The notes: generated by a model not told the origin, from the sequence alone. 64,000 nt of DNA from Candidatus Bathyarchaeia archaeon (GCA_050012255.1 JBEKHN010000003.1:1-64000); one strand, 5' to 3'. Counted from the stretch's first letter, positions 1-64,000 are shown. Translations and numbers: made by a program.

Positions 1-93
1 AAGGAGTGGGATATGGGCAGGAACAAAAAGATACATGTTAAGCAGTACGAGTGTTGCGGGAAAAAGTTCCGTGAATATGGAAAGAAGGTTTAG
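1..93 (+). CDS. 3' end of small zinc-ribbon-like protein (partial, window edge)
   Basis: Frame 1 reads KEWDMGRNKKIHVKQYECCGKKFREYGKKV*; W...Y-x-CCGKKFREY resembles small archaeal Cren7-like/Zn-ribbon proteins; convergent with the integrase. Confidence 0.45.
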   Translation, partial: KEWDMGRNKKIHVKQYECCGKKFREYGKKV

Positions 94-192
94 GAGCTGC
101 GTATGCTTTTCAGGAGCGCGCTCTCTGCAGAGGTTTTAGCCTCGGCAGGGAGACTCTTTGAAGCTCGGAAAAATACTAGGGGGGTAGGTGGG

Positions 193-1455
193 TTACCGGA
201 CGCGCTTGACGATGACCTCGCCGTTTGAGAGTTCTTTAATTATTTCCCAACCATCTTTGAGGTGCGCTAAGAGCTGGGCCTCAGGTATCTGGGAGAACTC
301 GGCGCAGTGCTCACCGTCTGGGCAGTCATCAGCTTTTTGAGCTTCTTTCGCAACGCGCTTCTTATCTTCCTTAAGCTCATCTCCAGTCCTAAGACGATAT
401 TGTCGCCTTATCTCTGCCCGCTCAGTTTCTAACTTCTCAATTCTTTCTAGAACCTCTTTCGGAACTGCCGGTGCTTCGCTGCTGGTAAATTCTAAGATCG
501 GGACAGCTTCGCGGAACTTGGCTCGTAGCATTTCGATATTGGGTTGGCTATACGGCGCCTCTGCTCCCCCAGGTTTTCTTCCCCTTATCACTTTTGCCCA
601 GTTTGGCGATATTCCCGTCTGCTCAAGCGCCGTCGTAACCCACCTGCGACCGTCATGCCAACTAAACGCGACGCCTGTGTTCCTACTCAGCTCGTAGATT
701 AAGCCTGAGAAACCTCGATACTGGAGAGGTTTATACTTCGTATAGACCTCAAGCCACGTGTTATCTTCTGCTGTCAGTTTCCTCCCGAGTTTCTGCTCGA
801 TCCATTCCTTATAGTTGACCAGGTCTCTTTTTGCCTCTGGGGTTAGAAATGTGACCTGTCTGACGCCTCTATACTTTCCCTGGCCGTGGCCTTTCAGAAG
901 CTCAGGCTCTATGTTTATGCACGGCAAGTCGATTTTTTCCCAGTTTTCCTCCAGATGTGACCACTTGAGCTTCGTGAGGGTTTCTTTCGCGACGCCTGTT
1001 GAGTTGACGAAGGTTATTAGAGCTTTGTCGCGCGGGTTAAGCGCCCAACTCCAGAGTTTTCGGAGGCCCTCTTTCGTGAGTTTGTTATAAGGCTTGACCT
1101 TTTCTAGAACCACAGTTCCTGCCGCTTTGGCCAAATCGACATAGTTGTGACGAAAGAAAGACCTCACCGCTATACTCAGGTGGAACTGGATAGAGCTTCT
1201 TACGCCTTTAGCCTTCGCCTCGGCGACATAATCGTCTAACATTTTTTCAGCCAAGTTGGCAGAAGGGTTTGCGCGTTTTAGTTCTAGGAGTTCTGGGGGT
1301 GACTTCTTAGACCACTGGCAGAAGCGGTAGAGGCTGTAGGCGCTTCTATCTTTGACCTGTAGCTTCGCGAGCCACCGCGTAACGTCTGGGTACTTCTGGG
1401 CCCAGAGTTCTATTACGTTAGACTCTCTTACTTGTTCGGTCATGTTCTCATCCAT
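193..1455 (-). CDS. Tyrosine recombinase/integrase family protein
   Basis: RDKALITFVNSTG box I, HDGRR (H-x-x-R) box II, Tyr in EAPYSQP; N-terminal core-binding-like domain. Confidence 0.85.
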   Translation of the reverse strand: MDENMTEQVRESNVIELWAQKYPDVTRWLAKLQVKDRSAYSLYRFCQWSKKSPPELLELKRANPSANLAEKMLDDYVAEAKAKGVRSSIQFHLSIAVRSFFRHNYVDLAKAAGTVVLEKVKPYNKLTKEGLRKLWSWALNPRDKALITFVNSTGVAKETLTKLKWSHLEENWEKIDLPCINIEPELLKGHGQGKYRGVRQVTFLTPEAKRDLVNYKEWIEQKLGRKLTAEDNTWLEVYTKYKPLQYRGFSGLIYELSRNTGVAFSWHDGRRWVTTALEQTGISPNWAKVIRGRKPGGAEAPYSQPNIEMLRAKFREAVPILEFTSSEAPAVPKEVLERIEKLETERAEIRRQYRLRTGDELKEDKKRVAKEAQKADDCPDGEHCAEFSQIPEAQLLAHLKDGWEIIKELSNGEVIVKRVR

Positions 1456-1594
1456 AGACTATAGGCTGCGGCTTTAATAACTGTTTGGTTCTAAACCGAT
1501 GTTATTATATAAGTATCTGTAAATCTTCTTCAAAAAATCACATAAAAAAGGAGGCTGGCTATTAGCGCAGTGTTTACTCACACCACAGGTTGGT

Positions 1595-2521
1595 TCATGC
1601 TTTTGCATAGAGAGCGAGTTCAGATGGGCTACCGGATGCCAGCTTGCGATATTGCTCCCAGTCCTCGTCAATCCATTTGTGGACTTTTTCAATGTCTTCT
1701 TCCGACATGTTGCGGAATCGACCCTGCGACGTAAAATACTCCTTAACGGGCTTGCGCTTGGCCTTGTCAACTAGTCGGTCGCTGGGAGAGTTGAGCTTGA
1801 ACTTCCCATCCTCAATCTCATAAAGAACCCACAAACCGGTCAGCACTGCCAGCCGACCCATCTCTATCGTCTTACTGGTGTCGTATCGCCATCCAGTCGG
1901 GCATGGTGCTAGGAGGTGGATGTATTTTGTCCCCTTGATCTCCTTGGCTTTTCTAAGCTTGTTCACAAAGTCCAATGGGTAGGAGGTACAAGCAGTCGCG
2001 ACGTAGGGTATTCTGTGGGCAGCCATTATGAGCGGCATATCCTTCTTACGCTCTCTCTTTCCAGACGGTGTGGTGGTGGTCCAAGCCCCGTAGGGTGTAG
2101 CTCCACTCCGCTGCATTCCAGTGTTGCCGTAGGCTTCGTTGTCATAGCATACGTAGATGAAGTTAGTTCCTCTTTCAGCCGCTCCTGACAGGGCTTGAAT
2201 CCCAATGTCAACAGTTCCGCCGTCTCCAGCCCAGCCCACAACAGTGATGTCTTCGAGGTTTCTCTTCTTCAATGCCGCAACGATTCCTGATGCTGCCGCA
2301 CCTGTAGACTCAAACAATACGTTTTCAAGAGGAACAGCAGAAGAAGTATAAGGATAGGGTCCCTGAATCACTGTCGTACAACACGCTGGGACAGCCATTA
2401 TAACCTTGTTGCCTAACGCTTTAAAGAGTAAGCGCAGTGAGACAGCTGGACCGCAGCCAGCACAGGCAGCATGACCTTTCAGCAGGTACTCTTCCTTCGG
2501 AAGATCTTTTATCGTCACCAT
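1595..2521 (-). CDS. porB: Pyruvate/2-oxoacid:ferredoxin oxidoreductase beta subunit
   Basis: GHAACAGCG, GDGG...DNEAYGNTG TPP motif, PCPTGW. Confidence 0.95.
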   Translation of the reverse strand: MVTIKDLPKEEYLLKGHAACAGCGPAVSLRLLFKALGNKVIMAVPACCTTVIQGPYPYTSSAVPLENVLFESTGAAASGIVAALKKRNLEDITVVGWAGDGGTVDIGIQALSGAAERGTNFIYVCYDNEAYGNTGMQRSGATPYGAWTTTTPSGKRERKKDMPLIMAAHRIPYVATACTSYPLDFVNKLRKAKEIKGTKYIHLLAPCPTGWRYDTSKTIEMGRLAVLTGLWVLYEIEDGKFKLNSPSDRLVDKAKRKPVKEYFTSQGRFRNMSEEDIEKVHKWIDEDWEQYRKLASGSPSELALYAKA

Positions 2522-2527
2522 CTCTCT

Positions 2528-3706
2528 TCACTCCTTCAAGTCGACCCATTCGGTCATTCTTTCAACCTTGCCAGCGTGCATCCATTTCAGTGATTTCCGA
2601 GCCATTCTTTCAATGGTCTCGGCGGTTACGTCTCTGCCTCCCAAGCCCGCGATGAAACCGGCCACCATGGGCCCATCTTTATCGTCAAACAGGGCTGCTT
2701 TGGTTTCTGATGCCAGAAAACCCTCCATTCCAAAGGATATGTGGCGGTCAATCGTTGAGATCATTTGGGCGTTTCCAGCCAGCTTAGCGATCTCTTCCAC
2801 TGGGTATGGACGATAGACACGGACTCTTGCCGACCCAACTTTCTGTCCTTCTTGGCGCAGTCTGTCAACAGCCAGTTTGGCGTCACTGGCCATTGTTCCC
2901 ATCGTCAGCATTATCAGGTCTGCATCCTCACACTTGTATTTGTCAATGAGACCGCCGTATTCTCTTCCAAAATGCTTGGCATACTCTCTGTCAATCTGTG
3001 GGATCAATCGCTTGGCATTCTCCATGGCTTCTTGAATCATGTAGCGAAACTCCATGTACCATTCGGGCGAAACCAGATTGGCGTGAGAGGTCGGACGATT
3101 GACATCCAGGGTCCAGCCAGACTTGTACTCTGGCAGGAAATCATCGATCTTGTCTTGGTCTGGAATACTGACAGGCGCGTAAGTGTGAGATAAGATGAAA
3201 CCTTCGAGACAGACCATCGCTGGCAGAAAGACCTTTTCATTCTCGCACAGCTTGTAGGCTTGAATTATAGTGTCAAAAACTTCCTGATTGTCAGCGCAGT
3301 AGAACTGAATCCAACCTGTGTCTCGCTGGGAAAGAGAATCGCTGAGGTCGGGCCATATGCTCCATGGAGCCCCCATAGCGCGATTTACAACGGCCATCAC
3401 AACTGGCAAGCGTGAGCCCGATGCCCAGTGCAAAGCTTCATGCATAAGGGCCAGACCATGAGCTGACGTAGCCGTGAAAGTTCTAACCCCAGTCGCAGCA
3501 GCAGACATGCAAGCCACCATAGCGCTATGCTCAGATTCCACGCGAATGTACTCCGCGTCCATCTGTCCCGTTTCCACAAAGTCAGCTATCTTCTCAATAA
3601 TGGTTGTCTGAGGAGTAATGGGGTAGGCTGCAACAACCTTAACCCTCGCGGCTTTCGCAGCATAACCCGCTATGTGATTTGCCGTATCAATTATCATCTG
3701 CGCCAT
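2528..3706 (-). CDS. porA: Pyruvate/2-oxoacid:ferredoxin oxidoreductase alpha subunit
   Basis: YPITPQT, ESEHSA, GLGGRD; start ATG at 3706 overlaps the porD stop (TAATG). Confidence 0.95.
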   Translation of the reverse strand: MAQMIIDTANHIAGYAAKAARVKVVAAYPITPQTTIIEKIADFVETGQMDAEYIRVESEHSAMVACMSAAATGVRTFTATSAHGLALMHEALHWASGSRLPVVMAVVNRAMGAPWSIWPDLSDSLSQRDTGWIQFYCADNQEVFDTIIQAYKLCENEKVFLPAMVCLEGFILSHTYAPVSIPDQDKIDDFLPEYKSGWTLDVNRPTSHANLVSPEWYMEFRYMIQEAMENAKRLIPQIDREYAKHFGREYGGLIDKYKCEDADLIMLTMGTMASDAKLAVDRLRQEGQKVGSARVRVYRPYPVEEIAKLAGNAQMISTIDRHISFGMEGFLASETKAALFDDKDGPMVAGFIAGLGGRDVTAETIERMARKSLKWMHAGKVERMTEWVDLKE

Positions 3707-3993
3707 TACTCTTCCTCCCGCTTCATCGTTATTGCCTTGGTCGGACACTCGTTCGCGCATATTCCGCAGCCCTTGCAGTAGTCATAGTCTATCTCCGGAG
3801 AATCGTCCTCTCGCCGAGTGATAGCTGCGTCCGGGCAGTAGACCCAGCAAAGAGTGCAACGCGTGCACTTGCTGTAATCGACTTCCGGACAGAACGTTCT
3901 CCACGATCCTGTTTTTCCCATGCTCCCGACCGTTGGGGAGGACAGAGGTGTGAGAGGCCATTCTTTACGACTCTTTGTAGTCGCATTCATCAT
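3706..3993 (-). CDS. porD: 2-oxoacid:ferredoxin oxidoreductase delta subunit (2x[4Fe-4S])
   Basis: TGSWRT, CTRCTLCWVYCP, DYCKGCGICANECP. Confidence 0.95.
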   Translation of the reverse strand: MMNATTKSRKEWPLTPLSSPTVGSMGKTGSWRTFCPEVDYSKCTRCTLCWVYCPDAAITRREDDSPEIDYDYCKGCGICANECPTKAITMKREEE

Positions 3994-4559
3994 CCTTCAC
4001 TGTCCCACCATTTTGTCACACGTTCATAGGCCAGTTCTGTCGCTTTCGAATTCTTCTCGCCAGCAGCACCTGCCCAGGTTTGTTTGACGGCATTGAACAC
4101 GCTCTCCAGTTTTACCTCGTCTGTTGCTCTGACAAACGCGCCTAAGATTGACGTGTTAACAACAGGCAAGCCTGCAACAAGCAGGTTGAGTTCAAGAGCT
4201 ATTCCAGTCGCATCAACCGTGGCGACTCGCCAGCCTCCTAAGCCAATTTCTTCAGGCTTTCTCTTCGTATTAATGACGACAATCCCGTTCTTTTTCAGTC
4301 CTTCAGTTACATCCACAACCTTGTAGATGTAAGGGTCAAGCACTATGACATAGTCAGGATTGTAAACTTGACTGTGCACAAGTATCGGATCACTGCTCAC
4401 CCTAGCGAACGCTTTAACCGGAGCACCTCGGCGCTCTGCTCCAAAATATGGAAAGGCTTGGACCCATTTACCCTCGATAAAAGCGGCGTGAGCTAGAACT
4501 TCTGCCGCAGTGACGCTTCCTTGGCCACCGCGACCATGGATCCTGATTTCTTTTAGCAC
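3990..4559 (-). CDS. porG: 2-oxoacid:ferredoxin oxidoreductase gamma subunit
   Basis: EIRIHGRGGQG, FGAERRGAPV. Confidence 0.95.
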   Translation of the reverse strand: MLKEIRIHGRGGQGSVTAAEVLAHAAFIEGKWVQAFPYFGAERRGAPVKAFARVSSDPILVHSQVYNPDYVIVLDPYIYKVVDVTEGLKKNGIVVINTKRKPEEIGLGGWRVATVDATGIALELNLLVAGLPVVNTSILGAFVRATDEVKLESVFNAVKQTWAGAAGEKNSKATELAYERVTKWWDSEG

Positions 4560-4617
4560 AGGTTCCGCCTTCTACCGAGAAGTTAACCATGGAAAACTCG
4601 ACCTTATTAGTGTTAGC

Positions 4618-6444
4618 TCAAACAAACCACAAAAACAACATTAATAGCAAGCCAGCAGTTACAAAGATTGGGGCAATGATTTTCTTTGCTGTTTGAACAG
4701 TTTTGTCTATCAATAAACATAAGGTCTCAAGCTGCTTCGCTCCGAGAACCGTGATGTCAGCAACTTTTATGCCGCTACAGGAGGCTCTTACAGGCTCCAA
4801 ATCAGAGGTTGCAGTGCGCGCTGCTTCTATTACATAGCCTACCAGCTTCTCCCTATTCATTACCTCTCCGACTGGGTGGTAACCATGTCCTCCCAATATC
4901 AGCGCGCTGACTGAATGAGTGTCTGTTGTGAAGACTTCGCCCTCGTCAACCCCCATTGACTTCAGAGCCGAAAGAATGTCTTCGCGCAAGCCAGAAACCA
5001 TGTTGTTTCCGTCGATAACAACATAGGCTGCTTTCTGCTCCCCACACTTGACAACGACTGCAGTGATGCCGCCAGGTCCCATGCCATCTTCGAGGGTGAA
5101 CTCTTTAGGCGCGACGGTCGCGGCTCCGACTTCAAACGGCAACTGTTCGAGCGAAACCACTTTGTCTAGACACTTAGTTGCAGCATCCTTCAAAGACTCA
5201 AGAGAGTCTTGCATCTTTGCAGGTCCGTCAATACTGTTGTGTGCGTTAACTACTGCGCAGAAGTTTAGGCCTCTTCTCTCAGCTTCATCTCGGACGAACA
5301 GACCAATTTCTTTCGGTAGATCTTCAATCGTCTTAGGTGCCATGGTGAACGAAATTATGGCGGATTTGCCGAAAACTTGGCAGCATGCAGTAGCCAAACC
5401 ATTTGTGACTTTTACGAAAGGAGACGCTTTCGCTTCAGAAACTTCTAGACTTCGTGCAGACGCAACGGTTTGTTCAATGACCTTCTCATTCTGCCTCTGA
5501 GAAGCCAAATCAAACTCGTGGCCAAGCAAACCATGGGGAACGCAGGCAACGCAGCCTAACTGCTTCTCTAAAGAGGTCTTTAGTAGTGAAGGCAAAAGAC
5601 TACTTCCAATATTTTTAAAGGGCCCTGGGTGAATGGAAGGAACGACAATAACCGCCTTAGGCTTCGCAGAGGCGAACTTCAGAAGGCAAGCTTCAACATT
5701 TCTCTTTTCACCTAACTCCTCAAGGAGATGCTCAAAAGGCGCGTTCAGACCTAAGACCCAGTTGAGCATGAACGCCCTGAAAAGTGACAGCGATTGCATC
5801 CCCAGCGCCCGCTTGCCCACATTGTCTAAAAAGTGGAGAAAAGTGAAAGTCGAAACAAGAGCCACAACCACGGAAAAAACAAGGAATGCAGGCACACGTA
5901 TCGAGATCGAATTTCCGATTCCAGTCCAGAACGCCAAGAAAGGAACCATGCACAAAAACGGTTGGAGAAAAGAGGCAGCAAGAAATCTTGCATAACTCAT
6001 CGCTGATGTTGAAGAGAACGCAACCAAACGCAACATTATGGCAGCCGAGAAGCCCATGAGACAAAACCTGATCCACCATTCTTCCAAACCAAGTAAAACA
6101 GTCAAACCAGCGCCCAAAAAAATGAAAAGGAGCCAAATTGCCCAGCAAAACAGAGAGAGGGCCATCGTGCGTCTCAAGTTATAGATCGTGCCTTGCTTCA
6201 GGATCAGCGTGCTTGCCGCATAGTCAGCGGCTAGACTTGCAGAGAAGACTGCCATGCCCAATAGAAAGCCATAAGTCAGCCCTTTCAAAGAGGGAAAGAG
6301 GACCACTGTAGACAGTAGGCCCCCGCCGACGCAAGAAAGCGCCGATAGCAGGAAGACCTCTTGGTCAGATGGAAGCCTGAACAGTGACGAATAGCGCTTC
6401 ACCGCCCTATCCATAGACCGCTTCAGTGAATCTTCAGTTAGCAT
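4618..6444 (-). CDS. DUF2070-like archaeal membrane protein
   Basis: N-terminal TM helices, HPGPF, NAHN, DGNNM, TTDTH motifs; start taken as MLTEDS. Confidence 0.75.
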   Translation of the reverse strand: MLTEDSLKRSMDRAVKRYSSLFRLPSDQEVFLLSALSCVGGGLLSTVVLFPSLKGLTYGFLLGMAVFSASLAADYAASTLILKQGTIYNLRRTMALSLFCWAIWLLFIFLGAGLTVLLGLEEWWIRFCLMGFSAAIMLRLVAFSSTSAMSYARFLAASFLQPFLCMVPFLAFWTGIGNSISIRVPAFLVFSVVVALVSTFTFLHFLDNVGKRALGMQSLSLFRAFMLNWVLGLNAPFEHLLEELGEKRNVEACLLKFASAKPKAVIVVPSIHPGPFKNIGSSLLPSLLKTSLEKQLGCVACVPHGLLGHEFDLASQRQNEKVIEQTVASARSLEVSEAKASPFVKVTNGLATACCQVFGKSAIISFTMAPKTIEDLPKEIGLFVRDEAERRGLNFCAVVNAHNSIDGPAKMQDSLESLKDAATKCLDKVVSLEQLPFEVGAATVAPKEFTLEDGMGPGGITAVVVKCGEQKAAYVVIDGNNMVSGLREDILSALKSMGVDEGEVFTTDTHSVSALILGGHGYHPVGEVMNREKLVGYVIEAARTATSDLEPVRASCSGIKVADITVLGAKQLETLCLLIDKTVQTAKKIIAPIFVTAGLLLMLFLWFV

Positions 6445-6703
6445 CAGATTCCTCGAGAGTAGCTTTGCTAAGGAGAAGTGCACACATATTAAATTGTCGT
6501 GATCCTCAGCATGGAAGACCCCAATCAATTGAAGCATAATTTAGATAATTTCTATATGCATGAAGCTCAAGCTCTAACATGAAACCGCCTATGTTGACTC
6601 CGCAGGTTTCATCTGAAGAAACATGGTACCATCAGCACAGTATATATTCAGGAACGGCAACTATTTTATCCGTAAAGTAGAATTACAAGGTTTTGCGAAT
6701 CCT

Positions 6704-6991
6704 ATGCCAGAGCAGAACATCCCACCGACGATATTTCATATGCTTGAGAAAAACGTGGGAAACAAAATACGCGTGATCTTGGATCCTGCCTACGGTTTTG
6801 AAGGAACTCTTGCGGCTGTAACTCGAGAACCGGCGGGCATATGGCTATCAGAGAGTGAAGCCATCATTCTGCGCGCAACGATCGCACAGCCAATACCGCA
6901 GGTTGCAAGCCGAGAGGAAAGAAGCGAGATATTTGTGCACTTGAACTCCGTGCAGCGAATAGAAGTTTTACATGCTCCTTCTCGTCGTTAG
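6704..6991 (+). CDS. Small Sm/Lsm-fold-like hypothetical protein
   Basis: LEKNVGNKIRVIL...FEGTL and EIFVHLNSVQRIEV resemble Sm1/Sm2 motifs. Confidence 0.5.
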   Translation: MPEQNIPPTIFHMLEKNVGNKIRVILDPAYGFEGTLAAVTREPAGIWLSESEAIILRATIAQPIPQVASREERSEIFVHLNSVQRIEVLHAPSRR

Positions 6992-7000
6992 AGTTGCAGT

Positions 7001-7174
7001 CTAAGTGAAGAATATGTGGGCTAGGGAGCACACGACTATCAGCGCCACTGAGAATGCCACAAGCACTTCAGGCCCAACCTTAACGCCCTCAGTTTCCTCT
7101 TCAAAGAATCTCAGCAGCCCCGCACTTGCAGCCGGCATTGGTGACCTGCTTTCTTTCTTTTTCTTACTACTCAA
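7001..7174 (-). CDS. secG: Protein translocase subunit Sec61beta/SecG
   Basis: Not in ORF track; TTG start, MSSKKKKESRSPMPAASAGLLRFFEEETEGVKVGPEVLVAFSVALIVVCSLAHIFFT; AGLLRFFEE signature plus one TM helix. Confidence 0.88.
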   Translation of the reverse strand: MSSKKKKESRSPMPAASAGLLRFFEEETEGVKVGPEVLVAFSVALIVVCSLAHIFFT

Positions 7175-7293
7175 TTTGAAAACCTCAGCAGGATGCTGAG
7201 TAACCTAGCATTCGCTACGTTATTAACGTTACGCCGGCTCAAAGAGTTTTTATTTTTGAACAAGTCATATGTTGATGCAAAAAGGCGATTTCA

Positions 7294-8610
7294 ATGTCCA
7301 CTCCAAGAGACGAATATGACCATGTTTTTGACCTCCTTCAAAAGCATCACAAATGGTTCCAGGACAGCATTCCCCTCATAGCAAGCGAAAACGTGCCAAG
7401 TCCAGCCGTCCGTGAGGCAATAATAACAGACTTCGGCAACAGGTATGCAGAAGGCTGGCCTGGAGAAAGAGTCTACGCCGGTTGCCGCTTCATCGACGAA
7501 GTAGAGTTCAAATGTATTGAACTCATGAAACGACTTTTCAAAGCAGAATTTGTGGACGTTAGACCCATTTCAGGCGTCGTCGCAAACCTAGCAGTCTATA
7601 CGGCTTTCACTGAGCCCGGAGACACTCTGATGGCACTGTCGATCCCCAGCGGAGGTCACATAACGTCGGGCAAGAAGGAACTCGGAGGCACGGCAGGGGC
7701 AGTCAAGGGGTTGAACGTTGAATACCTGCCCTTGGACTACAAAGAATTGAACATAGATGTGGACAAAGCGAAAATTAAGATCAAGGAACTTGCTGCGAAG
7801 GGCAAGCCTCCGAAATTTGTCATGTTCGGCGCGAGTGTTTTCCCGTTTCCCCATCCCGTCAAGGAGCTGGCGGAGATCATTCGTTCGGTCGGGGCAACCG
7901 TGGGGTATGACGCAGCGCACGTAGCAGGATTGATTGCCGGAGGGCAATTCCAAGACCCGCTTAAGGAGGGGGCAGACGTTGTCAGTCTGAGCACGCACAA
8001 AACGTTCTTTGGACCGCAACACGGTGGAATTCTCTCTTGGGATAAGTATGCCGAAAGAATAAAGAAGGCCACTTTTCCGGGAATGGTCAGCAACCACCAC
8101 TTACACGAAGTTGCTGGACTTACCGTTGCATGCGCAGAGATGCTTCAATTTGGAGAAGAATATGCAAACCAGATAGTGAAAAATGCCAAAGCTCTCGCCC
8201 AAGCGCTGCACGAGAGGGGCCTCAACGTCTTAGCTGAACACAAGGGATTCACGCAGTCACACGTCATTTTGATCGACATAACCAAGCACGGTGACGGCGG
8301 CACGATCGAGCAGACGTTGGAAATGGCGAACATAATCATAAACAGAAACCTACTCCCATGGGACATTAAGGAGGGAAGGCATTTCATGCATCCCGGCGGC
8401 ATAAGAATGGGAACTTCTGAAGTCACTAGACTCGGATTGAAAGAACCTGAAATGGCAGAGATAGCAGAATTCGTCAAGCGCGTCATAATAGACAAGGAGC
8501 CACCGGAAAAGGTGCAAGCGGACGTCGCAGAGTTCAGAAGAGACTATCAGAAAGTACATTTCTGCTTCGAAAACATGACAGAAGCCTACAAGTACATAAA
8601 AATCCGCTGA
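7294..8610 (+). CDS. glyA: Serine hydroxymethyltransferase (archaeal type)
   Basis: LIASEN, NRYAEG, STHKT PLP-lysine motif. Confidence 0.97.
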   Translation: MSTPRDEYDHVFDLLQKHHKWFQDSIPLIASENVPSPAVREAIITDFGNRYAEGWPGERVYAGCRFIDEVEFKCIELMKRLFKAEFVDVRPISGVVANLAVYTAFTEPGDTLMALSIPSGGHITSGKKELGGTAGAVKGLNVEYLPLDYKELNIDVDKAKIKIKELAAKGKPPKFVMFGASVFPFPHPVKELAEIIRSVGATVGYDAAHVAGLIAGGQFQDPLKEGADVVSLSTHKTFFGPQHGGILSWDKYAERIKKATFPGMVSNHHLHEVAGLTVACAEMLQFGEEYANQIVKNAKALAQALHERGLNVLAEHKGFTQSHVILIDITKHGDGGTIEQTLEMANIIINRNLLPWDIKEGRHFMHPGGIRMGTSEVTRLGLKEPEMAEIAEFVKRVIIDKEPPEKVQADVAEFRRDYQKVHFCFENMTEAYKYIKIR

Positions 8611-8633
8611 CCCCCTTGGCTTTTCGCTAAGAG

Positions 8634-8839
8634 TAGCACGTTAGCGTGTTGTGAAATCTTTTGGGAAGCAGATTGTGCTACTCATTCTGCTCCTCAACCA
8701 TATTTGGGTCATATAGGATACCCCGGAGGGAGGACTTGAGCACGAAAGCACCCAGCCCGAACCGTAACAGCAACCATCCCCATCGGAAAACGCCATGCCT
8801 CCCTCTTGAACAGAATTTAAGGAACAAGCATGTGCACTA
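8634..8839. repeat. Degenerate inverted-repeat-bounded element (TAGCGCGC family)
   Basis: 8634-8657 matches the family left end at 17/24; 8821-8839 GGAACAAGCATGTGCACTA matches the right end at 16/19. Confidence 0.45.
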
Positions 8840-8852
8840 CAGGCACTGGAAC

Positions 8853-9050
8853 CAGCGCGCTGCCTTGTCCCTTTATTATGCGTGCGCACTTGAACAGCCC
8901 ACACAGCTCCGGATCCAACGTGAACAGCCTCACCGTTTTCAACGATGCTCGCCAACTGTATATGCAAAATGTATATGCAAAATGTATATGCAAAACGTAT
9001 ATGCTCTCAGGTGCGCGCTATTTGCGAATTTAGTGACAAGCCAACGCGCT
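8853..9050 (+). repeat. Dispersed repeat with 13-bp tandem array (TGTATATGCAAAA x~3.7)
   Basis: 8913-9050 aligns to the reverse complement of 59094-59218; tandem units at 8957-9004. Confidence 0.85.
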
Positions 9051-9097
9051 CCAAAACTTATCTTATACACTGCGGACTCTTGCCTTAAGCAGAAGGG

Positions 9098-9397
9098 GTG
9101 AAACGCAAGGTGCATATCCGCGAGTTTCAAGAGATGATGCGACGCGTGTATTTTCACAGAGACTGTGAACGAGGCATGGCCGGAACATATGAGTGGCTCA
9201 CTGATGAGGTTAGAGAGTTGGGTGAAGCATTAGACGCGAATGATAAGGAAGAATTGGAAGGTGAGTTTGCGGACGTCGTTGCGTGGTTAGCCTCTCTCGC
9301 TAACATCACAGGCATAGACCTAGAGAAAGCAACTCTCAGGAAATATGACAACAAGTGTCCAAAATGCGGACATTCGCCCTGCGAGTGCACTTTTTAG
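9098..9397 (+). CDS. MazG-like nucleotide pyrophosphohydrolase
   Basis: DEVRELGEAL...GEFADVVAWL; C-terminal CPKCGHSPCEC. Confidence 0.85.
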   Translation: MKRKVHIREFQEMMRRVYFHRDCERGMAGTYEWLTDEVRELGEALDANDKEELEGEFADVVAWLASLANITGIDLEKATLRKYDNKCPKCGHSPCECTF

Positions 9398-9666
9398 CCG
9401 GAGGTTTCCAGCCGCTTCTGCCCCATCCCGGTCAAACCCCAAACGTACGGCCTGCCGCCCTTTCGTTCCACGATGCCCTCTGCCGCCAGCAGCTTTAAAT
9501 GGTGCATAGCAACTCCGTAGCGCAACCCAGATTCCTTCGCAACCTCCTTGGCATCGCCTGACAGTTTCTCCAAGACATTCAGTATTTTTGTTCTGGCCCT
9601 CAGGCCTAGCTTCATGTTCTTTATGCTTGCCAAGTAGGCGTTAGGATGATAAGTCTCCTTAAGCAT
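9394..9666 (-). CDS. Small winged-helix (ArsR-like) DNA-binding protein
   Basis: RTKILNVL...AKEVAKESGLRYGVAMHHLKLLAAEGIVER. Confidence 0.75.
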   Translation of the reverse strand: MLKETYHPNAYLASIKNMKLGLRARTKILNVLEKLSGDAKEVAKESGLRYGVAMHHLKLLAAEGIVERKGGRPYVWGLTGMGQKRLETSG

Positions 9667-9710
9667 GCTCCTTCAGAGTATCCTTCTTTCTCTGAACAGA
9701 AAAGGCTTTT

Positions 9711-12700
9711 TCAAGCGAAATCCGTTAGACTGATCTGCTTGGGCTTCCTACTATCAAACAGCGCACTGATCTCCTCTTTCACAAGCGAAATCCTCTGTGA
9801 ATAGTACTTAGGCAAGTCATACCTGTCAATCAGATGCTGCGCTACTTCTAAGTACTTCTCAATGCCGCCGCGATAGACGGTCAACGTTAATTCTCCACCG
9901 CACGATGGACATTTGCCCCGAAGGGGCAGACGCCGGAAGCGTTTACTACATGACTTGCACCTGAAACCCTGTGTTGAAAAAGCCCGCAGGTTCCCCGCGA
10001 TGTCTCGCATGAAATGCTTCGTCAAGACCTTCAGGGCCACTTTGTCTGCATCTACAGCCACAATCTTCTCGGCCAATTCAAGTTGGCCTTCAAGCTTATC
10101 TGTCATCGCTTTGAGACTTTTATAAGAACTTTCAGGGTTGCCCATGTTAACGTTGGACACGGGCGTCGTAAAGTTGAAGCCCTCAAACTGCGCCTCAGTG
10201 CCAAGACGGTAACCCACGAGGTCTATCATTGAACTGACCTGTCTAGCTTCCACCTTTTCCCATGTTTTCTCAAAAAACTCAAGCGGATAGGAATCGGCAA
10301 CGTCAAAGTCGTGGGCCTGCCTCTGCACCTCATTTGTGTTCACAACTGGAATGAGCAGGAGCGGAGCATCCATTATCCCACCGATCTGTGCGGGCAGGTA
10401 CTCGCGTGAGAAGTTGAGCAGCGTGTCGAGGGCAAGCATCAGAGTGTCTTCATCGCCATCACAGTCTCTCCTCTTCGCCGAGTGCCAAATGGGGTGTGCA
10501 TAGCAGAGGTTCAGGTTCGTGAAGCCTACGATCCGTCCTAAGATTCCTACGCAGGTGTGGGGAGCTAGGCCAACGATGAGGTGCCCAACTAGGTCTTCGG
10601 TTTGTCGTACATGGTAGAATGGCGGAAGTCCATAAACCTTGGATAGAAGTTCGTCTAAAAAACTTGCGACACTCACGAAGTATTCTGCAGCTTTCACAGG
10701 AATAACGACGTCCTGAAGCTTGAGTTCGCACACTTGACTTGCATCCGCCAATGGCGCGCCTCTTACGTCACAGGTGTAACCAAGCTCCCTAAGTGTCTGG
10801 GCTGAAACCTCAACTTCAGAAGGCTTGAAGTGTGTCAAAGGGGCATTGGTGGTGTCAAAACGTATCGTTCCATCCTTGTAAACTGAAAGATCATGCTTTG
10901 ACCGCAGAACGCCCTTTTCGAGTATTTCAGGCGTCTTGGTTTGATTTGTCAGCCCCTTAACTCCCTTCAAGATCCGTGGCATCGAAACGGACAAGTCATA
11001 GCATGCGCTCTCAAGCATCTCTCTAAAATTGACGACCTGCTTCTGGAATCTTATCGCAGAGGTCTTGCAAATAGGGCATTCATCTTGTTTCAGGCTCTTT
11101 CCACATCGTGGGCAACTCTTCTCAGGAACCGTTTCCGAACCGCATGCGGGGCATTTGACGCGAGAAGTGAAGGTCCCACATCCTGGGCACTTTCGTTTGA
11201 TGATTTCCACAAAGGTCGGCCCATGCTTTGCTGCTTCAACGAGGTCTCTCTGCGAACCTCCTGCTAGACCGACCGGGAAAAGAACATGCACAAGTGGCTT
11301 CATCTCGCGCCTCTTTGCCTTTTCAGGCCTGCCCATTCTTGTGCCTACAAACGTGGGGGCCTTATCCTTGACCTGCACACCTGACAGAGAATTGACGGCT
11401 TCCAGAACGGTTTTTGCAGATGAAAAACTCAGGCCGCATGGAGCTCCGTAGCCTAGGCAAAAAGCGAAGGCACCAGCGTCTTCTCCCTCAATGATCATCT
11501 TGTCGTTTAAGACTTTATGAGGGAGGCATATCATTTCCAAGGCACACTTAACCTCTGAATCCGTTTCGCCTACAATCTTTCGAACGGCAGCACCTTCAGT
11601 TTGTACTTGAGACCCGAGAAGCCATGTTCTCACCTGTTCAAGCTGCTCGACTGAGGAAAGGCTTGACCAGAAGAACGTGAAAGCTGGGTGTAATGGAACA
11701 CGCATTTCTGTTGAAAGCGCAACAGCTTCAGAGAGGCTGGGCTTACTGACGAAAAAGTTTGTTAAGAGACTCTTCAATCTTTCGGGTTGAATACCCACAG
11801 TTTCAGAGACCCTTTCAACGTTGCCATCAAACTTTTCCGCAACTTTCCTTCGCAGATCTTCAGCCCACCACTCTTCGACGTAGCCCGAAGGCGTTAGAAA
11901 CCTGCTGTTGTAGAGGAAATCCCCAAAACTGACGAGAATGTCTCCGAGGAAGAGTATCTTCTCAATTCGGCCTTTTGCCTCCTTGAACTCGTCCACTGAG
12001 ACTCGGATAACCGACCCGTCGTTCAGCCGCACTACTGGGCCCTCGATCGCGTCGACTGGAACCACGATGCCGCCTTTTCCAGGGAGCTCCATCCGGAGTT
12101 GTGTTCCACCTGCGAGGAAACCGTCTAACACGAGCATGGTTGCTGGATGGATGCCCACGGCTGCTAGGCCCGTGTTTCTTGCTCTGCCGTATCTTAAGCG
12201 GAAACCTCCCCGTCTTGAGGGGAAAGAGAACACGGGGCGTCCCGCAATGACGTCGTCCATGAACCCGGAGGATTTTTTCTCGGATCTTCTGTGAAGGTCG
12301 CTGAGCCAGTCCCATCCTTGAAACCCGAGTTTTTCGATGATTGTAAAAACTTTCTGGGCTCGTCCGACGATGCCGTCGTTTACAACTCTGAGCGCTCCGC
12401 CCCTGACGCGGTTGGTCTCTACCCGCGGGAGGTTACGGAACATGGACACTTCAATCGGGTCAGACTCCGTGCCAGTCACCTCAACTGGCAACCACTCAAG
12501 GGCCTTTCTCAACTCTTCGTCAGGAATGTGATACTGGAAGCGCATTCCTGAGGAGCGTTCGTAGGTTCTGAGTTCTTCAATGAAACGTGACGTTTCTTCC
12601 TCCGTGGGCTTGTAGCGGTCAAGTCCGAGGAGGCGCCGAACGAAATCACCTACAACCAGCGTTAACGCTTGGTCTGTTCCACCTGCGGACCTTATAGGAC

Positions 12701-13130
12701 CTGCAAAATATATAGCAAGGTAACGTGTCCGGTCGCTATTTGCTTTGATCTTCACATGCGCTACTCCCTGTATTGGCGCTGCCGTCAGACCTTCCGTGAA
12801 AATCGCCAGCGCTGTTCGAATCGCCTGTTCTGCAGCGGCTTCTGGTTCCATGTGTCCGAACTTGCCGTGGACTACCTCTTCGGTCACCTTGAACGCCAGC
12901 TCTTCCCTCGAAAGCCTAGAGCTAAGCTCCCTTATGCTGTCAGCAACTCCCTTCGGACCCACGAGCCCCTCAACGAGGTCGGCCAGATCCTTAGCGATCC
13001 CGCACTCAGGTTTAAGCGAAGGGTCAAGCCCCTTCGCCCTAGCATTCTTGCTCAGTTCGCAGAGTTGGGTCAGCCCACTTTCAAGGGCCTCAGCGTATTG
13101 CCGGTAAGCTGCGCTCATCTTTTCGCCCAA
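9711..13130 (-). CDS. polC: DNA polymerase D large subunit DP2
   Basis: GPIRSAGGT, RLRYGRARNTG, KRRDCDGDED catalytic motif, Zn fingers, C-terminal QISLTDF PIP box; no intein. Confidence 0.97.
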   Translation of the reverse strand: MGEKMSAAYRQYAEALESGLTQLCELSKNARAKGLDPSLKPECGIAKDLADLVEGLVGPKGVADSIRELSSRLSREELAFKVTEEVVHGKFGHMEPEAAAEQAIRTALAIFTEGLTAAPIQGVAHVKIKANSDRTRYLAIYFAGPIRSAGGTDQALTLVVGDFVRRLLGLDRYKPTEEETSRFIEELRTYERSSGMRFQYHIPDEELRKALEWLPVEVTGTESDPIEVSMFRNLPRVETNRVRGGALRVVNDGIVGRAQKVFTIIEKLGFQGWDWLSDLHRRSEKKSSGFMDDVIAGRPVFSFPSRRGGFRLRYGRARNTGLAAVGIHPATMLVLDGFLAGGTQLRMELPGKGGIVVPVDAIEGPVVRLNDGSVIRVSVDEFKEAKGRIEKILFLGDILVSFGDFLYNSRFLTPSGYVEEWWAEDLRRKVAEKFDGNVERVSETVGIQPERLKSLLTNFFVSKPSLSEAVALSTEMRVPLHPAFTFFWSSLSSVEQLEQVRTWLLGSQVQTEGAAVRKIVGETDSEVKCALEMICLPHKVLNDKMIIEGEDAGAFAFCLGYGAPCGLSFSSAKTVLEAVNSLSGVQVKDKAPTFVGTRMGRPEKAKRREMKPLVHVLFPVGLAGGSQRDLVEAAKHGPTFVEIIKRKCPGCGTFTSRVKCPACGSETVPEKSCPRCGKSLKQDECPICKTSAIRFQKQVVNFREMLESACYDLSVSMPRILKGVKGLTNQTKTPEILEKGVLRSKHDLSVYKDGTIRFDTTNAPLTHFKPSEVEVSAQTLRELGYTCDVRGAPLADASQVCELKLQDVVIPVKAAEYFVSVASFLDELLSKVYGLPPFYHVRQTEDLVGHLIVGLAPHTCVGILGRIVGFTNLNLCYAHPIWHSAKRRDCDGDEDTLMLALDTLLNFSREYLPAQIGGIMDAPLLLIPVVNTNEVQRQAHDFDVADSYPLEFFEKTWEKVEARQVSSMIDLVGYRLGTEAQFEGFNFTTPVSNVNMGNPESSYKSLKAMTDKLEGQLELAEKIVAVDADKVALKVLTKHFMRDIAGNLRAFSTQGFRCKSCSKRFRRLPLRGKCPSCGGELTLTVYRGGIEKYLEVAQHLIDRYDLPKYYSQRISLVKEEISALFDSRKPKQISLTDFA

Positions 13131-13455
13131 GTCTCCCACTCGCAAAACCTTTGTGCATGAAACAGGCTTATTTCTGTTCTCTGACAGGAACAAGTCAAAA
13201 AGTCAAATTACTGAACCTTCCCACTCCGTGCGAATTCTACACAAACAAACTGCTGGTTCCCACACTCCTAACGCGCGGCTGGTTGCTCCTTAGTCGCCTC
13301 TCTAGCAGGCTTACCTCTCTGCGCAGTCTCTGCAGCTTGGACGATGTAGGTAGCGCGCGTGTCAAACTCTCATTTTGAAAGTGGTGTCTCCACCAGTAAC
13401 AAGGCTCTGCAAGTGTCCGACTAAAAGTCGCTAACGGTATCTGCCGCAGATAAGA

Positions 13456-13507
13456 CCTGGGGGTAGGCGTGTTAGACGAGGTAAAACACAAAACAGGGAA
13501 GGTTAGG
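13456..13507 (+). repeat. Partial copy of G-string dispersed repeat
   Basis: GGGGGTAGGCGTGTTAGACGAGGTAAAACACAAAACAGGGA matches the reverse complement of 62667-62709 (GGGGGTATGCGTGTTAGACGAGTGAAAACGCGAACACAGGGA). Confidence 0.65.
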
Positions 13508-13643
13508 CCGAGGCTACACTAACAGGCCATCCAAGCGCATTGAGGCCTGATGCGTTGCCGTTTGAAATGGTTAAACAACGAGACGTCTTCGCTGGTGAAG
13601 TTTCAAGGGCGTTGAAGCGGGTTCTAGAGCCGTCAACGGCCTT

Positions 13644-14396
13644 TCAAGTCCTGCCGCGTCGTATGCCTTCGATGATTTCCGAAACCTTGTGCTTGATGCC
13701 TGTCTCCTCAACGAGGTTGCCTGTGACGATTATGTCTGCGCCCGCTGACGCCGCGGTTAATGCCTGCTCTCGGGATCTTATGCCACCCCCAACAACCAGG
13801 GGCACATCAACGTAATGCTTCACAGCGCGGATCATCTCAGAAGGAACTGGGTTCTTGGCACCCGACCCACCTTCCAGGTAGATGAAGCGCATGCCCAAGT
13901 ACTGGCCTGCTAAGGCGTGGGCCGCCGCTAGCTCAGGCTTGTCGTACGGGATTGGAATTGCCCTGCCCACAACGCCCGCTGTGCCGCCCTCACCAACGAT
14001 TACGTAGCCAAGCGGGAGAGGTTCCAAACCGTACCTTTTTACAAGGGGAGCCCCCAAGATCTGAGCCCCCATCAGAAAGTACGGGTCCACCGAGTTCAGA
14101 AGCGACATAAACCATATCGCATCTGCGTAACGGCTTATACCAGTAACATTGTTGGGGAAAAGGATTATCGGAATCTTCACAGCACGCTTGACCATCTTCA
14201 CAACATCATCCAGATGAGCCGCAGACACGAACGTCGACCCACCGATCATAATGGCCGAAGTCTCGCATGCTCTCGCTTTACCCGCGATCTTCGAAGCCTG
14301 GGGCGGAGTCACCCTTTCAGGGTCTATGAGCGTTATGTGAATGGAACCCTCGACCGCGATCTTTTCAAGAAGATACTTCTCAACGTTACCTTCCAT
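13644..14396 (-). CDS. Geranylgeranylglyceryl phosphate synthase
   Basis: HITLIDP, IMIGGS, ILFP, IYLEGGSGA, VGGGIR. Confidence 0.93.
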   Translation of the reverse strand: MEGNVEKYLLEKIAVEGSIHITLIDPERVTPPQASKIAGKARACETSAIMIGGSTFVSAAHLDDVVKMVKRAVKIPIILFPNNVTGISRYADAIWFMSLLNSVDPYFLMGAQILGAPLVKRYGLEPLPLGYVIVGEGGTAGVVGRAIPIPYDKPELAAAHALAGQYLGMRFIYLEGGSGAKNPVPSEMIRAVKHYVDVPLVVGGGIRSREQALTAASAGADIIVTGNLVEETGIKHKVSEIIEGIRRGRT

Positions 14397-14410
14397 AAAG
14401 ACCGACCTGA

Positions 14411-14674
14411 TCAGGCACCCTTGATCACAGCAGAGGGCCTTCGAGACTGGCTATACGTCTTATCGGTGAACATGCAGTAAACGTCAACCTCAGCCTGAGC
14501 AGGCTTAACCGGGAACCGCTCCTTGAGACCACAGCTACCGCATCCAACGACTGCGCATCCTTCCTCACGAAGAATCTCAACCCTCACCGTTTCCTTCCCA
14601 CACCTAGGACAAGGGAACAGTCTTGGAAGATGCTTCCTAGGGATGCGTACAACCTTTTTCCTTCTTCTACCCAT
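14411..14674 (-). CDS. elf1: Transcription elongation factor Elf1
   Basis: MGRRRKK...[11 protein letters not shown]...CGSCG...VDVYC. Confidence 0.9.
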
Positions 14675-14770
14675 ATCCGGGTCCTTCTCCGCTGGGAACG
14701 TCAGACACCCATATTTATGTTTGTCCTTAAATAGTTGCCGACAACCATACACCCATGGGAGCGCACCCCT

Positions 14771-15613
14771 TTGAAGTTGACGCCTACAGTTCTTGACCTA
14801 AACCTGCCAGAAACGGAGAACAGGATCCAACGGTTCATCAAGGACTACGTGGAGAACACGGGCGCAAAGGGCATGGTCTTGGGAGTATCCGGTGGAATAG
14901 ACAGCTGTACCGTAGCAGCGATATCGGCTAGAGCCATAGGCGGAGACAAGGTCCTAGGACTCATGCTACCCGAAAAAGAAACGCGAAGCTCCAAAGACAT
15001 CGAACATGCGAAACTCGTTGCTAAGAAATTCCATTTCAAAACAGAAACAATCGACATCACAGCTCCGCTAGAGGCGTTCTACAGTTCAATGAGGCTATAC
15101 GACCCTTCAGACAAACTGAGCAAGGGCAACATAAAGGCGCGGACACGCATGGTCTACTTATACTACTACGCGAACAGGCTGAGCATGCTCGTCTGCGGAA
15201 GCTCAGACAAATCAGAAACCATGATGGGCTACTTCACGAAATGGGGAGATGTTGCGGCTGACATATCGCCGATAATGGATTTGTACAAGACCCAAGTTCG
15301 AAAAGTAGCCCAGCACATAGGCATTCCAAGAGAAGTCGTCGAAAAACCCTCTTCCCCTGGTCTCTGGCCAAACCAGCTGGCCGAGGACGAACTGGGCATG
15401 AAGTATGAACAGCTTGACCTTATCCTATACGGACTGGAACATTTCCTGAAGCCAGAGGAAATAGCCGATAAGCTGCAGATTGAAAAAGGCACAGTCATCA
15501 GAATAGAGCGCAGGTGGCTTTCAGCAGAACACAAGAGGCGCATGTTACTGACAGCAAAGCTTGAATATCGAACGGTAGGTACTGACTTCAGACTTCCACG
15601 CGGCCCCTGTTAG
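14771..15613 (+). CDS. nadE: NAD+ synthetase (synthetase domain only)
   Basis: [31 protein letters not shown]; TTG start inferred. Confidence 0.95.
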
Positions 15614-15635
15614 ACTGAATGGAGGAGGATAGTTA

Positions 15636-16469
15636 ATGAAGGAGAGATTTATGGTTGCTCTAGCGCAGATTAGCTGCAAACCGGGAGACAAGGAACAGAA
15701 TCTGAAGAAGATCGAAACAGCCGTCACCAGAGCCGAGGAGAAAGGAGCAGACCTCGTGATATTGCCAGAACTCTCGCTCACGGGCTACGTTGTGAGAGAC
15801 CAGATCTATGAATTGGCTGAGGAGATCCCTGGACCATCGACGAGAATCATAGAGAGAATTGCTAGGGATGCAGGTATACATGTCGTTTTTGGTATGCCTG
15901 AAAAGAGCAAAATGGCGCAGGCTACCCTTCACAACACCGCAGTGCTTGTGGGCCCCAAGGGCTTAATTGGCAAGTACCGCAAGATGTACCTCCCAACTCA
16001 CAGCGTCTTTGAAGAAAAAAGATACTTTCGTCCAGGCTATGAGACCTCTGTCTTAGACACTGACCTTGGAAAGATAGGTTTGCTCATATGCTACGACATC
16101 TACTTCCCAGAAGTGACTCGGCTCACACGGCTCGAAGGAGCCCAACTGGTCGTGTGCATTTCAGCTTCACCCGCGGTTCGTCGGTCATTCTTTGAAATAC
16201 TCACGGCTGCACGTGCAGTCGAAAACACGACTTTTCTGGCCTTTGTGAACCTCATAGGAGTCGAGGACGGCTTGCAGTTCTGGGGCGGCAGCAGGCTAGT
16301 GGGACCTAACGGGAGAGTCCTCGCTCAAGCCAAGTACGACGAGGAAGATTTTGTGATAAGTGAGGTGGACTACGCCGACATAAGACCCCTTGAAGCCTTC
16401 GTCCCTACGTTGAAAGATTTACGTCCAGAATTGTTTGACAAGTTAAGGATGCGCGCGGAAGAATTGTAG
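15636..16469 (+). CDS. Carbon-nitrogen hydrolase (nitrilase family), possible glutaminase partner of NadE
   Basis: LPEL, YRKMYL, ICYD catalytic E-K-C triad; directly downstream of nadE. Confidence 0.88.
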   Translation: MKERFMVALAQISCKPGDKEQNLKKIETAVTRAEEKGADLVILPELSLTGYVVRDQIYELAEEIPGPSTRIIERIARDAGIHVVFGMPEKSKMAQATLHNTAVLVGPKGLIGKYRKMYLPTHSVFEEKRYFRPGYETSVLDTDLGKIGLLICYDIYFPEVTRLTRLEGAQLVVCISASPAVRRSFFEILTAARAVENTTFLAFVNLIGVEDGLQFWGGSRLVGPNGRVLAQAKYDEEDFVISEVDYADIRPLEAFVPTLKDLRPELFDKLRMRAEEL

Positions 16470-16539
16470 ATCAAAGAAAAAGTTAACCGCCAAAATCCGT
16501 TTACCTATTCTTCGAAAGTCGCCAAACAACCAAGCAGAC

Positions 16540-16940
16540 ATTGTCACAAGCTATCATCTTGGCACTTCATCAGAAATCACAACCATGTCACGTTTAAATG
16601 TCATCCTGTCAAGGGAATGGCGCCATTGAGAGGAAGAACTCCAGCAACCGAGTTGTTTGGAAATTGATGCTCATCACACGTGACTCACGTGTGACGGCAG
16701 GCGTCACACCACGCACCGCATGTTTGAAGCTATTATCCTTTAACAAAGAAATGCTGATTGTTTTGCGACTAGTAGAAACGGGCCCATACACAACGAACTC
16801 AAAATCGGCAAGCAATGCTACACTAGCCGGCTTCGCGAAACCGTCAAAGAAGAGAAGATACTTTCGCCCTCCCATTTGTCACAAGCACGTCACAGTTCCG
16901 GCCACAGCCAAGCTTCTCACCCTGATATGTTCTTCACGCT
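16540..16940. promoter_or_regulatory. TCAC/GTGA motif cluster including a perfect 21-bp palindrome
   Basis: About 12 TCAC/GTGA in 400 bp; TCACACGTGA-C-TCACGTGTGA at 16674-16694; TTGTCACAAGC twice. Confidence 0.6.
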
Positions 16941-17287
16941 AGAACCTCCTAATACTCAGCGCTCCTTCTCTTGCTCCTTCCCACCTAGCCCCAAGATGTC
17001 TTTAGTGAACGAAAATCAGCCTCCTCGTAGGGGCAGGTTAATTCGTCTTGGCATTCCTTGGACCAAAGCAAGAAAACGGCACAGTACACAAAGCTTCGGT
17101 CGTTTGAGGCTCCCGACTTGGTCAAAACCAGAAACCGCTCGCTTTCCCTAATCATTTGCCGATTCCCTGGCATGCACGTCTTCTGCCTGGAGAAGTCAAA
17201 GCGCGCCACACCGGAATTCGATACTTTTAAGAGCTGGGCCCGTATACAACAACGTATTCATTCACATCATCTCAGGAGCGACGAGAC

Positions 17288-17767
17288 TTGAAGCTAAGAG
17301 ATAGCGTCCGATCAATGCTAGCAAGCTCAATTAACGACCCGATTGCCAAAATCATGGCTGACAACAGCCATTTAACAACAACCCAGCTCGAAACGCTCCT
17401 CATCGACATATTATCCGACAATATCGCAGGCAAATCGCTGAAGTACGACGAAAAGGCCCGATTGAGACTAACCAAGGCCAAAATCAGCCGTGGAGCGTTC
17501 AACCGAACCCTGAAGCAAGCCAGGCAAAATGTCACAAAATCCATCTACACGGTAATACTGCTAGGGTACTTGGGACTCTTTGAGACCACAACTCTTGACC
17601 CATACCTTGAGGTCGCAAACCAACTGCACACGTATCTGGATGCGTACAAGAACGCGGTCAAGGAAGGCACAAGCATGAGTGAACGACTAAAGATCATGGG
17701 TTTGCTCCGCCAACAGCTCGAAACAAGCCTGGAAGAGCTCTCTAGCCGTTCGACGAGACGGATGTGA
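17288..17767 (+). CDS. Conserved hypothetical protein with HTH-like segment
   Basis: LTTTQLETL...YDEKARLR...ISRGAFNRTLKQARQNV helix-turn-helix pattern followed by helical C-terminus. Confidence 0.7.
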   Translation: MKLRDSVRSMLASSINDPIAKIMADNSHLTTTQLETLLIDILSDNIAGKSLKYDEKARLRLTKAKISRGAFNRTLKQARQNVTKSIYTVILLGYLGLFETTTLDPYLEVANQLHTYLDAYKNAVKEGTSMSERLKIMGLLRQQLETSLEELSSRSTRRM

Positions 17768-18056
17768 CGTCACAAATCACGCCCCGCAATACGGCACTTA
17801 TGCCCCGCAACCGTAGCTTTTCGCAGAAGACAGATTCACGTCGCAAATCTGGATAAGCACCCAAAGCGGCCCTCTTTCTAGAGAGCATTCGTAAGCCTCC
17901 AAACATGTCGATTTAACTTGAAAGCGTGACGTGTGATATCATGCCTGCCCGTCACCATGGTACGCATCATAAGTCTTAAATGCCACATGGGTGAGATGTG
18001 ATGCGTGATGCAACATGCTCGAGTCACGCATAATCACGTTTGAATCACAGGTGAAT
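17763..18056. promoter_or_regulatory. TCAC/GTGA motif cluster
   Basis: 14 TCAC/GTGA in about 295 bp; palindrome TGTGACGTCACA at 17763-17774 overlaps the upstream stop codon; GTGA at 17991/17998/18005. Confidence 0.65.
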
Positions 18057-18061
18057 TTCTA

Positions 18062-18775
18062 TTGGATTATCTGCTGTTTGCCCTCGTGAGTTGTCTGCTC
18101 ACAACCACCGCAGTTTCGGCGTCGGAATATTACCGTAGGTTGCGTCAAGCCAAAAGGGAATATGAAGAAGCACGAGGGGCGGTTGAGGACATTGTTTTGA
18201 GCTTCAATAGGCAGTTTAGGCGCGGAGGCGAGAAGCTGGAGACACTTGCATACAAGGTTGCGGCTGTGGATTCGAAAAACGACAGAATACTGGGCATGAT
18301 GGGAGATATACAAAAGAGGATAAGCACCGCGGAGGCAAAGGTCGGTGCCGACTCTGAAGGTAGAGAGAAGTTGGCAGTTCGGCTAGCTGAAGTTGAAAAC
18401 AAAACACGTGACATAGTAGCATCACAAGAAGCAGTCACAGCAAAGATTGTAAACTTGGAACAGCAGGCTAGGGAATTCTCAGCCGCCCCTGAAGCCAGCC
18501 TCGAAGCGGCGATACCAATAAGGAGAGAGAAGGCGTTAGCACAGTTGACTGCAACAGAGGTTGCTGTGTTGGAGATGCTAGCATCAGAGGGGCCGAAGAC
18601 CGCGCCACAGATAAAGGAAAAAGTGAGACTTAGTAGAGAACACACGGCAAGGTTGATGAAGAAGCTCTACGAACAAGGATACTTGGAGAGGGAGACCGGC
18701 AAGATCCCGTTTAAGTACAGCGCCAAGAAGGAGATGGAGAAAATTCTGAGGAAACCAGAGGATCAAGCTGCCTAG
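18062..18775 (+). CDS. Membrane-anchored coiled-coil protein with C-terminal MarR-type winged helix
   Basis: Hydrophobic N-terminus (YLLFALVSCLLTTTAVSA), heptad-rich middle, LTATEVAVLEML...LSREHTARLMKKLYEQGYLER. Confidence 0.8.
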   Translation: MDYLLFALVSCLLTTTAVSASEYYRRLRQAKREYEEARGAVEDIVLSFNRQFRRGGEKLETLAYKVAAVDSKNDRILGMMGDIQKRISTAEAKVGADSEGREKLAVRLAEVENKTRDIVASQEAVTAKIVNLEQQAREFSAAPEASLEAAIPIRREKALAQLTATEVAVLEMLASEGPKTAPQIKEKVRLSREHTARLMKKLYEQGYLERETGKIPFKYSAKKEMEKILRKPEDQAA

Positions 18776-18814
18776 TTTGCCTGCAGGAATGAAAACTCGC
18801 GGCCGCGAGAAAGT

Positions 18815-19255
18815 TCACTGTTTCATTGCAATGTCCGTTGCTTTCGCGGTGACCTGCGGCATACTTGTTGCCGCTTTGTACTTCAAGCTGTTGGATGGCC
18901 CCGCTTTTAAAAGGAGCCTCTTTCCTGCCATCCTTGCGAGGTACGTTGCCACAGTACTCAGCCCTATTGGCTCTCTAAACTCCTGCTCGAACACAGTTTG
19001 TACCTCTCTGGAGCAGAACCAAACCACAGGGAAGTGTTTTTGAACTATTGCTCTAACCTTGTCATACTTTGACGGTTCTCTAGCCAAGGCGGGATTGAAA
19101 TCCGGGTTTCCTCCACCCCCAGGCATCCCACCAAGGAGTTCCACCAAGTCGAGCAGCCGCACCGCCTTATCGCGTGTGACCTGCCCTTCAAAGCTTATCG
19201 AGTAACGATTGCCCTCGCTGTCGAAAAGTTCGACGCGCATCTTTCTTGCCGGCAT
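18815..19255 (-). CDS. Two-domain hypothetical protein with C-terminal winged helix
   Basis: N-terminal beta-beta-alpha domain, Gly-rich linker, FCSREVQTVFE...IGLSTVATYLARM wHTH. Confidence 0.75.
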   Translation of the reverse strand: MPARKMRVELFDSEGNRYSISFEGQVTRDKAVRLLDLVELLGGMPGGGGNPDFNPALAREPSKYDKVRAIVQKHFPVVWFCSREVQTVFEQEFREPIGLSTVATYLARMAGKRLLLKAGPSNSLKYKAATSMPQVTAKATDIAMKQ

Positions 19256-19279
19256 TGGCATTGTACACCTAGCAGCTGT

Positions 19280-19581
19280 GTTCACAATTTCACAGTTCAC
19301 AAGCTATAATTGTTACGGTGAACAGTTTGCCCCAAAAGGGAAAGAAAAGGCCTCTAAACCGATAAAGCAGCCATATTTCCAGCCTTACTGACGTTACGCG
19401 GATAACAGGTTTCCAGAAGCTAAAAATGAGAATAGAGTCGGTACGAAACGCATTTTCCAGTGGAAGAGCAGGGGCGAGCTATTCACAGAAAAGAAGCATA
19501 GGGAACTCAATTGGAGGAAATAGGAGGAGTTGGAAACGACATTGATAAATAAACTTCACAAGGACTTCACGAAAAGTGAAC
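19280..19581. promoter_or_regulatory. TTCAC(A)/GTGAAC motif cluster
   Basis: TTCAC at 19281, 19289, 19296, 19482, 19555, 19566; GTGAAC at 19318, 19576. Confidence 0.55.
19455..19474 (+). promoter_or_regulatory. Origin recognition box (ORB)
   Basis: TTCCAGTGGAAGAGCAGGGG: ORB dyad plus G-string. Confidence 0.88.
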
Positions 19582-19714
19582 AGAAAGTTGGGCAAAAGCG
19601 CGCGCCGCAACGGGCTGGAGGTTTCAGAGGATCCGCGATTAGAGGGGCATGACGCAAGAAAACGGATCTGATTGATAATCCGCATCATAAATAGTATGTA
19701 GGAGAGAAGTCGCA

Positions 19715-19734
19715 CCCCTGCATTTCCATTGGAA
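19715..19734 (-). promoter_or_regulatory. Origin recognition box (ORB), inverted
   Basis: Minus strand TTCCAATGGAAATGCAGGGG. Confidence 0.88.
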
Positions 19735-19895
19735 AGGGTGCAGGCTCCATATTGCCTATCACTAGGCCTGAATTGTTTTTTAGTAAAGGTCTAAAAGTCT
19801 TAGCGGGAATTAATATAACCTTAATGTCTGATTACCTAAAGGAGTACAATTTGTTCTAAACGTAACTAACATTTTCCTGCTTAAAGACTAAATGT

Positions 19896-19915
19896 TTCCA
19901 CCAGAAGCTTTGGGG
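19896..19915 (+). promoter_or_regulatory. Degenerate ORB
   Basis: TTCCACCAGAAGCTTTGGGG; a further mini-ORB TTCCACAGGAA lies at 20032-20042. Confidence 0.6.
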
Positions 19916-20079
19916 TGTGCCTGTATATTTTGAAGAGTATTAGCGCGCGCGCTATTTGCTGTTAAAGATGTGCTTCTTCTTTAGGATTATTGTGTTTGGT
20001 ATTTAGATTTCTGTACGGTAGGGTTTATGCTTTCCACAGGAAGAACGCTTGCTACCACTGGACCGTGCGAGTTGATGAA

Positions 20080-21330
20080 ATGAGTAACGCTGATATTCTT
20101 GATGAACTCTTCGAGAACTTCGCAAGCAACGCCACAGTCTTTAAGGATCGAGAGGTGCTGCGACACGATTATCTTCCAGACAGGCTGCCTCACCGTGAAG
20201 GGCAGATCAGGCAATTGGGAGAAATTGTTGCGCCCTTGCTTAAAGGTGCAAGAAGCTCGAACATTTTTATCTATGGAAACACAGGGACCGGGAAAACCGC
20301 TGTGGTCAAATATGTTCTGACTCGTCTTGAGTTTAAGGCTAAAGAATTTAACGCGCCTGTCAAGTTCTGCTACGTCAACTGCAGGCTAGCTGGATCCGAG
20401 TACAGGGTCTTTGCAAGTATGTGCCAGAGTTTAGGTGTCCAAGTGCCATTCACAGGATTATCCGTTGGTGAAGTCTATGATAGGTTCACTGCGGGTTTGG
20501 ACCTTTCGGGCATGATTTTTTTGGTGGTCTTGGATGAAGCCGACGCGTTGACAAAGATGCGCGGGGACACTCTTCTGTACGAGTTAACTAGAATGAACGA
20601 GGTTCTGAGGCATAGCAAAATAGCACTTGTTGGGATATCTAACGACCTGCGATTCAAAGAGTTCCTGGATCCGCGTGTCCTAAGCTCACTAAGCCAGGAG
20701 GAGATTGTTTTTAGGCCCTACGACGCAGGTGAGTTGAAAAACATACTCGCTGAACGCGCGCAGGCAGCCTTTACTGAGAAAGCATTGTCCGATGCCGCAC
20801 TTGGTCTATGTGCTGCTCTGGCTGCAGCAGAGCATGGGGATGCTCGCCGAGCTTTAGACCTTTTGCGTGTTGCCGGCGAGGTAGCTGAACGAAAAGGGTT
20901 AACCGTAGTGTCTGAAGAGCATGTTCGCGAGGCTGAGAAGCACATTGAGCACGACCGCGTTGTTGAAGCTTTGAGCAACCTGACATTGCATTCGAAGCTT
21001 GTGACATTGAGCATCTATCACTTGGGCAAGAGAGATGCTCGGGGTGCCATTACAGGTGAGATCTCTGAGGTCTACGATGAGCTCAGCGGGGAGTTGGGAG
21101 TTGCGGCGCTGACGCAGCGGCGTTTGAGCACGTTGATAAATGAGCTGGACGCGATGGGGCTGTTGAACGCGAGGGTCGTTAGTATGGGAAGGTACGGGCG
21201 GACGAAGAAGATACGGCTTGAGATCGCGCGTAGCCTTATTCGAGGCGTGTTTGCTGAGGATAGTAGGCTTGGCCGTCTGGTTGATTATGAAGTACGGTGC
21301 ATTTCGAAGCGGGGCGATGGCAGAAGCTAA
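20080..21330 (+). CDS. cdc6: Orc1/Cdc6 replication initiator
   Basis: DYLPDRLPHRE, GNTGTGKT Walker A, VVLDEAD Walker B, GDARRALDLLR, C-terminal wHTH with GRYGRT. Confidence 0.97.
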   Translation: MSNADILDELFENFASNATVFKDREVLRHDYLPDRLPHREGQIRQLGEIVAPLLKGARSSNIFIYGNTGTGKTAVVKYVLTRLEFKAKEFNAPVKFCYVNCRLAGSEYRVFASMCQSLGVQVPFTGLSVGEVYDRFTAGLDLSGMIFLVVLDEADALTKMRGDTLLYELTRMNEVLRHSKIALVGISNDLRFKEFLDPRVLSSLSQEEIVFRPYDAGELKNILAERAQAAFTEKALSDAALGLCAALAAAEHGDARRALDLLRVAGEVAERKGLTVVSEEHVREAEKHIEHDRVVEALSNLTLHSKLVTLSIYHLGKRDARGAITGEISEVYDELSGELGVAALTQRRLSTLINELDAMGLLNARVVSMGRYGRTKKIRLEIARSLIRGVFAEDSRLGRLVDYEVRCISKRGDGRS

Positions 21331-21382
21331 GGCTTGGACCTGCCTCCTGTGCCACGATGCTAGCGGTCAACTGCTTATGTTT

Positions 21383-22948
21383 CTAGTCGAACGGAATGAC
21401 GGTGACCTCTAGCGTTTGAAGGTTTACCACGGGAACCTTTGCAGGTGTCGGAACAAAGCCGTTCCTACGCATGTAGCCGGTCTGCCTTTGCCAACAGCCT
21501 GAGTTTACGATCAACACCCCACGATAGTTGCCGTATTCGAGCGCGTGCACGTGGCCAGCGTGAAAGATGTCTGGGACGCGGTCGATAACGAGAAAGTCTT
21601 TGCTCTCCGGCGACAGAGGTGTCTTGCCGCCGTACAGCGGTGCTAAGTGTCGCGTCTGGAGCAGCAGCTGCATGGCTTTTTCGGGGTGGCTGTGGCTCAT
21701 GCCTGGGACGGTGGAGATTACGTCGTCGAGGCTGCGGCCGTGGTACATAAGCACTTCTACACCGTGGAGGCTTAGGGTGCAGGGGCTGCCTAGGGATTGG
21801 ACCCTTCTTGATTCTTGAAGTGTTTCTAGGAAGGAGCTGGATATTGCTGGCTGCGGTAGGGCTTTTCGGGGGGCATCATGGTTTCCGGGCGTGATTATGA
21901 CCTCCACGTAGTCGGGGATTTGCTCAATGTACTTTGAGGCAAACCTGTACTGCTTGTTCACGTCTCTTATCACGAGTTCTTTTGCTTGGTTGGGGTAGAC
22001 GCCGATTCCGTCGACGATGTCCCCAGCGATTAGCACGTATTTGACGTGGCCTGCTATGTCCTTCATCCTGGCGTCGCCGTACTTGCCGTTGAGCCAGAGC
22101 GTGAAGCGGTTTAGCGCTTCTTTCGTGAACTGTGTGCTGCCCACGTGCATGTCTGATGTGAGCACTGCGTAGACTGGTGCCGTTGCTTTGTGTTGGAGTC
22201 TCTGGGCAACGTCTGGTAGGATTATGTCTTCGGCAACGAGCAGGTTGCTTCTGGTCTTGACGACGCTGAGGCAGACGACTTGGTCGAGCAGGAGCGTTCG
22301 CGCCTTCTTCTGGAGGTCTTGGGGAGCGTTCTGTGTTACGAGGACGATGGCGTGTGCCTTGAGGTCCTCAACGGTCAGCACCGTTTTCTGTTTGGACTCT
22401 CTCTTCTCTGTGACCATGGCTATTATCTTGAGTCGCGCGTTTGATGGGGCCTTCACAGCGTCCAAGACCGAGGCCGCGCTCTTGACGTCCATCCTTTGTC
22501 TCAGCAGCTTTTCTAGCTGCTTGAACCTGTCTTGAAAGTAGCCCAGGTAGTCTTCGATCGTCCCGGCTGAGTCTATTTTTGAGCCTGGGTCTTCGATCAC
22601 TTTCATGTCGGCTTCAACGTCTTTCGAGTATGGGTGGAAAGGCGTCTTGGCCTCAGTTATCTGCGGGGCTTGCACCTCCGGAGTTTGTTGGAGGCGTTCT
22701 TCTGATGGCTGGGCAACGTTTCCCTCTGCTCGTTCTGGCGTTTTGAGTAACTCTTCCAGGAAGCACCGTTCTATGAAGAAGGGTTTTTCTTCAAGGTTTT
22801 CGATCTGCTGGATTGCTTTGGCCATGATTTTCGCTGGGTCCTCGGTTGTGGCTACCATGCTCAGGAATTCGAAGGCTTCTATGTTCAGTTGATAACCGGC
22901 AGCAATAGTGAGTTCCACGGCCTTCTGAAGCTTCTCAGCCTCACTCAT
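21383..22948 (-). CDS. polB: DNA polymerase D small subunit DP1 (exonuclease)
   Basis: SDMHVGS, AGDIVDG, PGNHD, YHGRS, GHVH phosphoesterase motifs. Confidence 0.96.
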   Translation of the reverse strand: MSEAEKLQKAVELTIAAGYQLNIEAFEFLSMVATTEDPAKIMAKAIQQIENLEEKPFFIERCFLEELLKTPERAEGNVAQPSEERLQQTPEVQAPQITEAKTPFHPYSKDVEADMKVIEDPGSKIDSAGTIEDYLGYFQDRFKQLEKLLRQRMDVKSAASVLDAVKAPSNARLKIIAMVTEKRESKQKTVLTVEDLKAHAIVLVTQNAPQDLQKKARTLLLDQVVCLSVVKTRSNLLVAEDIILPDVAQRLQHKATAPVYAVLTSDMHVGSTQFTKEALNRFTLWLNGKYGDARMKDIAGHVKYVLIAGDIVDGIGVYPNQAKELVIRDVNKQYRFASKYIEQIPDYVEVIITPGNHDAPRKALPQPAISSSFLETLQESRRVQSLGSPCTLSLHGVEVLMYHGRSLDDVISTVPGMSHSHPEKAMQLLLQTRHLAPLYGGKTPLSPESKDFLVIDRVPDIFHAGHVHALEYGNYRGVLIVNSGCWQRQTGYMRRNGFVPTPAKVPVVNLQTLEVTVIPFD

Positions 22949-23110
22949 GCCTTGCAGGCTCTCCCTTCTTGCTCTTTTCAGTTGTCAGTGTGATGCACCG
23001 GAGTTGGACGGGTTTTCTGTTTCTTGTATCTGTTTTCTGCTATTAACGCGTTTGGTCTTGAACAGCATTGTCCTGCTTGTGCTCTCGCTTCATACTGCGA
23101 TGGATACGCT

Positions 23111-23321
23111 ACATCCCTGTATTCGCGTTTTGGCCCCGTCTATTTTACCCCCCCTCCCCCCTAGGGTGTTAGTACTGCACGTGGTCGTTGGGCAAGGCCC
23201 TACTGGATTTGTATGGGCTTTAGGCCGAGCGCGTGCCGAGGGCTGGGTAGAGAGTCTGGGCAAGGGTCGTAACTTTCAATGTGCTTCACCATCACGCCGT
23301 CTTCCAGCTTCATCTGCCCTG
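23111..23321 (+). repeat. G-string dispersed repeat (~210 bp)
   Basis: Aligns with 62665-62876; shared core CCCCCTCCCCC(C)TAGGGTGTTAGTACTGCACGTGG. Confidence 0.85.
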
Positions 23322-23480
23322 GCTCAGAGCTTGCCCACAAGCCTGCCCCTCGCCCCTCTGGGCAGCAACGCGAGAATTTCCCAGAATCGATAGGTTGCCG
23401 TTTGGTTTGACGGGGGCGGGTGTCATCATGGAGGGTTCTTTCAGATGTTTTAATATTCTCGTTTCGAGTATCGTGTCGTA

Positions 23481-24479
23481 ATGGGGTCGGAACAGATGAG
23501 TGATTTGCGCAGGGTTCAGCGCACGCCCGGGGGCACTTTCTTCGTTTGTTTGCCGAAGGCTTGGGCGGAGCGAAATGGTTTGCAGCGTGGAGCGATGGTT
23601 GGCATCAGTGAGGGTGCCGACGGCAAGCTCATCGTCGACACGAGATACGGTGCGGAGCCCTCACCCAGGACTGCAGTCTTGGAGCCTGGGCCCCACCTGG
23701 GCCGTGAAATCATAGGTAAATACCTGCTTGGCTTTGACGTTATGCGGGTTGAGGGGAGGGAACGCTTGGGCTTTGAGGTTCGGGAGGCTGTGAAAAGCAC
23801 TGTTAGCCACTTGGTTGGGTTGGAGATTGTTGAGGAAGATCATTCTGGGATTGTTCTGCAGTGTTTGTTGGAGCCCTCTGGTTTCCCTCCTGAAAAGATT
23901 CTGCGACGGGGGTACGCGATAGCCGCGGGGATGCACCGCGACGTGGTCAACGCCTTTGTTGAGGGAGACGTGCAATTGGCGAAGAGTGTTATGGCCCGCG
24001 ACGATGAGGGTAACAGGCTGTACTTCCTTCTTGTCCGCATTTTGCGCACGATTATTCAGAACCCGCGTCTGAGTGAGAAGCTGGGTGTGGGCCCCATTGA
24101 GTGCCTCGATTACCGCTTGGCCGCCAGCTTGGTTGAAGCCATCGGGGATGAATGCGTCCGAGCGGCGCAGAAGACCGTTGAATTAGACGGTTTAAAACTC
24201 AGTAGGAACCTCGGAAAATTGTTCATGGGCCTTCAGACGGTTTGCTTCGAGGCTCATGAAGAGGCCTTGAACGCCTTTCTCTCTGGCGACATGAACTTGG
24301 CCGAAAGGGTGCGGAGCATGCGGGACGAGGTTGAGAAGGAGTTCGCAAACATTGAAGAGATGGCTCAGTCACAGTCGCTTGACGTTGTGCCTCAGATCCT
24401 CGCGGTGGCCTCGTTTTTGAGGCAGATATACGAACACAGTGTCGACATATCTGACTTGGTGGTTCCCAAAAAACCTTGA
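23481..24479 (+). CDS. AbrB-PhoU phosphate uptake regulator family protein
   Basis: RRVQRTPGGTFFVCLPKAWA AbrB domain plus PhoU-like helical repeats. Confidence 0.85.
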   Translation: MGSEQMSDLRRVQRTPGGTFFVCLPKAWAERNGLQRGAMVGISEGADGKLIVDTRYGAEPSPRTAVLEPGPHLGREIIGKYLLGFDVMRVEGRERLGFEVREAVKSTVSHLVGLEIVEEDHSGIVLQCLLEPSGFPPEKILRRGYAIAAGMHRDVVNAFVEGDVQLAKSVMARDDEGNRLYFLLVRILRTIIQNPRLSEKLGVGPIECLDYRLAASLVEAIGDECVRAAQKTVELDGLKLSRNLGKLFMGLQTVCFEAHEEALNAFLSGDMNLAERVRSMRDEVEKEFANIEEMAQSQSLDVVPQILAVASFLRQIYEHSVDISDLVVPKKP

Positions 24480-24494
24480 TGGTCGTTGCTCCCT

Positions 24495-25718
24495 TCAAGG
24501 AGGAAGCGAATCTACTCTCCGCGGTGCCTTGGCCAGAGAAACGTGTTCACCCTGCCTCAACTGCTCGGTGTACTGCACTTCGCCCCTTATGTTACAGTAA
24601 GATTCCATCGTGACGTTCTCACCGTAAACGTTCTCTGCGCTCGTCCCAGATCTCAGCAGAACGTGTTTTCCGTAGAGGTCTTCCACTTCAGCACCTTTAC
24701 CGACCACGATTTCATCTGCCCTTATGGGCCCATGAACCTTGCCTCTGCTTCCTATCTCAACAGAACGTGCTGTAACACCTTCACCAGTGTTTAATGAACC
24801 TCCGACTTCCACATGTTCCATGGCTACAGCCCTTCGTGCACGCAAGGCCCCACCCACTTCGATGCTTCTCGTGCTGACCTCTCCGCTGACGTCCACTCTG
24901 CCTCCGACCTCTAATGATCCGGAAAGCTTGAGAGACCCATCGACGTCCACTGTGCCCCCGACCTCCATTCCTGCGCCCTGGGCCAGGCCCCTAATCTCTA
25001 TTGTGCCCCCTACCTCAACCTTATCGAACTCCAGATCACCTTCAACTTTCAGCGTTCCCCCGACCTCAATGTCCCTGCCCTTGTTCTTGCCGGCGAGATG
25101 CACTGTGCCGCCCACGTCTATGTCTTCGAATTCTAAGGAGGCCGTTGACTTGAAGGTACCGCCAACGTCTATCTGAAGAATTCTTCCACCTGCAACGGTT
25201 GCCGCGCCTCCAACATCTAGGCTCTCTATGTCGACCTTAGATTCGATTACGAGGCTTCCTCCGACTTCCACGCTGCGTGCGGTGACCTCGCCCTTTGCTA
25301 CGGAAGTCCCACCGACTTCTATGGCCTTAGCTTTGGTGTTTCCCCCAACTTCTAGGCTTCCTCCCACATCTACCTCTTCTACCATGAAATCCTTGCTTAC
25401 GTATACCGCGTGGTCCACATCAACATCCTTTGCGGTCATCTTCCCGTAGACTGCGAGGCGGCCATTCTCAACTTCAACGTCCTTGTCTATCTCCAAGTCG
25501 CCCTGAACCGTCACGGAATCCTCAGCTTCAAGCTCTTGGGCGGACAAAGTGCAATCAAAGGTGTTGTGGCCCTCACAAGTGACTGCTCCATAGACCTTGA
25601 CTCTTGGCGGGCTTCCCGCACCCTTGACGGTCACGTGCTCGCCAATTTCTAGGTCGCCGTTTACAATATCCAGTGTCACCGTCGTACCTGATGGGATAGA
25701 CACTCTGCTACTGTTCAT
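24495..25718 (-). CDS. Beta-helical repeat protein (bactofilin/polymer-forming cytoskeletal-like)
   Basis: About 15 repeats of (I/V)(E/D)VGG spaced roughly 16-18 aa apart. Confidence 0.7.
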   Translation of the reverse strand: MNSSRVSIPSGTTVTLDIVNGDLEIGEHVTVKGAGSPPRVKVYGAVTCEGHNTFDCTLSAQELEAEDSVTVQGDLEIDKDVEVENGRLAVYGKMTAKDVDVDHAVYVSKDFMVEEVDVGGSLEVGGNTKAKAIEVGGTSVAKGEVTARSVEVGGSLVIESKVDIESLDVGGAATVAGGRILQIDVGGTFKSTASLEFEDIDVGGTVHLAGKNKGRDIEVGGTLKVEGDLEFDKVEVGGTIEIRGLAQGAGMEVGGTVDVDGSLKLSGSLEVGGRVDVSGEVSTRSIEVGGALRARRAVAMEHVEVGGSLNTGEGVTARSVEIGSRGKVHGPIRADEIVVGKGAEVEDLYGKHVLLRSGTSAENVYGENVTMESYCNIRGEVQYTEQLRQGEHVSLAKAPRRVDSLPP

Positions 25719-25790
25719 TTTCTGCGCCTACTTGTTTACATTCCAACCTCGGTTTAAAAGGGGTACTCACATGTAGTGACTGAGACTTGT

Positions 25791-26015
25791 TCATTGAAGT
25801 ACCTGTGTCCTTCTGAGAAGGGAGACTTCCACTGCTCTTGCGATGTGGACAGCTGTACCAGAATAGCCTCGTTCTTCAATTGTGTCACCTGCTGATACTA
25901 TTGAGATTGGTCTTGGTTTTCTCGATGTACCGGTGCTCTTCAAGATACTGAGCTTATGGAGCTTGCCTAGTTCCTTCTTCTTCCAATCCAACTCACTCTT
26001 TGTTTGAACTTTCAT
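25791..26015 (-). CDS. Small hypothetical protein
   Basis: GAGGTG ribosome-binding site before ATG; co-oriented with neighbours. Confidence 0.45.
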   Translation of the reverse strand: MKVQTKSELDWKKKELGKLHKLSILKSTGTSRKPRPISIVSAGDTIEERGYSGTAVHIARAVEVSLLRRTQVLQ

Positions 26016-26120
26016 TTTTACCACCTCGTTATTCAGATGAGAAGGAGTGAGTCGTTGGACACCTTAAAAGGCGACGCACATCAAGAGAACACGCATTGTA
26101 GTCACAAGTTGTAGGGTTTC

Positions 26121-26396
26121 CTACTCTTCCAGCGCAGCGAAGAATTTGCGCATGCGCTTGAACGTCTCCAAGTATTCCAGCCCCCACTTCGTCGCTCGGT
26201 ACTTCTTCGAATCTTCCAGGTTCACTTCACTGATGAAACCGTGAGCGACCAGAAAGTTGAGCTCCTTCTTAGCGCGATCAACTGGCATGTTGGCTCCGTA
26301 AGAGACCCTCGTCAGCGAACACAACCCCTTCCGAGCAACCATCTCTATGATGTCTGCGTAGATGTCGTATTTTGTCCTTCTACGTTCGTCAGACAA
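26121..26396 (-). CDS. Winged-helix transcriptional regulator (HTH_45-like)
   Basis: RRTKYDIYADII...TRVSYGANM...YRATKWG. Confidence 0.85.
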   Translation of the reverse strand: MSDERRRTKYDIYADIIEMVARKGLCSLTRVSYGANMPVDRAKKELNFLVAHGFISEVNLEDSKKYRATKWGLEYLETFKRMRKFFAALEE

Positions 26397-26462
26397 GCGG
26401 CAGTTTCTCCGAACCCACTTTATTAAGTCTCAAACGCTTAATCTTAGTTTTGGTGAGAGAGC

Positions 26463-27281
26463 GTGGACCCAAAAGCTTCCGACACCGAACAATATCATCT
26501 AGCCTGCAAGAAGGGCGACTTAGCTGAGTACCTACTCGTACCCGGCGATCCTGACCGTGTTCCAAAGATTGCCAAGTTTTGGGATTCAGCAAGAGAAATC
26601 GCGACCCACCGTGAGTTCCGGAGTTTTACAGGCAAATACAAGGGAGTTCAAGTTTCAGCGTTGTCAAGCGGCATAGGCCCAGCCTCCATGGCCATCGCGG
26701 TCAACGAGGCTTCCAACGTCGGCGTAAAAACCTTCATCCGAGTCGGAAGCACTGGGGCCATACAAAAGGACATCAACTGCGGCGATGTAATAATCTCCTC
26801 CTCCGCTGTACGCCTCGACTGCACGAGCAACTGTTACATCATCCCTGAGTATCCTGCAGTGGCAAGCTATGAAGCCTTACTGGCCCTAATTGAAGCTGCC
26901 GAAACACTAGGCATAGCCAACTACCACGTTGGCATAACAGCCACAACCGCTGATTTTTACGCTGGACAAAACCGCAAAACACCCGTAGCATTCTCTCCAG
27001 GCACAGAAAACATGCTTCACACGCTTCAGAAGGCCAGAGTGCTAAACTTTGAGATGGAAACGGCAATCCTGTATGTTTTGGCAAGCCTTTTCGGGTTGAG
27101 GGCAGCCTCCGTGTGCGCAGTCTACAGCAATCGCGTTACGGGTGAGTTTATGAGTGGAGCAGGAGAGGAGAACGCCATCAAAATCGCAAACGAAACCGTC
27201 AAAATTCTAAGCGAGTGGGACGCGCTCAAGAGAAGAGAGAAGAAGCGGTGGCTGTTTCCTTCGCTCATGCGCTTAAAATGA
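26463..27281 (+). CDS. udp: Uridine phosphorylase
   Basis: VPGDPDRV, HREF, GIGPAS, IRVGSTG, FEME. Confidence 0.9.
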   Translation: MDPKASDTEQYHLACKKGDLAEYLLVPGDPDRVPKIAKFWDSAREIATHREFRSFTGKYKGVQVSALSSGIGPASMAIAVNEASNVGVKTFIRVGSTGAIQKDINCGDVIISSSAVRLDCTSNCYIIPEYPAVASYEALLALIEAAETLGIANYHVGITATTADFYAGQNRKTPVAFSPGTENMLHTLQKARVLNFEMETAILYVLASLFGLRAASVCAVYSNRVTGEFMSGAGEENAIKIANETVKILSEWDALKRREKKRWLFPSLMRLK

Positions 27282-27368
27282 CAGGAGAGCAATGAACAGA
27301 ACAGGCTTCTTGCCTCCTTCGTTCATTGGATAAAAGCTAAAAGGCGCAGTTCAGAAGTTCTAAACAGT

Positions 27369-27499
27369 GCCGGGGTGGCGGAGCGGTTATCGCGCTGGCC
27401 TCGAGATCATTCGCGAAGAAAAAGGGCCCAGATGGATGATGACAAGTGAGCCAGTGGGCCTTTGGGCTCGCAGGGGTTCGAGTCCCTTCCCCGGCGCCA
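27369..27499 (+). tRNA. tRNA-Ser(CGA) with 43-nt intron at 37/38 (27406-27448), CCA encoded
   Basis: Acceptor GCCGGGG/CCCCGGC, anticodon stem CTGGC/GCCAG, long variable arm, GGTTCGAGTCC T-arm, BHB motif with AGA/TGA bulges. Confidence 0.93.
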
Positions 27500-27543
27500 T
27501 TTTCTCATTAGGAACCTGTCTTAGGCTAGTTCTGAGCGCGCGC

Positions 27544-29511
27544 TTAACTAGTTTTGATCTTAGCTTTGATTGAGTTAAACCGAGGGCCTGCACCTAGAAT
27601 CTGTGGATTACTTGATGCCAAGCTGTTTAATGGAGCACCGTTTTTCCCAGTCAAAGGTCTCGGCGACCACAGGACTCCCTTGGAGACGTTTTCGGTTGTG
27701 ATTGCTTCGACAGTCAGTTCTCCTAACTCGTTGAAAATGGTGACGTCATCTCCGTTCTCTATCCCAAGTCTGTCTGCATCAGCAGGATTGATCCACACGA
27801 TCTCTGGGATGGGACCGTAAACGTCTCTGAACTGGCTGTGGGTCCAATTAGGGAGAGAGCTGTTCAGTAGGGTAAACCAGCTTTCATTCTCGTTGAGTGG
27901 CAGCTGCGCTGGCAGGGGACTCACACCTATTTTAAAAGCTCTTGAAGAGTATAGTTCGATCTTCCCTGAGGGCGTCTGATACTCATTCGTAGGCCGCTGT
28001 CGGAGTTTCATCGCCTCCCCTTTGAGTAGGTCTTCGAAGCGTCCGTTTTCAAACGACTCTGCCGTAGCCTTTTGAAGGGCTTGCCATGGGTCCTCAAACA
28101 CCCAAGACTCACGGCAACTCAACCTCTCAGCAAGCTGTTGCATGACCCAGATTTCGTGCTTACACTCTCCAAGCGGCTCAATCGCTTTTGTGGATAATCG
28201 AGTGTACGGGTGATGGTCAGAGAAATTCAGGTCAGACTTCTCCAGATACGTGGCCGCCGGTAGAACAACATCCGCGAGTTTCGCGGTCTCGGTCCAATGC
28301 GTTTCATGAACAACCACAAACACGTCTTCTCTTGAAAGACCAGCTCGTACCGCGTTCTGGTTTGGAAGCGTTGAAGCGGGGTTGGAACCCTTGATGAAAG
28401 CGAACTTGAACTCACAAGAGCTTAATCTCGAGCCCACCGAAACCTGCTCAACGACTTTCGACTTTTTGCTGCTCATTTTGCTGCCGTTCATATAACCCCA
28501 ATCAATGAATCGGCCTCTAGAGTCACTGTAATGGAACCCACGATGCTGTCCTAGTAAGGCCGGTAGTAAACTCACAGCCCTAACGGCCTCTGCGCCATGA
28601 CTCGACTTGTTTAACCCCAAACCTATCATGAAGCACACAGGAGGTTTCTCCACGAGTAGCTCACATAGCTCCTCAACTTTTTTCCACGCGAGGTCTGTTG
28701 CACTTTCCACGCGAGCATGTGTCCAGCTCTCTGCCTCTTCCCTGAATTTGCCGTATCCAGAAGTCCATTCTTCAATGAATTTCTCAGCCAGTTTATCGTG
28801 TTCAATGAGCCATCGCGCTATTCCGTAAGACAATGCTACGTCGCTGCCTGGGCGAGGGCTAACCCAGAGGTCGCAGCATTCTGAGGTCTCGCTCTTTCTA
28901 GGGTCAATAGATATCAACGTTGCACCTTTTTCCTTCCGTGCTCTCAGCGAAAGGGCCCAAAGGTGAGGAGAACTGACTCTTGCGTTGTTTCCCCAAAATA
29001 GGATGGCTCCGAAATTAAGAACTTTTTCAAATCCGAGACCGTATGTGAGCCCGTAGTGGAGTCCGATTCCAGTGTGCCCAGATGTGCTGCAGAGAGCGCC
29101 GTCCGTAACCGTCACGCCTAACGCGCGCCATAGTCTTTGGGAGAACTGCCAGCTAAGACATCCTTGGTTACCCGCATAATCATAAAGCAAAACCGATTCA
29201 TTGCCGTAATTCTCCAGGGCACTAGTCAATTTTTTGGCAACCAGTTCCAGAGCGTCTGACCAAGAAACTCTCTCAAACTTGTTTCCATTGTTGACGTGAG
29301 GATAAAGAATGCGGTCTTTGCTATATACCCGCTTGGGGTCTCCCAATCCTCGGGGACACAGAAATCCCTGAGTTATCGGGTTTTCTTTGCTGCCCCTCGT
29401 GGATACGATCCTGTCACCTTCAACGATGACGTCAACAAAGCACGTGTCTGGACAATCCCGGTGACACACAGTCTTTACAACATTGGTTGTTTTCTTGGGC
29501 TTGACTGACAA
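27544..29511 (-). CDS. Molybdopterin/tungsten bis-PGD oxidoreductase (stand-alone catalytic subunit)
   Basis: CHRDCPDTC...LCPRG Fe-S motif, ADVVLPAATYLEK, TPSGKIE, INPADA. Confidence 0.9.
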   Translation of the reverse strand: MSVKPKKTTNVVKTVCHRDCPDTCFVDVIVEGDRIVSTRGSKENPITQGFLCPRGLGDPKRVYSKDRILYPHVNNGNKFERVSWSDALELVAKKLTSALENYGNESVLLYDYAGNQGCLSWQFSQRLWRALGVTVTDGALCSTSGHTGIGLHYGLTYGLGFEKVLNFGAILFWGNNARVSSPHLWALSLRARKEKGATLISIDPRKSETSECCDLWVSPRPGSDVALSYGIARWLIEHDKLAEKFIEEWTSGYGKFREEAESWTHARVESATDLAWKKVEELCELLVEKPPVCFMIGLGLNKSSHGAEAVRAVSLLPALLGQHRGFHYSDSRGRFIDWGYMNGSKMSSKKSKVVEQVSVGSRLSSCEFKFAFIKGSNPASTLPNQNAVRAGLSREDVFVVVHETHWTETAKLADVVLPAATYLEKSDLNFSDHHPYTRLSTKAIEPLGECKHEIWVMQQLAERLSCRESWVFEDPWQALQKATAESFENGRFEDLLKGEAMKLRQRPTNEYQTPSGKIELYSSRAFKIGVSPLPAQLPLNENESWFTLLNSSLPNWTHSQFRDVYGPIPEIVWINPADADRLGIENGDDVTIFNELGELTVEAITTENVSKGVLWSPRPLTGKNGAPLNSLASSNPQILGAGPRFNSIKAKIKTS

Positions 29512-29662
29512 AGCCGTCTCCTTCTCGGTTGGTCACGCTTTCATAGGCAGATGAAGGAGATTCATATTAAACCTTCCTAGATTTTCGAGGCTCTTGCGCA
29601 ACAGACAAGTTGCGCTCGCTCGAACTCTGTAAACAATGAGCTTGGAGAACGGAGGCCAAGCA

Positions 29663-29711
29663 AGCCAATGGGCCTTTAACTTGCAAGGTTCGAGTTCCTT
29701 CCCCGACGCCA
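29663..29711 (+). repeat. Degenerate duplicate of tRNA-Ser 3' exon (att-like scar)
   Basis: AGCCAATGGGCCTTTAACTTGCAAGGTTCGAGTTCCTTCCCCGACGCCA versus tRNA 27449-27499 AGCCAGTGGGCCTTTGGGCTCGCAGGGGTTCGAGTCCCTTCCCCGGCGCCA. Confidence 0.8.
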
Positions 29712-29818
29712 TTAGCTTGCGCTGCGGTGAAGATTGCAAAACGTTTAGCAGTGATTCATTTTTCTGGTTCACAACCCATATTAGATTCATAACAGAGAAC
29801 GTGTTTGAGGGTTCAATC

Positions 29819-30622
29819 TTGACTGAAATCGTGTGCGATGAAAAGGTAGTCATATCGGCTGAACCAGCACTTGCGAACGAGAGAATAGTGGAAAGGAAGA
29901 CCATCGTCTACGAGACTCGTGTTGACCCGACCGTGATAAAGGTGGCCGGGGAGAAACTCAAGGATCAGCTGTTCACTAGATTTGGATTCTTGAAGCCTAA
30001 ACCAGAAGAGATTCAATTCGTTTCCATCGACAAGTACTACGAACCCTATACGATGATCAATGGAAAATACGCGATTGATTACTACCGCAAGTGCGTTTAC
30101 TCAGTTAAAGTGGACAAGGAAGTCTTAGAAGTTGTTCTATTGAATCAAAAGTTTGAGCCCGAACAATCGACGGATTCCTCTGCCAAAGACCATAATGTGA
30201 TTAGGCTCGAAGGAGAAGAGAGATTAAGGAATGAGGTCAAAGCCTCCCTTATCCTAGACCGGTTTGGACGAGACGTCACGCTTGAAAAACTCCCATCCGC
30301 TCCTTCAGAGAGAAATCCTAAGAAAATACTAGCACAATACAGCGTGGAAGAAATCGCTTCGAACGCAGATTTAGACTTCATAAGATCAAAAATAGTCAAC
30401 CGCCCAAGGGACATAAATCGGCTTGTCAATGAACTCTTTGAAGTTGACGAGCGAGTCGTAATCTACACTCCAAGATTCAGAGTCCTCTACAGAAACGCAA
30501 AAACAGGCGAGCAAAAAACTGTGGAATTTGACGGTGTCACAGCTGAAAGAATCCAACAGAGCAAGAGCACAAGTTCACATGACGCTCTTCCTGTTCCTCC
30601 TCCGCCTCCTCCACCGACATAA
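29819..30622 (+). CDS. Hypothetical protein with C-terminal poly-proline
   Basis: Long ORF with ordinary composition; ends VPPPPPPPT; TTG start chosen downstream of the tRNA scar. Confidence 0.7.
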   Translation: MTEIVCDEKVVISAEPALANERIVERKTIVYETRVDPTVIKVAGEKLKDQLFTRFGFLKPKPEEIQFVSIDKYYEPYTMINGKYAIDYYRKCVYSVKVDKEVLEVVLLNQKFEPEQSTDSSAKDHNVIRLEGEERLRNEVKASLILDRFGRDVTLEKLPSAPSERNPKKILAQYSVEEIASNADLDFIRSKIVNRPRDINRLVNELFEVDERVVIYTPRFRVLYRNAKTGEQKTVEFDGVTAERIQQSKSTSSHDALPVPPPPPPPT

Positions 30623-30712
30623 ACGCGGCCTTGTCCATTTCTTGAGACTAGGTAAGCAAAGAAAAAGATGAGAACGTCGCCGGCCGCAATCAGCAGCGGC
30701 AATGTTCGTATA

Positions 30713-30865
30713 TCATTTTTCTTTATGAGCGCATTCCATGCAGATAGCGATTATCTTCACATTCTGAAGCGATTGCGACAAGGACGTTAAACCTTTTGCC
30801 ACGACCGTCACGTAACCCAAGGGTTTCCCACACTTTTGGCATCCTACTGGCTTGGCATCACTCAT
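30713..30865 (-). CDS. Small zinc-finger protein
   Basis: CQKCG...CMEC, 50 aa. Confidence 0.6.
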   Translation of the reverse strand: MSDAKPVGCQKCGKPLGYVTVVAKGLTSLSQSLQNVKIIAICMECAHKEK

Positions 30866-30974
30866 ATCCTTCACTACGATACAATTCTCTACCCATCCCT
30901 TTAACTGGTTTCTGGCCTGCTTTTTGCATTTCCGTTTTTGGGCCCTATTCCTTATGCACACAGAGCCAACACTG

Positions 30975-31484
30975 TCATCTGAGAAATTCTCGAACCACTT
31001 CTCTTGAAACGCAAAAATAGGGTTTCATCCACTCATATTTCCTGAGAACTTCCAAATGCTGTAAGAGAATGTTGCACTCGCCCTTTCTCACAAGGAGTAT
31101 CTCTCGATCAGACGCATACTTCTTCTTGAGTCTGCCCGCAGTAGAGGTTGCATGTACAACGATGAAAGGAGGGATCTTGAGATGTTCTCTTGTGGCCTTT
31201 GAAATCAGGGTCACATCAAACGTGGCAATAATTCGACGGACATTCACTTCAATACCCAGTTCTTCAACAGCTTCCCTTTCTGCCGCTTCTTCAATCGACT
31301 CATTCTGTTCTGTTCCTCCGCCAAGCAAAAACCATAAACCACTTCGAGGATCTGTCACAACTGCAAATCTGTCACCAAAATCCACCAGCAGGGTCACTCG
31401 AGCTGACCTGTTTGACCATGGTTTCGTCCATACAGAAATGCCTGCTGATTCCATCTCAATGTTCAGTTCACGGGTTGACATCAT
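30975..31484 (-). CDS. NUDIX hydrolase
   Basis: GGTEQNESIEEAAEREAVEELG Nudix box. Confidence 0.88.
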   Translation of the reverse strand: MMSTRELNIEMESAGISVWTKPWSNRSARVTLLVDFGDRFAVVTDPRSGLWFLLGGGTEQNESIEEAAEREAVEELGIEVNVRRIIATFDVTLISKATREHLKIPPFIVVHATSTAGRLKKKYASDREILLVRKGECNILLQHLEVLRKYEWMKPYFCVSREVVREFLR

Positions 31485-31765
31485 CTCTGTACCAGTTAAT
31501 GAGTAAGAAGTTCCTATTTGATAACTTGTTAGGCTGTATAATTACCATCATCAAGCAAGAGCATAAGTGGCGTCCTGAACTGTGTTGTTGGTAGTCCGGA
31601 GTATGTTCTAATGTCGGTTTGGATTGTCGGAGCTAAAACTTCATTATACCCTGTTATGGGAAAATGTCAGAGTTGAGTTTAAAATGATTCTAAAGTTGCC
31701 TGTAGAATATTGTTTGGCTTAGTTTAGATCTGGCATGTTATCTTTGAGCTTGTTGACAACTGGGG

Positions 31766-32614
31766 TCAAGTCGAAGTTGAGATCGTCCAACCTAGATTCT
31801 TAAGCATGTTTTCCAGTATCTTCAGACTCTTAAGAGCAACTTCCCTAGGGCGAACTTCGAGGGTGAAGTGAACATCTCTAGGCAACAACAGTTTTAGATA
31901 GCGACAGAAATCGATTTTTCCAACTCCAAGGACATCATGTGAATATTTCCCTGGTTTTTGATCGTGAAGATGGCATTCTCTCACCTTATCCAAGTTGGCT
32001 ATCAAGAAATCCTCTATTTCACGGATCGGCTTCCCTGCATCGGTATGAGTTTTGGGTATGTCCCAGCATAAGGAGAGACCTGTAGTAGGAAGGAGTTCTT
32101 TCAAGACGTCCATGGCAATTCCGCTTAGCCGATCGTTTTCAACGCAGATTAGGACTTTTCCACGAGAGAATTCAACTAGTTTAACTAGACTCTCTGTTAC
32201 AGCCTTCTTGTACAGTGACCAGTGATCCCCTAAGTAGGTACCTTTTCTCCCTGCAAAAACGAAATCGTATGGAGGGTCTATGTGAACTGTGAATCTTTCG
32301 GCTCCAACGTCCTGAGCAAAGTCCAAGCATAGTTTCATTCGGTCGAGGACAGCTTTTCTTACATCTGGATAAAGAGTTCCAAGATTCAGGTAGTCACTTG
32401 GTCCATGGAATGAGATGGACACGCCTTTTGACATGGCGAAGTCTCGAATATGGCGCCTTTCCGATTCGCTAAAACGCTCTGGAAAGAACCGCGGGATCAT
32501 AAGATCAGGAACGATGTAGCCAAAGCCATGGTGACTTGCAAAATCTATTGCATCGCAAATAGTAACATCGTACACCACATGATAACCGAAACGCTTCCAA
32601 GTTACTTCTTTCAT
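31766..32614 (-). CDS. Sugar phosphate isomerase/epimerase (AP endonuclease 2 TIM barrel) family
   Basis: SFHGP, TVH, CVEN, WDIPK, CHLHD, LEV. Confidence 0.82.
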   Translation of the reverse strand: MKEVTWKRFGYHVVYDVTICDAIDFASHHGFGYIVPDLMIPRFFPERFSESERRHIRDFAMSKGVSISFHGPSDYLNLGTLYPDVRKAVLDRMKLCLDFAQDVGAERFTVHIDPPYDFVFAGRKGTYLGDHWSLYKKAVTESLVKLVEFSRGKVLICVENDRLSGIAMDVLKELLPTTGLSLCWDIPKTHTDAGKPIREIEDFLIANLDKVRECHLHDQKPGKYSHDVLGVGKIDFCRYLKLLLPRDVHFTLEVRPREVALKSLKILENMLKNLGWTISTST

Positions 32615-32853
32615 ACCGCATCAACCATAAATGATTCCATTCAAATCGCCCGAGAAGGACGACAGAAAATCAGTTGTTCAAGAAACTATAAAAATGTCGC
32701 ACAAGAAATCCGGTTGAGACTTTCGTTTCTGGCAGCTAGGTATAGCCTCTCGAACGAGAGAGCGAGCGCGCGCGCAAATTCGGCGTCAAAATTATTTGTC
32801 CGAAGATTCTTTAATGCTTCTTCCATTTGAGCTTCCAACTTCACACAGCACAG

Positions 32854-33318
32854 TCAGCATTGTATGACCAGTCGGCAGCCTTCATTTAGTTTTTCGATGC
32901 TGCTCCTGAACCCCAGCAGTTTGTAGGCATGAGGATAGATGATAGAGCATATGTGATCGCAGAAGTAGTCAGAGGGCAAACCTTCACGGTGTTGATTACT
33001 CATCAATCTGATTGGGCATTTCTCCACGATGCCGACGTATCCCTCAACGTCCAATTTCTCGACTTTTCTTCCTACCCATGCCTTTTCTATTTTAGCCTCA
33101 AATTCAAGAAAGTCTTGTTTAGATTTTGCGACTAGGTTTCTCCTGTCTGCTGACGCGCCAGTTTCTGCCCAGAATCTTGCAAACCTCTCAAGTTCATTTA
33201 TGCCATAGTTTTTCGAGAGATAATGGGTGATCAATAGGTAGGCTCCAAACTCAAAAGACTTTCTTAGTTTGAGCTCCTCTTCGGGTGAGACTGTCATTTC
33301 TTTGTTCATTTGTGACAC
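32854..33318 (-). CDS. Hypothetical protein (V4R/ATC-hydrolase-like Cys pattern)
   Basis: KCPIR...FCDHIC...GCRLVI. Confidence 0.55.
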   Translation of the reverse strand: MSQMNKEMTVSPEEELKLRKSFEFGAYLLITHYLSKNYGINELERFARFWAETGASADRRNLVAKSKQDFLEFEAKIEKAWVGRKVEKLDVEGYVGIVEKCPIRLMSNQHREGLPSDYFCDHICSIIYPHAYKLLGFRSSIEKLNEGCRLVIQC

Positions 33319-33395
33319 AAGAGAATAATATTAAAAGGTGTATCAAAAGATTTTGTGATGGTAGCGGTTTGACTATCGAAGTTCGAAGGGATCCT

Positions 33396-33749
33396 ATGAA
33401 AAAGTTGTATGTTTGCGGAAGTTTCAGGTTCACTCGTGAGATGGAAGGATTGGAACGTGAGCTCAAAGAGGAGAACATCGAATTTCAGATATCAAAGAAA
33501 ACGGACAGTCGCGGGATCTTAGGATGCTTGAAAAAAGTCGATGATGCAGATATCGTCTACGTCGTTAATCCACAAGGTTACATTGGTAAGAGCGTGTCCG
33601 TTGACATAGGATACGCCTATGCAAAGAAGAAGTCAATATGCGTCATGCACGCCGTAGATGACCCCCCAATAATGAACTTGATAAGCGATGTCCTATCTCC
33701 GAAAGCTTTAATCGACTTTCTCAAGGAAAGCATTCCTAAGCGACACTGA
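33396..33749 (+). CDS. Nucleoside 2-deoxyribosyltransferase-like protein
   Basis: LYVCGSF...ADIVYVVN..GYIGKSVSVDIGYAYAKKK. Confidence 0.65.
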   Translation: MKKLYVCGSFRFTREMEGLERELKEENIEFQISKKTDSRGILGCLKKVDDADIVYVVNPQGYIGKSVSVDIGYAYAKKKSICVMHAVDDPPIMNLISDVLSPKALIDFLKESIPKRH

Positions 33750-33781
33750 ACCGAGCCAACCACTAGGATAGGCGACTGTAA

Positions 33782-34333
33782 TTGCTTGAAGGCAGGAACG
33801 TGAACTTGAGGCTCATGGAGAAAGACGACGTAGACTTCGTCGTGCAGTTGCGGAACGATATAGACTCCAATGCGTATGTTTCTGTAAAACAGATATCGAA
33901 AACAGAAGCAATGAAAGAGTTTGACAATCCTACACCGTTAGCACTGATAACCGAAAGAACATGCTTCATCATTGAGAAAAAAGACGGCACAAGAATAGGT
34001 TACATGGTGCACTGGATCGTTCAGCCCTCAAAGCACGTGGAAATCGGGTATTCTATGCTTCCCAGCGAAAGGGGGAAAGGCTACTGCTCTGAAGCCGTTC
34101 AAATAATGGTGGATTACCTGTTTCTCTCCAAGGATATTGTGCGGATTCAGGCAGGAACTGACGTAAGAAACAAAGCTTCACAAAAAGTCTTGGAAAATAC
34201 AGGCTTCGTAAAAGAAGGCATAGTCCGCAAATCGGCCTTTAACAAAGGAGAATGGTTCGACGGTTGCATATACAGCACTCTTCGAGAAGAATGGAAAAAA
34301 CCTAGGATACTCACAAAGAAGCTTACTCATTAG
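33782..34333 (+). CDS. GNAT acetyltransferase (RimJ/RimL type)
   Basis: EIGY...ERGKGY, NKASQKVLENTGFVKEG. Confidence 0.9.
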   Translation: MLEGRNVNLRLMEKDDVDFVVQLRNDIDSNAYVSVKQISKTEAMKEFDNPTPLALITERTCFIIEKKDGTRIGYMVHWIVQPSKHVEIGYSMLPSERGKGYCSEAVQIMVDYLFLSKDIVRIQAGTDVRNKASQKVLENTGFVKEGIVRKSAFNKGEWFDGCIYSTLREEWKKPRILTKKLTH

Positions 34334-34339
34334 GAGCCG

Positions 34340-34666
34340 ATGTTTATGGAACTAAAGGATTTGTTAAGGTTCATAGAAGTAGAAGATGAAAAACTGAAAA
34401 AAAGGTATGGTAGTTTGTCCAATAAAGAGGAGGTGATTCTTGCTAGAACTGTGAAGTTAGGCGAAGAGTTTGGAGAACTCTGTGAAGAGGTTCTGGCGTA
34501 CAACTCGTTGCAGAGAACACAGAAACTGGATAACCACAACAAAGAGAGTCTCCGAGAAGAATTTGCTGATGTAATAATCACAGCGCTTCTGCTCGCAAAA
34601 AGCATGAACGTTAATATTGAAATGGCGTTAGAAACGAAAATGCAGAGACTCAACCAAAGGGTTTGA
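34340..34666 (+). CDS. MazG-like nucleotide pyrophosphohydrolase
   Basis: KLGEEFGELCE...EEFADV. Confidence 0.85.
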   Translation: MFMELKDLLRFIEVEDEKLKKRYGSLSNKEEVILARTVKLGEEFGELCEEVLAYNSLQRTQKLDNHNKESLREEFADVIITALLLAKSMNVNIEMALETKMQRLNQRV

Positions 34667-34735
34667 ACTCACTTTTTTGGAGATTGGAATTTATGAAAAT
34701 CCGAGAACCAAAGGTTCTCTCGCGAGCCGTCCTAT

Positions 34736-34777
34736 TCAAATTGCTTCAGTAGGCAGTGAGAGAGTCGAACTCTCGCC
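34736..34777 (-). repeat. tRNA-3'-end-like direct repeat, copy 1
   Basis: Minus strand has T-arm GAGAG-TTCGACT-CTCTC; 34/42 identical to 36248-36289. Confidence 0.65.
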
Positions 34778-34896
34778 AAGTATAAGCGAGGGCTACTGGT
34801 GTCCGCGGCTTTACAACAAGCGCGGTGCGTTCAAGGTCGTTTTTCAAAGACTTATCTGCGCGGAAGCTCAGTCTCAACTATAGGGTTGTCCATTAT

Positions 34897-36015
34897 ATGG
34901 AAGAACTGAGACAACTTGTGCATCAAGCCGTGGAGGTGTGCATGGGTATCAAAGAGGGGGAAAACGTTTGGATCCATAGTTGGGACCATACGACCGATCT
35001 TGCTTTTGACATAGCTTTTGCTTGCCGACAATCTGGAGCACAACCGTTTGTCACTCTTTTAACCGAAGATTACTGGATGCGTTCTCTTGTCGAAACTCCT
35101 AGGGAACTCTTGGAAACCCTCCCTTCTCATCAAGCTGCTGCACTGGAGCACACAGACGCATTCATCTTTATGTTGGGTCCGAAGAGTCCTATTGATTGGG
35201 ACAGAATTCCGCCTGAGAAACGAGGACTTGCCAACGTCTGGTACAGTGATTCTAACAAGTACTTGGACAGCTGGAGGAAGATCGCTCAAGAAAACTCCAT
35301 TCGCATGCTAGGAATTGAGTATTGCCTGGCCACAGAAGAATGGTCGCAGGCTTGGGGTTTGGATCATGCGAGATGGAGAAGAGTGATGCTTGCGGGTTGT
35401 CTCACTGACCAACGCGAAATCGCAAAAAAAGCCGCTGAACTGGCCAGGATCATCCGCGACAGTCACGAGGTGAGTGTTCGAACACCCTCTGGCACAAACC
35501 TCAGATTCGAGCTAGCTGGACGCAGACCAATCATTGGCGACAGTATAGTTAGCGAGAAGGACGCAGCTGAGGGTACCGTGAAGTTTCTACCGTCAGGCTT
35601 CGTGGAGGCGGCTGCAGACGAGGATAGTGCTGATGGAAAAGTAGTTTATGACTCGCCGATCTTGGTTCGAGGAGCAAAGAGGATTGAAGGATTGACTTTG
35701 AAGTTTAAGCATGGAAAACTTGCCAAATACTCCGCGCGAGTCGGAGTTGAAGCCTTCAGGAAGTATTTAGATTCAGCTGGAGGCGATGTGGACAAGTTTG
35801 GATTCTTCGGAATAGGCCTCAATCCTGGCTTGAAGCACGGCTTTACTCAGGACGACAAGGTCTTAGGCGGATTCACTTTAGGGATCGGGGGCAATGAAGA
35901 CAAAGGAGGAAGGAACCAGACAACTGGAAATCGTCACTGGTGGGCCTCGATGACTCGGGCGACGGTTCAGATTGATGATAAACTCGTGCTTGAGCACGGT
36001 TTAGAAACCTTTTGA
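34897..36015 (+). CDS. M29 (AmpS/AmpT-like) aminopeptidase homolog, metal ligands largely substituted
   Basis: IKEGENVWI, TPSGTNLRF, LPSG, GIGLNP, DDKVLG fold motifs. Confidence 0.75.
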   Translation: MEELRQLVHQAVEVCMGIKEGENVWIHSWDHTTDLAFDIAFACRQSGAQPFVTLLTEDYWMRSLVETPRELLETLPSHQAAALEHTDAFIFMLGPKSPIDWDRIPPEKRGLANVWYSDSNKYLDSWRKIAQENSIRMLGIEYCLATEEWSQAWGLDHARWRRVMLAGCLTDQREIAKKAAELARIIRDSHEVSVRTPSGTNLRFELAGRRPIIGDSIVSEKDAAEGTVKFLPSGFVEAAADEDSADGKVVYDSPILVRGAKRIEGLTLKFKHGKLAKYSARVGVEAFRKYLDSAGGDVDKFGFFGIGLNPGLKHGFTQDDKVLGGFTLGIGGNEDKGGRNQTTGNRHWWASMTRATVQIDDKLVLEHGLETF

Positions 36016-36041
36016 AAGCGAACGTAGGAGTCAGGGCCTGT

Positions 36042-36062
36042 TAGCGCGCATACGTGTTCCTA
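36042..36062 (+). repeat. Terminal repeat of TAGCGCGC family
   Basis: TAGCGCGCATACGTGTTCCTA, 20/21 to the right terminal repeat of 43048-43225. Confidence 0.7.
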
Positions 36063-36247
36063 GATTCGTTTTTCAAGCCTGACGGAGGTGAGCTAAGCTG
36101 GACATGCGGGTGGGCTTTGAATCATATTTGGATCATATCACTGACCGGGGGTAGGAGCTGTCAGAGCACAAGAAGTGACCGCGCGCGCTGCTGCTGGAAC
36201 CATGCTAAAATCCGAAAATTATAGGGTTTTAACGCTAGCCATTTTGC

Positions 36248-36289
36248 TCAAATTGCTTTGGTAGGCCTTGGGAGTTTCGAACTCTTGCC
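36248..36289 (-). repeat. tRNA-3'-end-like direct repeat, copy 2
   Basis: Minus strand GGCAAGAGTTCGAAACTCCCAAGGCCTACCA ends in CCA. Confidence 0.65.
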
Positions 36290-36425
36290 TTGATCGCGAG
36301 CGCATTCTAAGCTCGGTATTTGAACCCATTTGCGTATGCGTACGAGTAGACTAAAATATTGCGTAGAAATTCCGGGTAAGCAAGGACAATATGCTTAGAG
36401 CTCCCTTGAATGCCATGTGTTTGTT

Positions 36426-37049
36426 ATGAAGAGAGTAGTTCTGGATTTGGGATGTGGGAGTAGTTTCCAAATTATTGAGATTTTGAAAGACAGTTTAGAC
36501 GCATGGATAATTGGTGTTGATTGGGATTTTTCATTTTGTAGGAAAAGCAAAGAGAGAGCGAGGGAACATGGGGTCGATGCAGAGTATGTATGTTGTGATG
36601 CAGGTTTGTTGCCATTTCAAGATGAAATCTTTGACGTCATATACGCGCTAGACAGTCTCAGATGTCTTAAAGGGCATCAACCTCAGCAATTCATTAAAGA
36701 GGCTTACAAAAAGCTAAGACACGGTGCAGAAATGCATATCGCTGGCCTGGATAAAGTCAGTTTTCGACGTAAAGACTTGCCAGTCTTCAAAGACCTCTCG
36801 TTACCATTCAATTGGAGTTCCTATATTCCGCAGAACGGAAGCTCTCCGTTCATATCAGAAGAACCTTCAGAAAAAGAACTCAACGTATATAGAAGACATA
36901 AGTATGTAGGAATTCTAAAAGAAAAGACAGTGCGCGAATTTTTGTGGCAATGCTATTTGGAACCCGAAAGTACGTGGGAGACGAAAAAAGAAGGAGCCTT
37001 TACATATCATTTTTATACTATTACGGCAAGAAAATCAGCTTCGAATTAA
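36426..37049 (+). CDS. Class I SAM-dependent methyltransferase
   Basis: VLDLGCG, IIGVD, DAGLLPFQDEIFDVI. Confidence 0.85.
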   Translation: MKRVVLDLGCGSSFQIIEILKDSLDAWIIGVDWDFSFCRKSKERAREHGVDAEYVCCDAGLLPFQDEIFDVIYALDSLRCLKGHQPQQFIKEAYKKLRHGAEMHIAGLDKVSFRRKDLPVFKDLSLPFNWSSYIPQNGSSPFISEEPSEKELNVYRRHKYVGILKEKTVREFLWQCYLEPESTWETKKEGAFTYHFYTITARKSASN

Positions 37050-37137
37050 GAAACAAATTCAGTCAAAACTAGGTTTGCTCCTATGTTATCAATATTATTT
37101 CAAAAGAAAACGTTTGACGGGCTCACGCTAAGAGTAA

Positions 37138-37899
37138 CTACCTCAGTTTGAATCTGTCGCTAAATATACTGTGGCGATAACAAGCTTTGACGCATTTTCC
37201 GCACACTTCACCTTCCAACCCAAGCTGGACAATATACTTTCTACAGCTTTCCCCATAGTTTTCGAGCCTATCCCTATTTCCTAGAAATGAACACGCTTCA
37301 AGACAAGCTTCGCATTCTCCACACGTAAATTTGACTTTTCTTCCATGGATCAGCGGGAGATTCACGATGACTGATGCAAATCGCAATGCGCAGCTAAATT
37401 TCTCATTAACGATAAGCTCATTCTTGCCCCGCCACCCTAAACCAGCTTTTTCAGCTATAACCCTGTGAGAGACAGTCATCTCGTAATACTCTTCAACATT
37501 GTTTACAGCAATTCCCTCCACCGTCGCGGGTATGAAGATGCCGTCAAAAACATCCGCAATGTTCTTAGAAATATCGTTCAAAAATCTGTTGAGCTTGTGA
37601 TACTCCCTTACATACACGTTCCACGCATCTTTATCCGCAGTTCCATCGCCGAGTCTGACATCAATACGATCAATCGCGTTTCCAGGATATGCTATTCCTA
37701 TGCAGATTATGGATCCATTTTTACGAATATCTCTGTAACGTTCACCACAAAGATCCTTCAATCTGCTTCTTTGAACGGGATTCAACCCATCATGTACCTT
37801 CTCAAATGCAGCCGCTCCAATAACTCCATCGTAGCCTATCTTGGCCAGCTCTTCGCTGAAAAAAGTCTTCGCTCTTTTAGAATTCTGTGCTCTTTCCAC
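37138..37899 (-). CDS. Epoxyqueuosine reductase/reductive dehalogenase-like Fe-S protein
   Basis: SHRVIAEKAGLGWRGKN, CGECEACLEAC, CGKCVKAC. Confidence 0.8.
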   Translation of the reverse strand: MERAQNSKRAKTFFSEELAKIGYDGVIGAAAFEKVHDGLNPVQRSRLKDLCGERYRDIRKNGSIICIGIAYPGNAIDRIDVRLGDGTADKDAWNVYVREYHKLNRFLNDISKNIADVFDGIFIPATVEGIAVNNVEEYYEMTVSHRVIAEKAGLGWRGKNELIVNEKFSCALRFASVIVNLPLIHGRKVKFTCGECEACLEACSFLGNRDRLENYGESCRKYIVQLGLEGEVCGKCVKACYRHSIFSDRFKLR

Positions 37900-37945
37900 A
37901 TGTGCTTCTTCTGTCAGAAGAACTATAACCTTTTCTTTTACTCTG

Positions 37946-38452
37946 CTAAAGGTTTAGTTGCATTTCTAAATACTTGACCAAAGGCGGTGGAAAGTCCCCT
38001 CGCTTCACAGAAGTAACGAGTTTTTGCAATTCTATTCGTGACTTCTCATATAGCTGTTTTTCAATCCATCCTTTTTCTAGAGCGTTTTCTAGCTCTTCTT
38101 CATCAAGAACCTTGTATCTGAGGTCAGGAGAAACCCATAGGTCAAGAAACAAATCAGTAATTTCCACAACACCGTCTTCTAACAGACGAGGAGGAGTGAT
38201 AATATCGCAATAGTATCCAGTGTGTTTCCCATCCAAGTCCCTTATCTTGCCAACACTAAACCATTTTCTCATCATCTCAAAGTATACAATCTGATAACCG
38301 GATGCCATTACAGTTTTTCCATCAAACACGACCGAGTTGGCGGACCTAATCTGAGATTTGCCAACAATAATCTCTTTTGACCTGTAAACTAGATCGTCAT
38401 GCAAATCCAACACATTGTCGGGCAATCTAACATATCGCAAGTGAAATCTCAT
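37946..38452 (-). CDS. DUF402 family protein (FomD/Ntdp-like hydrolase)
   Basis: GYYCDIITP, TDLFLDLWV, VLDEEEL. Confidence 0.85.
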   Translation of the reverse strand: MRFHLRYVRLPDNVLDLHDDLVYRSKEIIVGKSQIRSANSVVFDGKTVMASGYQIVYFEMMRKWFSVGKIRDLDGKHTGYYCDIITPPRLLEDGVVEITDLFLDLWVSPDLRYKVLDEEELENALEKGWIEKQLYEKSRIELQKLVTSVKRGDFPPPLVKYLEMQLNL

Positions 38453-38620
38453 TTGCTTTCCTTTGAAAGGCTCAAATGGTCTTCAACATAAAATGCTTTC
38501 GCCAAGGCAATCTGGAGCAACATCAAACCTACAAAATAGGCCTTTTGATTATGCGGAAAAGTTATAGCTGAACAATGAACTCCTTATTGAAGGAGTCAAG
38601 GCACATTGTTTGTTTCATCC

Positions 38621-39418
38621 ATGATTGTTCTACCAGAGCCAAACTGTGCTGAAAAGCCATTAATCAGCCCACAGCAATCTATTCGAATGATTGCTAAACG
38701 TTCACACTTGCGACTCAAAGATTTGAAAGTGCCGAGATGCATTTTACTTTCTTTGAGCGTTGGCGCAACCCAGCCTCTGATTAAAGAAACGAAGGCGAAA
38801 GAGGTCGCTTGGATTTACAAAGCTCGGCCTCTATATGTTGGAGACGTTTCTGGCATTCCGGTTGGAATAATATGGGCGGCACCAGGAGCACCATTGGCAG
38901 CCATGGTGATAGAAGACTTGATCGCCTGCGGCGCAAGACTGTTCATCGGAGTAGGACTGTTGGGCGCGATTCAGCCCAGCATAAATGTTGGAGATTACGT
39001 TGTTCCATCATCAGCGGTGAGAGATGAAGGAACCTCATACCACTACCTTCCAAAAAACGTTGGGGCTCTTTCGAACAAGGGAATTATTCGTGCCCTCAAG
39101 GATTCATGCGAAGAATTCAGAGTAGGATATTATGTAGGGCCCATTTGGACTACCGACGCGCCTTATCGTGAGACGAAATCAGAGATTGAATATTTTCAAC
39201 GAAAGGGAGTTCTGGGGGTTGACACAGAATCCTCTGCAATTTTCTCTCTTGGCATGTGCCGCAGGGTCAAAGTAGGATGCATGTTGGTAGCTTCGACTAA
39301 CCTGACTCGGTCAAAAGCCGCCACCATTGGGTTCTATAACGAAAGGCTGGAAGACGCCATGCTCAGAGCCGTAAGGATTTGTGCAGAAGTCATCAGAAGC
39401 CTTCAGTATACACGGTAA
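38621..39418 (+). CDS. Nucleoside phosphorylase family protein
   Basis: GAPLAA, RDEGTSYHY, WTTDAPYRET, VDTE. Confidence 0.85.
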   Translation: MIVLPEPNCAEKPLISPQQSIRMIAKRSHLRLKDLKVPRCILLSLSVGATQPLIKETKAKEVAWIYKARPLYVGDVSGIPVGIIWAAPGAPLAAMVIEDLIACGARLFIGVGLLGAIQPSINVGDYVVPSSAVRDEGTSYHYLPKNVGALSNKGIIRALKDSCEEFRVGYYVGPIWTTDAPYRETKSEIEYFQRKGVLGVDTESSAIFSLGMCRRVKVGCMLVASTNLTRSKAATIGFYNERLEDAMLRAVRICAEVIRSLQYTR

Positions 39419-39517
39419 GAAAGCTTCTGAGCCTTTCTATCAAAACAGAATGGAAAAATGAATCAGATTTGGTAGCTTGAGAGCGCGCTAATGCTAGAGA
39501 CTTCTTATCTTGGAGAT

Positions 39518-39811
39518 TCACTGCCTCTTTGCCATTTCATCTATCTTTCTGTTTAGAGCCTCAGATAAATTAATGTTGAAAACCTCGGAAAGAACAAGCA
39601 AATCCAGCATTGCCTGAGCAATCTCTTCTTTCAAGTTGCTTTCCTCGTATTCTCTCATTGGCAGGTTTTTGTTTACCAATTGCCGAGCTATTTCACCAAT
39701 CTCCTCCGAGAGATGAAAAAACACAAGCTCGGGCGTAAGCTCAACACCCAGCTCCGTAACCCGCTCTTTCTGAAGTCGGAAAACCCTCTTGCTAAATTCA
39801 ACGATGTCCAT
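39518..39811 (-). CDS. MazG-like nucleotide pyrophosphohydrolase
   Basis: HLSEEIGEIAR...KEEIAQ. Confidence 0.75.
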   Translation of the reverse strand: MDIVEFSKRVFRLQKERVTELGVELTPELVFFHLSEEIGEIARQLVNKNLPMREYEESNLKEEIAQAMLDLLVLSEVFNINLSEALNRKIDEMAKRQ

Positions 39812-40220
39812 GCCTGTCATTCTATTGCAACAGAATATTAGTATTCTCTTGGTGAGCACCTGCCACCTTTTCTTGGTAACGCAGAAAATCTAGAACACTG
39901 CCAGGGAGACCCTGACTTCATTCACTGAGTCTCCTACTGAGAATCTTGGTTTTTGGTATCGCGCGCCTTAGATGACTCGCCCGTGACGGATTTGATAGAT
40001 GATATTTAGTCTTTAGAAGCGTTTATTAACTTTCTTTGCCTGTTGACCGGAACTCGATTTCACGATTCTTTCGCTTCTGTTTTGTTCAGAGCTTCTATGG
40101 CCTGTTTTTTCAATTGACGTATTCTTTTCACTTGTTGCCGTAACCTTGTCAAAGAGGTCGTTTCTTGCCGCAAAGGTTTAATTTTTCCTTGTCTAGATTT
40201 ACCTGCGAGAGTGTGTCTAG

Positions 40221-40823
40221 TTGAAGGAACCTTTTGCCGACTTTGTTAAGGCTAAGTTAGAGCCCAGAACTCTACTGATTACATGTGGACTCCCAGGGAC
40301 CTGGAAAACAGAGACCTCAGAGGAGATCTCAAAAATCAAGGGATATCCCATCCTTCGAACCGATTTGATTCGACTGGAGGTTCTCAAGAAAGAGGACATT
40401 TTTGACGAAAAGGTCGCATCAAATATGAGCAAACGAGAGCTCGTCTATGATGAGACGTTTCGCCGAGCAGAAGATCTTGCAAAGACGGGAAGAGGCGTAA
40501 TATTGGATGCTACTTTTGTAACCCAAGAACTGCGAAGACGTGCTGCTGCGATTGCTGCAAAGCACAACATGACTTTTGCCATACTTCAGACTCACTGTTC
40601 TGAAGAAGTGTCAATTGCAAGGATTTTGAGAAGAACCAAAGAGAACTACGAGTCAAATGCCTTAACCAGAGAAGCTTATCTTAACAACAAGAAGAAGTTT
40701 GAGCCCGTTGACCTGGATGATTTGAAAAAGAGATACCCGGAACTCCGAATATTACACTTCACAGTCGACACTGAGTATGACCATACTGAGGATTGGTACA
40801 TAATCGGGATGGAAAAAAGGTAG
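40221..40823 (+). CDS. P-loop kinase (AAA_33/COG0645-like)
   Basis: CGLPGTWKT, RTDLIR, VILDATF. Confidence 0.82.
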   Translation: MKEPFADFVKAKLEPRTLLITCGLPGTWKTETSEEISKIKGYPILRTDLIRLEVLKKEDIFDEKVASNMSKRELVYDETFRRAEDLAKTGRGVILDATFVTQELRRRAAAIAAKHNMTFAILQTHCSEEVSIARILRRTKENYESNALTREAYLNNKKKFEPVDLDDLKKRYPELRILHFTVDTEYDHTEDWYIIGMEKR

Positions 40824-40837
40824 ATGGACCCCGTTTT

Positions 40838-41713
40838 ATGGTAATAGATTTGCATATTCATTCAAAAAGCTGTTCTGACGGAAACTTCACTGTTGAAGAA
40901 ATTGTTAAGGAAGCTAAAACCAGAAAAATCGGGTTAATGTCGATCACAGATCACGACTCAATTGGCTGTCAAGAAGAAGCCATGGCTTTGGCAAAGAAAA
41001 ATGGAATCCGCTATGTTGTTGGAGTTGAATTGAATGTAACCTTGTTGGACGCCAATTATTCGAAGGGCAAATTAGTGTCTCTAGATTTCTTGGGTTATCA
41101 ATTTGGCACGAAGAATAAGGAGTTAAGTGACAAGCTGATAAAAATCGCACAATATCGAGAGGAAAGAGCGGCGAGGATTTTGGACAAGATTAATGCAGAG
41201 TTTGAAAAAGAAGGACTCGAAAAATTAACCAAAAACGATTTGGGCGAGATTCAGAGTTCCGTTGACGGAGTTATTGGAAGGCCTCACATAGCAAACTATC
41301 TTGTTAGAAAGGGAGTTGTCAAAACAGGACAAGAAGCTTTTGACAGGTATCTTGTGAAATGCGATGTTCCCAAGTTTCCTCTTTACATCGAAGATGCTTC
41401 GAGACTTGTGAGAAATGCTGGAGGATTAGTAGTTTTGGCTCATCCTAACGATCCTCATGGGACCTCACTTGCAACCCTGACCAAATCTCTGCGAAAGCAG
41501 ACGGACATAATAGAAGAGTTGTTCTTAGGATGCATTGATGGCGTAGAGTGTTGGCACTCTAGAAATGACTCCGCAACGACGAATCATTACATAGAGTTTG
41601 CGAAGAAGCATGGACTAATCATGACTGGTGGAAGTGATTGCCATCAAAAGCCTATCCTGATGGGAACGGTGAAGGTCCCAGAATTTGTAGCTGATCAATT
41701 CAGCTTTAAGTGA
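40838..41713 (+). CDS. PHP-family phosphoesterase (TrpH/YciV-like)
   Basis: DLHIHS..SDG, ITDHD, GRPHIA, LAHP, GGSDCH. Confidence 0.9.
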   Translation: MVIDLHIHSKSCSDGNFTVEEIVKEAKTRKIGLMSITDHDSIGCQEEAMALAKKNGIRYVVGVELNVTLLDANYSKGKLVSLDFLGYQFGTKNKELSDKLIKIAQYREERAARILDKINAEFEKEGLEKLTKNDLGEIQSSVDGVIGRPHIANYLVRKGVVKTGQEAFDRYLVKCDVPKFPLYIEDASRLVRNAGGLVVLAHPNDPHGTSLATLTKSLRKQTDIIEELFLGCIDGVECWHSRNDSATTNHYIEFAKKHGLIMTGGSDCHQKPILMGTVKVPEFVADQFSFK

Positions 41714-41957
41714 ACTTCAGATGATTCGAACCGTGTCGGGTTAATACCAGACTTGATTTTTATTAACCAGAGCGCGGACCGTGCTTCATTACAACGAAGG
41801 CATCAAGTCTTTTCGTTGACAGAGGATGCGCATCTCAAAGGCTTGTGGTCTATCCCTGAATAACACGCTACTACTGGCAATCAGCCATCTGTCTCTTGAA
41901 GAAATCTCATAGCAAATGGTAAACCACGCGCACCCTGTCGAGTTTTCTTTTGGCTTG

Positions 41958-42965
41958 TCAAAGAGTTTCCGCGTAAGCGGACGCTAGTTGGAAGTATGCC
42001 TTTGCTTCTCTCATTGCTCCTCTCTTTTCTCCACTAGTTACACTGGTGTCTTCAAGTTTGAAACTGGCAACTTTTCCTCGCACGTAGGCTCGGTAGCATT
42101 TATAGAAAGGAAGAATCTTCATCAACTTTCGGTCTCCAGAATATTCGACATATCTCTTGACGAAAAAGTTAGACAGATCGGTTCGTCCTTTGAAGTCTAA
42201 ATCCATAGCTAAGAAGGCGATGTCGGAGGCAACGTCAGAATACCTAAATCTTTCGTTAAATTCAATCGCATCGAAGATGTAAATTCGGTCTGCCAAGAAG
42301 ATGTTACCCGAATGAATGTCCCCGTGACAGTCTTTGACTCGGCCCTCCTCAGCCCTATTCTGAAAAAAGGACATAGTTCTCTTCATGAAATCGTTGACTC
42401 TTTCACGGACTAGCTTGAAATCCTTCGTTGATATCGTTTTGCCGACAAATCTCGAAGTCTGATCGAAATTTTCCTTCCAATTGGTTTCTATTATCGCCAA
42501 GGAACCGAACTCGCTTATCCTCTTGTTCGTTTCCGCCTTTGAATGGAATTCAGCGATGATCTTCGCTATTCTGTCAATAAGCTCATTATCCACTTTGTTC
42601 TCTTCGAGTAACTTGTTCATCATCTTTTCCTGAGGCATCCTCTTCATCTTCACAGCATACTCGACAGTTTGTCCTTCGCCCCTGATTTTAATCACGCTTG
42701 ATCTGTTGATGGGAACAACTTCAAGATACATGCCTTCACACAAGCGTTTGTTGAGCTCTAGCTCTCTTTCGCAGAAGAACCGCCTCTTTTCGAGCGTTGT
42801 GAAGTCCAGAAATCCAAGATTCACAGCCTTCTTCACTTTGTAGACAAAGTTACTGGTTAAAAAGACGAAGGATATGTGGGTCTGGGTCAGTTCAATTCTA
42901 CCTGGTTGCTCATCATAAGCCTCAGGTTTCATTAAAGCTTCTACAACTTCCTTCTGAATAGACAT
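41958..42965 (-). CDS. Aminoglycoside-phosphotransferase-like kinase (COG2187-like)
   Basis: QTHISFVFL, YKVKK, DCHGDIHSGNI, FDAIEFN, YRAYVRGKV. Confidence 0.88.
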   Translation of the reverse strand: MSIQKEVVEALMKPEAYDEQPGRIELTQTHISFVFLTSNFVYKVKKAVNLGFLDFTTLEKRRFFCERELELNKRLCEGMYLEVVPINRSSVIKIRGEGQTVEYAVKMKRMPQEKMMNKLLEENKVDNELIDRIAKIIAEFHSKAETNKRISEFGSLAIIETNWKENFDQTSRFVGKTISTKDFKLVRERVNDFMKRTMSFFQNRAEEGRVKDCHGDIHSGNIFLADRIYIFDAIEFNERFRYSDVASDIAFLAMDLDFKGRTDLSNFFVKRYVEYSGDRKLMKILPFYKCYRAYVRGKVASFKLEDTSVTSGEKRGAMREAKAYFQLASAYAETL

Positions 42966-43047
42966 TTACTGGGTTTGCTTCCTTTAGACCAGTTGACAAC
43001 CTTTCTGTCGCTGATAGAACAATAATTAACCATATAGGGCTTTCCAG

Positions 43048-43225
43048 TAGCGCGCATGCCTGTTCCGAAAATGGTCAAAAATGGTTTTAATTCCGTCTGT
43101 TGAATTCCAGAAAGGCTTGTTGCTACAAGGAAAACATGGGCTGTGCGAAGTTCGACAATGTTTCTAAATCCCAAAAGAAGAATAAAAGCCATTTTTGGCC
43201 AATTTAGGAACACGCATGCGCGCTA
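43048..43225. mobile_element. MITE-like element, 178 bp, with 46-bp terminal inverted repeats
   Basis: 43048-43093 versus reverse complement of 43180-43225: 40/46 identical; both ends TA-GCGCGCAT; no ORF. Confidence 0.75.
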
Positions 43226-43251
43226 GACGGATTCATACCTGCTTTACTCAT

Positions 43252-43854
43252 CTACTTGCTCGGCTTTGATACAAAGCAACTATCTTTTATGAGAAATCTC
43301 CAAGGCAAATGCTTCCATTCCTTTGCATAGTCCACGTTAACCCTTGTTGTTTGAATGACCTGTTTCTCATTTACCGTCACACCTATCTCAATGCATAAAG
43401 GTGGAACACACAAGTCTGTACCATTTTGCTTTTTCGATATGCCCATGGCAATACAAAGCTTGCCTGGGCCATTGGCTAAACTGAATATCCGACTTCTGGC
43501 AGGACTCCTCCTTCTGATCATGAGTTCAACACCCTCTATCGGCTCTAGCGCTCTAACCAAGATTGCCTCCGGTTTTCCAACAAGGCTTCCGCTCGTGACG
43601 TCAAAACAAAAATACATTCCATAAACTTGATAGATGTATGCGTGTCCCTTGGGCCCGAACTGAACTTCTGTCCGCCGTGTCCGGAGATTGTTGTAGGCAT
43701 GAGATGCCTTGTCCTCTGGACCCATGTAGGCTTCTGTCTCAACGATTTTGCCTATTGTGGTTCCTTCTGTGTTCTCATGAACAAGGAATTTTCCAAGGAG
43801 CTCTTTCGCAACAGTTAATGTGTCTCTTTCATAGAATTTTCTGCTCAGGATCAT
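43252..43854 (-). CDS. mpg: 3-methyladenine DNA glycosylase (AAG/MPG family)
   Basis: IVETEAY, DKASHA, YGMY, LVRALEP, NGPGKLC. Confidence 0.93.
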   Translation of the reverse strand: MILSRKFYERDTLTVAKELLGKFLVHENTEGTTIGKIVETEAYMGPEDKASHAYNNLRTRRTEVQFGPKGHAYIYQVYGMYFCFDVTSGSLVGKPEAILVRALEPIEGVELMIRRRSPARSRIFSLANGPGKLCIAMGISKKQNGTDLCVPPLCIEIGVTVNEKQVIQTTRVNVDYAKEWKHLPWRFLIKDSCFVSKPSK

Positions 43855-43979
43855 CTGTGACAGTGAGGAGTTGAATCATAATAAATTCTTATCGCCCAAA
43901 TCCCTCTGCCTTTCACACGCGAAGCTGGATGTCTCATTAATGCGGTGGCAGCAAATACGTTCGACAACATTCTCTTGAG

Positions 43980-44168
43980 CTAACGCCCTGCTTTCATGAT
44001 AGCTAATGCCTTCAAAGGTCTCTTTTCTTGTGGTATGTTCACAACCATCACGGCCATCTTCCTAATGGCTTCTTCTGCTGCAAGTCGGGCCTCTTTTCTG
44101 GTTTCATATTCTCCTTTAAGCTCAATCCAGGGCAGGGTTTCGTCAACTCTTATCAACACGGTGTACAA
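43980..44168 (-). CDS. Small hypothetical protein
   Basis: 62-aa ORF, WIELKGEYETRKEARLAAE. Confidence 0.55.
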   Translation of the reverse strand: MYTVLIRVDETLPWIELKGEYETRKEARLAAEEAIRKMAVMVVNIPQEKRPLKALAIMKAGR

Positions 44169-44348
44169 GCCTTGACGCCTCTGAACGAGAAGTTGGTTGC
44201 AGCCATTAAAACGATTATGAATTCTGAATAATGACCCTAGATCAACATGCGATGGAGAACGAAAAACACCCGTTCCTTACCAAGGATACTGATTCTCCCT
44301 GCACTAGTACTATAAGGAGCAAGATCTGATTGTTATCGATGGTCCATT

Positions 44349-44741
44349 ATGCACAAAAAGAAGCAGAGTGCCAAAGAAAACAAGTTTGCATGTCCGAATT
44401 CGTCGTGTAGTCTGGTCTTTTCGAAGCCTGTGAAAGTCAGGAACGTTGGTTCCGAAGATTCACAATGTTATGATGCCTGTCCACATTGTCTGACCGCTAT
44501 CATCATAGAAGAAAGCGTTCCAGTTGTTGACGCGAAGCCTGGTGCAACGGTTGAGGATAATAAAGGACAGGAGGCTATCGTGAACAGCTCGGAAGAGGGG
44601 AGGACAAGGCCATCAACAGCTGTGCAGTGTGCGTACCATCTTGGATACCTGAATGAGCGGTCAAAGAATGAACAGATACCTGAAGATTGCATAGTTTGTG
44701 AAAACGTAGTGAAGTGTATGCTCAAAGCTGTCAACGGTTAA
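44349..44741 (+). CDS. Cys-rich zinc-binding hypothetical protein
   Basis: CPNSSC, CPHC, CAYHLGYL...CIVC...C. Confidence 0.65.
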   Translation: MHKKKQSAKENKFACPNSSCSLVFSKPVKVRNVGSEDSQCYDACPHCLTAIIIEESVPVVDAKPGATVEDNKGQEAIVNSSEEGRTRPSTAVQCAYHLGYLNERSKNEQIPEDCIVCENVVKCMLKAVNG

Positions 44742-44849
44742 GATGGCTGTGGACAAAAGGTTCGTTAGCTGACTTTAACCTTTTTGGCCTGCAGAAAGAA
44801 TCTGAACGATGATAGGCTTCTTCTGGAATAAAAAAACTGGGCGTCTTGG

Positions 44850-45245
44850 CTATTCTTCGCCTTTTTTCTTCCTTTCTGGCTTCTTTGTCTCTTCCTTTGG
44901 CGTTTCCTTTGGCGTTTCCTTTGGCATCTCTTCGGCTGGTTTTTCTTCAACAGTCGGCTTCTCTTCCTTTTCCATTTCACTTGTGATCTCTTCGATCGGC
45001 TTTGGCGGCGGTGTCGTAGCCATTGTCCAACCTATCCATGCGCCTATGCCCATAATAGCGATGAACGCGACCAGAACTGGTACCGCTATGACCCAGAATT
45101 GGACAGCCGAGGTATCTATGCCGAATGCATAGTTGAGCCATCCTGGATCAAAGAGCGTAATGACGTACAGAAGGCCAACTATCGCGCAGACGATGAATAT
45201 TGCTCCACCTATCGCTTGATCTTTACTAACCATTGACATCACCAC
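44850..45245 (-). CDS. Two-TM membrane protein with K/E/P-rich tail
   Basis: SKDQAIGG, WIGWTMATTPPPKP; 12-bp repeats encoding PKET. Confidence 0.75.
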   Translation of the reverse strand: MVMSMVSKDQAIGGAIFIVCAIVGLLYVITLFDPGWLNYAFGIDTSAVQFWVIAVPVLVAFIAIMGIGAWIGWTMATTPPPKPIEEITSEMEKEEKPTVEEKPAEEMPKETPKETPKEETKKPERKKKGEE

Positions 45246-45306
45246 ATGTTAGCCATGTTTATCTCTTTAATACCTTTTAAAGTTTACCATGTCTCAACGT
45301 GAGCTG

Positions 45307-46578
45307 TCATGTTGTACCCAGTTCCCATGTCGCTAGATATTTTCTCTGCTCCTTCGTCAGTTTGTCAACCTTGATGTGCATAGCGTCGAGTTTCAGTTTT
45401 GCCACGTCATCATCTATTTCTTTTGGCACCGGATAGACTTTCGGCGGTAGCTTCGCTTTTTTCGCTAGGTATTCAACGCAGAGAGCTTGGTTTGCAAAAG
45501 ACATGTCCATGACCTCGGACGGATGTCCTTCGGCTGCCGCCAAGTTCACAAGTCTTCCTTCGGCCAAGAGGTACAGTTTTCGTCCATCCTTAACCGTGTA
45601 CTCGTCGAGGTTTGGTCTGATGTTTCTCTTTTTGGTCGAGAGTTCTTCGAGGTCTTTGAAGTCTATTTCAACGTTGAAGTGTCCGCTGTTGGCTAGAATG
45701 GCGCCGTCTTTCATCCGCATCATGTGTTCTTTCCTTATCACGCTAGTATCGCCGGTTGCCGTCACGAAAATGTCGCCTATTGCAGCCGCTTCCATGATTG
45801 GCATAACGCGGAACCCGTTCATCGCGGCTTCAAGTCCCCGTAGTGGGTTCACTTCGGTGATGATCACGTTCGCTCCCATCCCTTGCGCTCTCATCGCGAT
45901 GCCTCTTCCACACCAGCCGTAACCGCAGACGACAAAGTTCTTGCCCGCTAGGAGGATATTTGTCGCTCTCAATATGCCGTCCAACGTGCTTTGGCCCGTT
46001 CCGTAACGGTTGTCAAACAAGTATTTGGTGTAAGCGTCGTTTACTGCTATTATTGGGTACTTGAGTGCACCCTTTTTCTCCATGGCTCTCAAACGAAGCA
46101 CGCCGGTGGTTGTCTCCTCTGTCCCGCCTTTGATTTTCGGCAAGGCCTGTTTTCTCTTGCTGTGTAGTGTGCCAACGAGGTCTGCTCCGTCGTCCAAAGT
46201 TATGGTAGGGGCAAGATCCAATGCTTTTTCAACGCACCAGTAGTATTCTTCGGTTGTTTCGCCTCGCCAAGCAAAAACGTTTACGCCTCTCTTTGCCAGC
46301 GCTGCTGCAACATCGTCCTGTGTTGAAAGGGGGTTGGAACCGCACAGTGCAACTCTTGCTCCTGCGGCGACAAAAGTATCAACGAGCACGCCTGTTTCTT
46401 TTGTCACGTGCAGACATGCCCCAAGGGTCAAGCCCTTGAGCGGCTTTTCTTTAGCAACTCTCTCCCTAACCTGAGTTAAAACTGGCATGTGCTTTGATGC
46501 CCATTCGATCTGCAGATCTCCACTGGAAGCTAAGGTTAGATCTTTGACTTTGAACTTTTCCATAATTGTTTTCTCCAT
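45307..46578 (-). CDS. ahcY: Adenosylhomocysteinase
   Basis: [40 protein letters not shown]. Confidence 0.97.
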
Positions 46579-46712
46579 TACGTTCTGTGGCGGTTCGCTA
46601 TTTAAGGCTAAGTGCGGACTGGTTCACTCTTTGGCACTTCCCCTAGTTTCTCGGCTTGTATCGCTATATTTTTAACTTGTAACTGATAACTCTTCGTTTT
46701 GGATGTGATTTC

Positions 46713-47801
46713 TTGCTTGAGTTGAAGGCTGAAAGGGTGGAGGAGTATCTTTCAAGCGTCTATAAGGCAGCGGTCAAGGTCTTGCGAGTCGTGCCCTTGC
46801 GCAGCGGTCAGGTTGCTGACTTGAAAGGCTTCGGGTACGGGGTGCCCTACCTTATTGAGTGCAGTGTACACGGACAAACCAAGCGGTTAGTCTTGGAGAC
46901 CATGCGGCCTGAAGGCTTTGGGCATGACTACTTCTCTGATAGGGCCGCCATTCTGCTCTGGCAGCACTCCGCGTTTAACAAACTGCCTAGACACGTCAGT
47001 TCTGTTGATGTTGGCTCCTTTTCAAACGACGGAGAGACTTTGAAGTCGTTGGGAGACTGTGTCGAATTCTTCATCCTAACCGACTTTGTTGAAGGCTCAC
47101 CCTACCATGATGACTTAGACCGCATCAAAGAAACTTGCAAAGTGACGGATCTAGATGAGGAACGATGTGTGGCGCTGTCTGACTATCTTGTCGAGATCCA
47201 TTCGGTCAAGAAGAAGGATGCACCAGGACTCTATGTCAGGCGGATTCGTGACCTGACTGGACATGGTGAAGGCATTTTTGGGTTGGCAGACAGTTATCCC
47301 AGCAATTTAGGCTATGTTGATGAGAAGTACTTCGTTGAACTTGAAAAGAACTGTTTGGATTGGCGCTGGCGCCTGAAACACAAGGCTCACAGGCTCTCGC
47401 AAGTGCACGGAGACTTTCACTCTTGGAACGTTCTGTTCAGGCAGGGGTTAGATTTCACCGTTCTGGACCGCAGCAGAGGCGAATGGGGGGAGCCTGCTGA
47501 CGACGTTTCGGCTATGACGATCAACTACCTTTTCTATTCTTTGCAGACCTTCGGAGAGATGAACGGACCCTTCGGAAGGTTGTTCATACTTTTCTGGAAG
47601 AACTACTTGGACAAGACTGGCGACGACGAGATTTTGAAAGTCATTCAACCTTTCTACGCTTGGCGCAGTCTTGTCATAGCGTCCCCCTTGTGGTACCCGA
47701 ATCTGCCCCTGATTGCGCGGAAAAAGATCCTCCGCTTCGCCACCAAAGTACTCGAAGCCAGAGAATTTGAGGTTGAAAGCGTAAAGTCCTACCTAAAATA
47801 G
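46713..47801 (+). CDS. Aminoglycoside phosphotransferase family protein
   Basis: HGDFHSWN, VLDRSRGEWGEPADDV. Confidence 0.82.
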   Translation: MLELKAERVEEYLSSVYKAAVKVLRVVPLRSGQVADLKGFGYGVPYLIECSVHGQTKRLVLETMRPEGFGHDYFSDRAAILLWQHSAFNKLPRHVSSVDVGSFSNDGETLKSLGDCVEFFILTDFVEGSPYHDDLDRIKETCKVTDLDEERCVALSDYLVEIHSVKKKDAPGLYVRRIRDLTGHGEGIFGLADSYPSNLGYVDEKYFVELEKNCLDWRWRLKHKAHRLSQVHGDFHSWNVLFRQGLDFTVLDRSRGEWGEPADDVSAMTINYLFYSLQTFGEMNGPFGRLFILFWKNYLDKTGDDEILKVIQPFYAWRSLVIASPLWYPNLPLIARKKILRFATKVLEAREFEVESVKSYLK

Positions 47802-47904
47802 CATTTGCGACATTTCACCGCCGGCGTTAATCCAATATATCAACGGTGAGACTAAAGTATAAATAGGGTCAAGGGTAGGGTTTCTTGGGGCAAGGGGTTC
47901 AACC

Positions 47905-48024
47905 TTGAGCGTAGGGTCTTTAGACGACCTGAAGAGACTTCTCAGCGAGATGGGCTATTCTCCGAACGCAGTCAGTGAAATATTGAAATGGTACAGAGAG
48001 AACAGTTCTGACAGAAAAGCATGA
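47905..48024 (+). CDS. 39-aa small protein
   Basis: Not in ORF track; MSVGSLDDLKRLLSEMGYSPNAVSEILKWYRENSSDRKA; ATGA-coupled to the next gene. Confidence 0.5.
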   Translation: MSVGSLDDLKRLLSEMGYSPNAVSEILKWYRENSSDRKA

Positions 48025-48422
48025 AGGGCATCTACGTTCTCATAATCGCAATAGACAGGAACATCAACGTAGACACTGGCGCATTAGGCAACTTGAATCT
48101 TGAAAAGGGCCTGTACGCTTACGTGGGCTCAGCCCAAAACAACTTGGAAGAACGCATCAGGCGGCATCTCAGAACAGAGAAGGCGAAGTTTTGGCACATC
48201 GATTACTTGCTAGACAACTCGCCTGTCAAGGTTCTGAAAGTCTTCTACAAAAGAGCAGGAAAGCCAAAGGAATGCAAGATCGCCAGGGAACTTGCGAAGA
48301 AGGGTTTTCCAATACGAGGCTTCGGTAGTTCAGACTGCAAGTGTGAAAGCCACCTGATCAAGGTCGAAGACTATGAGTTTTTAAGAGAACACATGAGAGA
48401 AACTGTAGTGGGGCCATCATGA
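48021..48422 (+). CDS. GIY-YIG (DUF123/Uri) nuclease family protein
   Basis: KGIYVL, YAYVGSA, WHIDYL, GFGSSDCKCESHL. Confidence 0.88.
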   Translation: MKGIYVLIIAIDRNINVDTGALGNLNLEKGLYAYVGSAQNNLEERIRRHLRTEKAKFWHIDYLLDNSPVKVLKVFYKRAGKPKECKIARELAKKGFPIRGFGSSDCKCESHLIKVEDYEFLREHMRETVVGPS

Positions 48423-48997
48423 AAGAAGGAGCCTCGGCTAGACCGGGCTGGTGCGTTTGGGTCACAGGCCTGCCTGGAAGCGGCAAGTCCGTTGTGTCCG
48501 AAGCTCTGCTGAAGCTTCTGGATCAGGAGAGGGTCCAAGCTCAACTGTTGTCCGTGGACGCTCTACGCAAAGTTTTGACTCCTAAGCCATCCTACTCTTC
48601 CGAAGAACGTGACACGGTCTATGCAACCCTCGTCTACTTTGCTGAGCTTCTGACAGAGAATGGTGTGAACGTTTTGATCGACGCGACTGGCAACCTTAGA
48701 CGCTTCCGTGACAACGCAAGAAAGCGGATTCCAAAGTTCATCGAGGCCTATCTTGAGTGTCCAATGGAAGTTTGCATGGATCGTGAGGCCAGAAGAGGGA
48801 AGACTCACCTCGCTCCAAGGAAAATCTACTCACGGGCCCTGAAGGGTGAAACCCCAACTGTCCCCGGGATCGGGCAACCCTACGAGCCTCCTTTAAACCC
48901 TGAAGTAACGGTGAACACTGCCAAATGCTCGCCGCAAGAATCCGCAAGGGAAATACTGCAGAAGCTATTACTTGTTGAGACTGGAGAAAGAGAGTAG
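48419..48997 (+). CDS. Adenylyl-sulfate kinase-like P-loop kinase
   Basis: WVTGLPGSGKS, YLECP, PGIGQPYEPPLNPE. Confidence 0.8.
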   Translation: MKEGASARPGWCVWVTGLPGSGKSVVSEALLKLLDQERVQAQLLSVDALRKVLTPKPSYSSEERDTVYATLVYFAELLTENGVNVLIDATGNLRRFRDNARKRIPKFIEAYLECPMEVCMDREARRGKTHLAPRKIYSRALKGETPTVPGIGQPYEPPLNPEVTVNTAKCSPQESAREILQKLLLVETGERE

Positions 48998-49001
48998 GCT
49001 T

Positions 49002-49622
49002 TCAAGCATTCTTGACGTAGTTGAAAACAGCGTCTGCTTGCTCTTTCGAGATTTTCGAGTTTCGAAGGAGTCTTTCTGCTAGCTCGGTGACCTTTGCCAA
49101 GGCGTACACTCTGTAGCCAAGCTTTCCTAGGTTTTCTGCACCGTGCTGTTCCCTGTCAACCACTACTAGGATGTTTTCTACGCGGGCCCCAAGCTGCTCG
49201 AGAGGCTTTATTGCTTCCAGCTTGGACAAGCCCTCGCTGATAACATCATCAAAGAACAGAATCCTTTCGCCTTTTGCGACTTCTGCACCTGCAATTCTTC
49301 CTGACGCGCCGTACACTTTTTCCTCTTTCCTCACCACGGTGCACGGCAGGTTCGTTCGACAAGCGATGCTCGGCAGAATCAAGGCACCTTTCAACTCGAT
49401 CGAAGCTAATTTGTCTATCCTATCCTTGGCCTCAAGCATCCTAATCTTGTCTGCGGCAATGTCTGCAAGAGTGCTAAGGTCTTTGGGAGAGGAAAGCAGA
49501 CATGCAAGGTCAATGTAGTATGGGCTTAGGGCCCCAGATTTGATGTGGAAAGTGCCAAACTTCAAGCAACCGGAATGATACAGGGTTCCGGCAATCTCAG
49601 AAGTAGTATCAGCCATGATCAA
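49002..49622 (-). CDS. pyrE: Orotate phosphoribosyltransferase
   Basis: FGTFHIKSGALSPYYID, VRKE, FDDVISEGLSK, VVDRE. Confidence 0.85.
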   Translation of the reverse strand: MIMADTTSEIAGTLYHSGCLKFGTFHIKSGALSPYYIDLACLLSSPKDLSTLADIAADKIRMLEAKDRIDKLASIELKGALILPSIACRTNLPCTVVRKEEKVYGASGRIAGAEVAKGERILFFDDVISEGLSKLEAIKPLEQLGARVENILVVVDREQHGAENLGKLGYRVYALAKVTELAERLLRNSKISKEQADAVFNYVKNA

Positions 49623-49795
49623 CCCTCGTCAGGACTAGACGCACCCATATTTAATACTTGTCAGGGCGCGCACTACCGATGACATTGTCCACGTCAGGGA
49701 ATCAAACCAAATGTGAGCATTGCGGAAGCACAGTGTACGCGCAGGACATCTTTGAGAAGGTAAAATCACTGATTGGATGATGTTCGAGGAGTTCG

Positions 49796-49990
49796 CTACG
49801 CGGCAGGATTCTTGCTGACTTTGGTCAGCTTGTAATTGCCAATGAAGTCTTTCTTGTAGAAATGGAATAGGCCGCAATTCTGGCACTTCATAATCTTCGT
49901 AGACTGCTTAATATCCAATTCAAACAATTCTAGAGGGCCACCGCAATCATAGCACTTACCAGTGTGCTTTCTTGGTTCCTTTTCAACCAT
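49796..49990 (-). CDS. Small zinc-ribbon protein
   Basis: CYDCGG...CQNCG. Confidence 0.65.
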   Translation of the reverse strand: MVEKEPRKHTGKCYDCGGPLELFELDIKQSTKIMKCQNCGLFHFYKKDFIGNYKLTKVSKNPAA

Positions 49991-50291
49991 CCAAAACCCA
50001 ACGTTCTTTGTTGTGTGACTCTCTTGGCTAAAATATTTTTCCATGCAACGATGAAATCAAAACAACTGTGCTTGACGATTCGGGCTTTTCACGATAGTTT
50101 GAAGGCTCCTTAGAACGTTTGTGACCCAGTGCTGTCGATGTTTTGCAGGCCGCACTGCATTCAATCATGGATAATTTCATAAATCATAACACCCATAGAA
50201 AATACAAATGAATTATGGCTATATGGAGAAGATTTCTTAAACAACTTACGAAATAGTATAGACAGACCCGCTTGTTTAAGGAGGAACGTGT

Positions 50292-50837
50292 TTGAAGGAT
50301 ATAGAGATCAAACTGGTTTGTGAGCTCATTAAGAACAGCAGAAGAAGTGATAGGGAACTAGCAAAGGCAATTGGTGTCTCTCAACCTACAGTCTCCAGAA
50401 TCAGAACAAGGCTTGAAAAAGAAGGGGTCATCGAGTATGCTGGAACTGCGAATCTGAGAAAATTGGGTTTTGAGATCATTGCAATTACGTTTGGAAACAA
50501 GAAACGTGAACAGCCTCCTGATACCAAAGTGGCAAAGGGAAGGGATCTCACGGCAAAGAATCCTAACATGATCTTTGTTTCCACTGGCATGGGCTTAGGT
50601 TCAGACATAGTAGCAGTCTCAGTCCACAAGACCTATTCAGACTATGCTGAATACACACAAGAAATCAGGGCAGAATGGGCAGAATCCATGACGTTAACTG
50701 GCTCGTTTCTCATAGCCCTAAACAGTGACAACGTCTTAAGACCTCTTTCCATGAGATACATAGCTGATTGTTTAGAAAGAGAAGTCAGAGCAAGGGCTCA
50801 AAGTCCTGCAATACCGAGGATTTCAAAGAGTCAATAA
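50292..50837 (+). CDS. Lrp/AsnC family transcriptional regulator
   Basis: NSRRSDRELAKAIGVSQPTVSRIRTRLEKEGVI. Confidence 0.88.
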   Translation: MKDIEIKLVCELIKNSRRSDRELAKAIGVSQPTVSRIRTRLEKEGVIEYAGTANLRKLGFEIIAITFGNKKREQPPDTKVAKGRDLTAKNPNMIFVSTGMGLGSDIVAVSVHKTYSDYAEYTQEIRAEWAESMTLTGSFLIALNSDNVLRPLSMRYIADCLEREVRARAQSPAIPRISKSQ

Positions 50838-50988
50838 AGGTTATGGGCCGAAGCACAGATAGAGGCGTGATTTTCGCACAGGGCAAGTCGATTTGGGAAA
50901 ACGCTGGCTAAACCCCTTCTAACGTGACGGAACCAAAATGTTAATAACTCATTGTCCTCATTCCTAGAAGTCGCGAAGCGAAAAAACA

Positions 50989-52002
50989 ATGGGACATCGT
51001 AAAACGCACGCTCCGAGACATGGTTCTCTGGCATACTTGCCCAGGAAACGTGCTGAACACTTACTGGCCAGAGTACGCTTCTGGCCTAGAGTTGAATCAG
51101 AAACGCCTCGGCTTCTAGGGTTTACAGGCTACAAGGCCGGCATGACCCACGTGTTCACGATAGAAGACCGGAAGCGTTCGCCGGATTTTGGCAAGGAAGT
51201 GATTCTTCCAGCCACGATCTTGGAGACCCCGCCCATTCTTGTCTGCGGTGTAAAGGTCTACGCGAAAGACGTCAATGGTTTGCGAACCTTAGCTGAAGCA
51301 TGGGCGAAAGACCTGCCAGACGACTTAGAAAGAGTTTTCACGCTTGCGGAAGATTTCAAGACGGAAGAAGCTCTGAAGAAGATCGAGGAGAACCTGCCTC
51401 GAGTTGTGAGGGTCCGTGTTATCAGTGTGACTCAGCCAAGGCAGGCAAGTGTGCCGAAGAAGAAGCCTGACATGGCAGAAATAGAGATAGGCGGAGGAAC
51501 AGTCCAGCAACAGTTCGAGTACGCAAAAAGCCTTCTTGGGAAAACCGCAACCCCTGCGGAGATTTTCAAGGAAGGCCAGTACGTTGACATAGCTTCAGTT
51601 TCAACAGGTAAGGGTTTTCAAGGACCTGTAAAACGTTGGGGAGTCACAATACTCCAGGCTAAGGGAAGAAAGACAAAGAGAGGCGTTGCAACGCTGGGCC
51701 CGTGGAACCCGCACCACGTGATGTACAGCGTCCCAAGAGCAGGGCAGATGGGTTTTCACCAGAGAACAGAGTACAACAAACGAATCCTCAAGATAGGCAA
51801 GGATGGAAAAGAGATCACGCCAAAAGGTGGTTTCCTGAGATACGGCTTAGTCAAAGGTCCCTACGTGCTTCTTGCAGGAAGCGTAGCAGGCACGGAGAAG
51901 CGTCCGATACGGATTCGCTACCCGGCACGCTCGCCGAGAGGAGTATCGGAAGAGCCGCCGCAAATAACCCAAGTATCCCTTGAGTCTCCGCAGGGAAGAT
52001 AG
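50989..52002 (+). CDS. rpl3: 50S ribosomal protein L3
   Basis: PRHGSLAYLPRKRA, GYKAGMTH, GKGFQGPVKRWG. Confidence 0.97.
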   Translation: MGHRKTHAPRHGSLAYLPRKRAEHLLARVRFWPRVESETPRLLGFTGYKAGMTHVFTIEDRKRSPDFGKEVILPATILETPPILVCGVKVYAKDVNGLRTLAEAWAKDLPDDLERVFTLAEDFKTEEALKKIEENLPRVVRVRVISVTQPRQASVPKKKPDMAEIEIGGGTVQQQFEYAKSLLGKTATPAEIFKEGQYVDIASVSTGKGFQGPVKRWGVTILQAKGRKTKRGVATLGPWNPHHVMYSVPRAGQMGFHQRTEYNKRILKIGKDGKEITPKGGFLRYGLVKGPYVLLAGSVAGTEKRPIRIRYPARSPRGVSEEPPQITQVSLESPQGR

Positions 52003-52009
52003 TCGGTGA

Positions 52010-52807
52010 ATGCTAATGGTTAAGAAGGTGGCGAAGGTTTTCAACCTCGAAGGTAAGGCGGTTGGAAAGATTGAGCTTCCACCAGTTTTCGCGACACCGC
52101 TGAGGCCGGACGTCATAAAGCGGGCTGTTCTGGCGATACAGTCGCATAGGCTTCAACGACAGGGCAGAGACCCCATGGCGGGAAAGAGAACGACAGCCGA
52201 GTCCAGAGGCACAGGCTCAGGCCAAGCCAGATTGCCGAGACGCAAGACTGCGTCTGCAAGAGCGGCTTTCGCACCGGGAACGGTCGGGGGAAGGCAGTCT
52301 CATCCGCCAACTTCTGAGAAGAAGATTGTTAAGAGGATTCCGAAGAAGGAGAAGAGGCTAGCCCTGTTCTCGGCTATAGCAGCGACGGCATCGAAAGAGA
52401 CTGTGGCCAAGAGGGGTCACAGCATTGAGGACGTGCCGCAAATTCCGCTTGTAGTTTCGTCTGAACTGGAAGGCTTGAAGAGAACCAAGGAAGTTGAAGA
52501 GGTTCTCATACGGTTGGGAGTATTGTCAGAGATTCTCCGGGTGAGAGAGAGCAGAAAGGTGAGGGCTGGGAAGGGTAAGAGCAGAGGAAGAAAGATGAAG
52601 CAGGCTGTTGGACCACTCATAGTCGTTGCTGAGAACAAGGGAATAATGGAAGCAGCAGGAAACATCCCAGGCGTGGATGTTGTCGCGGTCAGAAACCTTA
52701 ACCCGGAGATATTGGCTCCGGGCACGCATCCTGGAAGATTCACGATATGGACAAGCAATGCGGTTGAGGAGCTTGCTAGGCTGCACGGTCAAGGAGGGCA
52801 GGCATAA
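52010..52807 (+). CDS. rpl4: 50S ribosomal protein L4
   Basis: AESRGTG, VRAGKGK, LAPGTHPGR. Confidence 0.97.
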   Translation: MLMVKKVAKVFNLEGKAVGKIELPPVFATPLRPDVIKRAVLAIQSHRLQRQGRDPMAGKRTTAESRGTGSGQARLPRRKTASARAAFAPGTVGGRQSHPPTSEKKIVKRIPKKEKRLALFSAIAATASKETVAKRGHSIEDVPQIPLVVSSELEGLKRTKEVEEVLIRLGVLSEILRVRESRKVRAGKGKSRGRKMKQAVGPLIVVAENKGIMEAAGNIPGVDVVAVRNLNPEILAPGTHPGRFTIWTSNAVEELARLHGQGGQA

Positions 52808-53067
52808 TGGACCCATACGACGTCATACTCTATCCTTTAATGACTGAGTCCTCCAGCCTCATGGTTGAAAAAGAGAACAAACTGGTTTTCATGGTCAACC
52901 TGAGAGCAAACAAATCTGACGTCAAAAAGGCGGTTGAAAGGCTCTACGAAGTGAGAGTTGAAGACATCAACGTTCTGATCACCTCGACCGGCGAAAAGAA
53001 GGCGTTCGTCAAGCTTCATCCAGATTACAAGGCAGCCGACATAGCAATCAGACTTGGAATACTGTAA
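52807..53067 (+). CDS. rpl23: 50S ribosomal protein L23
   Basis: PLMTE, NKLVF, KKAFVKL. Confidence 0.97.
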   Translation: MDPYDVILYPLMTESSSLMVEKENKLVFMVNLRANKSDVKKAVERLYEVRVEDINVLITSTGEKKAFVKLHPDYKAADIAIRLGIL

Positions 53068-53087
53068 ACCTGTATGGTGGACTGATA

Positions 53088-53852
53088 GTGGGAAAGAGAA
53101 TTCGTGTTCAAAGACGCGGGCGTGGGGGCTCTACGTTTCGAGCCGCAACCCACAAGAGGGTGGCCCCTGCTCGGTACCCGTCAACTACAAAACTGAAGGA
53201 TTTTGAGTCATCTTTCAACTGCGTGATTGAAGAGCTTGTTCATGACCCTGGGCGAGGAACGCCTCTGGGGCTGATAAGGTCTGAAGATGGACAAACATTC
53301 TTCACGGTTGTTCCTGAAGGGGTCTATGAGGGCAAACAGATTCAGATTGGCGGGAGAGCCGCGGTCGACGTGGGCAACATCATGCCTGTTGGCAAGATCC
53401 CAGAAGGCACAATGGTCTGTAACGTGGAGCTCCGCCCCGGGGACGGCGGCAAGCTTTCAAAATCCTCAGGGTCGTACGCGACGGTCGTTACTCACACCCC
53501 CAAGGGGACGATAATCAAGTTGCCGTCTGGAAAGGCAAAGTACGTGGCTGATTATTGTCGGGCAACGATCGGCGTGGTCTCAGCGTCCGGAAGGACGGAC
53601 AAGCCCTTCCTGAAAGCAGGCGCGAAGTTCCACTTGATGAGGGCTAGGGGGCGCAAGTACCCGAGGACAAGTGGAAGAAAGATGGTTGCTGCTGTGCATC
53701 CGTATGGCAGTAGTAAAAGGAGTGCAAGAAAGGTCACTACAACGTCGCACGGCGCTCCGCCAGGACAAAAAGTCGGTTTGATTGCTGCGAGAGGCACCGG
53801 AAGGAAAGGGAAGAGCGCGCGTGATAAGCAAAGAATAGGAGAGGGTCCATAA
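53088..53852 (+). CDS. rpl2: 50S ribosomal protein L2
   Basis: GKRIRVQRRGRG, HDPGRG, APPGQKVGLIAAR. Confidence 0.97.
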   Translation: MGKRIRVQRRGRGGSTFRAATHKRVAPARYPSTTKLKDFESSFNCVIEELVHDPGRGTPLGLIRSEDGQTFFTVVPEGVYEGKQIQIGGRAAVDVGNIMPVGKIPEGTMVCNVELRPGDGGKLSKSSGSYATVVTHTPKGTIIKLPSGKAKYVADYCRATIGVVSASGRTDKPFLKAGAKFHLMRARGRKYPRTSGRKMVAAVHPYGSSKRSARKVTTTSHGAPPGQKVGLIAARGTGRKGKSARDKQRIGEGP

Positions 53853-53883
53853 TGTCTAATGTGGCAAGTAGGGTGAGATAAAA

Positions 53884-54288
53884 ATGCCGAAAGAGTTCAT
53901 GTATCGCGGGCTTTCGTTGAGCCAGCTGCAGAGCATGTCAATGGACGAATTCATTGACCTTCTCCCTTCAAGGCAGAGAAGGAGTCTTCATCGGGGTTTG
54001 CAGGCGGAGCAGAGGATACTGCTTGAAAAGGTCAGGCGCGCGAGGGAAGAGCTTCGAAGGGGAGGCAACCCTGCCATTAAAACGCACGTGCGGAACATGA
54101 TCATTCTGCCTGAAATGGTCGGCTTGCTGATCCAGGTGCACAACGGCAAAGATTTTGTGCAGGTGGAAATAAAGCCTGAAATGATAGGACACTACTTGGG
54201 GGAGTTTTCAGTCACAAACAAACCTGTTAGACACGGTACTCCCGGCATCGGCGCGTCGCGTTCCTCGATGTACGTGCCGCTGAAGTAA
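53884..54288 (+). CDS. rps19: 30S ribosomal protein S19
   Basis: [30 protein letters not shown]. Confidence 0.97.
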
Positions 54289-54316
54289 CCTGCTGGTAAC
54301 CTGCTTCTCGCCCTGT

Positions 54317-54757
54317 TCAGGCGCTGTAATCCCTGTCTGAGGGTTTCTTCTCGCTTGGCTTAGTCTCCCCTATTTGGGGCAGCGGGATAGGCGGCGGGAT
54401 GTTCAAGGTTCTGGATATCAGGACAGACTCGATGAAGGCAACGTTTGAAACTGACTGTACTATGATTGGTGGCGGGGGTTTCTTCTCTTCGTATTCCTTG
54501 TAGACTCTTTCAGTTTCACCTTTGTCGCCGACCACGTACGCGGTTCCCTTCAGGCTTATCTGCGCCACTGAGGGGTTGTAACTGATCGTCAGAACGAACG
54601 GAACGTCCAATGACTCGTCCAGCTTCTTCTCCATCCCCGTAAGGTTAAGGTTCGTGTTTATATGAACTTGGGGGAAAGGCTTCCTGAAGTCCAAGAAACG
54701 TTCCGCAGAAATATTTGAGATGACGACGTTTACCCTGAGCATTTCGTAAACCATCAA
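54317..54757 (-). CDS. Conserved archaeal hypothetical protein
   Basis: ISAERF, ISYNPSVAQISLKG, LNIPPPIPLP; follows the S27ae cluster. Confidence 0.7.
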   Translation of the reverse strand: MMVYEMLRVNVVISNISAERFLDFRKPFPQVHINTNLNLTGMEKKLDESLDVPFVLTISYNPSVAQISLKGTAYVVGDKGETERVYKEYEEKKPPPPIIVQSVSNVAFIESVLISRTLNIPPPIPLPQIGETKPSEKKPSDRDYSA

Positions 54758-54791
54758 GAAGCTATCACGGTGTCGGATAATTTAAAGATGT

Positions 54792-55112
54792 TCATTCCTT
54801 AGCGGGCTTGTACCGCGTGAACCCGCAGTGTCCACAAGTGTATCTGTTACCATGGTCCGCCATGAAGTATCCGGGTCCGCACCGTTCGCACGTTGGGCGA
54901 AGTCTAATGACCTTTTCAGCCTCAACCTTGTACAGTTTGAAAACGCCCTTTTCTTCCTTCTTCTTTTTCTCGGGTTTTGGAGCTTTCTCGGGTTTCGCAG
55001 GTTTTGCCTCTTCCTTCGGAGCTTCCACTGGGGCTTGTTCTGCTTTCTTCACTTCTTTCTTGGGTTCTTCTCCCTTCTTTGGCGCCTCTTTCTTTTCTTC
55101 CTTCTTGGGCAT
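54792..55112 (-). CDS. rps27ae: 30S ribosomal protein S27ae with K/E/P-rich N-terminal extension
   Basis: CERCGPGYFMADH...CGHCGFT. Confidence 0.95.
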   Translation of the reverse strand: MPKKEEKKEAPKKGEEPKKEVKKAEQAPVEAPKEEAKPAKPEKAPKPEKKKKEEKGVFKLYKVEAEKVIRLRPTCERCGPGYFMADHGNRYTCGHCGFTRYKPAKE

Positions 55113-55120
55113 TTTCTACT

Positions 55121-55438
55121 CTACCCCTTCTTCTCTTCTTCTTTAGGCTTCTCGGGAGGAGGAACGTTTCTTTTGATTACGTAGTCCGGTTCGATGAGCT
55201 TCGCCTGTTCGGCAGAATCGTAAAGGTTCGCCACGCCTACCGCTATGTGCGTTCCAGGCCTTGTTTCGAATTTTTTGACAAAGATCAGGTCCACGTTTGA
55301 CTTCAACGCCTCTGCGACTGCTTTTCTGACTTCTAGTCTCGGTGGCGTGGCGCCTGCGACGTGTTTAACGTTAAAACGAATTTCCTTCCGCTTCAGCAAC
55401 GGGTTCTCTTTCTGTGACACTATGTTGACTTCCATCAT
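55121..55438 (-). CDS. rps24e: 30S ribosomal protein S24e
   Basis: NPLLKRKE, TPPRLEV, IEPDYVIKRN. Confidence 0.95.
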   Translation of the reverse strand: MMEVNIVSQKENPLLKRKEIRFNVKHVAGATPPRLEVRKAVAEALKSNVDLIFVKKFETRPGTHIAVGVANLYDSAEQAKLIEPDYVIKRNVPPPEKPKEEEKKG

Positions 55439-55481
55439 GTTTCCTCGTGTGCAGTGTTGACTTGATGTTACACTCTCTTAT

Positions 55482-56012
55482 TTAGCTTTTTGAACGCTTT
55501 TCCATGGACTTGAGGATTGATGCGATTTCTGTTTTCTTGTCAGGAGTGACCTTGACCACGACGATGCCTTCGTGAGGCTGACCGTATATGACGTATGAGT
55601 CTTCGGACGCGTAGGCGATGGCAACGAGCGTCAACAGGTCTTCTTCGCCTTTGACGACGATTTTGACATGCTCACTTTCTTTCAAGGCAGCTTCTACCAT
55701 TCGTTCGGCCTCTTCTGTAATTGTTCCTCGAGGGTTTGTGATGTAAACTGTCCGGTCTGCAGGTAACTCAAACGGCTTCGTGCTCCTCCTCATGCATTTA
55801 TTGTCTATGATGTACAATTTGGGGGAAAAGCCGTTCTCCGCAAGGTTCTTTGAGACCGTATCCCCGACGGAAATTATGCTCGATGGGTTTTCTTGCTCAA
55901 CCATCTTCTTCAGTCTTTTCATCGTGTCGACAAAAGAGCCTCGAATCAGAGTGCCCAACGGTTGCTTCAGAGCTTTGCGCAGTTCGGATGTAAGATAGTG
56001 TTTAACAGCCAT
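55482..56012 (-). CDS. GTP-dependent dephospho-CoA kinase (DUF359)
   Basis: VGD, NPRGTI, VKGEEDLL, YGQP; conserved position between spt4 and rps24e. Confidence 0.9.
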   Translation of the reverse strand: MAVKHYLTSELRKALKQPLGTLIRGSFVDTMKRLKKMVEQENPSSIISVGDTVSKNLAENGFSPKLYIIDNKCMRRSTKPFELPADRTVYITNPRGTITEEAERMVEAALKESEHVKIVVKGEEDLLTLVAIAYASEDSYVIYGQPHEGIVVVKVTPDKKTEIASILKSMEKRSKS

Positions 56013-56013
56013 C

Positions 56014-56199
56014 TTATCTGACCCTTAGGGCAAAGCGGCCTTTGTCTTTGATGTTCATGGCCTTTGCAATTGCTGAACTTTCAGGGTCAAAGATGATCAC
56101 CAACCCGCTAAAATCGTCGCTCAGGCTTGTCGTTTTGCACTTAGGACAGACGTTTCCTCTGCTCAGATAGTGACAGTTTGGGCAGGCTTTCTCGCTCAT
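56014..56199 (-). CDS. spt4: Transcription elongation factor Spt4 (RpoE'')
   Basis: ACPNC...CPKC, SDDFSGLVII, GRFALRVR. Confidence 0.95.
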   Translation of the reverse strand: MSEKACPNCHYLSRGNVCPKCKTTSLSDDFSGLVIIFDPESSAIAKAMNIKDKGRFALRVR

Positions 56200-56792
56200 T
56201 CTGCTCGCACCCTCTTTTCGGATGCTTTCTTCTCCGCTGCTTCCTTCATTTTCTTCAAGTCGGTTTCAATCCATTCAAGCTTGCCAAGGAAGGGCTGTCT
56301 TGCTGTGACGCCGATTTTTCCCGAACTTCCAGCTCTGCCAAGCGATACTGCAGTTATGCGGACGCGAACCTGGTCGCCGCTCATCAGCTTGCGTTTACTT
56401 TCCTTTCCCAGCAACACTCCTTGCTTCTCGTCGTAAGAGATGAAGTCATCCATGAGTTGGGAAACGTGAAGTAACGCGTCAATCGGTCCGATGCGGACGA
56501 AAGCGCCGAAATCGGCGATCTCAACGACTTCGCCTTCAACGACTTCTTGAATTTTAGGGTAGAAGGTTAAAAGTGAAAAGTTCACCTTGTGATACGTAGC
56601 GCCGTCGCCTGGGATTATCTTGCCCGTGGAGCTTACTTTCACTTCGGTTACGGCTATGACATAGCCTAGCTCCTCGTCGACGACTCCTTCGTATTTCGCC
56701 TTGACCTGCTGGTGTCCTACCGATTCGAGTGGGTTGCCGAATGTTTCAGGCGGAATCCGAATCGTATCTTCTAAGGTTACAAGTTTAAACAG
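56196..56792 (-). CDS. rpoE1: RNA polymerase subunit E' (Rpo7), CTG start
   Basis: Frame extends upstream of the track ORF to CTG-TTT-AAA (M)FKLVTLEDTIRIPP; S1 domain FGAFVRIGPIDALLHVSQ. Confidence 0.93.
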   Translation of the reverse strand: MFKLVTLEDTIRIPPETFGNPLESVGHQQVKAKYEGVVDEELGYVIAVTEVKVSSTGKIIPGDGATYHKVNFSLLTFYPKIQEVVEGEVVEIADFGAFVRIGPIDALLHVSQLMDDFISYDEKQGVLLGKESKRKLMSGDQVRVRITAVSLGRAGSSGKIGVTARQPFLGKLEWIETDLKKMKEAAEKKASEKRVRAE

Positions 56793-56795
56793 GGG

Positions 56796-57221
56796 TTACA
56801 GCCTCCCGTCAATTTCTAACCGTGACTTTTGCCTCACATAAATAACTGGCACATTTATATCTCTTAGCCTGTTCCTGAGTTGTCTGTCGTTCGTGAACAC
56901 CGGGTACTTGTACTTGGCGGCCGCTTGGACGATAAGGTCGTCTGCGGACGTGCCTGTTCGCTGACCAACATCCAGTGGCTTGCACCTTTCAGCTAGTTTC
57001 AGTGCAAGGGCCGCGTTCTTGCGCATACTGGAAGAACCTTGAGTTGCTATTCTCTCAAGCTCCAGCCGGGTTGGGGAAAGCAGGACAAGTTCAAAATTCC
57101 TGTTCAAAAGCTTTTCTAAATCTTCGATAAGGTCGATTTTGAACTGAAGCGGAACGAACAGAGCGTTTGAATCGAGTATGATCTTCAATTTTCTTCTTGC
57201 AGGCTTAGGTTCTGAAGTCAT
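56796..57221 (-). CDS. PIN-domain nuclease (Fcf1/Utp24-like)
   Basis: ILDSNAL, ADDLI, VFTND; conserved position after aIF2g. Confidence 0.88.
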   Translation of the reverse strand: MTSEPKPARRKLKIILDSNALFVPLQFKIDLIEDLEKLLNRNFELVLLSPTRLELERIATQGSSSMRKNAALALKLAERCKPLDVGQRTGTSADDLIVQAAAKYKYPVFTNDRQLRNRLRDINVPVIYVRQKSRLEIDGRL

Positions 57222-57222
57222 T

Positions 57223-58467
57223 TTACCGTATCATTCCATAGCCTATTAGCCGCCATCTCCCTGCGATTTTTCTGCTCAGCGCAACTCTTGATCCTGTTTG
57301 CGCGCAAACCGGCCTGGTGAGCTTGATCTGAACGCTGTCCTTTCTTATTGAGGAGACTTTTCCGACCGTTATGGCGGCACCGACGTGCATGAGCAGTGTT
57401 TCGTTCATCGCGACTTCTTCGATTTTCGTCAGCTCTTTTGTTCCTACAGCTCTGTCAAGAATGTGAGTTTCAAGGATAACCTCTGACAATATTGGAGGCA
57501 GCATTCCTCGTTTTCCTGCGATGTTTCCGATGAGGCTGTCGGCCTTCGAATATGATGGGTCTAAGAGTGTTCCTACGCCTACTAGGCCGCCGCAGTGAGC
57601 TTCACTCACGTTCTCTCCACCGGCTTCGAGGCTTACGATTTCGCTGAACAGGGGCTCATACGTGCTCTTTTCTTCCGTCGCTATTCCTGGAAGTATCTCC
57701 AGTTCTTCTTCGACCATGAACTTGCCCTGGACTATCGTGCCCCCTAGCACGCCGCCTTCCAGCTTGTCGACAAGCGTGCCCGGCTTGTTGATGTCAAAAG
57801 AACGAATTATGTACATGAACGGCGGCTTTGTTTCATCCCTTTTCGGCGTCGGCATAACCTCTTCTATCGCTTGAAGGAGAACATCTACGTTGACTCCGTG
57901 CTGTGCTGAGATGGGAATGATAGGGGCGTCTTCCGCCACGGTTCCTTTCACGAAGTTCTTTATCTCAGCGTAGCTCTGGCGGGCCCTCTTCTCGTCAACG
58001 ATGTCGATCTTGTTCTGGACTATGACTATGTTCTTTATGCCTATAACACCGACCGCGGCCAAGTGTTCTCTGGTCTGCGGTTGAGGACATGGTTCGTCTG
58101 CCGCTATCACGAGTAACGCTCCGTCCATTATTGCCGCGCCGGAGAGCATGGTTGCCATCAGAGCTTCATGACCCGGGGCGTCAACGAAGCTGGCCGCTCG
58201 GACGAAAACGGCTTTTGAGCCACAGATGGGGCAAGCTGGTTTTGTAGTGTAGTTGTTCGGCGGCTCACACTTGGGACACCTGTAAACTGCCATGTCTGCG
58301 TAGCCCAGTTTGATCGTGATGCCTCTCTTGAGTTCTTCGCTGTGTCTCGACGCCCAGACACCCGTCAGCGCCTGAACTAGTGTTGTTTTGCCATGGTCAA
58401 CATGTCCTATTGTGCCGATGTTGATTTCGGGTTGGCGAGGTATGGTTGCCCGTTTTTCGCTGCTCAT
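57223..58467 (-). CDS. eif2g: Translation initiation factor 2 gamma subunit
   Basis: GHVDHGKTT, RGITIKLGY, DAPGH, QNKID, WRLIGYG. Confidence 0.97.
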   Translation of the reverse strand: MSSEKRATIPRQPEINIGTIGHVDHGKTTLVQALTGVWASRHSEELKRGITIKLGYADMAVYRCPKCEPPNNYTTKPACPICGSKAVFVRAASFVDAPGHEALMATMLSGAAIMDGALLVIAADEPCPQPQTREHLAAVGVIGIKNIVIVQNKIDIVDEKRARQSYAEIKNFVKGTVAEDAPIIPISAQHGVNVDVLLQAIEEVMPTPKRDETKPPFMYIIRSFDINKPGTLVDKLEGGVLGGTIVQGKFMVEEELEILPGIATEEKSTYEPLFSEIVSLEAGGENVSEAHCGGLVGVGTLLDPSYSKADSLIGNIAGKRGMLPPILSEVILETHILDRAVGTKELTKIEEVAMNETLLMHVGAAITVGKVSSIRKDSVQIKLTRPVCAQTGSRVALSRKIAGRWRLIGYGMIR

Positions 58468-58542
58468 TGTCCACTTTCCATTGAATGTTTACAAATTATT
58501 GAAGGATTAGAAATGCTGCGGCTAATAAACGTTAAGCTTATA

Positions 58543-58995
58543 TCAAGTGCTGGTTTGCGTTTGAGCTTTGGCTTGTTGCTCAGGTTCTTTTGGAGCTGTT
58601 TTTTCTTCCTTCTTTTCCTTCGGCTTCTTTCCTTCTTTAGGATGTTTCGGCTTTTCCACGATTTTCGCGTTTACCTGAACGATCTCTTCCGTTATGACGT
58701 TTCCCCGAATGCTTTTGCGTCTCCTCATCCCTCCGTTCAGCGGGTTGAAGCCTACGCCGCCGCTGAGAACTATGCGTCGGCGAACACCGCCATGTACGCT
58801 CGGCCTCATCGGGAACCCGTCCTTGTCGGAGCCGCCCATGATTTGGACCTTGTGCCCTGCGAAATCGACTATTGTTCCGTCTATGACTTCGCCTATTCTC
58901 TTGCCGATCAACGGGGTAGCGCGTGCTTCTTCAAGCTCAACCGCCTTTGATGTCCCCGTTTCGGGGTCTGAAACGATGACTTTGAACTTGGCCAT
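58543..58995 (-). CDS. rps6e: 30S ribosomal protein S6e
   Basis: MAKFKVIVSDP, GGSDKDGFPM, RRKSIRG; K/E/P-rich C-terminal tail. Confidence 0.95.
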   Translation of the reverse strand: MAKFKVIVSDPETGTSKAVELEEARATPLIGKRIGEVIDGTIVDFAGHKVQIMGGSDKDGFPMRPSVHGGVRRRIVLSGGVGFNPLNGGMRRRKSIRGNVITEEIVQVNAKIVEKPKHPKEGKKPKEKKEEKTAPKEPEQQAKAQTQTST

Positions 58996-59093
58996 CCGTC
59001 GTAGCCTCTTAGGTGGTTGTATGAAAGTTGAGCATCTCTCTATTAAGAATTGCGTGTTTGAGCAGTGAAGTTTGCGCCACCCGATGCCAAAAA

Positions 59094-59260
59094 AGCGCGC
59101 TGGCTTGTCCATAAATTCGCGAATAGCGCGCACGTAAGAGCATATACATTTTGCATATACACTTTGCATATACACTTAACGAGCATTGTTGAAGACGGTG
59201 AGGATTTTCAGGTTGGATAAGACCAATTTTGACTCGCGCGCGGAACACGCATGCGCACAA
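59094..59260 (-). repeat. Dispersed repeat with 13-bp tandem array (x~2.7) and TAGCGCGC-family terminal repeat
   Basis: Inverted homolog of 8913-9050; GGAACACGCATGCGC at 59242-59256 is identical to the 43-kb terminal repeat. Confidence 0.85.
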
Positions 59261-59465
59261 AGTCACGGTTGAGCTTCTGATCCTCTAGGTTCCGAGTGAG
59301 GAAAAGAATTGGTCATTTGAGTGCCCATTTTGTCCATATTACAGAAACTATGGTGGTAACAATCGGTGCGATTCGTGATAACGCGCTTTTAGCGTGCAGT
59401 TCGAGAGGGAAATCAGCTTCGAGGGAGTAAAAGTTTTAATCTTACTTTGAATAGGTTTTCTGGCC

Positions 59466-60653
59466 ATGTGGCGGCTGGGGTTCTTTTTCCACGAAATGGG
59501 GTTCGGATTACTCTCGATTTTTCTGCCGCTTTACTTGCTTAAAATCGACGCTGCAAATGGGCTGTTCTACGTTGGGGTAATCACTGCTATCGCTCTCTTC
59601 GCGGCTATTCCTGCCTCTTTCCTCTGGGGTTATTTATGCGACGAGACACGGCATTATAAGCGTTACATCCTTCTTGCGTTCCTCGCGTCAGCCGTCTTGC
59701 TCTGCCTCTTCGCGTTTACGACGGATATAGCTTTGCTGATTGTAATATACGCGATAATGTCGATTTTTCACGTTGCCCATGAAGCTCCGAAAAACATTCT
59801 AATCTCTGAACTGTATTCTCATCAAGACTGGGAGAAGAATTTCGCCTTCTACGAGGGGATCACGGAAGTCGGGACGCTAATCGGTCTGCTGTTAGGCTTC
59901 TTCGCCTCGTATTTTGGGGTTAGTGCGGTGAACACCCTTTTTCTCGTAGCAGGGTTGAACTTCGTAGCCTTCGTTCTCTCTGCAATACTCGTCGTGGACC
60001 CCCCAATGATTTTTGAGAGACGCTTGGTGAGCATCGAGAAGACCGTTGACTTCGCGTCTCACGGTGTCTTCCTGGCTTCCAGAATGGTGGACGGCATAGG
60101 TCTGGATGAGAAATTGAAAAGAGAGAACGTCACAGCCTTCTGCTTCGGACTAGTGCTTTTCTCGCTTGCCACGAGCATACTGTTCACTCCAATGCCCGTG
60201 TTTGTGAACAGCATCGCGCCGGCGGGGTTCGTCTTCGCGATTTACGTGCTCAATTCCGGGGGAGCTATAGGGGGCTACGCATTGGCTGGAAAAAGGTCGC
60301 AGGGGCCAACTGGAAAAGCCCACGTAGCCGGACTAGTGCTGTTTCGAAGCCTGCTTGCCTTCGTACTTCTCGCCGCCTTGAATCTGTCCTCTTTCAACGT
60401 TCTGCTGACCACTGGAATTCTAGTCGTCATGGGATTTCTCTTTGCAGTCTTTATGGTGACGATTCTTGCTCTATCGATGGAGCTTATACCATCGGGCAAA
60501 GCGGGTCTGATCAATGTTCTGATAGGGCTGGGAGGAGCATTCGGCTCGTTTATCGGCCCTTTCATCGCTCAGGTTTCGGGTTTCCTCCAAGTTTTCGTTG
60601 TGGCCGGTGCAATATTCTTCGCTGCCTTCGTCTTCTTCAAGATCTTCGCATAG
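59466..60653 (+). CDS. MFS transporter
   Basis: About 12 hydrophobic segments, WGYLCDETRHYKR motif A variant. Confidence 0.88.
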   Translation: MWRLGFFFHEMGFGLLSIFLPLYLLKIDAANGLFYVGVITAIALFAAIPASFLWGYLCDETRHYKRYILLAFLASAVLLCLFAFTTDIALLIVIYAIMSIFHVAHEAPKNILISELYSHQDWEKNFAFYEGITEVGTLIGLLLGFFASYFGVSAVNTLFLVAGLNFVAFVLSAILVVDPPMIFERRLVSIEKTVDFASHGVFLASRMVDGIGLDEKLKRENVTAFCFGLVLFSLATSILFTPMPVFVNSIAPAGFVFAIYVLNSGGAIGGYALAGKRSQGPTGKAHVAGLVLFRSLLAFVLLAALNLSSFNVLLTTGILVVMGFLFAVFMVTILALSMELIPSGKAGLINVLIGLGGAFGSFIGPFIAQVSGFLQVFVVAGAIFFAAFVFFKIFA

Positions 60654-60681
60654 GCAGAAGAAGAAAAAGGGGGACAGATGC

Positions 60682-62136
60682 TTACTCGACGTGCACTCTG
60701 AAGAGGTCTATGTCTTCTCGCATTTCCGGCGTTGCTTCGAGGAAGTCTCTCACCGCATGTTCAACATCCCTTGACTGTGTCACGTATCTTCCAACGATGA
60801 TTATGTCAGCGCCTTTTTGCAGGGCTTCTCTTCCAGTCTCTGGCACTATTCCGCCTGCCACAGCGATCAGGAACTTTTTGTCCTTGAAGGTCTGCCTAAT
60901 TTCCGGGATGATCTCCAACCCGTGTGTTCTTCCTGTTTCTTGGTCTATGCCCCTGTGTAGGACGATGATGTCGGGGAACTCTTTGATCGACTTCAGTTTC
61001 TTGAGTGCGTCTTCAACGTTCATCATGTCGACCACAGCGTATATTCCGAGTCTCTTTGCCTCGTGAATGAACGAGTCGAGTGTTTCAGGAGCTGCCAGTC
61101 CCGAGGCGACAACGGCGTCTGCCGTTTCGTCGAAGGCCAGGTCAACTTCGACTTTGCCTACGTCCAGGGTTTTGAGGTCTGCTACGAAGAAGATGTCTTT
61201 AGCCACTTCTCGCAGTTCGTTTATCACTTTTGTTCCATATCTCTTGATCAGAGGCGTTCCAACCTCCAGGATTATTCTGTCGCTTCCAGGCAGCTGTGCT
61301 ATCACTTTCTTTGCTCTTTCCACGTCTGGGTTGTCAAGCGAAATCTGCAGGTACGGCGGTCTCCACAGGCGGGGCACTTTGAACCCCATTATTGGATGTC
61401 TGGCTCTGTCCTTGTCGTAGAGGATCTTTTCCAGCGATGGGTACTTTGCTATGGCCCTCTTCAGCGCCAGCTTGGTCGCCCCATAGTTGTAATGGTAGAT
61501 CTTGCGGAAGTCACTTGCTTGAGGACTTACGAAGACGCTGGCCACTATGACCCAGTCGTCGATCTTGTCTCTGGGGATTATTCCGTCTTCCACTGCGTCA
61601 GCAACAGCTTTTGCAACTGCAGCTTGGGCCGGTCCAAATATCTTGTCCACGTCTTGAATGTTTTTTATGGTGACTTTGGGCACGAGCAGCGTGTGCGGTT
61701 TAGGCGGAAGGTTCGGCCTTATCACTGCTAACAAGGGTGTGTGTCCCGCAGACAGGTTGCACATTCCTGCCGCAAAAGCCTCTCCGACCGGCCCGTTTTT
61801 GTCGCCTATGAGCAGGTCTATGTGCGCAACCTCGTTTCCCTCTCCGACTAGCGCCTCACCAATCAAGTATGCATATCCTGATTCTTCGACGGATTCCGAC
61901 AGTAAGTTTGTCGGCAAGCTGTCTGTGACCTCTTTGAAATCTACATCGAATTCTTTGAGCCACGTGTAAAGCGTGTCCCTGTGAATGTTTAAGGCTTCAG
62001 CCGTTCCGAGCACTGTTGGCTTTGTCGGTTTAATTCTTGTAGCAGCACGGCCTTCGGCTGCCTTTTTGGCGGCTTCCGTCAGCATCTTAATGAGTTCTTC
62101 TCTTGTTTCAGGCTTCTTGATGTCGTGTTCCGACAT
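60682..62136 (-). CDS. fae-hps: Bifunctional formaldehyde-activating enzyme/3-hexulose-6-phosphate synthase with extra N-terminal HTH domain
   Basis: [25 protein letters not shown] (Fae); [26 protein letters not shown] (Hps); about 85-aa N-extension. Confidence 0.93.
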
Positions 62137-62362
62137 TTCTGACTCACAACTGCTATCTAGCTGTGCCGCTGGTATATAAGAGTGTCGGCAGCATTGAAGT
62201 CAGAGGGACCAATAACCATGTGGCCGTCATATTTCTGTCGCCTTTAGGCAGCATGTCGGGTGTTCTTCAGGCGCTACCTGTGGTTTCTGATCGCGAAGTG
62301 TCGGGAACTGGAGGGGCGAACGTGTTTCAAGGACAGCCGGATGTCGGGATGTCTGATGTCAG
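61896..62362. promoter_or_regulatory. TGTCGG/CCGACA motif array
   Basis: Exact copies at 61896, 61909, 62023, 62130, 62183, 62254, 62299, 62342 plus one-mismatch variants; brackets the TATA box at 62172-62180. Confidence 0.7.
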
Positions 62363-62464
62363 ACTGTATAGTGTGACGGTTGATGATTCTGTTCTCAGAG
62401 CGGCAAAGTCTATATACTCTGAGACAGTGTAGAACGGTGAAAACTGGCTTCCGGAGTTGCCTCG

Positions 62465-62644
62465 ATGTGGTGGAGAGACTTGGTGTTTCTGTTCTTGGTG
62501 ATCGTAGGCTTGGTGTTGTTCTTGTATGGCGCTAACTCCTATGAAGGCACAGTCGGCTGGACCGGCATCGGCCTGCTTGCTGCTGGGTTTTTTGGTTACA
62601 TAGCTTTGAAAGTGTATGAGGCTTCAACAAAGAAGAAAGAATGA
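62465..62644 (+). CDS. 59-aa two-TM membrane protein
   Basis: Not in ORF track; MWWRDLVFLFLVIVGLVLFLYGANSYEGTVGWTGIGLLAAGFFGYIALKVYEASTKKKE. Confidence 0.65.
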   Translation: MWWRDLVFLFLVIVGLVLFLYGANSYEGTVGWTGIGLLAAGFFGYIALKVYEASTKKKE

Positions 62645-62664
62645 CTAAGATTCGCCGGTGCTTA

Positions 62665-62876
62665 ACATCCCTGTGTTCGCGTTTTCACTCGTCTAACACG
62701 CATACCCCCTCCCCCTAGGGTGTTAGTACTGCACGTGGGTGCTGGGGAAGGCCCTTTTGACTTTGGGCTGGCTTGAGGCCGAGTGTTTGCAGAGGGTTTG
62801 GCAGATGGTCTCGGCAAGGGTAGTGACTGCGCAATGCGTTTCGCCGTTGCCCCTTTTTCTGGTTTTGTCTGTTCTG
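62665..62876 (+). repeat. G-string dispersed repeat (~210 bp)
   Basis: Homolog of 23111-23321. Confidence 0.85.
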
Positions 62877-63035
62877 TCATCGTCAGCGTTTCCGGGCGTG
62901 TTGCACTATGCTTCCATGTTCTTTCCGTCTAATTTGAGCGAAATCAAGGTGACCTCCTGAGTCTTGAGGTGAAAGGGTCGAGCGTCAGGGCGACTCCGTG
63001 TTTCCTGAGGAGAGAGAAGTTGTCATCCGTTCTTC

Positions 63036-64000
63036 TTAGGTTACTCTGAGCTGTTCTACTTCTTCTTTCCGTGGAACTTGAACACTCAGTGGTTTCTCGC
63101 AGTGTTGCTTGCCGAATTTCACTTGCACATTGCCTTGTTTCTTGTCTGAGTAGTAAGCGGTTAGCTCTGCGGCTTTCTGGATGGCGGTTCTGGTTTTGGG
63201 TCCTTGGAGCAAGGTTATGGGGCTTCCGCAGTCTTGGGCTTCGAAGCAGTAATCATTCGCCATTTTCATTTGAGTCAAGAGCTTGTTTTCAGTTTCGTTC
63301 CTGCCAACTATGATTTTGCTCTTTCCAAACCTGAAGTGTCGTCCAACTTTCAGCAACTGCACGTCTTTCAAGGAGACTCTTCTCTTGTGGTCAAACAGGT
63401 CTTTCAGTTTAGCAGCGAATTCCTTGTACGTTAATAGGCAGCCTCCGCCTGGGCACGAATAGCCAGTTACATTCATCTCTTCAGCAAGCTTGATCTGCTT
63501 CTTTCTTGAGCGGCCTTCGATGCCGAGTAGCGCTTCTCCGTTTACGAAACCCTTGTCTTCGGCTTCAGTCTTCGGCAGCAACCTTGCAGACAGCGGTCTG
63601 AGGATCTTCCCCTTTAAACCTGCTTTCTCCTCTATTAGGCCTAGAGTTCTTCCATGCTGTGACATGGGTCTTTGACCTAAGACTTCGCCGGTGATGATGA
63701 ACAGCGCGCCTGTTTTCTCTGCATACGTCTTGGCCTTCTTCAGCATGAAAATTCTGCAGTCAACGCAAGGGTTCATGTTCTTTCCATAGCCAAACCGCGG
63801 TTTTCTGACAATCCTAAGGTATTCCTCGCCGACGCTGATCGTTTTCAACGGTATGCTGAGGCTCTTTGCCACTTCTGGGGCTCCACAGCCGCCTTTTCTG
63901 CAGAGACAGAAAGGGCTCACAAAGTTAACTGCTTCCACATCTATGCCCTGATCCAGCATAAGCTTCACGGCCAGCGTGCTGTCTAACCCGCCGGACACGA
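63036..64000 (-). CDS. ThiI/MnmA-like PP-loop tRNA thiouridylase with DUF814-like C-domain (5' partial)
   Basis: SGGLDS, NPCVDCR, TGEVLGQRPMSQ, GGGCLLT, GRHFR. Confidence 0.85.
   Translation of the reverse strand, partial: VSGGLDSTLAVKLMLDQGIDVEAVNFVSPFCLCRKGGCGAPEVAKSLSIPLKTISVGEEYLRIVRKPRFGYGKNMNPCVDCRIFMLKKAKTYAEKTGALFIITGEVLGQRPMSQHGRTLGLIEEKAGLKGKILRPLSARLLPKTEAEDKGFVNGEALLGIEGRSRKKQIKLAEEMNVTGYSCPGGGCLLTYKEFAAKLKDLFDHKRRVSLKDVQLLKVGRHFRFGKSKIIVGRNETENKLLTQMKMANDYCFEAQDCGSPITLLQGPKTRTAIQKAAELTAYYSDKKQGNVQVKFGKQHCEKPLSVQVPRKEEVEQLRVT

What the first reader, a model, noticed from the sequence alone, without database searches (positions are those of the whole stretch)
16540..19581. Candidate origin-tethering/segregation system: HTH + membrane-anchored coiled-coil wHTH + wHTH inside TCAC arrays next to oriC
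Seen: three uncharacterised genes lie directly left of the ORBs. 17288-17767 is HTH-like; 18062-18775 has an N-terminal TM helix, a long coiled coil and a C-terminal MarR wHTH; 18815-19255 has a small N-domain and a wHTH. About 1.4 kb of surrounding non-coding DNA is enriched in TCAC-core motifs, two of which overlap stop codons (17765, 18815). No ParA/SegA ATPase is present in the window. Established: partition loci (parABS, SegAB, AspA) sit near origins or replicons and use clustered sites around their own genes. Inference: a centromere-like array bound by the soluble HTH proteins and anchored to the membrane by the TM-coil-wHTH protein, that is an ATPase-free or trans-ATPase origin positioning or licensing module.
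Basis: partly seen in the sequence, partly recalled or inferred. Interest (0 to 1): 0.85.

Follow-up and report, generated by a model that had tools for sequence, protein, structure and literature searches.

The report
Origin-side trio of DNA-binding proteins
Next to the replication origin of this peat archaeon lie three small, unnamed DNA-binding genes, each with its own conserved DNA motif; one of the proteins is anchored in the membrane, and the same arrangement is found as far away as the ammonia-oxidising Nitrosopumilus group, so it can be tested there.

Summary
The genes and the motif enrichment are real. The 294-bp spacer 17768-18061 is the densest TCAC/GTGA window of the whole 2.35-Mb genome: 13 per 300 bp against a mean of 2.2.

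The finding needs three corrections:
- The 818-bp "non-coding" stretch is a decayed aminotransferase gene.
- "TCAC-core" lumps two motifs. RTCACR/TGTGAY arrays bracket gene 1 and cover the promoter of gene 2. TTCAC/GTGAA palindromes sit at the gene-3 promoter and inside oriC. A third palindrome marks the gene-1 promoter.
- The three genes are not one obligate machine, because they occur separately across 151 Bathyarchaeia.

P3 (beta-beta-alpha domain plus winged helix) never occurs without this Cdc6 ortholog: 88 of 88 genomes, 68 of them adjacent and divergent. P2 (membrane helix, coiled coil, MarR/TrmB-type winged helix) travels with the TGTGAY arrays, also where Cdc6 and the ORBs are gone.

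Most likely these are three autoregulated DNA binders. P2 probably holds this origin-proximal locus at the membrane, and P3 probably binds beside an ORB. All binding assignments are inferred; nothing here shows binding. The layout recurs in a second class whose proteins NCBI names as Nitrosopumilus.

The parts
16544..16707 (.). Array U: 8 RTCACR/TGTGAY-type sites just after the CN-hydrolase stop, including TCACACGTGACTCACGTGTGA; 4 looser sites lie at 16879-16937
   Evidence: Sites listed. 9 sites per 300 bp puts it among the 18 densest windows of the genome. At least 8 sites in the first 300 nt at the same position in 10 of 20 loci of the order.
16609..16875 (-). 88-aa ORF, a fragment of a decayed class I/II aminotransferase gene; the whole gap 16470-17287 is its relic
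   Evidence: phmmer hits to the 390-400-aa ORFs in the same gap of 7 more distant relatives, besides the window's own ORF and its L030 counterpart. Pfam Aminotran_1_2 E 4e-70 for L036:7857-9029.
17225..17257 (+). P1 promoter: TATA-like TTTTAAGA (17225-17232) and palindrome GTATACAACAACGTAT (17242-17257), about 30 nt before the TTG start
   Evidence: Palindrome found by a strict pattern in 18 of 21 loci of the order and 14 of 20 loci of other orders. Variants are visible in the remaining loci. A perfect TATACA-N4-TGTATA stands in the f37 locus L075.
17288..17767 (+). P1, 159 aa: sigma70-region-4/LuxR/Tfx-like HTH (about residues 17-100) plus a C-terminal helical hairpin (97-159)
   Evidence: AF2 pLDDT 91.9. 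VIA matches to EsrB (Z 7.4), sigL region 4 (Z 6.9) and EnfR 8hno (Z 6.8, rmsd 1.3, 29% identity). No Pfam family at E<=1. Found in 126 of 151 Bathyarchaeia and 65 of 121 Thermoproteota genomes.
17763..17780 (.). Module A: TGTGACGTCACAAATCAC, overlapping the P1 stop codon
   Evidence: GTGA-N2-TCAC lies within -15..+80 of the P1 stop in 19 of 21 loci of the order. In other orders it is present in 12 of 13 loci with P2 and 1 of 7 without. The stop TGA is part of the motif in 20 of the 32 positives.
17925..17942 (.). Module B: CGTGACGTGTGATATCAT (GTGA-N3-GTGA-N2-TCA), just upstream of the P2 TATA box
   Evidence: Invariant columns in alignment A4 of 18 spacers.
17967..17981 (+). P2 promoter: conserved TCATAAGTCTTAAAT (BRE/TATA-like)
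   Evidence: ACCATAAnnTTTAAAT is conserved in A4. The promoter assignment is inferred from the archaeal TATA consensus (recalled); there are no TSS data.
17991..18054 (.). Module C (17991-18014): three GTGA units 7 bp apart, followed by GCAAC. Module D (18024-18054): TCAC-N6-TCAC-N7-TCAC-N2-GTGA. Both lie between the TATA box and the P2 start.
   Evidence: RNAalifold finds 12 pairs, all between invariant motif bases, with 0 compensatory changes.
18062..18775 (+). P2, 237 aa: N-terminal membrane helix (3-21), conserved juxtamembrane helix (22-52), variable coiled coil (to about 150), C-terminal MarR/TrmB-type winged helix (161-222) with invariant SREHTxR
   Evidence: Found in 108 of 151 Bathyarchaeia. 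The f37 relative is named 'winged helix DNA-binding protein' of Nitrosopumilus spp..
18815..19255 (-). P3, 146 aa: beta-beta-alpha N-domain (4-41), disordered linker (44-58), winged helix (63-128)
   Evidence: AF2 pLDDT 74. Fur DNA-binding domain Z 10.8. Found in 88 of 151 Bathyarchaeia, always together with the Cdc6 ortholog.
19281..19323 (.). P3 promoter: GTTCAC-N17-GTGAAC palindrome (19295-19323) around AGCTATAAT, plus two further TTCAC units (19281, 19289) between the TATA box and the start
   Evidence: One of 4 such palindromes in the genome. The TTCAC...GTGAA flank is kept in genomes without P2.
19482..19580 (.). P3-type sites inside oriC: TTCACA (19482) about 10 nt after the G-string of ORB1, TTCAC (19555), and TTCACGAAAAGTGAA (19566-19580)
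   Evidence: 8 TTCAC/GTGAA per 400 bp at 19201-19650 ties the genome maximum (mean 1.1, sd 1.05).
19410..19915 (.). oriC: mini-ORB at 19410, ORBs at 19455-19474(+), 19715-19734(-) and 19896-19915(+), with an AT-rich stretch between the last two
   Evidence: (inverted pair I2).
20080..21330 (+). Orc1/Cdc6 initiator
   Evidence: Pfam Cdc6_lid E 4e-24 and Cdc6_C E 6e-24.

Best explanation
The locus holds three separately inherited small DNA-binding proteins, each paired with its own cis-element. They lie in an old, conserved neighbourhood: GGGPS - Zn-ribbon - NadE - P1 - P2 - P3 - oriC - Cdc6 - PolD small subunit.

(1) P1 is a dimeric sigma70-r4/Tfx-like HTH protein. I infer that it represses itself through the palindrome GTATACA-N4-5-YGTAT at its transcription start.

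(2) P2 is fixed in the membrane by one N-terminal helix (N-out, C-in, because the basic residues follow the helix). It dimerises through a coiled coil that ends in two loosely tethered winged helices. I infer that these bind the 5-bp TGTGA/TCACA unit in whatever arrangement it occurs: 7-bp tandems or 10-bp palindromes. The units form two arrays, 16544-16707 and 17763-18054, which bracket P1 and cover the P2 TATA box and transcription start. Binding would therefore shut off P2's own promoter. Because the protein cannot leave the membrane and no other such cluster exists in the genome, binding would also keep this one locus at the membrane. The locus lies 1.4-2.9 kb from the ORBs.

(3) P3 dimerises through its beta-beta-alpha domain. 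I infer that it binds GTTCAC/GTGAAC half-sites that flank its own TATA box and that lie beside ORB1 inside oriC. That would make it an origin-bound accessory factor and/or a regulator of the divergent P3/cdc6 region.

SHOWN: the gene models, folds, motif statistics, conservation and phyletic patterns. INFERRED: who binds what, the promoter positions, the membrane topology, and any effect on replication or segregation.
For: Motif uniqueness and conservation.

Three motif classes. In the P1-P2 spacers (239 sites) the base before TCAC is A or G in 86% and T in 8%. In the P3-Cdc6 intergenic regions (175 sites) it is T in 76%. The background is 37% T. The P1 palindrome is class-wide.

P2 goes with TGTGAY. 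Module A is present in 12 of 13 loci of other orders that have P2 and in 1 of 7 that lack it. The P2 recognition helix SREHTxR is invariant in 21 of 21 orthologs. It is also kept in f37, f44 and f49, where TGTGAY arrays or module-A/C-like sites are present as well.

Sites occur outside promoters. Module A is kept between convergent genes in 5 of the 6 loci where hypF separates P1 from P2 (L065 carries only a variant), and P2's own upstream 330 nt there holds only 0-7 sites. Array U persists with no adjacent gene in 10 of 20 loci.

P3 goes with the origin. 88 of 88 genomes with P3 have the Cdc6 ortholog; in 68 the two genes are adjacent and divergent, with a median gap of 745 bp. TTCAC...GTGAA at the P3 promoter and next to the ORB G-string is kept in genomes without P2. 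In f37 the motif has changed to GTTAAC but still sits in the P3-Cdc6 intergenic region: 4 of 4, 3 of 3 and 1 of 3 of all sites in three 20-kb loci.

Architecture of the proteins.
Against: No binding, expression or localisation data exist. No RNA run holds the locus.

The P2/motif co-loss amounts to only about 2 independent events on a Cdc6 tree, with one exception: L070 has the motif but no P2 was found. Loss of the regulated gene would also remove its operators whoever binds them.

P3 and Cdc6 are neighbours, so a single deletion can remove both; their co-loss is weak evidence of shared function. 11 genomes have the Cdc6 ortholog without P3.

P1-P2 and their arrays persist where the Cdc6 ortholog and the ORBs are gone: f24, and 0 strict ORB matches in 6 of 6 such loci. 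They also persist in 5 of 5 f44/f49 loci with no Cdc6 within 10 kb. P2's function therefore does not need this origin.

The whole neighbourhood, NadE and GGGPS included, is syntenic, so linkage to oriC may simply be inherited gene order.

Modules B-D sit exactly where an ordinary repressor would bind. TM and coiled coil come from crude measures. The structural Z-scores for P1 (6.7-7.4) lie in the range the tool calls common for helical proteins.
Confidence: 0.42

Rival explanations
1. Plain transcription factors with no role at the origin. The three proteins only control their own genes (in relatives also the NurA/HerA-like operon after P3 and the small gene P0). The arrays are operators. The P2 membrane anchor is a switch: the protein is held away from DNA, or released by proteolysis on a signal. 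The position next to oriC is inherited gene order.
For: Modules B, C and D bracket the conserved TATA box and the start region of P2. The P3 palindrome flanks its TATA box. The P1 palindrome lies at its start. The whole 10-gene neighbourhood is syntenic. P1-P2 persist without the Cdc6 ortholog or ORBs. In f3/f7/f9 array U precedes a gene. P3 heads an operon with NurA/HerA-like genes in 9 of 20 loci.
Against: Module A is kept between convergent genes, far from any promoter, in 5 loci, while P2's own promoter there has few sites. Array U persists without a downstream gene in 10 loci. P3-type sites lie 230-330 bp upstream of P3, next to an ORB, in two classes. No second cluster exists elsewhere in the genome, so there is no regulon. 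A DNA binder that sits in the membrane places its target at the membrane whatever its purpose.
Confidence: 0.3
2. The TGTGAY arrays are bound by a factor encoded elsewhere (or by P1). P2 is only the regulated gene.
For: The motif/P2 co-occurrence is equally expected if the arrays are operators of P2. P1 is always upstream and is itself an HTH protein. The motif half-site TGTGA is, from memory, the CRP half-site, so other winged-helix proteins could read it.
Against: P1 is present in the 6 loci that lack both P2 and module A. P1 travels with a different palindrome. Module A is kept when it is 2.5-7 kb from the P2 promoter. The P2 recognition helix is invariant while the motif is conserved across three classes.
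Confidence: 0.12
3. One reading: one centromere-like array bound by the soluble proteins P1 and P3 and hooked to the membrane by P2, forming an ATPase-free or trans-ATPase partition or licensing machine.
For: Three DNA binders, arrays and an anchor protein lie side by side at oriC. No ParA-like gene is on the contig. Relatives carry a HerA-like ATPase gene in the P3 operon.
Against: The three genes have separable distributions. Each has its own motif class. The HerA/NurA-like pair is missing from this genome: only a 27%-identical paralog lies on C14.
Confidence: 0.06
4. The arrays encode a structured RNA: a 5' leader of P2, or a small RNA made from the TTTAAAT at 16591.
For: Modules C and D can pair as GUGAU/AUCAC stems. 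A TATA-like TTTAAAT sits inside array U.
Against: Rfam gives 0 matches at E<=1. There are 12 predicted pairs with 0 compensatory changes and a covariation term of -0.1. The same units occur as direct repeats and upstream of the TATA box, where they would not be transcribed. The 10-bp palindrome is too short to fold.
Confidence: 0.03

Closest known systems
[quoted passage not shown]
   Same: The build logic is the same: a sequence-specific DNA-binding domain, a coiled coil and a membrane-binding element in one small protein, with sites near the origin. RicO bridges origin-proximal DNA and the membrane.
   Different: The domain order is reversed. RicO has an N-terminal DNA-binding domain and a C-terminal amphipathic helix; P2 has an N-terminal transmembrane helix and a C-terminal winged helix. 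RicO has nine sites spread over about 700 kb; P2-type sites form two arrays within 1.5 kb, partly on P2's own promoter. No homology was tested. RicO is bacterial, P2 archaeal. The function of P2 is untested.
RacA of Bacillus subtilis (PMC4914108; abstract read)
   Same: A winged helix joined by a disordered stretch to a coiled coil. It binds centromere-like repeats near the origin and anchors the chromosome.
   Different: RacA reaches the pole through DivIVA, not through a membrane helix of its own. It binds GC-rich sites and also coats DNA non-specifically. It is specific to sporulation.
EnfR / Tfx family (PMC10570040; abstract and two Results sections read; PDB 8hno)
   Same: The P1 HTH superposes on the EnfR sigma70-r4-type HTH (Z 6.8, rmsd 1.3 A, 52 residues, 29% identity). 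EnfR is a dimeric archaeal repressor that binds a pseudo-palindrome at a promoter.
   Different: P1 has a helical hairpin where EnfR has its alpha+beta 'note-head' domain. P1 has no Pfam or NCBIfam match. The DNA motif is different.
UBP, the ucm-binding protein of Sulfolobus origins (PMC12141716; abstract, one Results section and passages read)
   Same: A precedent for a small, sequence-specific, non-Orc protein that binds a conserved motif inside archaeal origins next to ORBs. This is the role proposed for P3.
   Different: UBP is a saddle-shaped dimer that binds hundreds of sites and contacts MCM. P3 is a winged-helix protein whose motif is concentrated at one locus. No relationship between them is known.
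MarR/TrmB/Lrs14-type winged-helix regulators
   Same: The P2 winged helix passes the Pfam cut-offs for HTH_27, MarR and TrmB. The best PDB sequence match is a MarR protein (E 7e-4).
   Different: P2 has no room for the MarR dimerisation helices: only 15 residues follow the wing. Dimerisation would come from the coiled coil instead. The membrane anchor has no counterpart in these families.
ParABS / SegAB / AspA partition loci (recalled; PMC5120986 seen only in a search listing)
   Same: Clustered short repeats lie beside the genes of their presumed binding proteins, near an origin.
   Different: There is no partner ATPase on the contig. The proteins are not ParB-, SegB- or AspA-like by any search done here. 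The genes are inherited separately.

Membership tests
MarR family (P2) | Winged helix-turn-helix matching the family profile | tested here: met
   PF01047 at 31.6 bits (cut-off 24.6), PF13463 at 32.3 (22.2) and PF01978 at 30.8 (25.6), all on residues 161-222.
MarR family (P2) | N- and C-terminal helices around the winged helix that form the dimer | tested here: not met
   The winged helix ends at about residue 222 of 237. Upstream lies a coiled coil, and the profile is matched only over positions 1-50 of 59. P2 was not folded.
Tfx / sigma70 region 4 HTH (P1) | Region-4-type helix-turn-helix fold | tested here: inconclusive
   VIA Z 6.7-7.4 to EsrB, sigL r4, EnfR and CnrH over residues 17-100. 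The tool warns that Z under 8 can be a common arrangement. Foldseek gives 0 hits at E<=0.001. No Pfam match.
Tfx / EnfR (P1) | C-terminal alpha+beta (TFX_C, 'note-head') domain | tested here: not met
   The model has only helices at 104-125 and 130-153. The EnfR description is in PMC10570040.
BlaI/MecI, Penicillinase_R (P3) | Profile match above the cut-off, and a C-terminal dimerisation domain | tested here: not met
   16.7 bits against a cut-off of 22.6. The model ends in a disordered tail after the wing. The fold is a generic winged helix.
Cdt1/WhiP-type origin factor (P3) | Tandem winged-helix domains (recalled definition) | tested here: not met
   The model shows one winged helix (63-128) plus a beta-beta-alpha domain.
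ParABS/SegAB-type partition locus | Walker-type ParA/SegA ATPase gene beside the DNA-binding gene | tested here: not met
   PF13614: 5 matches in the genome, none on contig C3. PF01656 was not searched.
ParABS/SegAB-type partition locus | Repeat array next to the genes | tested here: met
Origin-membrane tether (RacA/RicO kind; a functional class, not a sequence family) | DNA-binding domain, coiled coil and membrane or pole anchor in one protein | tested here: met
   The anchor and the coil rest on crude measures.
Origin-membrane tether (RacA/RicO kind) | The protein binds origin-proximal sites and localises them to the membrane | not testable with these tools
   Needs EMSA or ChIP and microscopy.
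Origin-membrane tether (RacA/RicO kind) | The gene depends on the neighbouring origin | tested here: not met
   P2 is in 30 of 33 f24 genomes, against 1 of 33 for the Cdc6 ortholog. 5 of 5 f44/f49 loci have no Cdc6 within 10 kb.
Archaeal oriC | ORB repeats with a G-string flanking an AT-rich stretch beside orc1/cdc6 | tested here: met
   Three strict ORB matches and the inverted pair I2. Cdc6 domains.
CRP-like reading of TGTGA (P2 recognition helix) | R-E-x-x-x-R recognition helix (recalled from CRP) and a profile match | tested here: inconclusive
   HTH_Crp_2 E 0.028, 14.8 bits against a cut-off of 27, on residues 189-214. No CRP chain among 19 PDB sequence hits. R192, E193 and R197 are invariant.

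The most novel reading that the evidence does not exclude
P2 is an archaeal DNA-membrane tether for the origin-proximal chromosome, the first of its kind in archaea. It would be a membrane-inserted coiled-coil dimer whose two winged helices clamp TGTGAY arrays about 1.5-3 kb from oriC. P3 is a new origin-bound accessory factor that sits beside the Orc1/Cdc6-bound ORB. Both would be conserved from Bathyarchaeia to ammonia-oxidising Nitrososphaeria, so together they would position and tune the origin without a ParA-type motor.
Probability: 0.22. Interest if true: 0.85.

Novelty: new variant of a known kind. Interest (0 to 1): 0.68.

Why it matters
How archaea without SegAB or ParAB place and separate their origins is an open question. 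Only a few non-Orc proteins are known to act at archaeal origins; UBP in Sulfolobus is one.

This work gives three concrete, cheap-to-test protein/motif pairs:
- P1 with GTATACA-N4-5-YGTAT.
- P2 with TGTGAY arrays.
- P3 with GTTCAC palindromes (GTTAAC in the Nitrosopumilus-type family).

All three lie in a neighbourhood conserved across at least two classes of Thermoproteota, including lineages whose proteins NCBI names as Nitrosopumilus maritimus and N. adriaticus. Nitrosopumilus maritimus is, from memory, cultured. ChIP, localisation and in-vitro origin assays are therefore feasible there.

Even on the ordinary reading the result is useful. It defines two protein families with no Pfam match (P1 and P3). 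It also shows a membrane-inserted winged-helix architecture that none of the literature searches here turned up for archaea.

Tried and rejected
- Rfam on 15500-21000 at E<=1: 0 matches. ARAGORN on the window: 0 tRNAs.
- Foldseek against the PDB: P1 has 0 hits at E<=0.001 (best E 2.9). P3 has 0 hits at E<=0.001 (best E 2.3e-3, generic winged helices).
- PDB sequence search with the P1 profile: nothing below E 0.38.
- Complex prediction with Cdc6 (A5) and P3 (A6): 'no answer', score 0.00. This is not evidence either way.
- The look-up of sequencing runs: 24 DNA holders and no RNA holder listed.
- ESM Atlas for P3: only Bathyarchaeota 'hypothetical protein' clusters.
- The genome-contig scan with the P2 profile found 529 relatives, but the 80 kept are all Bathyarchaeia, so it gave no names for distant lineages.
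- A regulon elsewhere in the genome: the other dense TCAC windows lie in coding repeats without the motif grammar, and no other cluster has more than 2 composite elements.
- HerA/NurA-like genes as a trans-ATPase in this genome: only a 27%/25%-identical pair on C14.
- The small gene P0 of relatives: no family, and not found in this genome.
- CRP chains did not appear among the PDB sequence hits of the P2 winged helix. The CRP likeness therefore stays a recalled lead.
- RNA structure for modules C-D: no covariation.
- Literature searches found no paper on these proteins or on a membrane-inserted winged-helix protein at an archaeal origin. These searches cover only the held library. Supplements were not opened.
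- A larger count of module A in further genomes without P2 was considered and dropped, because kinship leaves only about 2 independent events.
- Not tested: whether the GTTCAC at the P3 stop codon is conserved.

Full report
LAYOUT. The window is contig C3:1-64000 of a 2.35-Mb, 98.5%-complete genome. The closest named relatives of its proteins are Candidatus Bathyarchaeia MAGs. The genes around the finding are:
- GGGPS (13644-14396, -)
- Zn-ribbon protein (14411-14752, -)
- NadE (14735-15613, +)
- CN hydrolase (15636-16469, +)
- an 818-bp gap
- P1 (17288-17767, +)
- a 294-bp spacer
- P2 (18062-18775, +)
- P3 (18815-19255, -)
- a 780-bp ORB region
- Orc1/Cdc6 (20080-21330, +)
- PolD small subunit (21383-22948, -)
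- a PhoU-like gene.
Three strict ORB matches stand at 19455(+), 19715(-) and 19896(+).

IS THE ENRICHMENT REAL? Yes. TCAC/GTGA reaches 13 per 300 bp at 17751-18100. The window mean is 2.3 (sd 1.6) and the genome mean is 2.2 (sd 1.5, maximum 13). I also counted composite elements (GTGA-N2-TCAC, GTGA-N3-GTGA, TCAC-N3-TCAC, TCACGTGA). The genome holds 108 of them in 97 clusters: 89 singles, 7 pairs, and one cluster of five, which is this spacer. The other dense windows lie in coding repeats and lack this grammar.

THE UPSTREAM 'NON-CODING' DNA. The gap 16470-17287 is a gene relic. In relatives with a 1.3-1.7-kb gap, a gene of about 390 aa lies there, divergent from P1. It is a class I/II aminotransferase (Pfam E 4e-70). 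The window's 88-aa ORF 16609-16875(-) is a fragment of it. Directly after the CN-hydrolase stop there is nevertheless a second array, array U (16544-16707, 8 sites). It recurs at the same place with at least 8 sites per 300 nt in 10 of 20 loci of the order, with a shared core TCACAYGTGA ... GTGA-N3-GTGA-N2-TCAC. In three families it precedes a 110-aa gene of no known family. That gene was not found in this genome.

ANATOMY OF THE P1-P2 SPACER. An alignment of 18 spacers of the order shows four conserved modules separated by unconserved DNA:
- Module A: TGTGACRTCACAAATCACA, overlapping the P1 stop.
- Module B: TGTGAYNTGTGAYRTCAT, just before an invariant ACCATAAnnTTTAAAT. I read that sequence as BRE/TATA (recalled consensus; no TSS data).
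- Module C: TGTGATGTGTGATGCAAC, where transcription should start.
- Module D: TCAC-N6-TCAC-N7-TCACAGG, before the P2 start codon.
The density is 23-50 sites per kb in 19 of 19 relatives, against 5-10 per kb in their 20-kb loci.

TWO, IN FACT THREE, MOTIFS. Flanking bases separate the sites into classes.
- In the spacers (239 sites, 20 genomes) the base before TCAC is A (56%) or G (30%) and T in only 8%, with A at -3 and A/G at +1. The unit is RTCACR, which read on the other strand is TGTGAY.
- In the P3-Cdc6 intergenic regions (175 sites) the base before TCAC is T in 76%, giving TTCAC/GTGAA. The background is 37% T.
- In the window the P3-type sites form GTTCAC-N17-GTGAAC around the P3 TATA-like AGCTATAAT (19295-19323). 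Two more units lie before the start codon, and further sites lie inside oriC: TTCACA about 10 nt beyond the G-string of ORB1, and TTCACGAAAAGTGAA at 19566-19580. 19201-19650 ties the genome maximum for this 5-mer (8 per 400 bp; mean 1.1, sd 1.05).
- The P1 promoter has neither motif. Instead it carries GTATACA-N4-5-YGTAT. A strict pattern finds this in 18 of 21 loci of the order and 14 of 20 loci of other orders, and variants are visible in the rest.

THE PROTEINS.
- P1. It has 3403 relatives at E<=0.001, all 'hypothetical' among those listed, and 231 cluster representatives. It has no Pfam or NCBIfam family. It folds with pLDDT 91.9 into seven helices. Foldseek finds nothing at E<=0.001. The exhaustive aligner matches residues 17-100 to LuxR/sigma70-region-4-type HTH domains: EsrB Z 7.4, sigL r4 Z 6.9, CnrH Z 6.7, and the archaeal Tfx-family repressor EnfR Z 6.8 (rmsd 1.3 A, 29% identity over 52 residues). 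Residues 97-159 match helical hairpins. These Z values lie in the range the tool calls unremarkable for helical models. The conserved LTxxQLETLLI ... VSRGAFNRTLxQARxN block fits that HTH type.
- P2. It has an N-terminal hydrophobic 19-mer (Kyte-Doolittle 1.7, residues 3-21) with acidic residues before it and basic residues after it. A conserved helix EYYRxLRxxxxEYEKAKxAVxDIVLSFNRQL follows. Next comes a variable stretch (45-145) that matches chemoreceptor and tropomyosin coiled coils (E 5e-8 to 1e-5). The protein ends in a winged helix (161-222) that passes three Pfam cut-offs. R192, E193, H194, T195 and R197 are invariant in 21 of 21 orthologs.
- P3. It has 2501 relatives. It folds at pLDDT 74 into a beta-beta-alpha domain (4-41), a disordered linker and a winged helix (63-128). 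The best match is the Fur DNA-binding domain, Z 10.8.

DISTRIBUTION.
- Within the order, P1, P2 and P3 are found in 36, 34 and 35 of 41 genomes. 19 of 20 fetched 20-kb loci keep the order NadE/CN hydrolase - P1 - P2 - P3 - oriC - Cdc6 - PolD; the 20th is cut by a contig end. In 9 loci a NurA-like and a HerA-like gene follow P3 in the same direction.
- Across 151 Bathyarchaeia genomes, P1 is found in 126, P2 in 108, P3 in 88 and the Cdc6 ortholog (E<=1e-60) in 99.
- The genes separate. P2 was not found in f14, f20, f22, f23, f25, f26 and f27. P3 and the Cdc6 ortholog are nearly absent from f24 (1 of 33 each), f21, f18 and f33, where P1 and P2 remain beside PolD. In five such genomes only a 31-33%-identical Cdc6 paralog exists elsewhere, and no P3 was found at E<=0.01.
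- Every genome with P3 has the Cdc6 ortholog (88 of 88). In 68 the two are adjacent and divergent (median gap 745 bp), in 12 they share a contig 1.7-18 kb apart, in 7 they are on different contigs, and 1 is a fragment. 11 genomes have Cdc6 without P3.
- Beyond the class, the P1 profile matches 65 of 121 Thermoproteota genomes. In f37 (GC 0.32-0.39), 3 of 4 fetched loci read GGGPS - P1 - P2 - P3 - Cdc6 - PolD, and the 4th ends at a contig end after P3. f41, f47, f48 and f54 keep P1/P3/Cdc6. 5 of 5 f44/f49 loci have only an overlapping P1-P2 pair.
- The f37 P2-like protein (TM, short coil, and a winged helix with DRSREHTSRLMKK) is 100% identical to a 'Nitrosopumilus sp.' protein and 67% identical to proteins that NCBI names 'winged helix DNA-binding protein' of Nitrosopumilus maritimus and N. 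adriaticus.
- In f37 the P1-P2 region again holds 21-27 TCAC/GTGA per kb against 5.6-5.9 in the locus. The P1 stop again lies in GTGA (L075). The P3-Cdc6 intergenic region concentrates GTTAAC instead of GTTCAC: 4 of 4, 3 of 3 and 1 of 3 of all sites in the 20-kb loci.
- In f44/f49, module-A-like or module-C-like sites lie upstream of the P1-P2 operon.

WHO BINDS WHAT (INFERENCE).
- Module A (GTGA-N2-TCAC near the P1 stop) is present in 19 of 21 loci of the order. The two misses are a frameshifted P1, where my script read the wrong stop, and one variant. In other orders it is present in 12 of 13 loci that have P2 but in only 1 of 7 without P2. In five of those genomes P2 was not found even at E<=0.1.
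- P1 and P3 are present in six of the seven loci without P2, so they do not maintain this motif.
- The P3-type palindrome and the ORB-adjacent TTCAC...GTGAA persist in the genomes without P2.
- The P1 palindrome follows P1 everywhere.
- Hence: P1 goes with GTATAC palindrome, P2 with TGTGAY, and P3 with GTTCAC.
- Caveats: on a Cdc6 tree the loss of P2 needs only 2 changes. Loss of a regulated gene would also erase its operators, whoever binds them.
- Two observations speak for binding by P2 itself, and for a role beyond promoter control. Module A is kept between convergent genes in 5 of the 6 loci where hypF separates P1 from P2, while P2's own upstream region there holds 0-7 sites. Array U persists with no gene behind it.

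MECHANISM. Two winged helices on flexible tails of a membrane-anchored coiled coil could read 5-bp TGTGA units in tandem (7-bp period) or as a 10-bp palindrome. These spacings are too tight for a rigid MarR-type dimer. Occupying modules B-D would block TBP/TFB and RNA polymerase at the P2 promoter, giving negative autoregulation. Because P2 cannot leave the membrane, the bound locus, which lies 1.4-2.9 kb from the ORBs, would sit at the membrane. Whether cells use this to position the origin is open. P1-P2 and their arrays persist in lineages that lost this Cdc6, P3 and the ORBs (0 strict ORB matches in 6 of 6 such loci), and this argues against an obligate link to the origin. P3, with sites on its own TATA box and beside an ORB in two classes despite a changed motif, is the better candidate for a true origin factor. 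However, simple co-deletion of neighbouring genes would also explain its distribution.

COMPARISON WITH KNOWN SYSTEMS. The nearest functional analogues of P2 are the bacterial origin anchors RicO and RacA, which combine a DNA-binding domain, a coiled coil and an anchor. No homology was tested or is claimed. The P2 sites are one compact locus rather than sites scattered over hundreds of kb. P1 resembles Tfx/EnfR only in its HTH. P3 is a generic winged helix with a new N-domain. UBP of Sulfolobus is a precedent for a non-Orc protein at archaeal origins. ParABS/SegAB membership fails on the missing ATPase.

LIMITS. There are no RNA, binding or localisation data. The TM and coiled-coil calls are crude. 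The complex prediction of Cdc6 with P3 gave no answer. Genomes are samples of their groups and kin are not independent.

Noticed in passing
window 16470-17287: A decayed class I/II aminotransferase gene. It is intact and divergent from P1 in relatives such as L036:7857-9029. In the window only an 88-aa ORF fragment (16609-16875, -) is left.
   Followed up: yes
L033:7354-9937 (also L035 and L040-L046): In 9 of 20 loci of the order, a gene of about 340 aa with no family (NurA-like only by a weak match) and a HerA-like ATPase gene of about 520 aa (DUF87, E 3e-11) follow P3 in the same direction, next to oriC. This genome has only a 27%/25%-identical pair on C14.
   Followed up: partly
L042:12691-13026, L044:7589-7933, L045:7499-7825, L041:12921-13253: A conserved 108-114-aa gene of no known family lies right after the CN hydrolase, with a TGTGAY array at its 5' end. 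It was not found in the window's genome.
   Followed up: partly
L029:10644-11058 (genome G001, same genus, single contig): P1 is matched in two overlapping pieces in different frames (residues 1-105 and 93-159). This is a frameshift or a sequencing error in an otherwise intact locus.
   Followed up: no
L052:7455-9791, L055:4168-6492, L056, L059, L064, L065: In six loci of other orders, a gene of about 775 aa beginning with an acylphosphatase-like GxVQGVGFRPF motif (HypF-like from memory; not run through Pfam) is inserted between P1 and P2. Module A stays at the P1 end.
   Followed up: partly
window 18813-18818: A P3-type half-site GTTCAC overlaps the P3 stop codon. Conservation was not checked.
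   Followed up: no
window 17288 and relatives: P1 starts with TTG in the window and at the aligned position in most loci of the order.
   Followed up: no
window 30000-45000: GC drops to 0.41-0.45 from about 0.50 on either side. This may be a foreign island.
   Followed up: no
L060 and L061 (genome G095): One genome (82% complete, 3% contamination) carries two diverged copies of the P1 ... P3-Cdc6-PolD neighbourhood on two contigs. This may be two strains in one bin.
   Followed up: no
L069 (genome G123, f34): The P3-P2-P1 block is inverted relative to Cdc6, so P1 faces Cdc6. ORB-like sites lie on both sides of the block (8417; 10383 and 10559).
   Followed up: no
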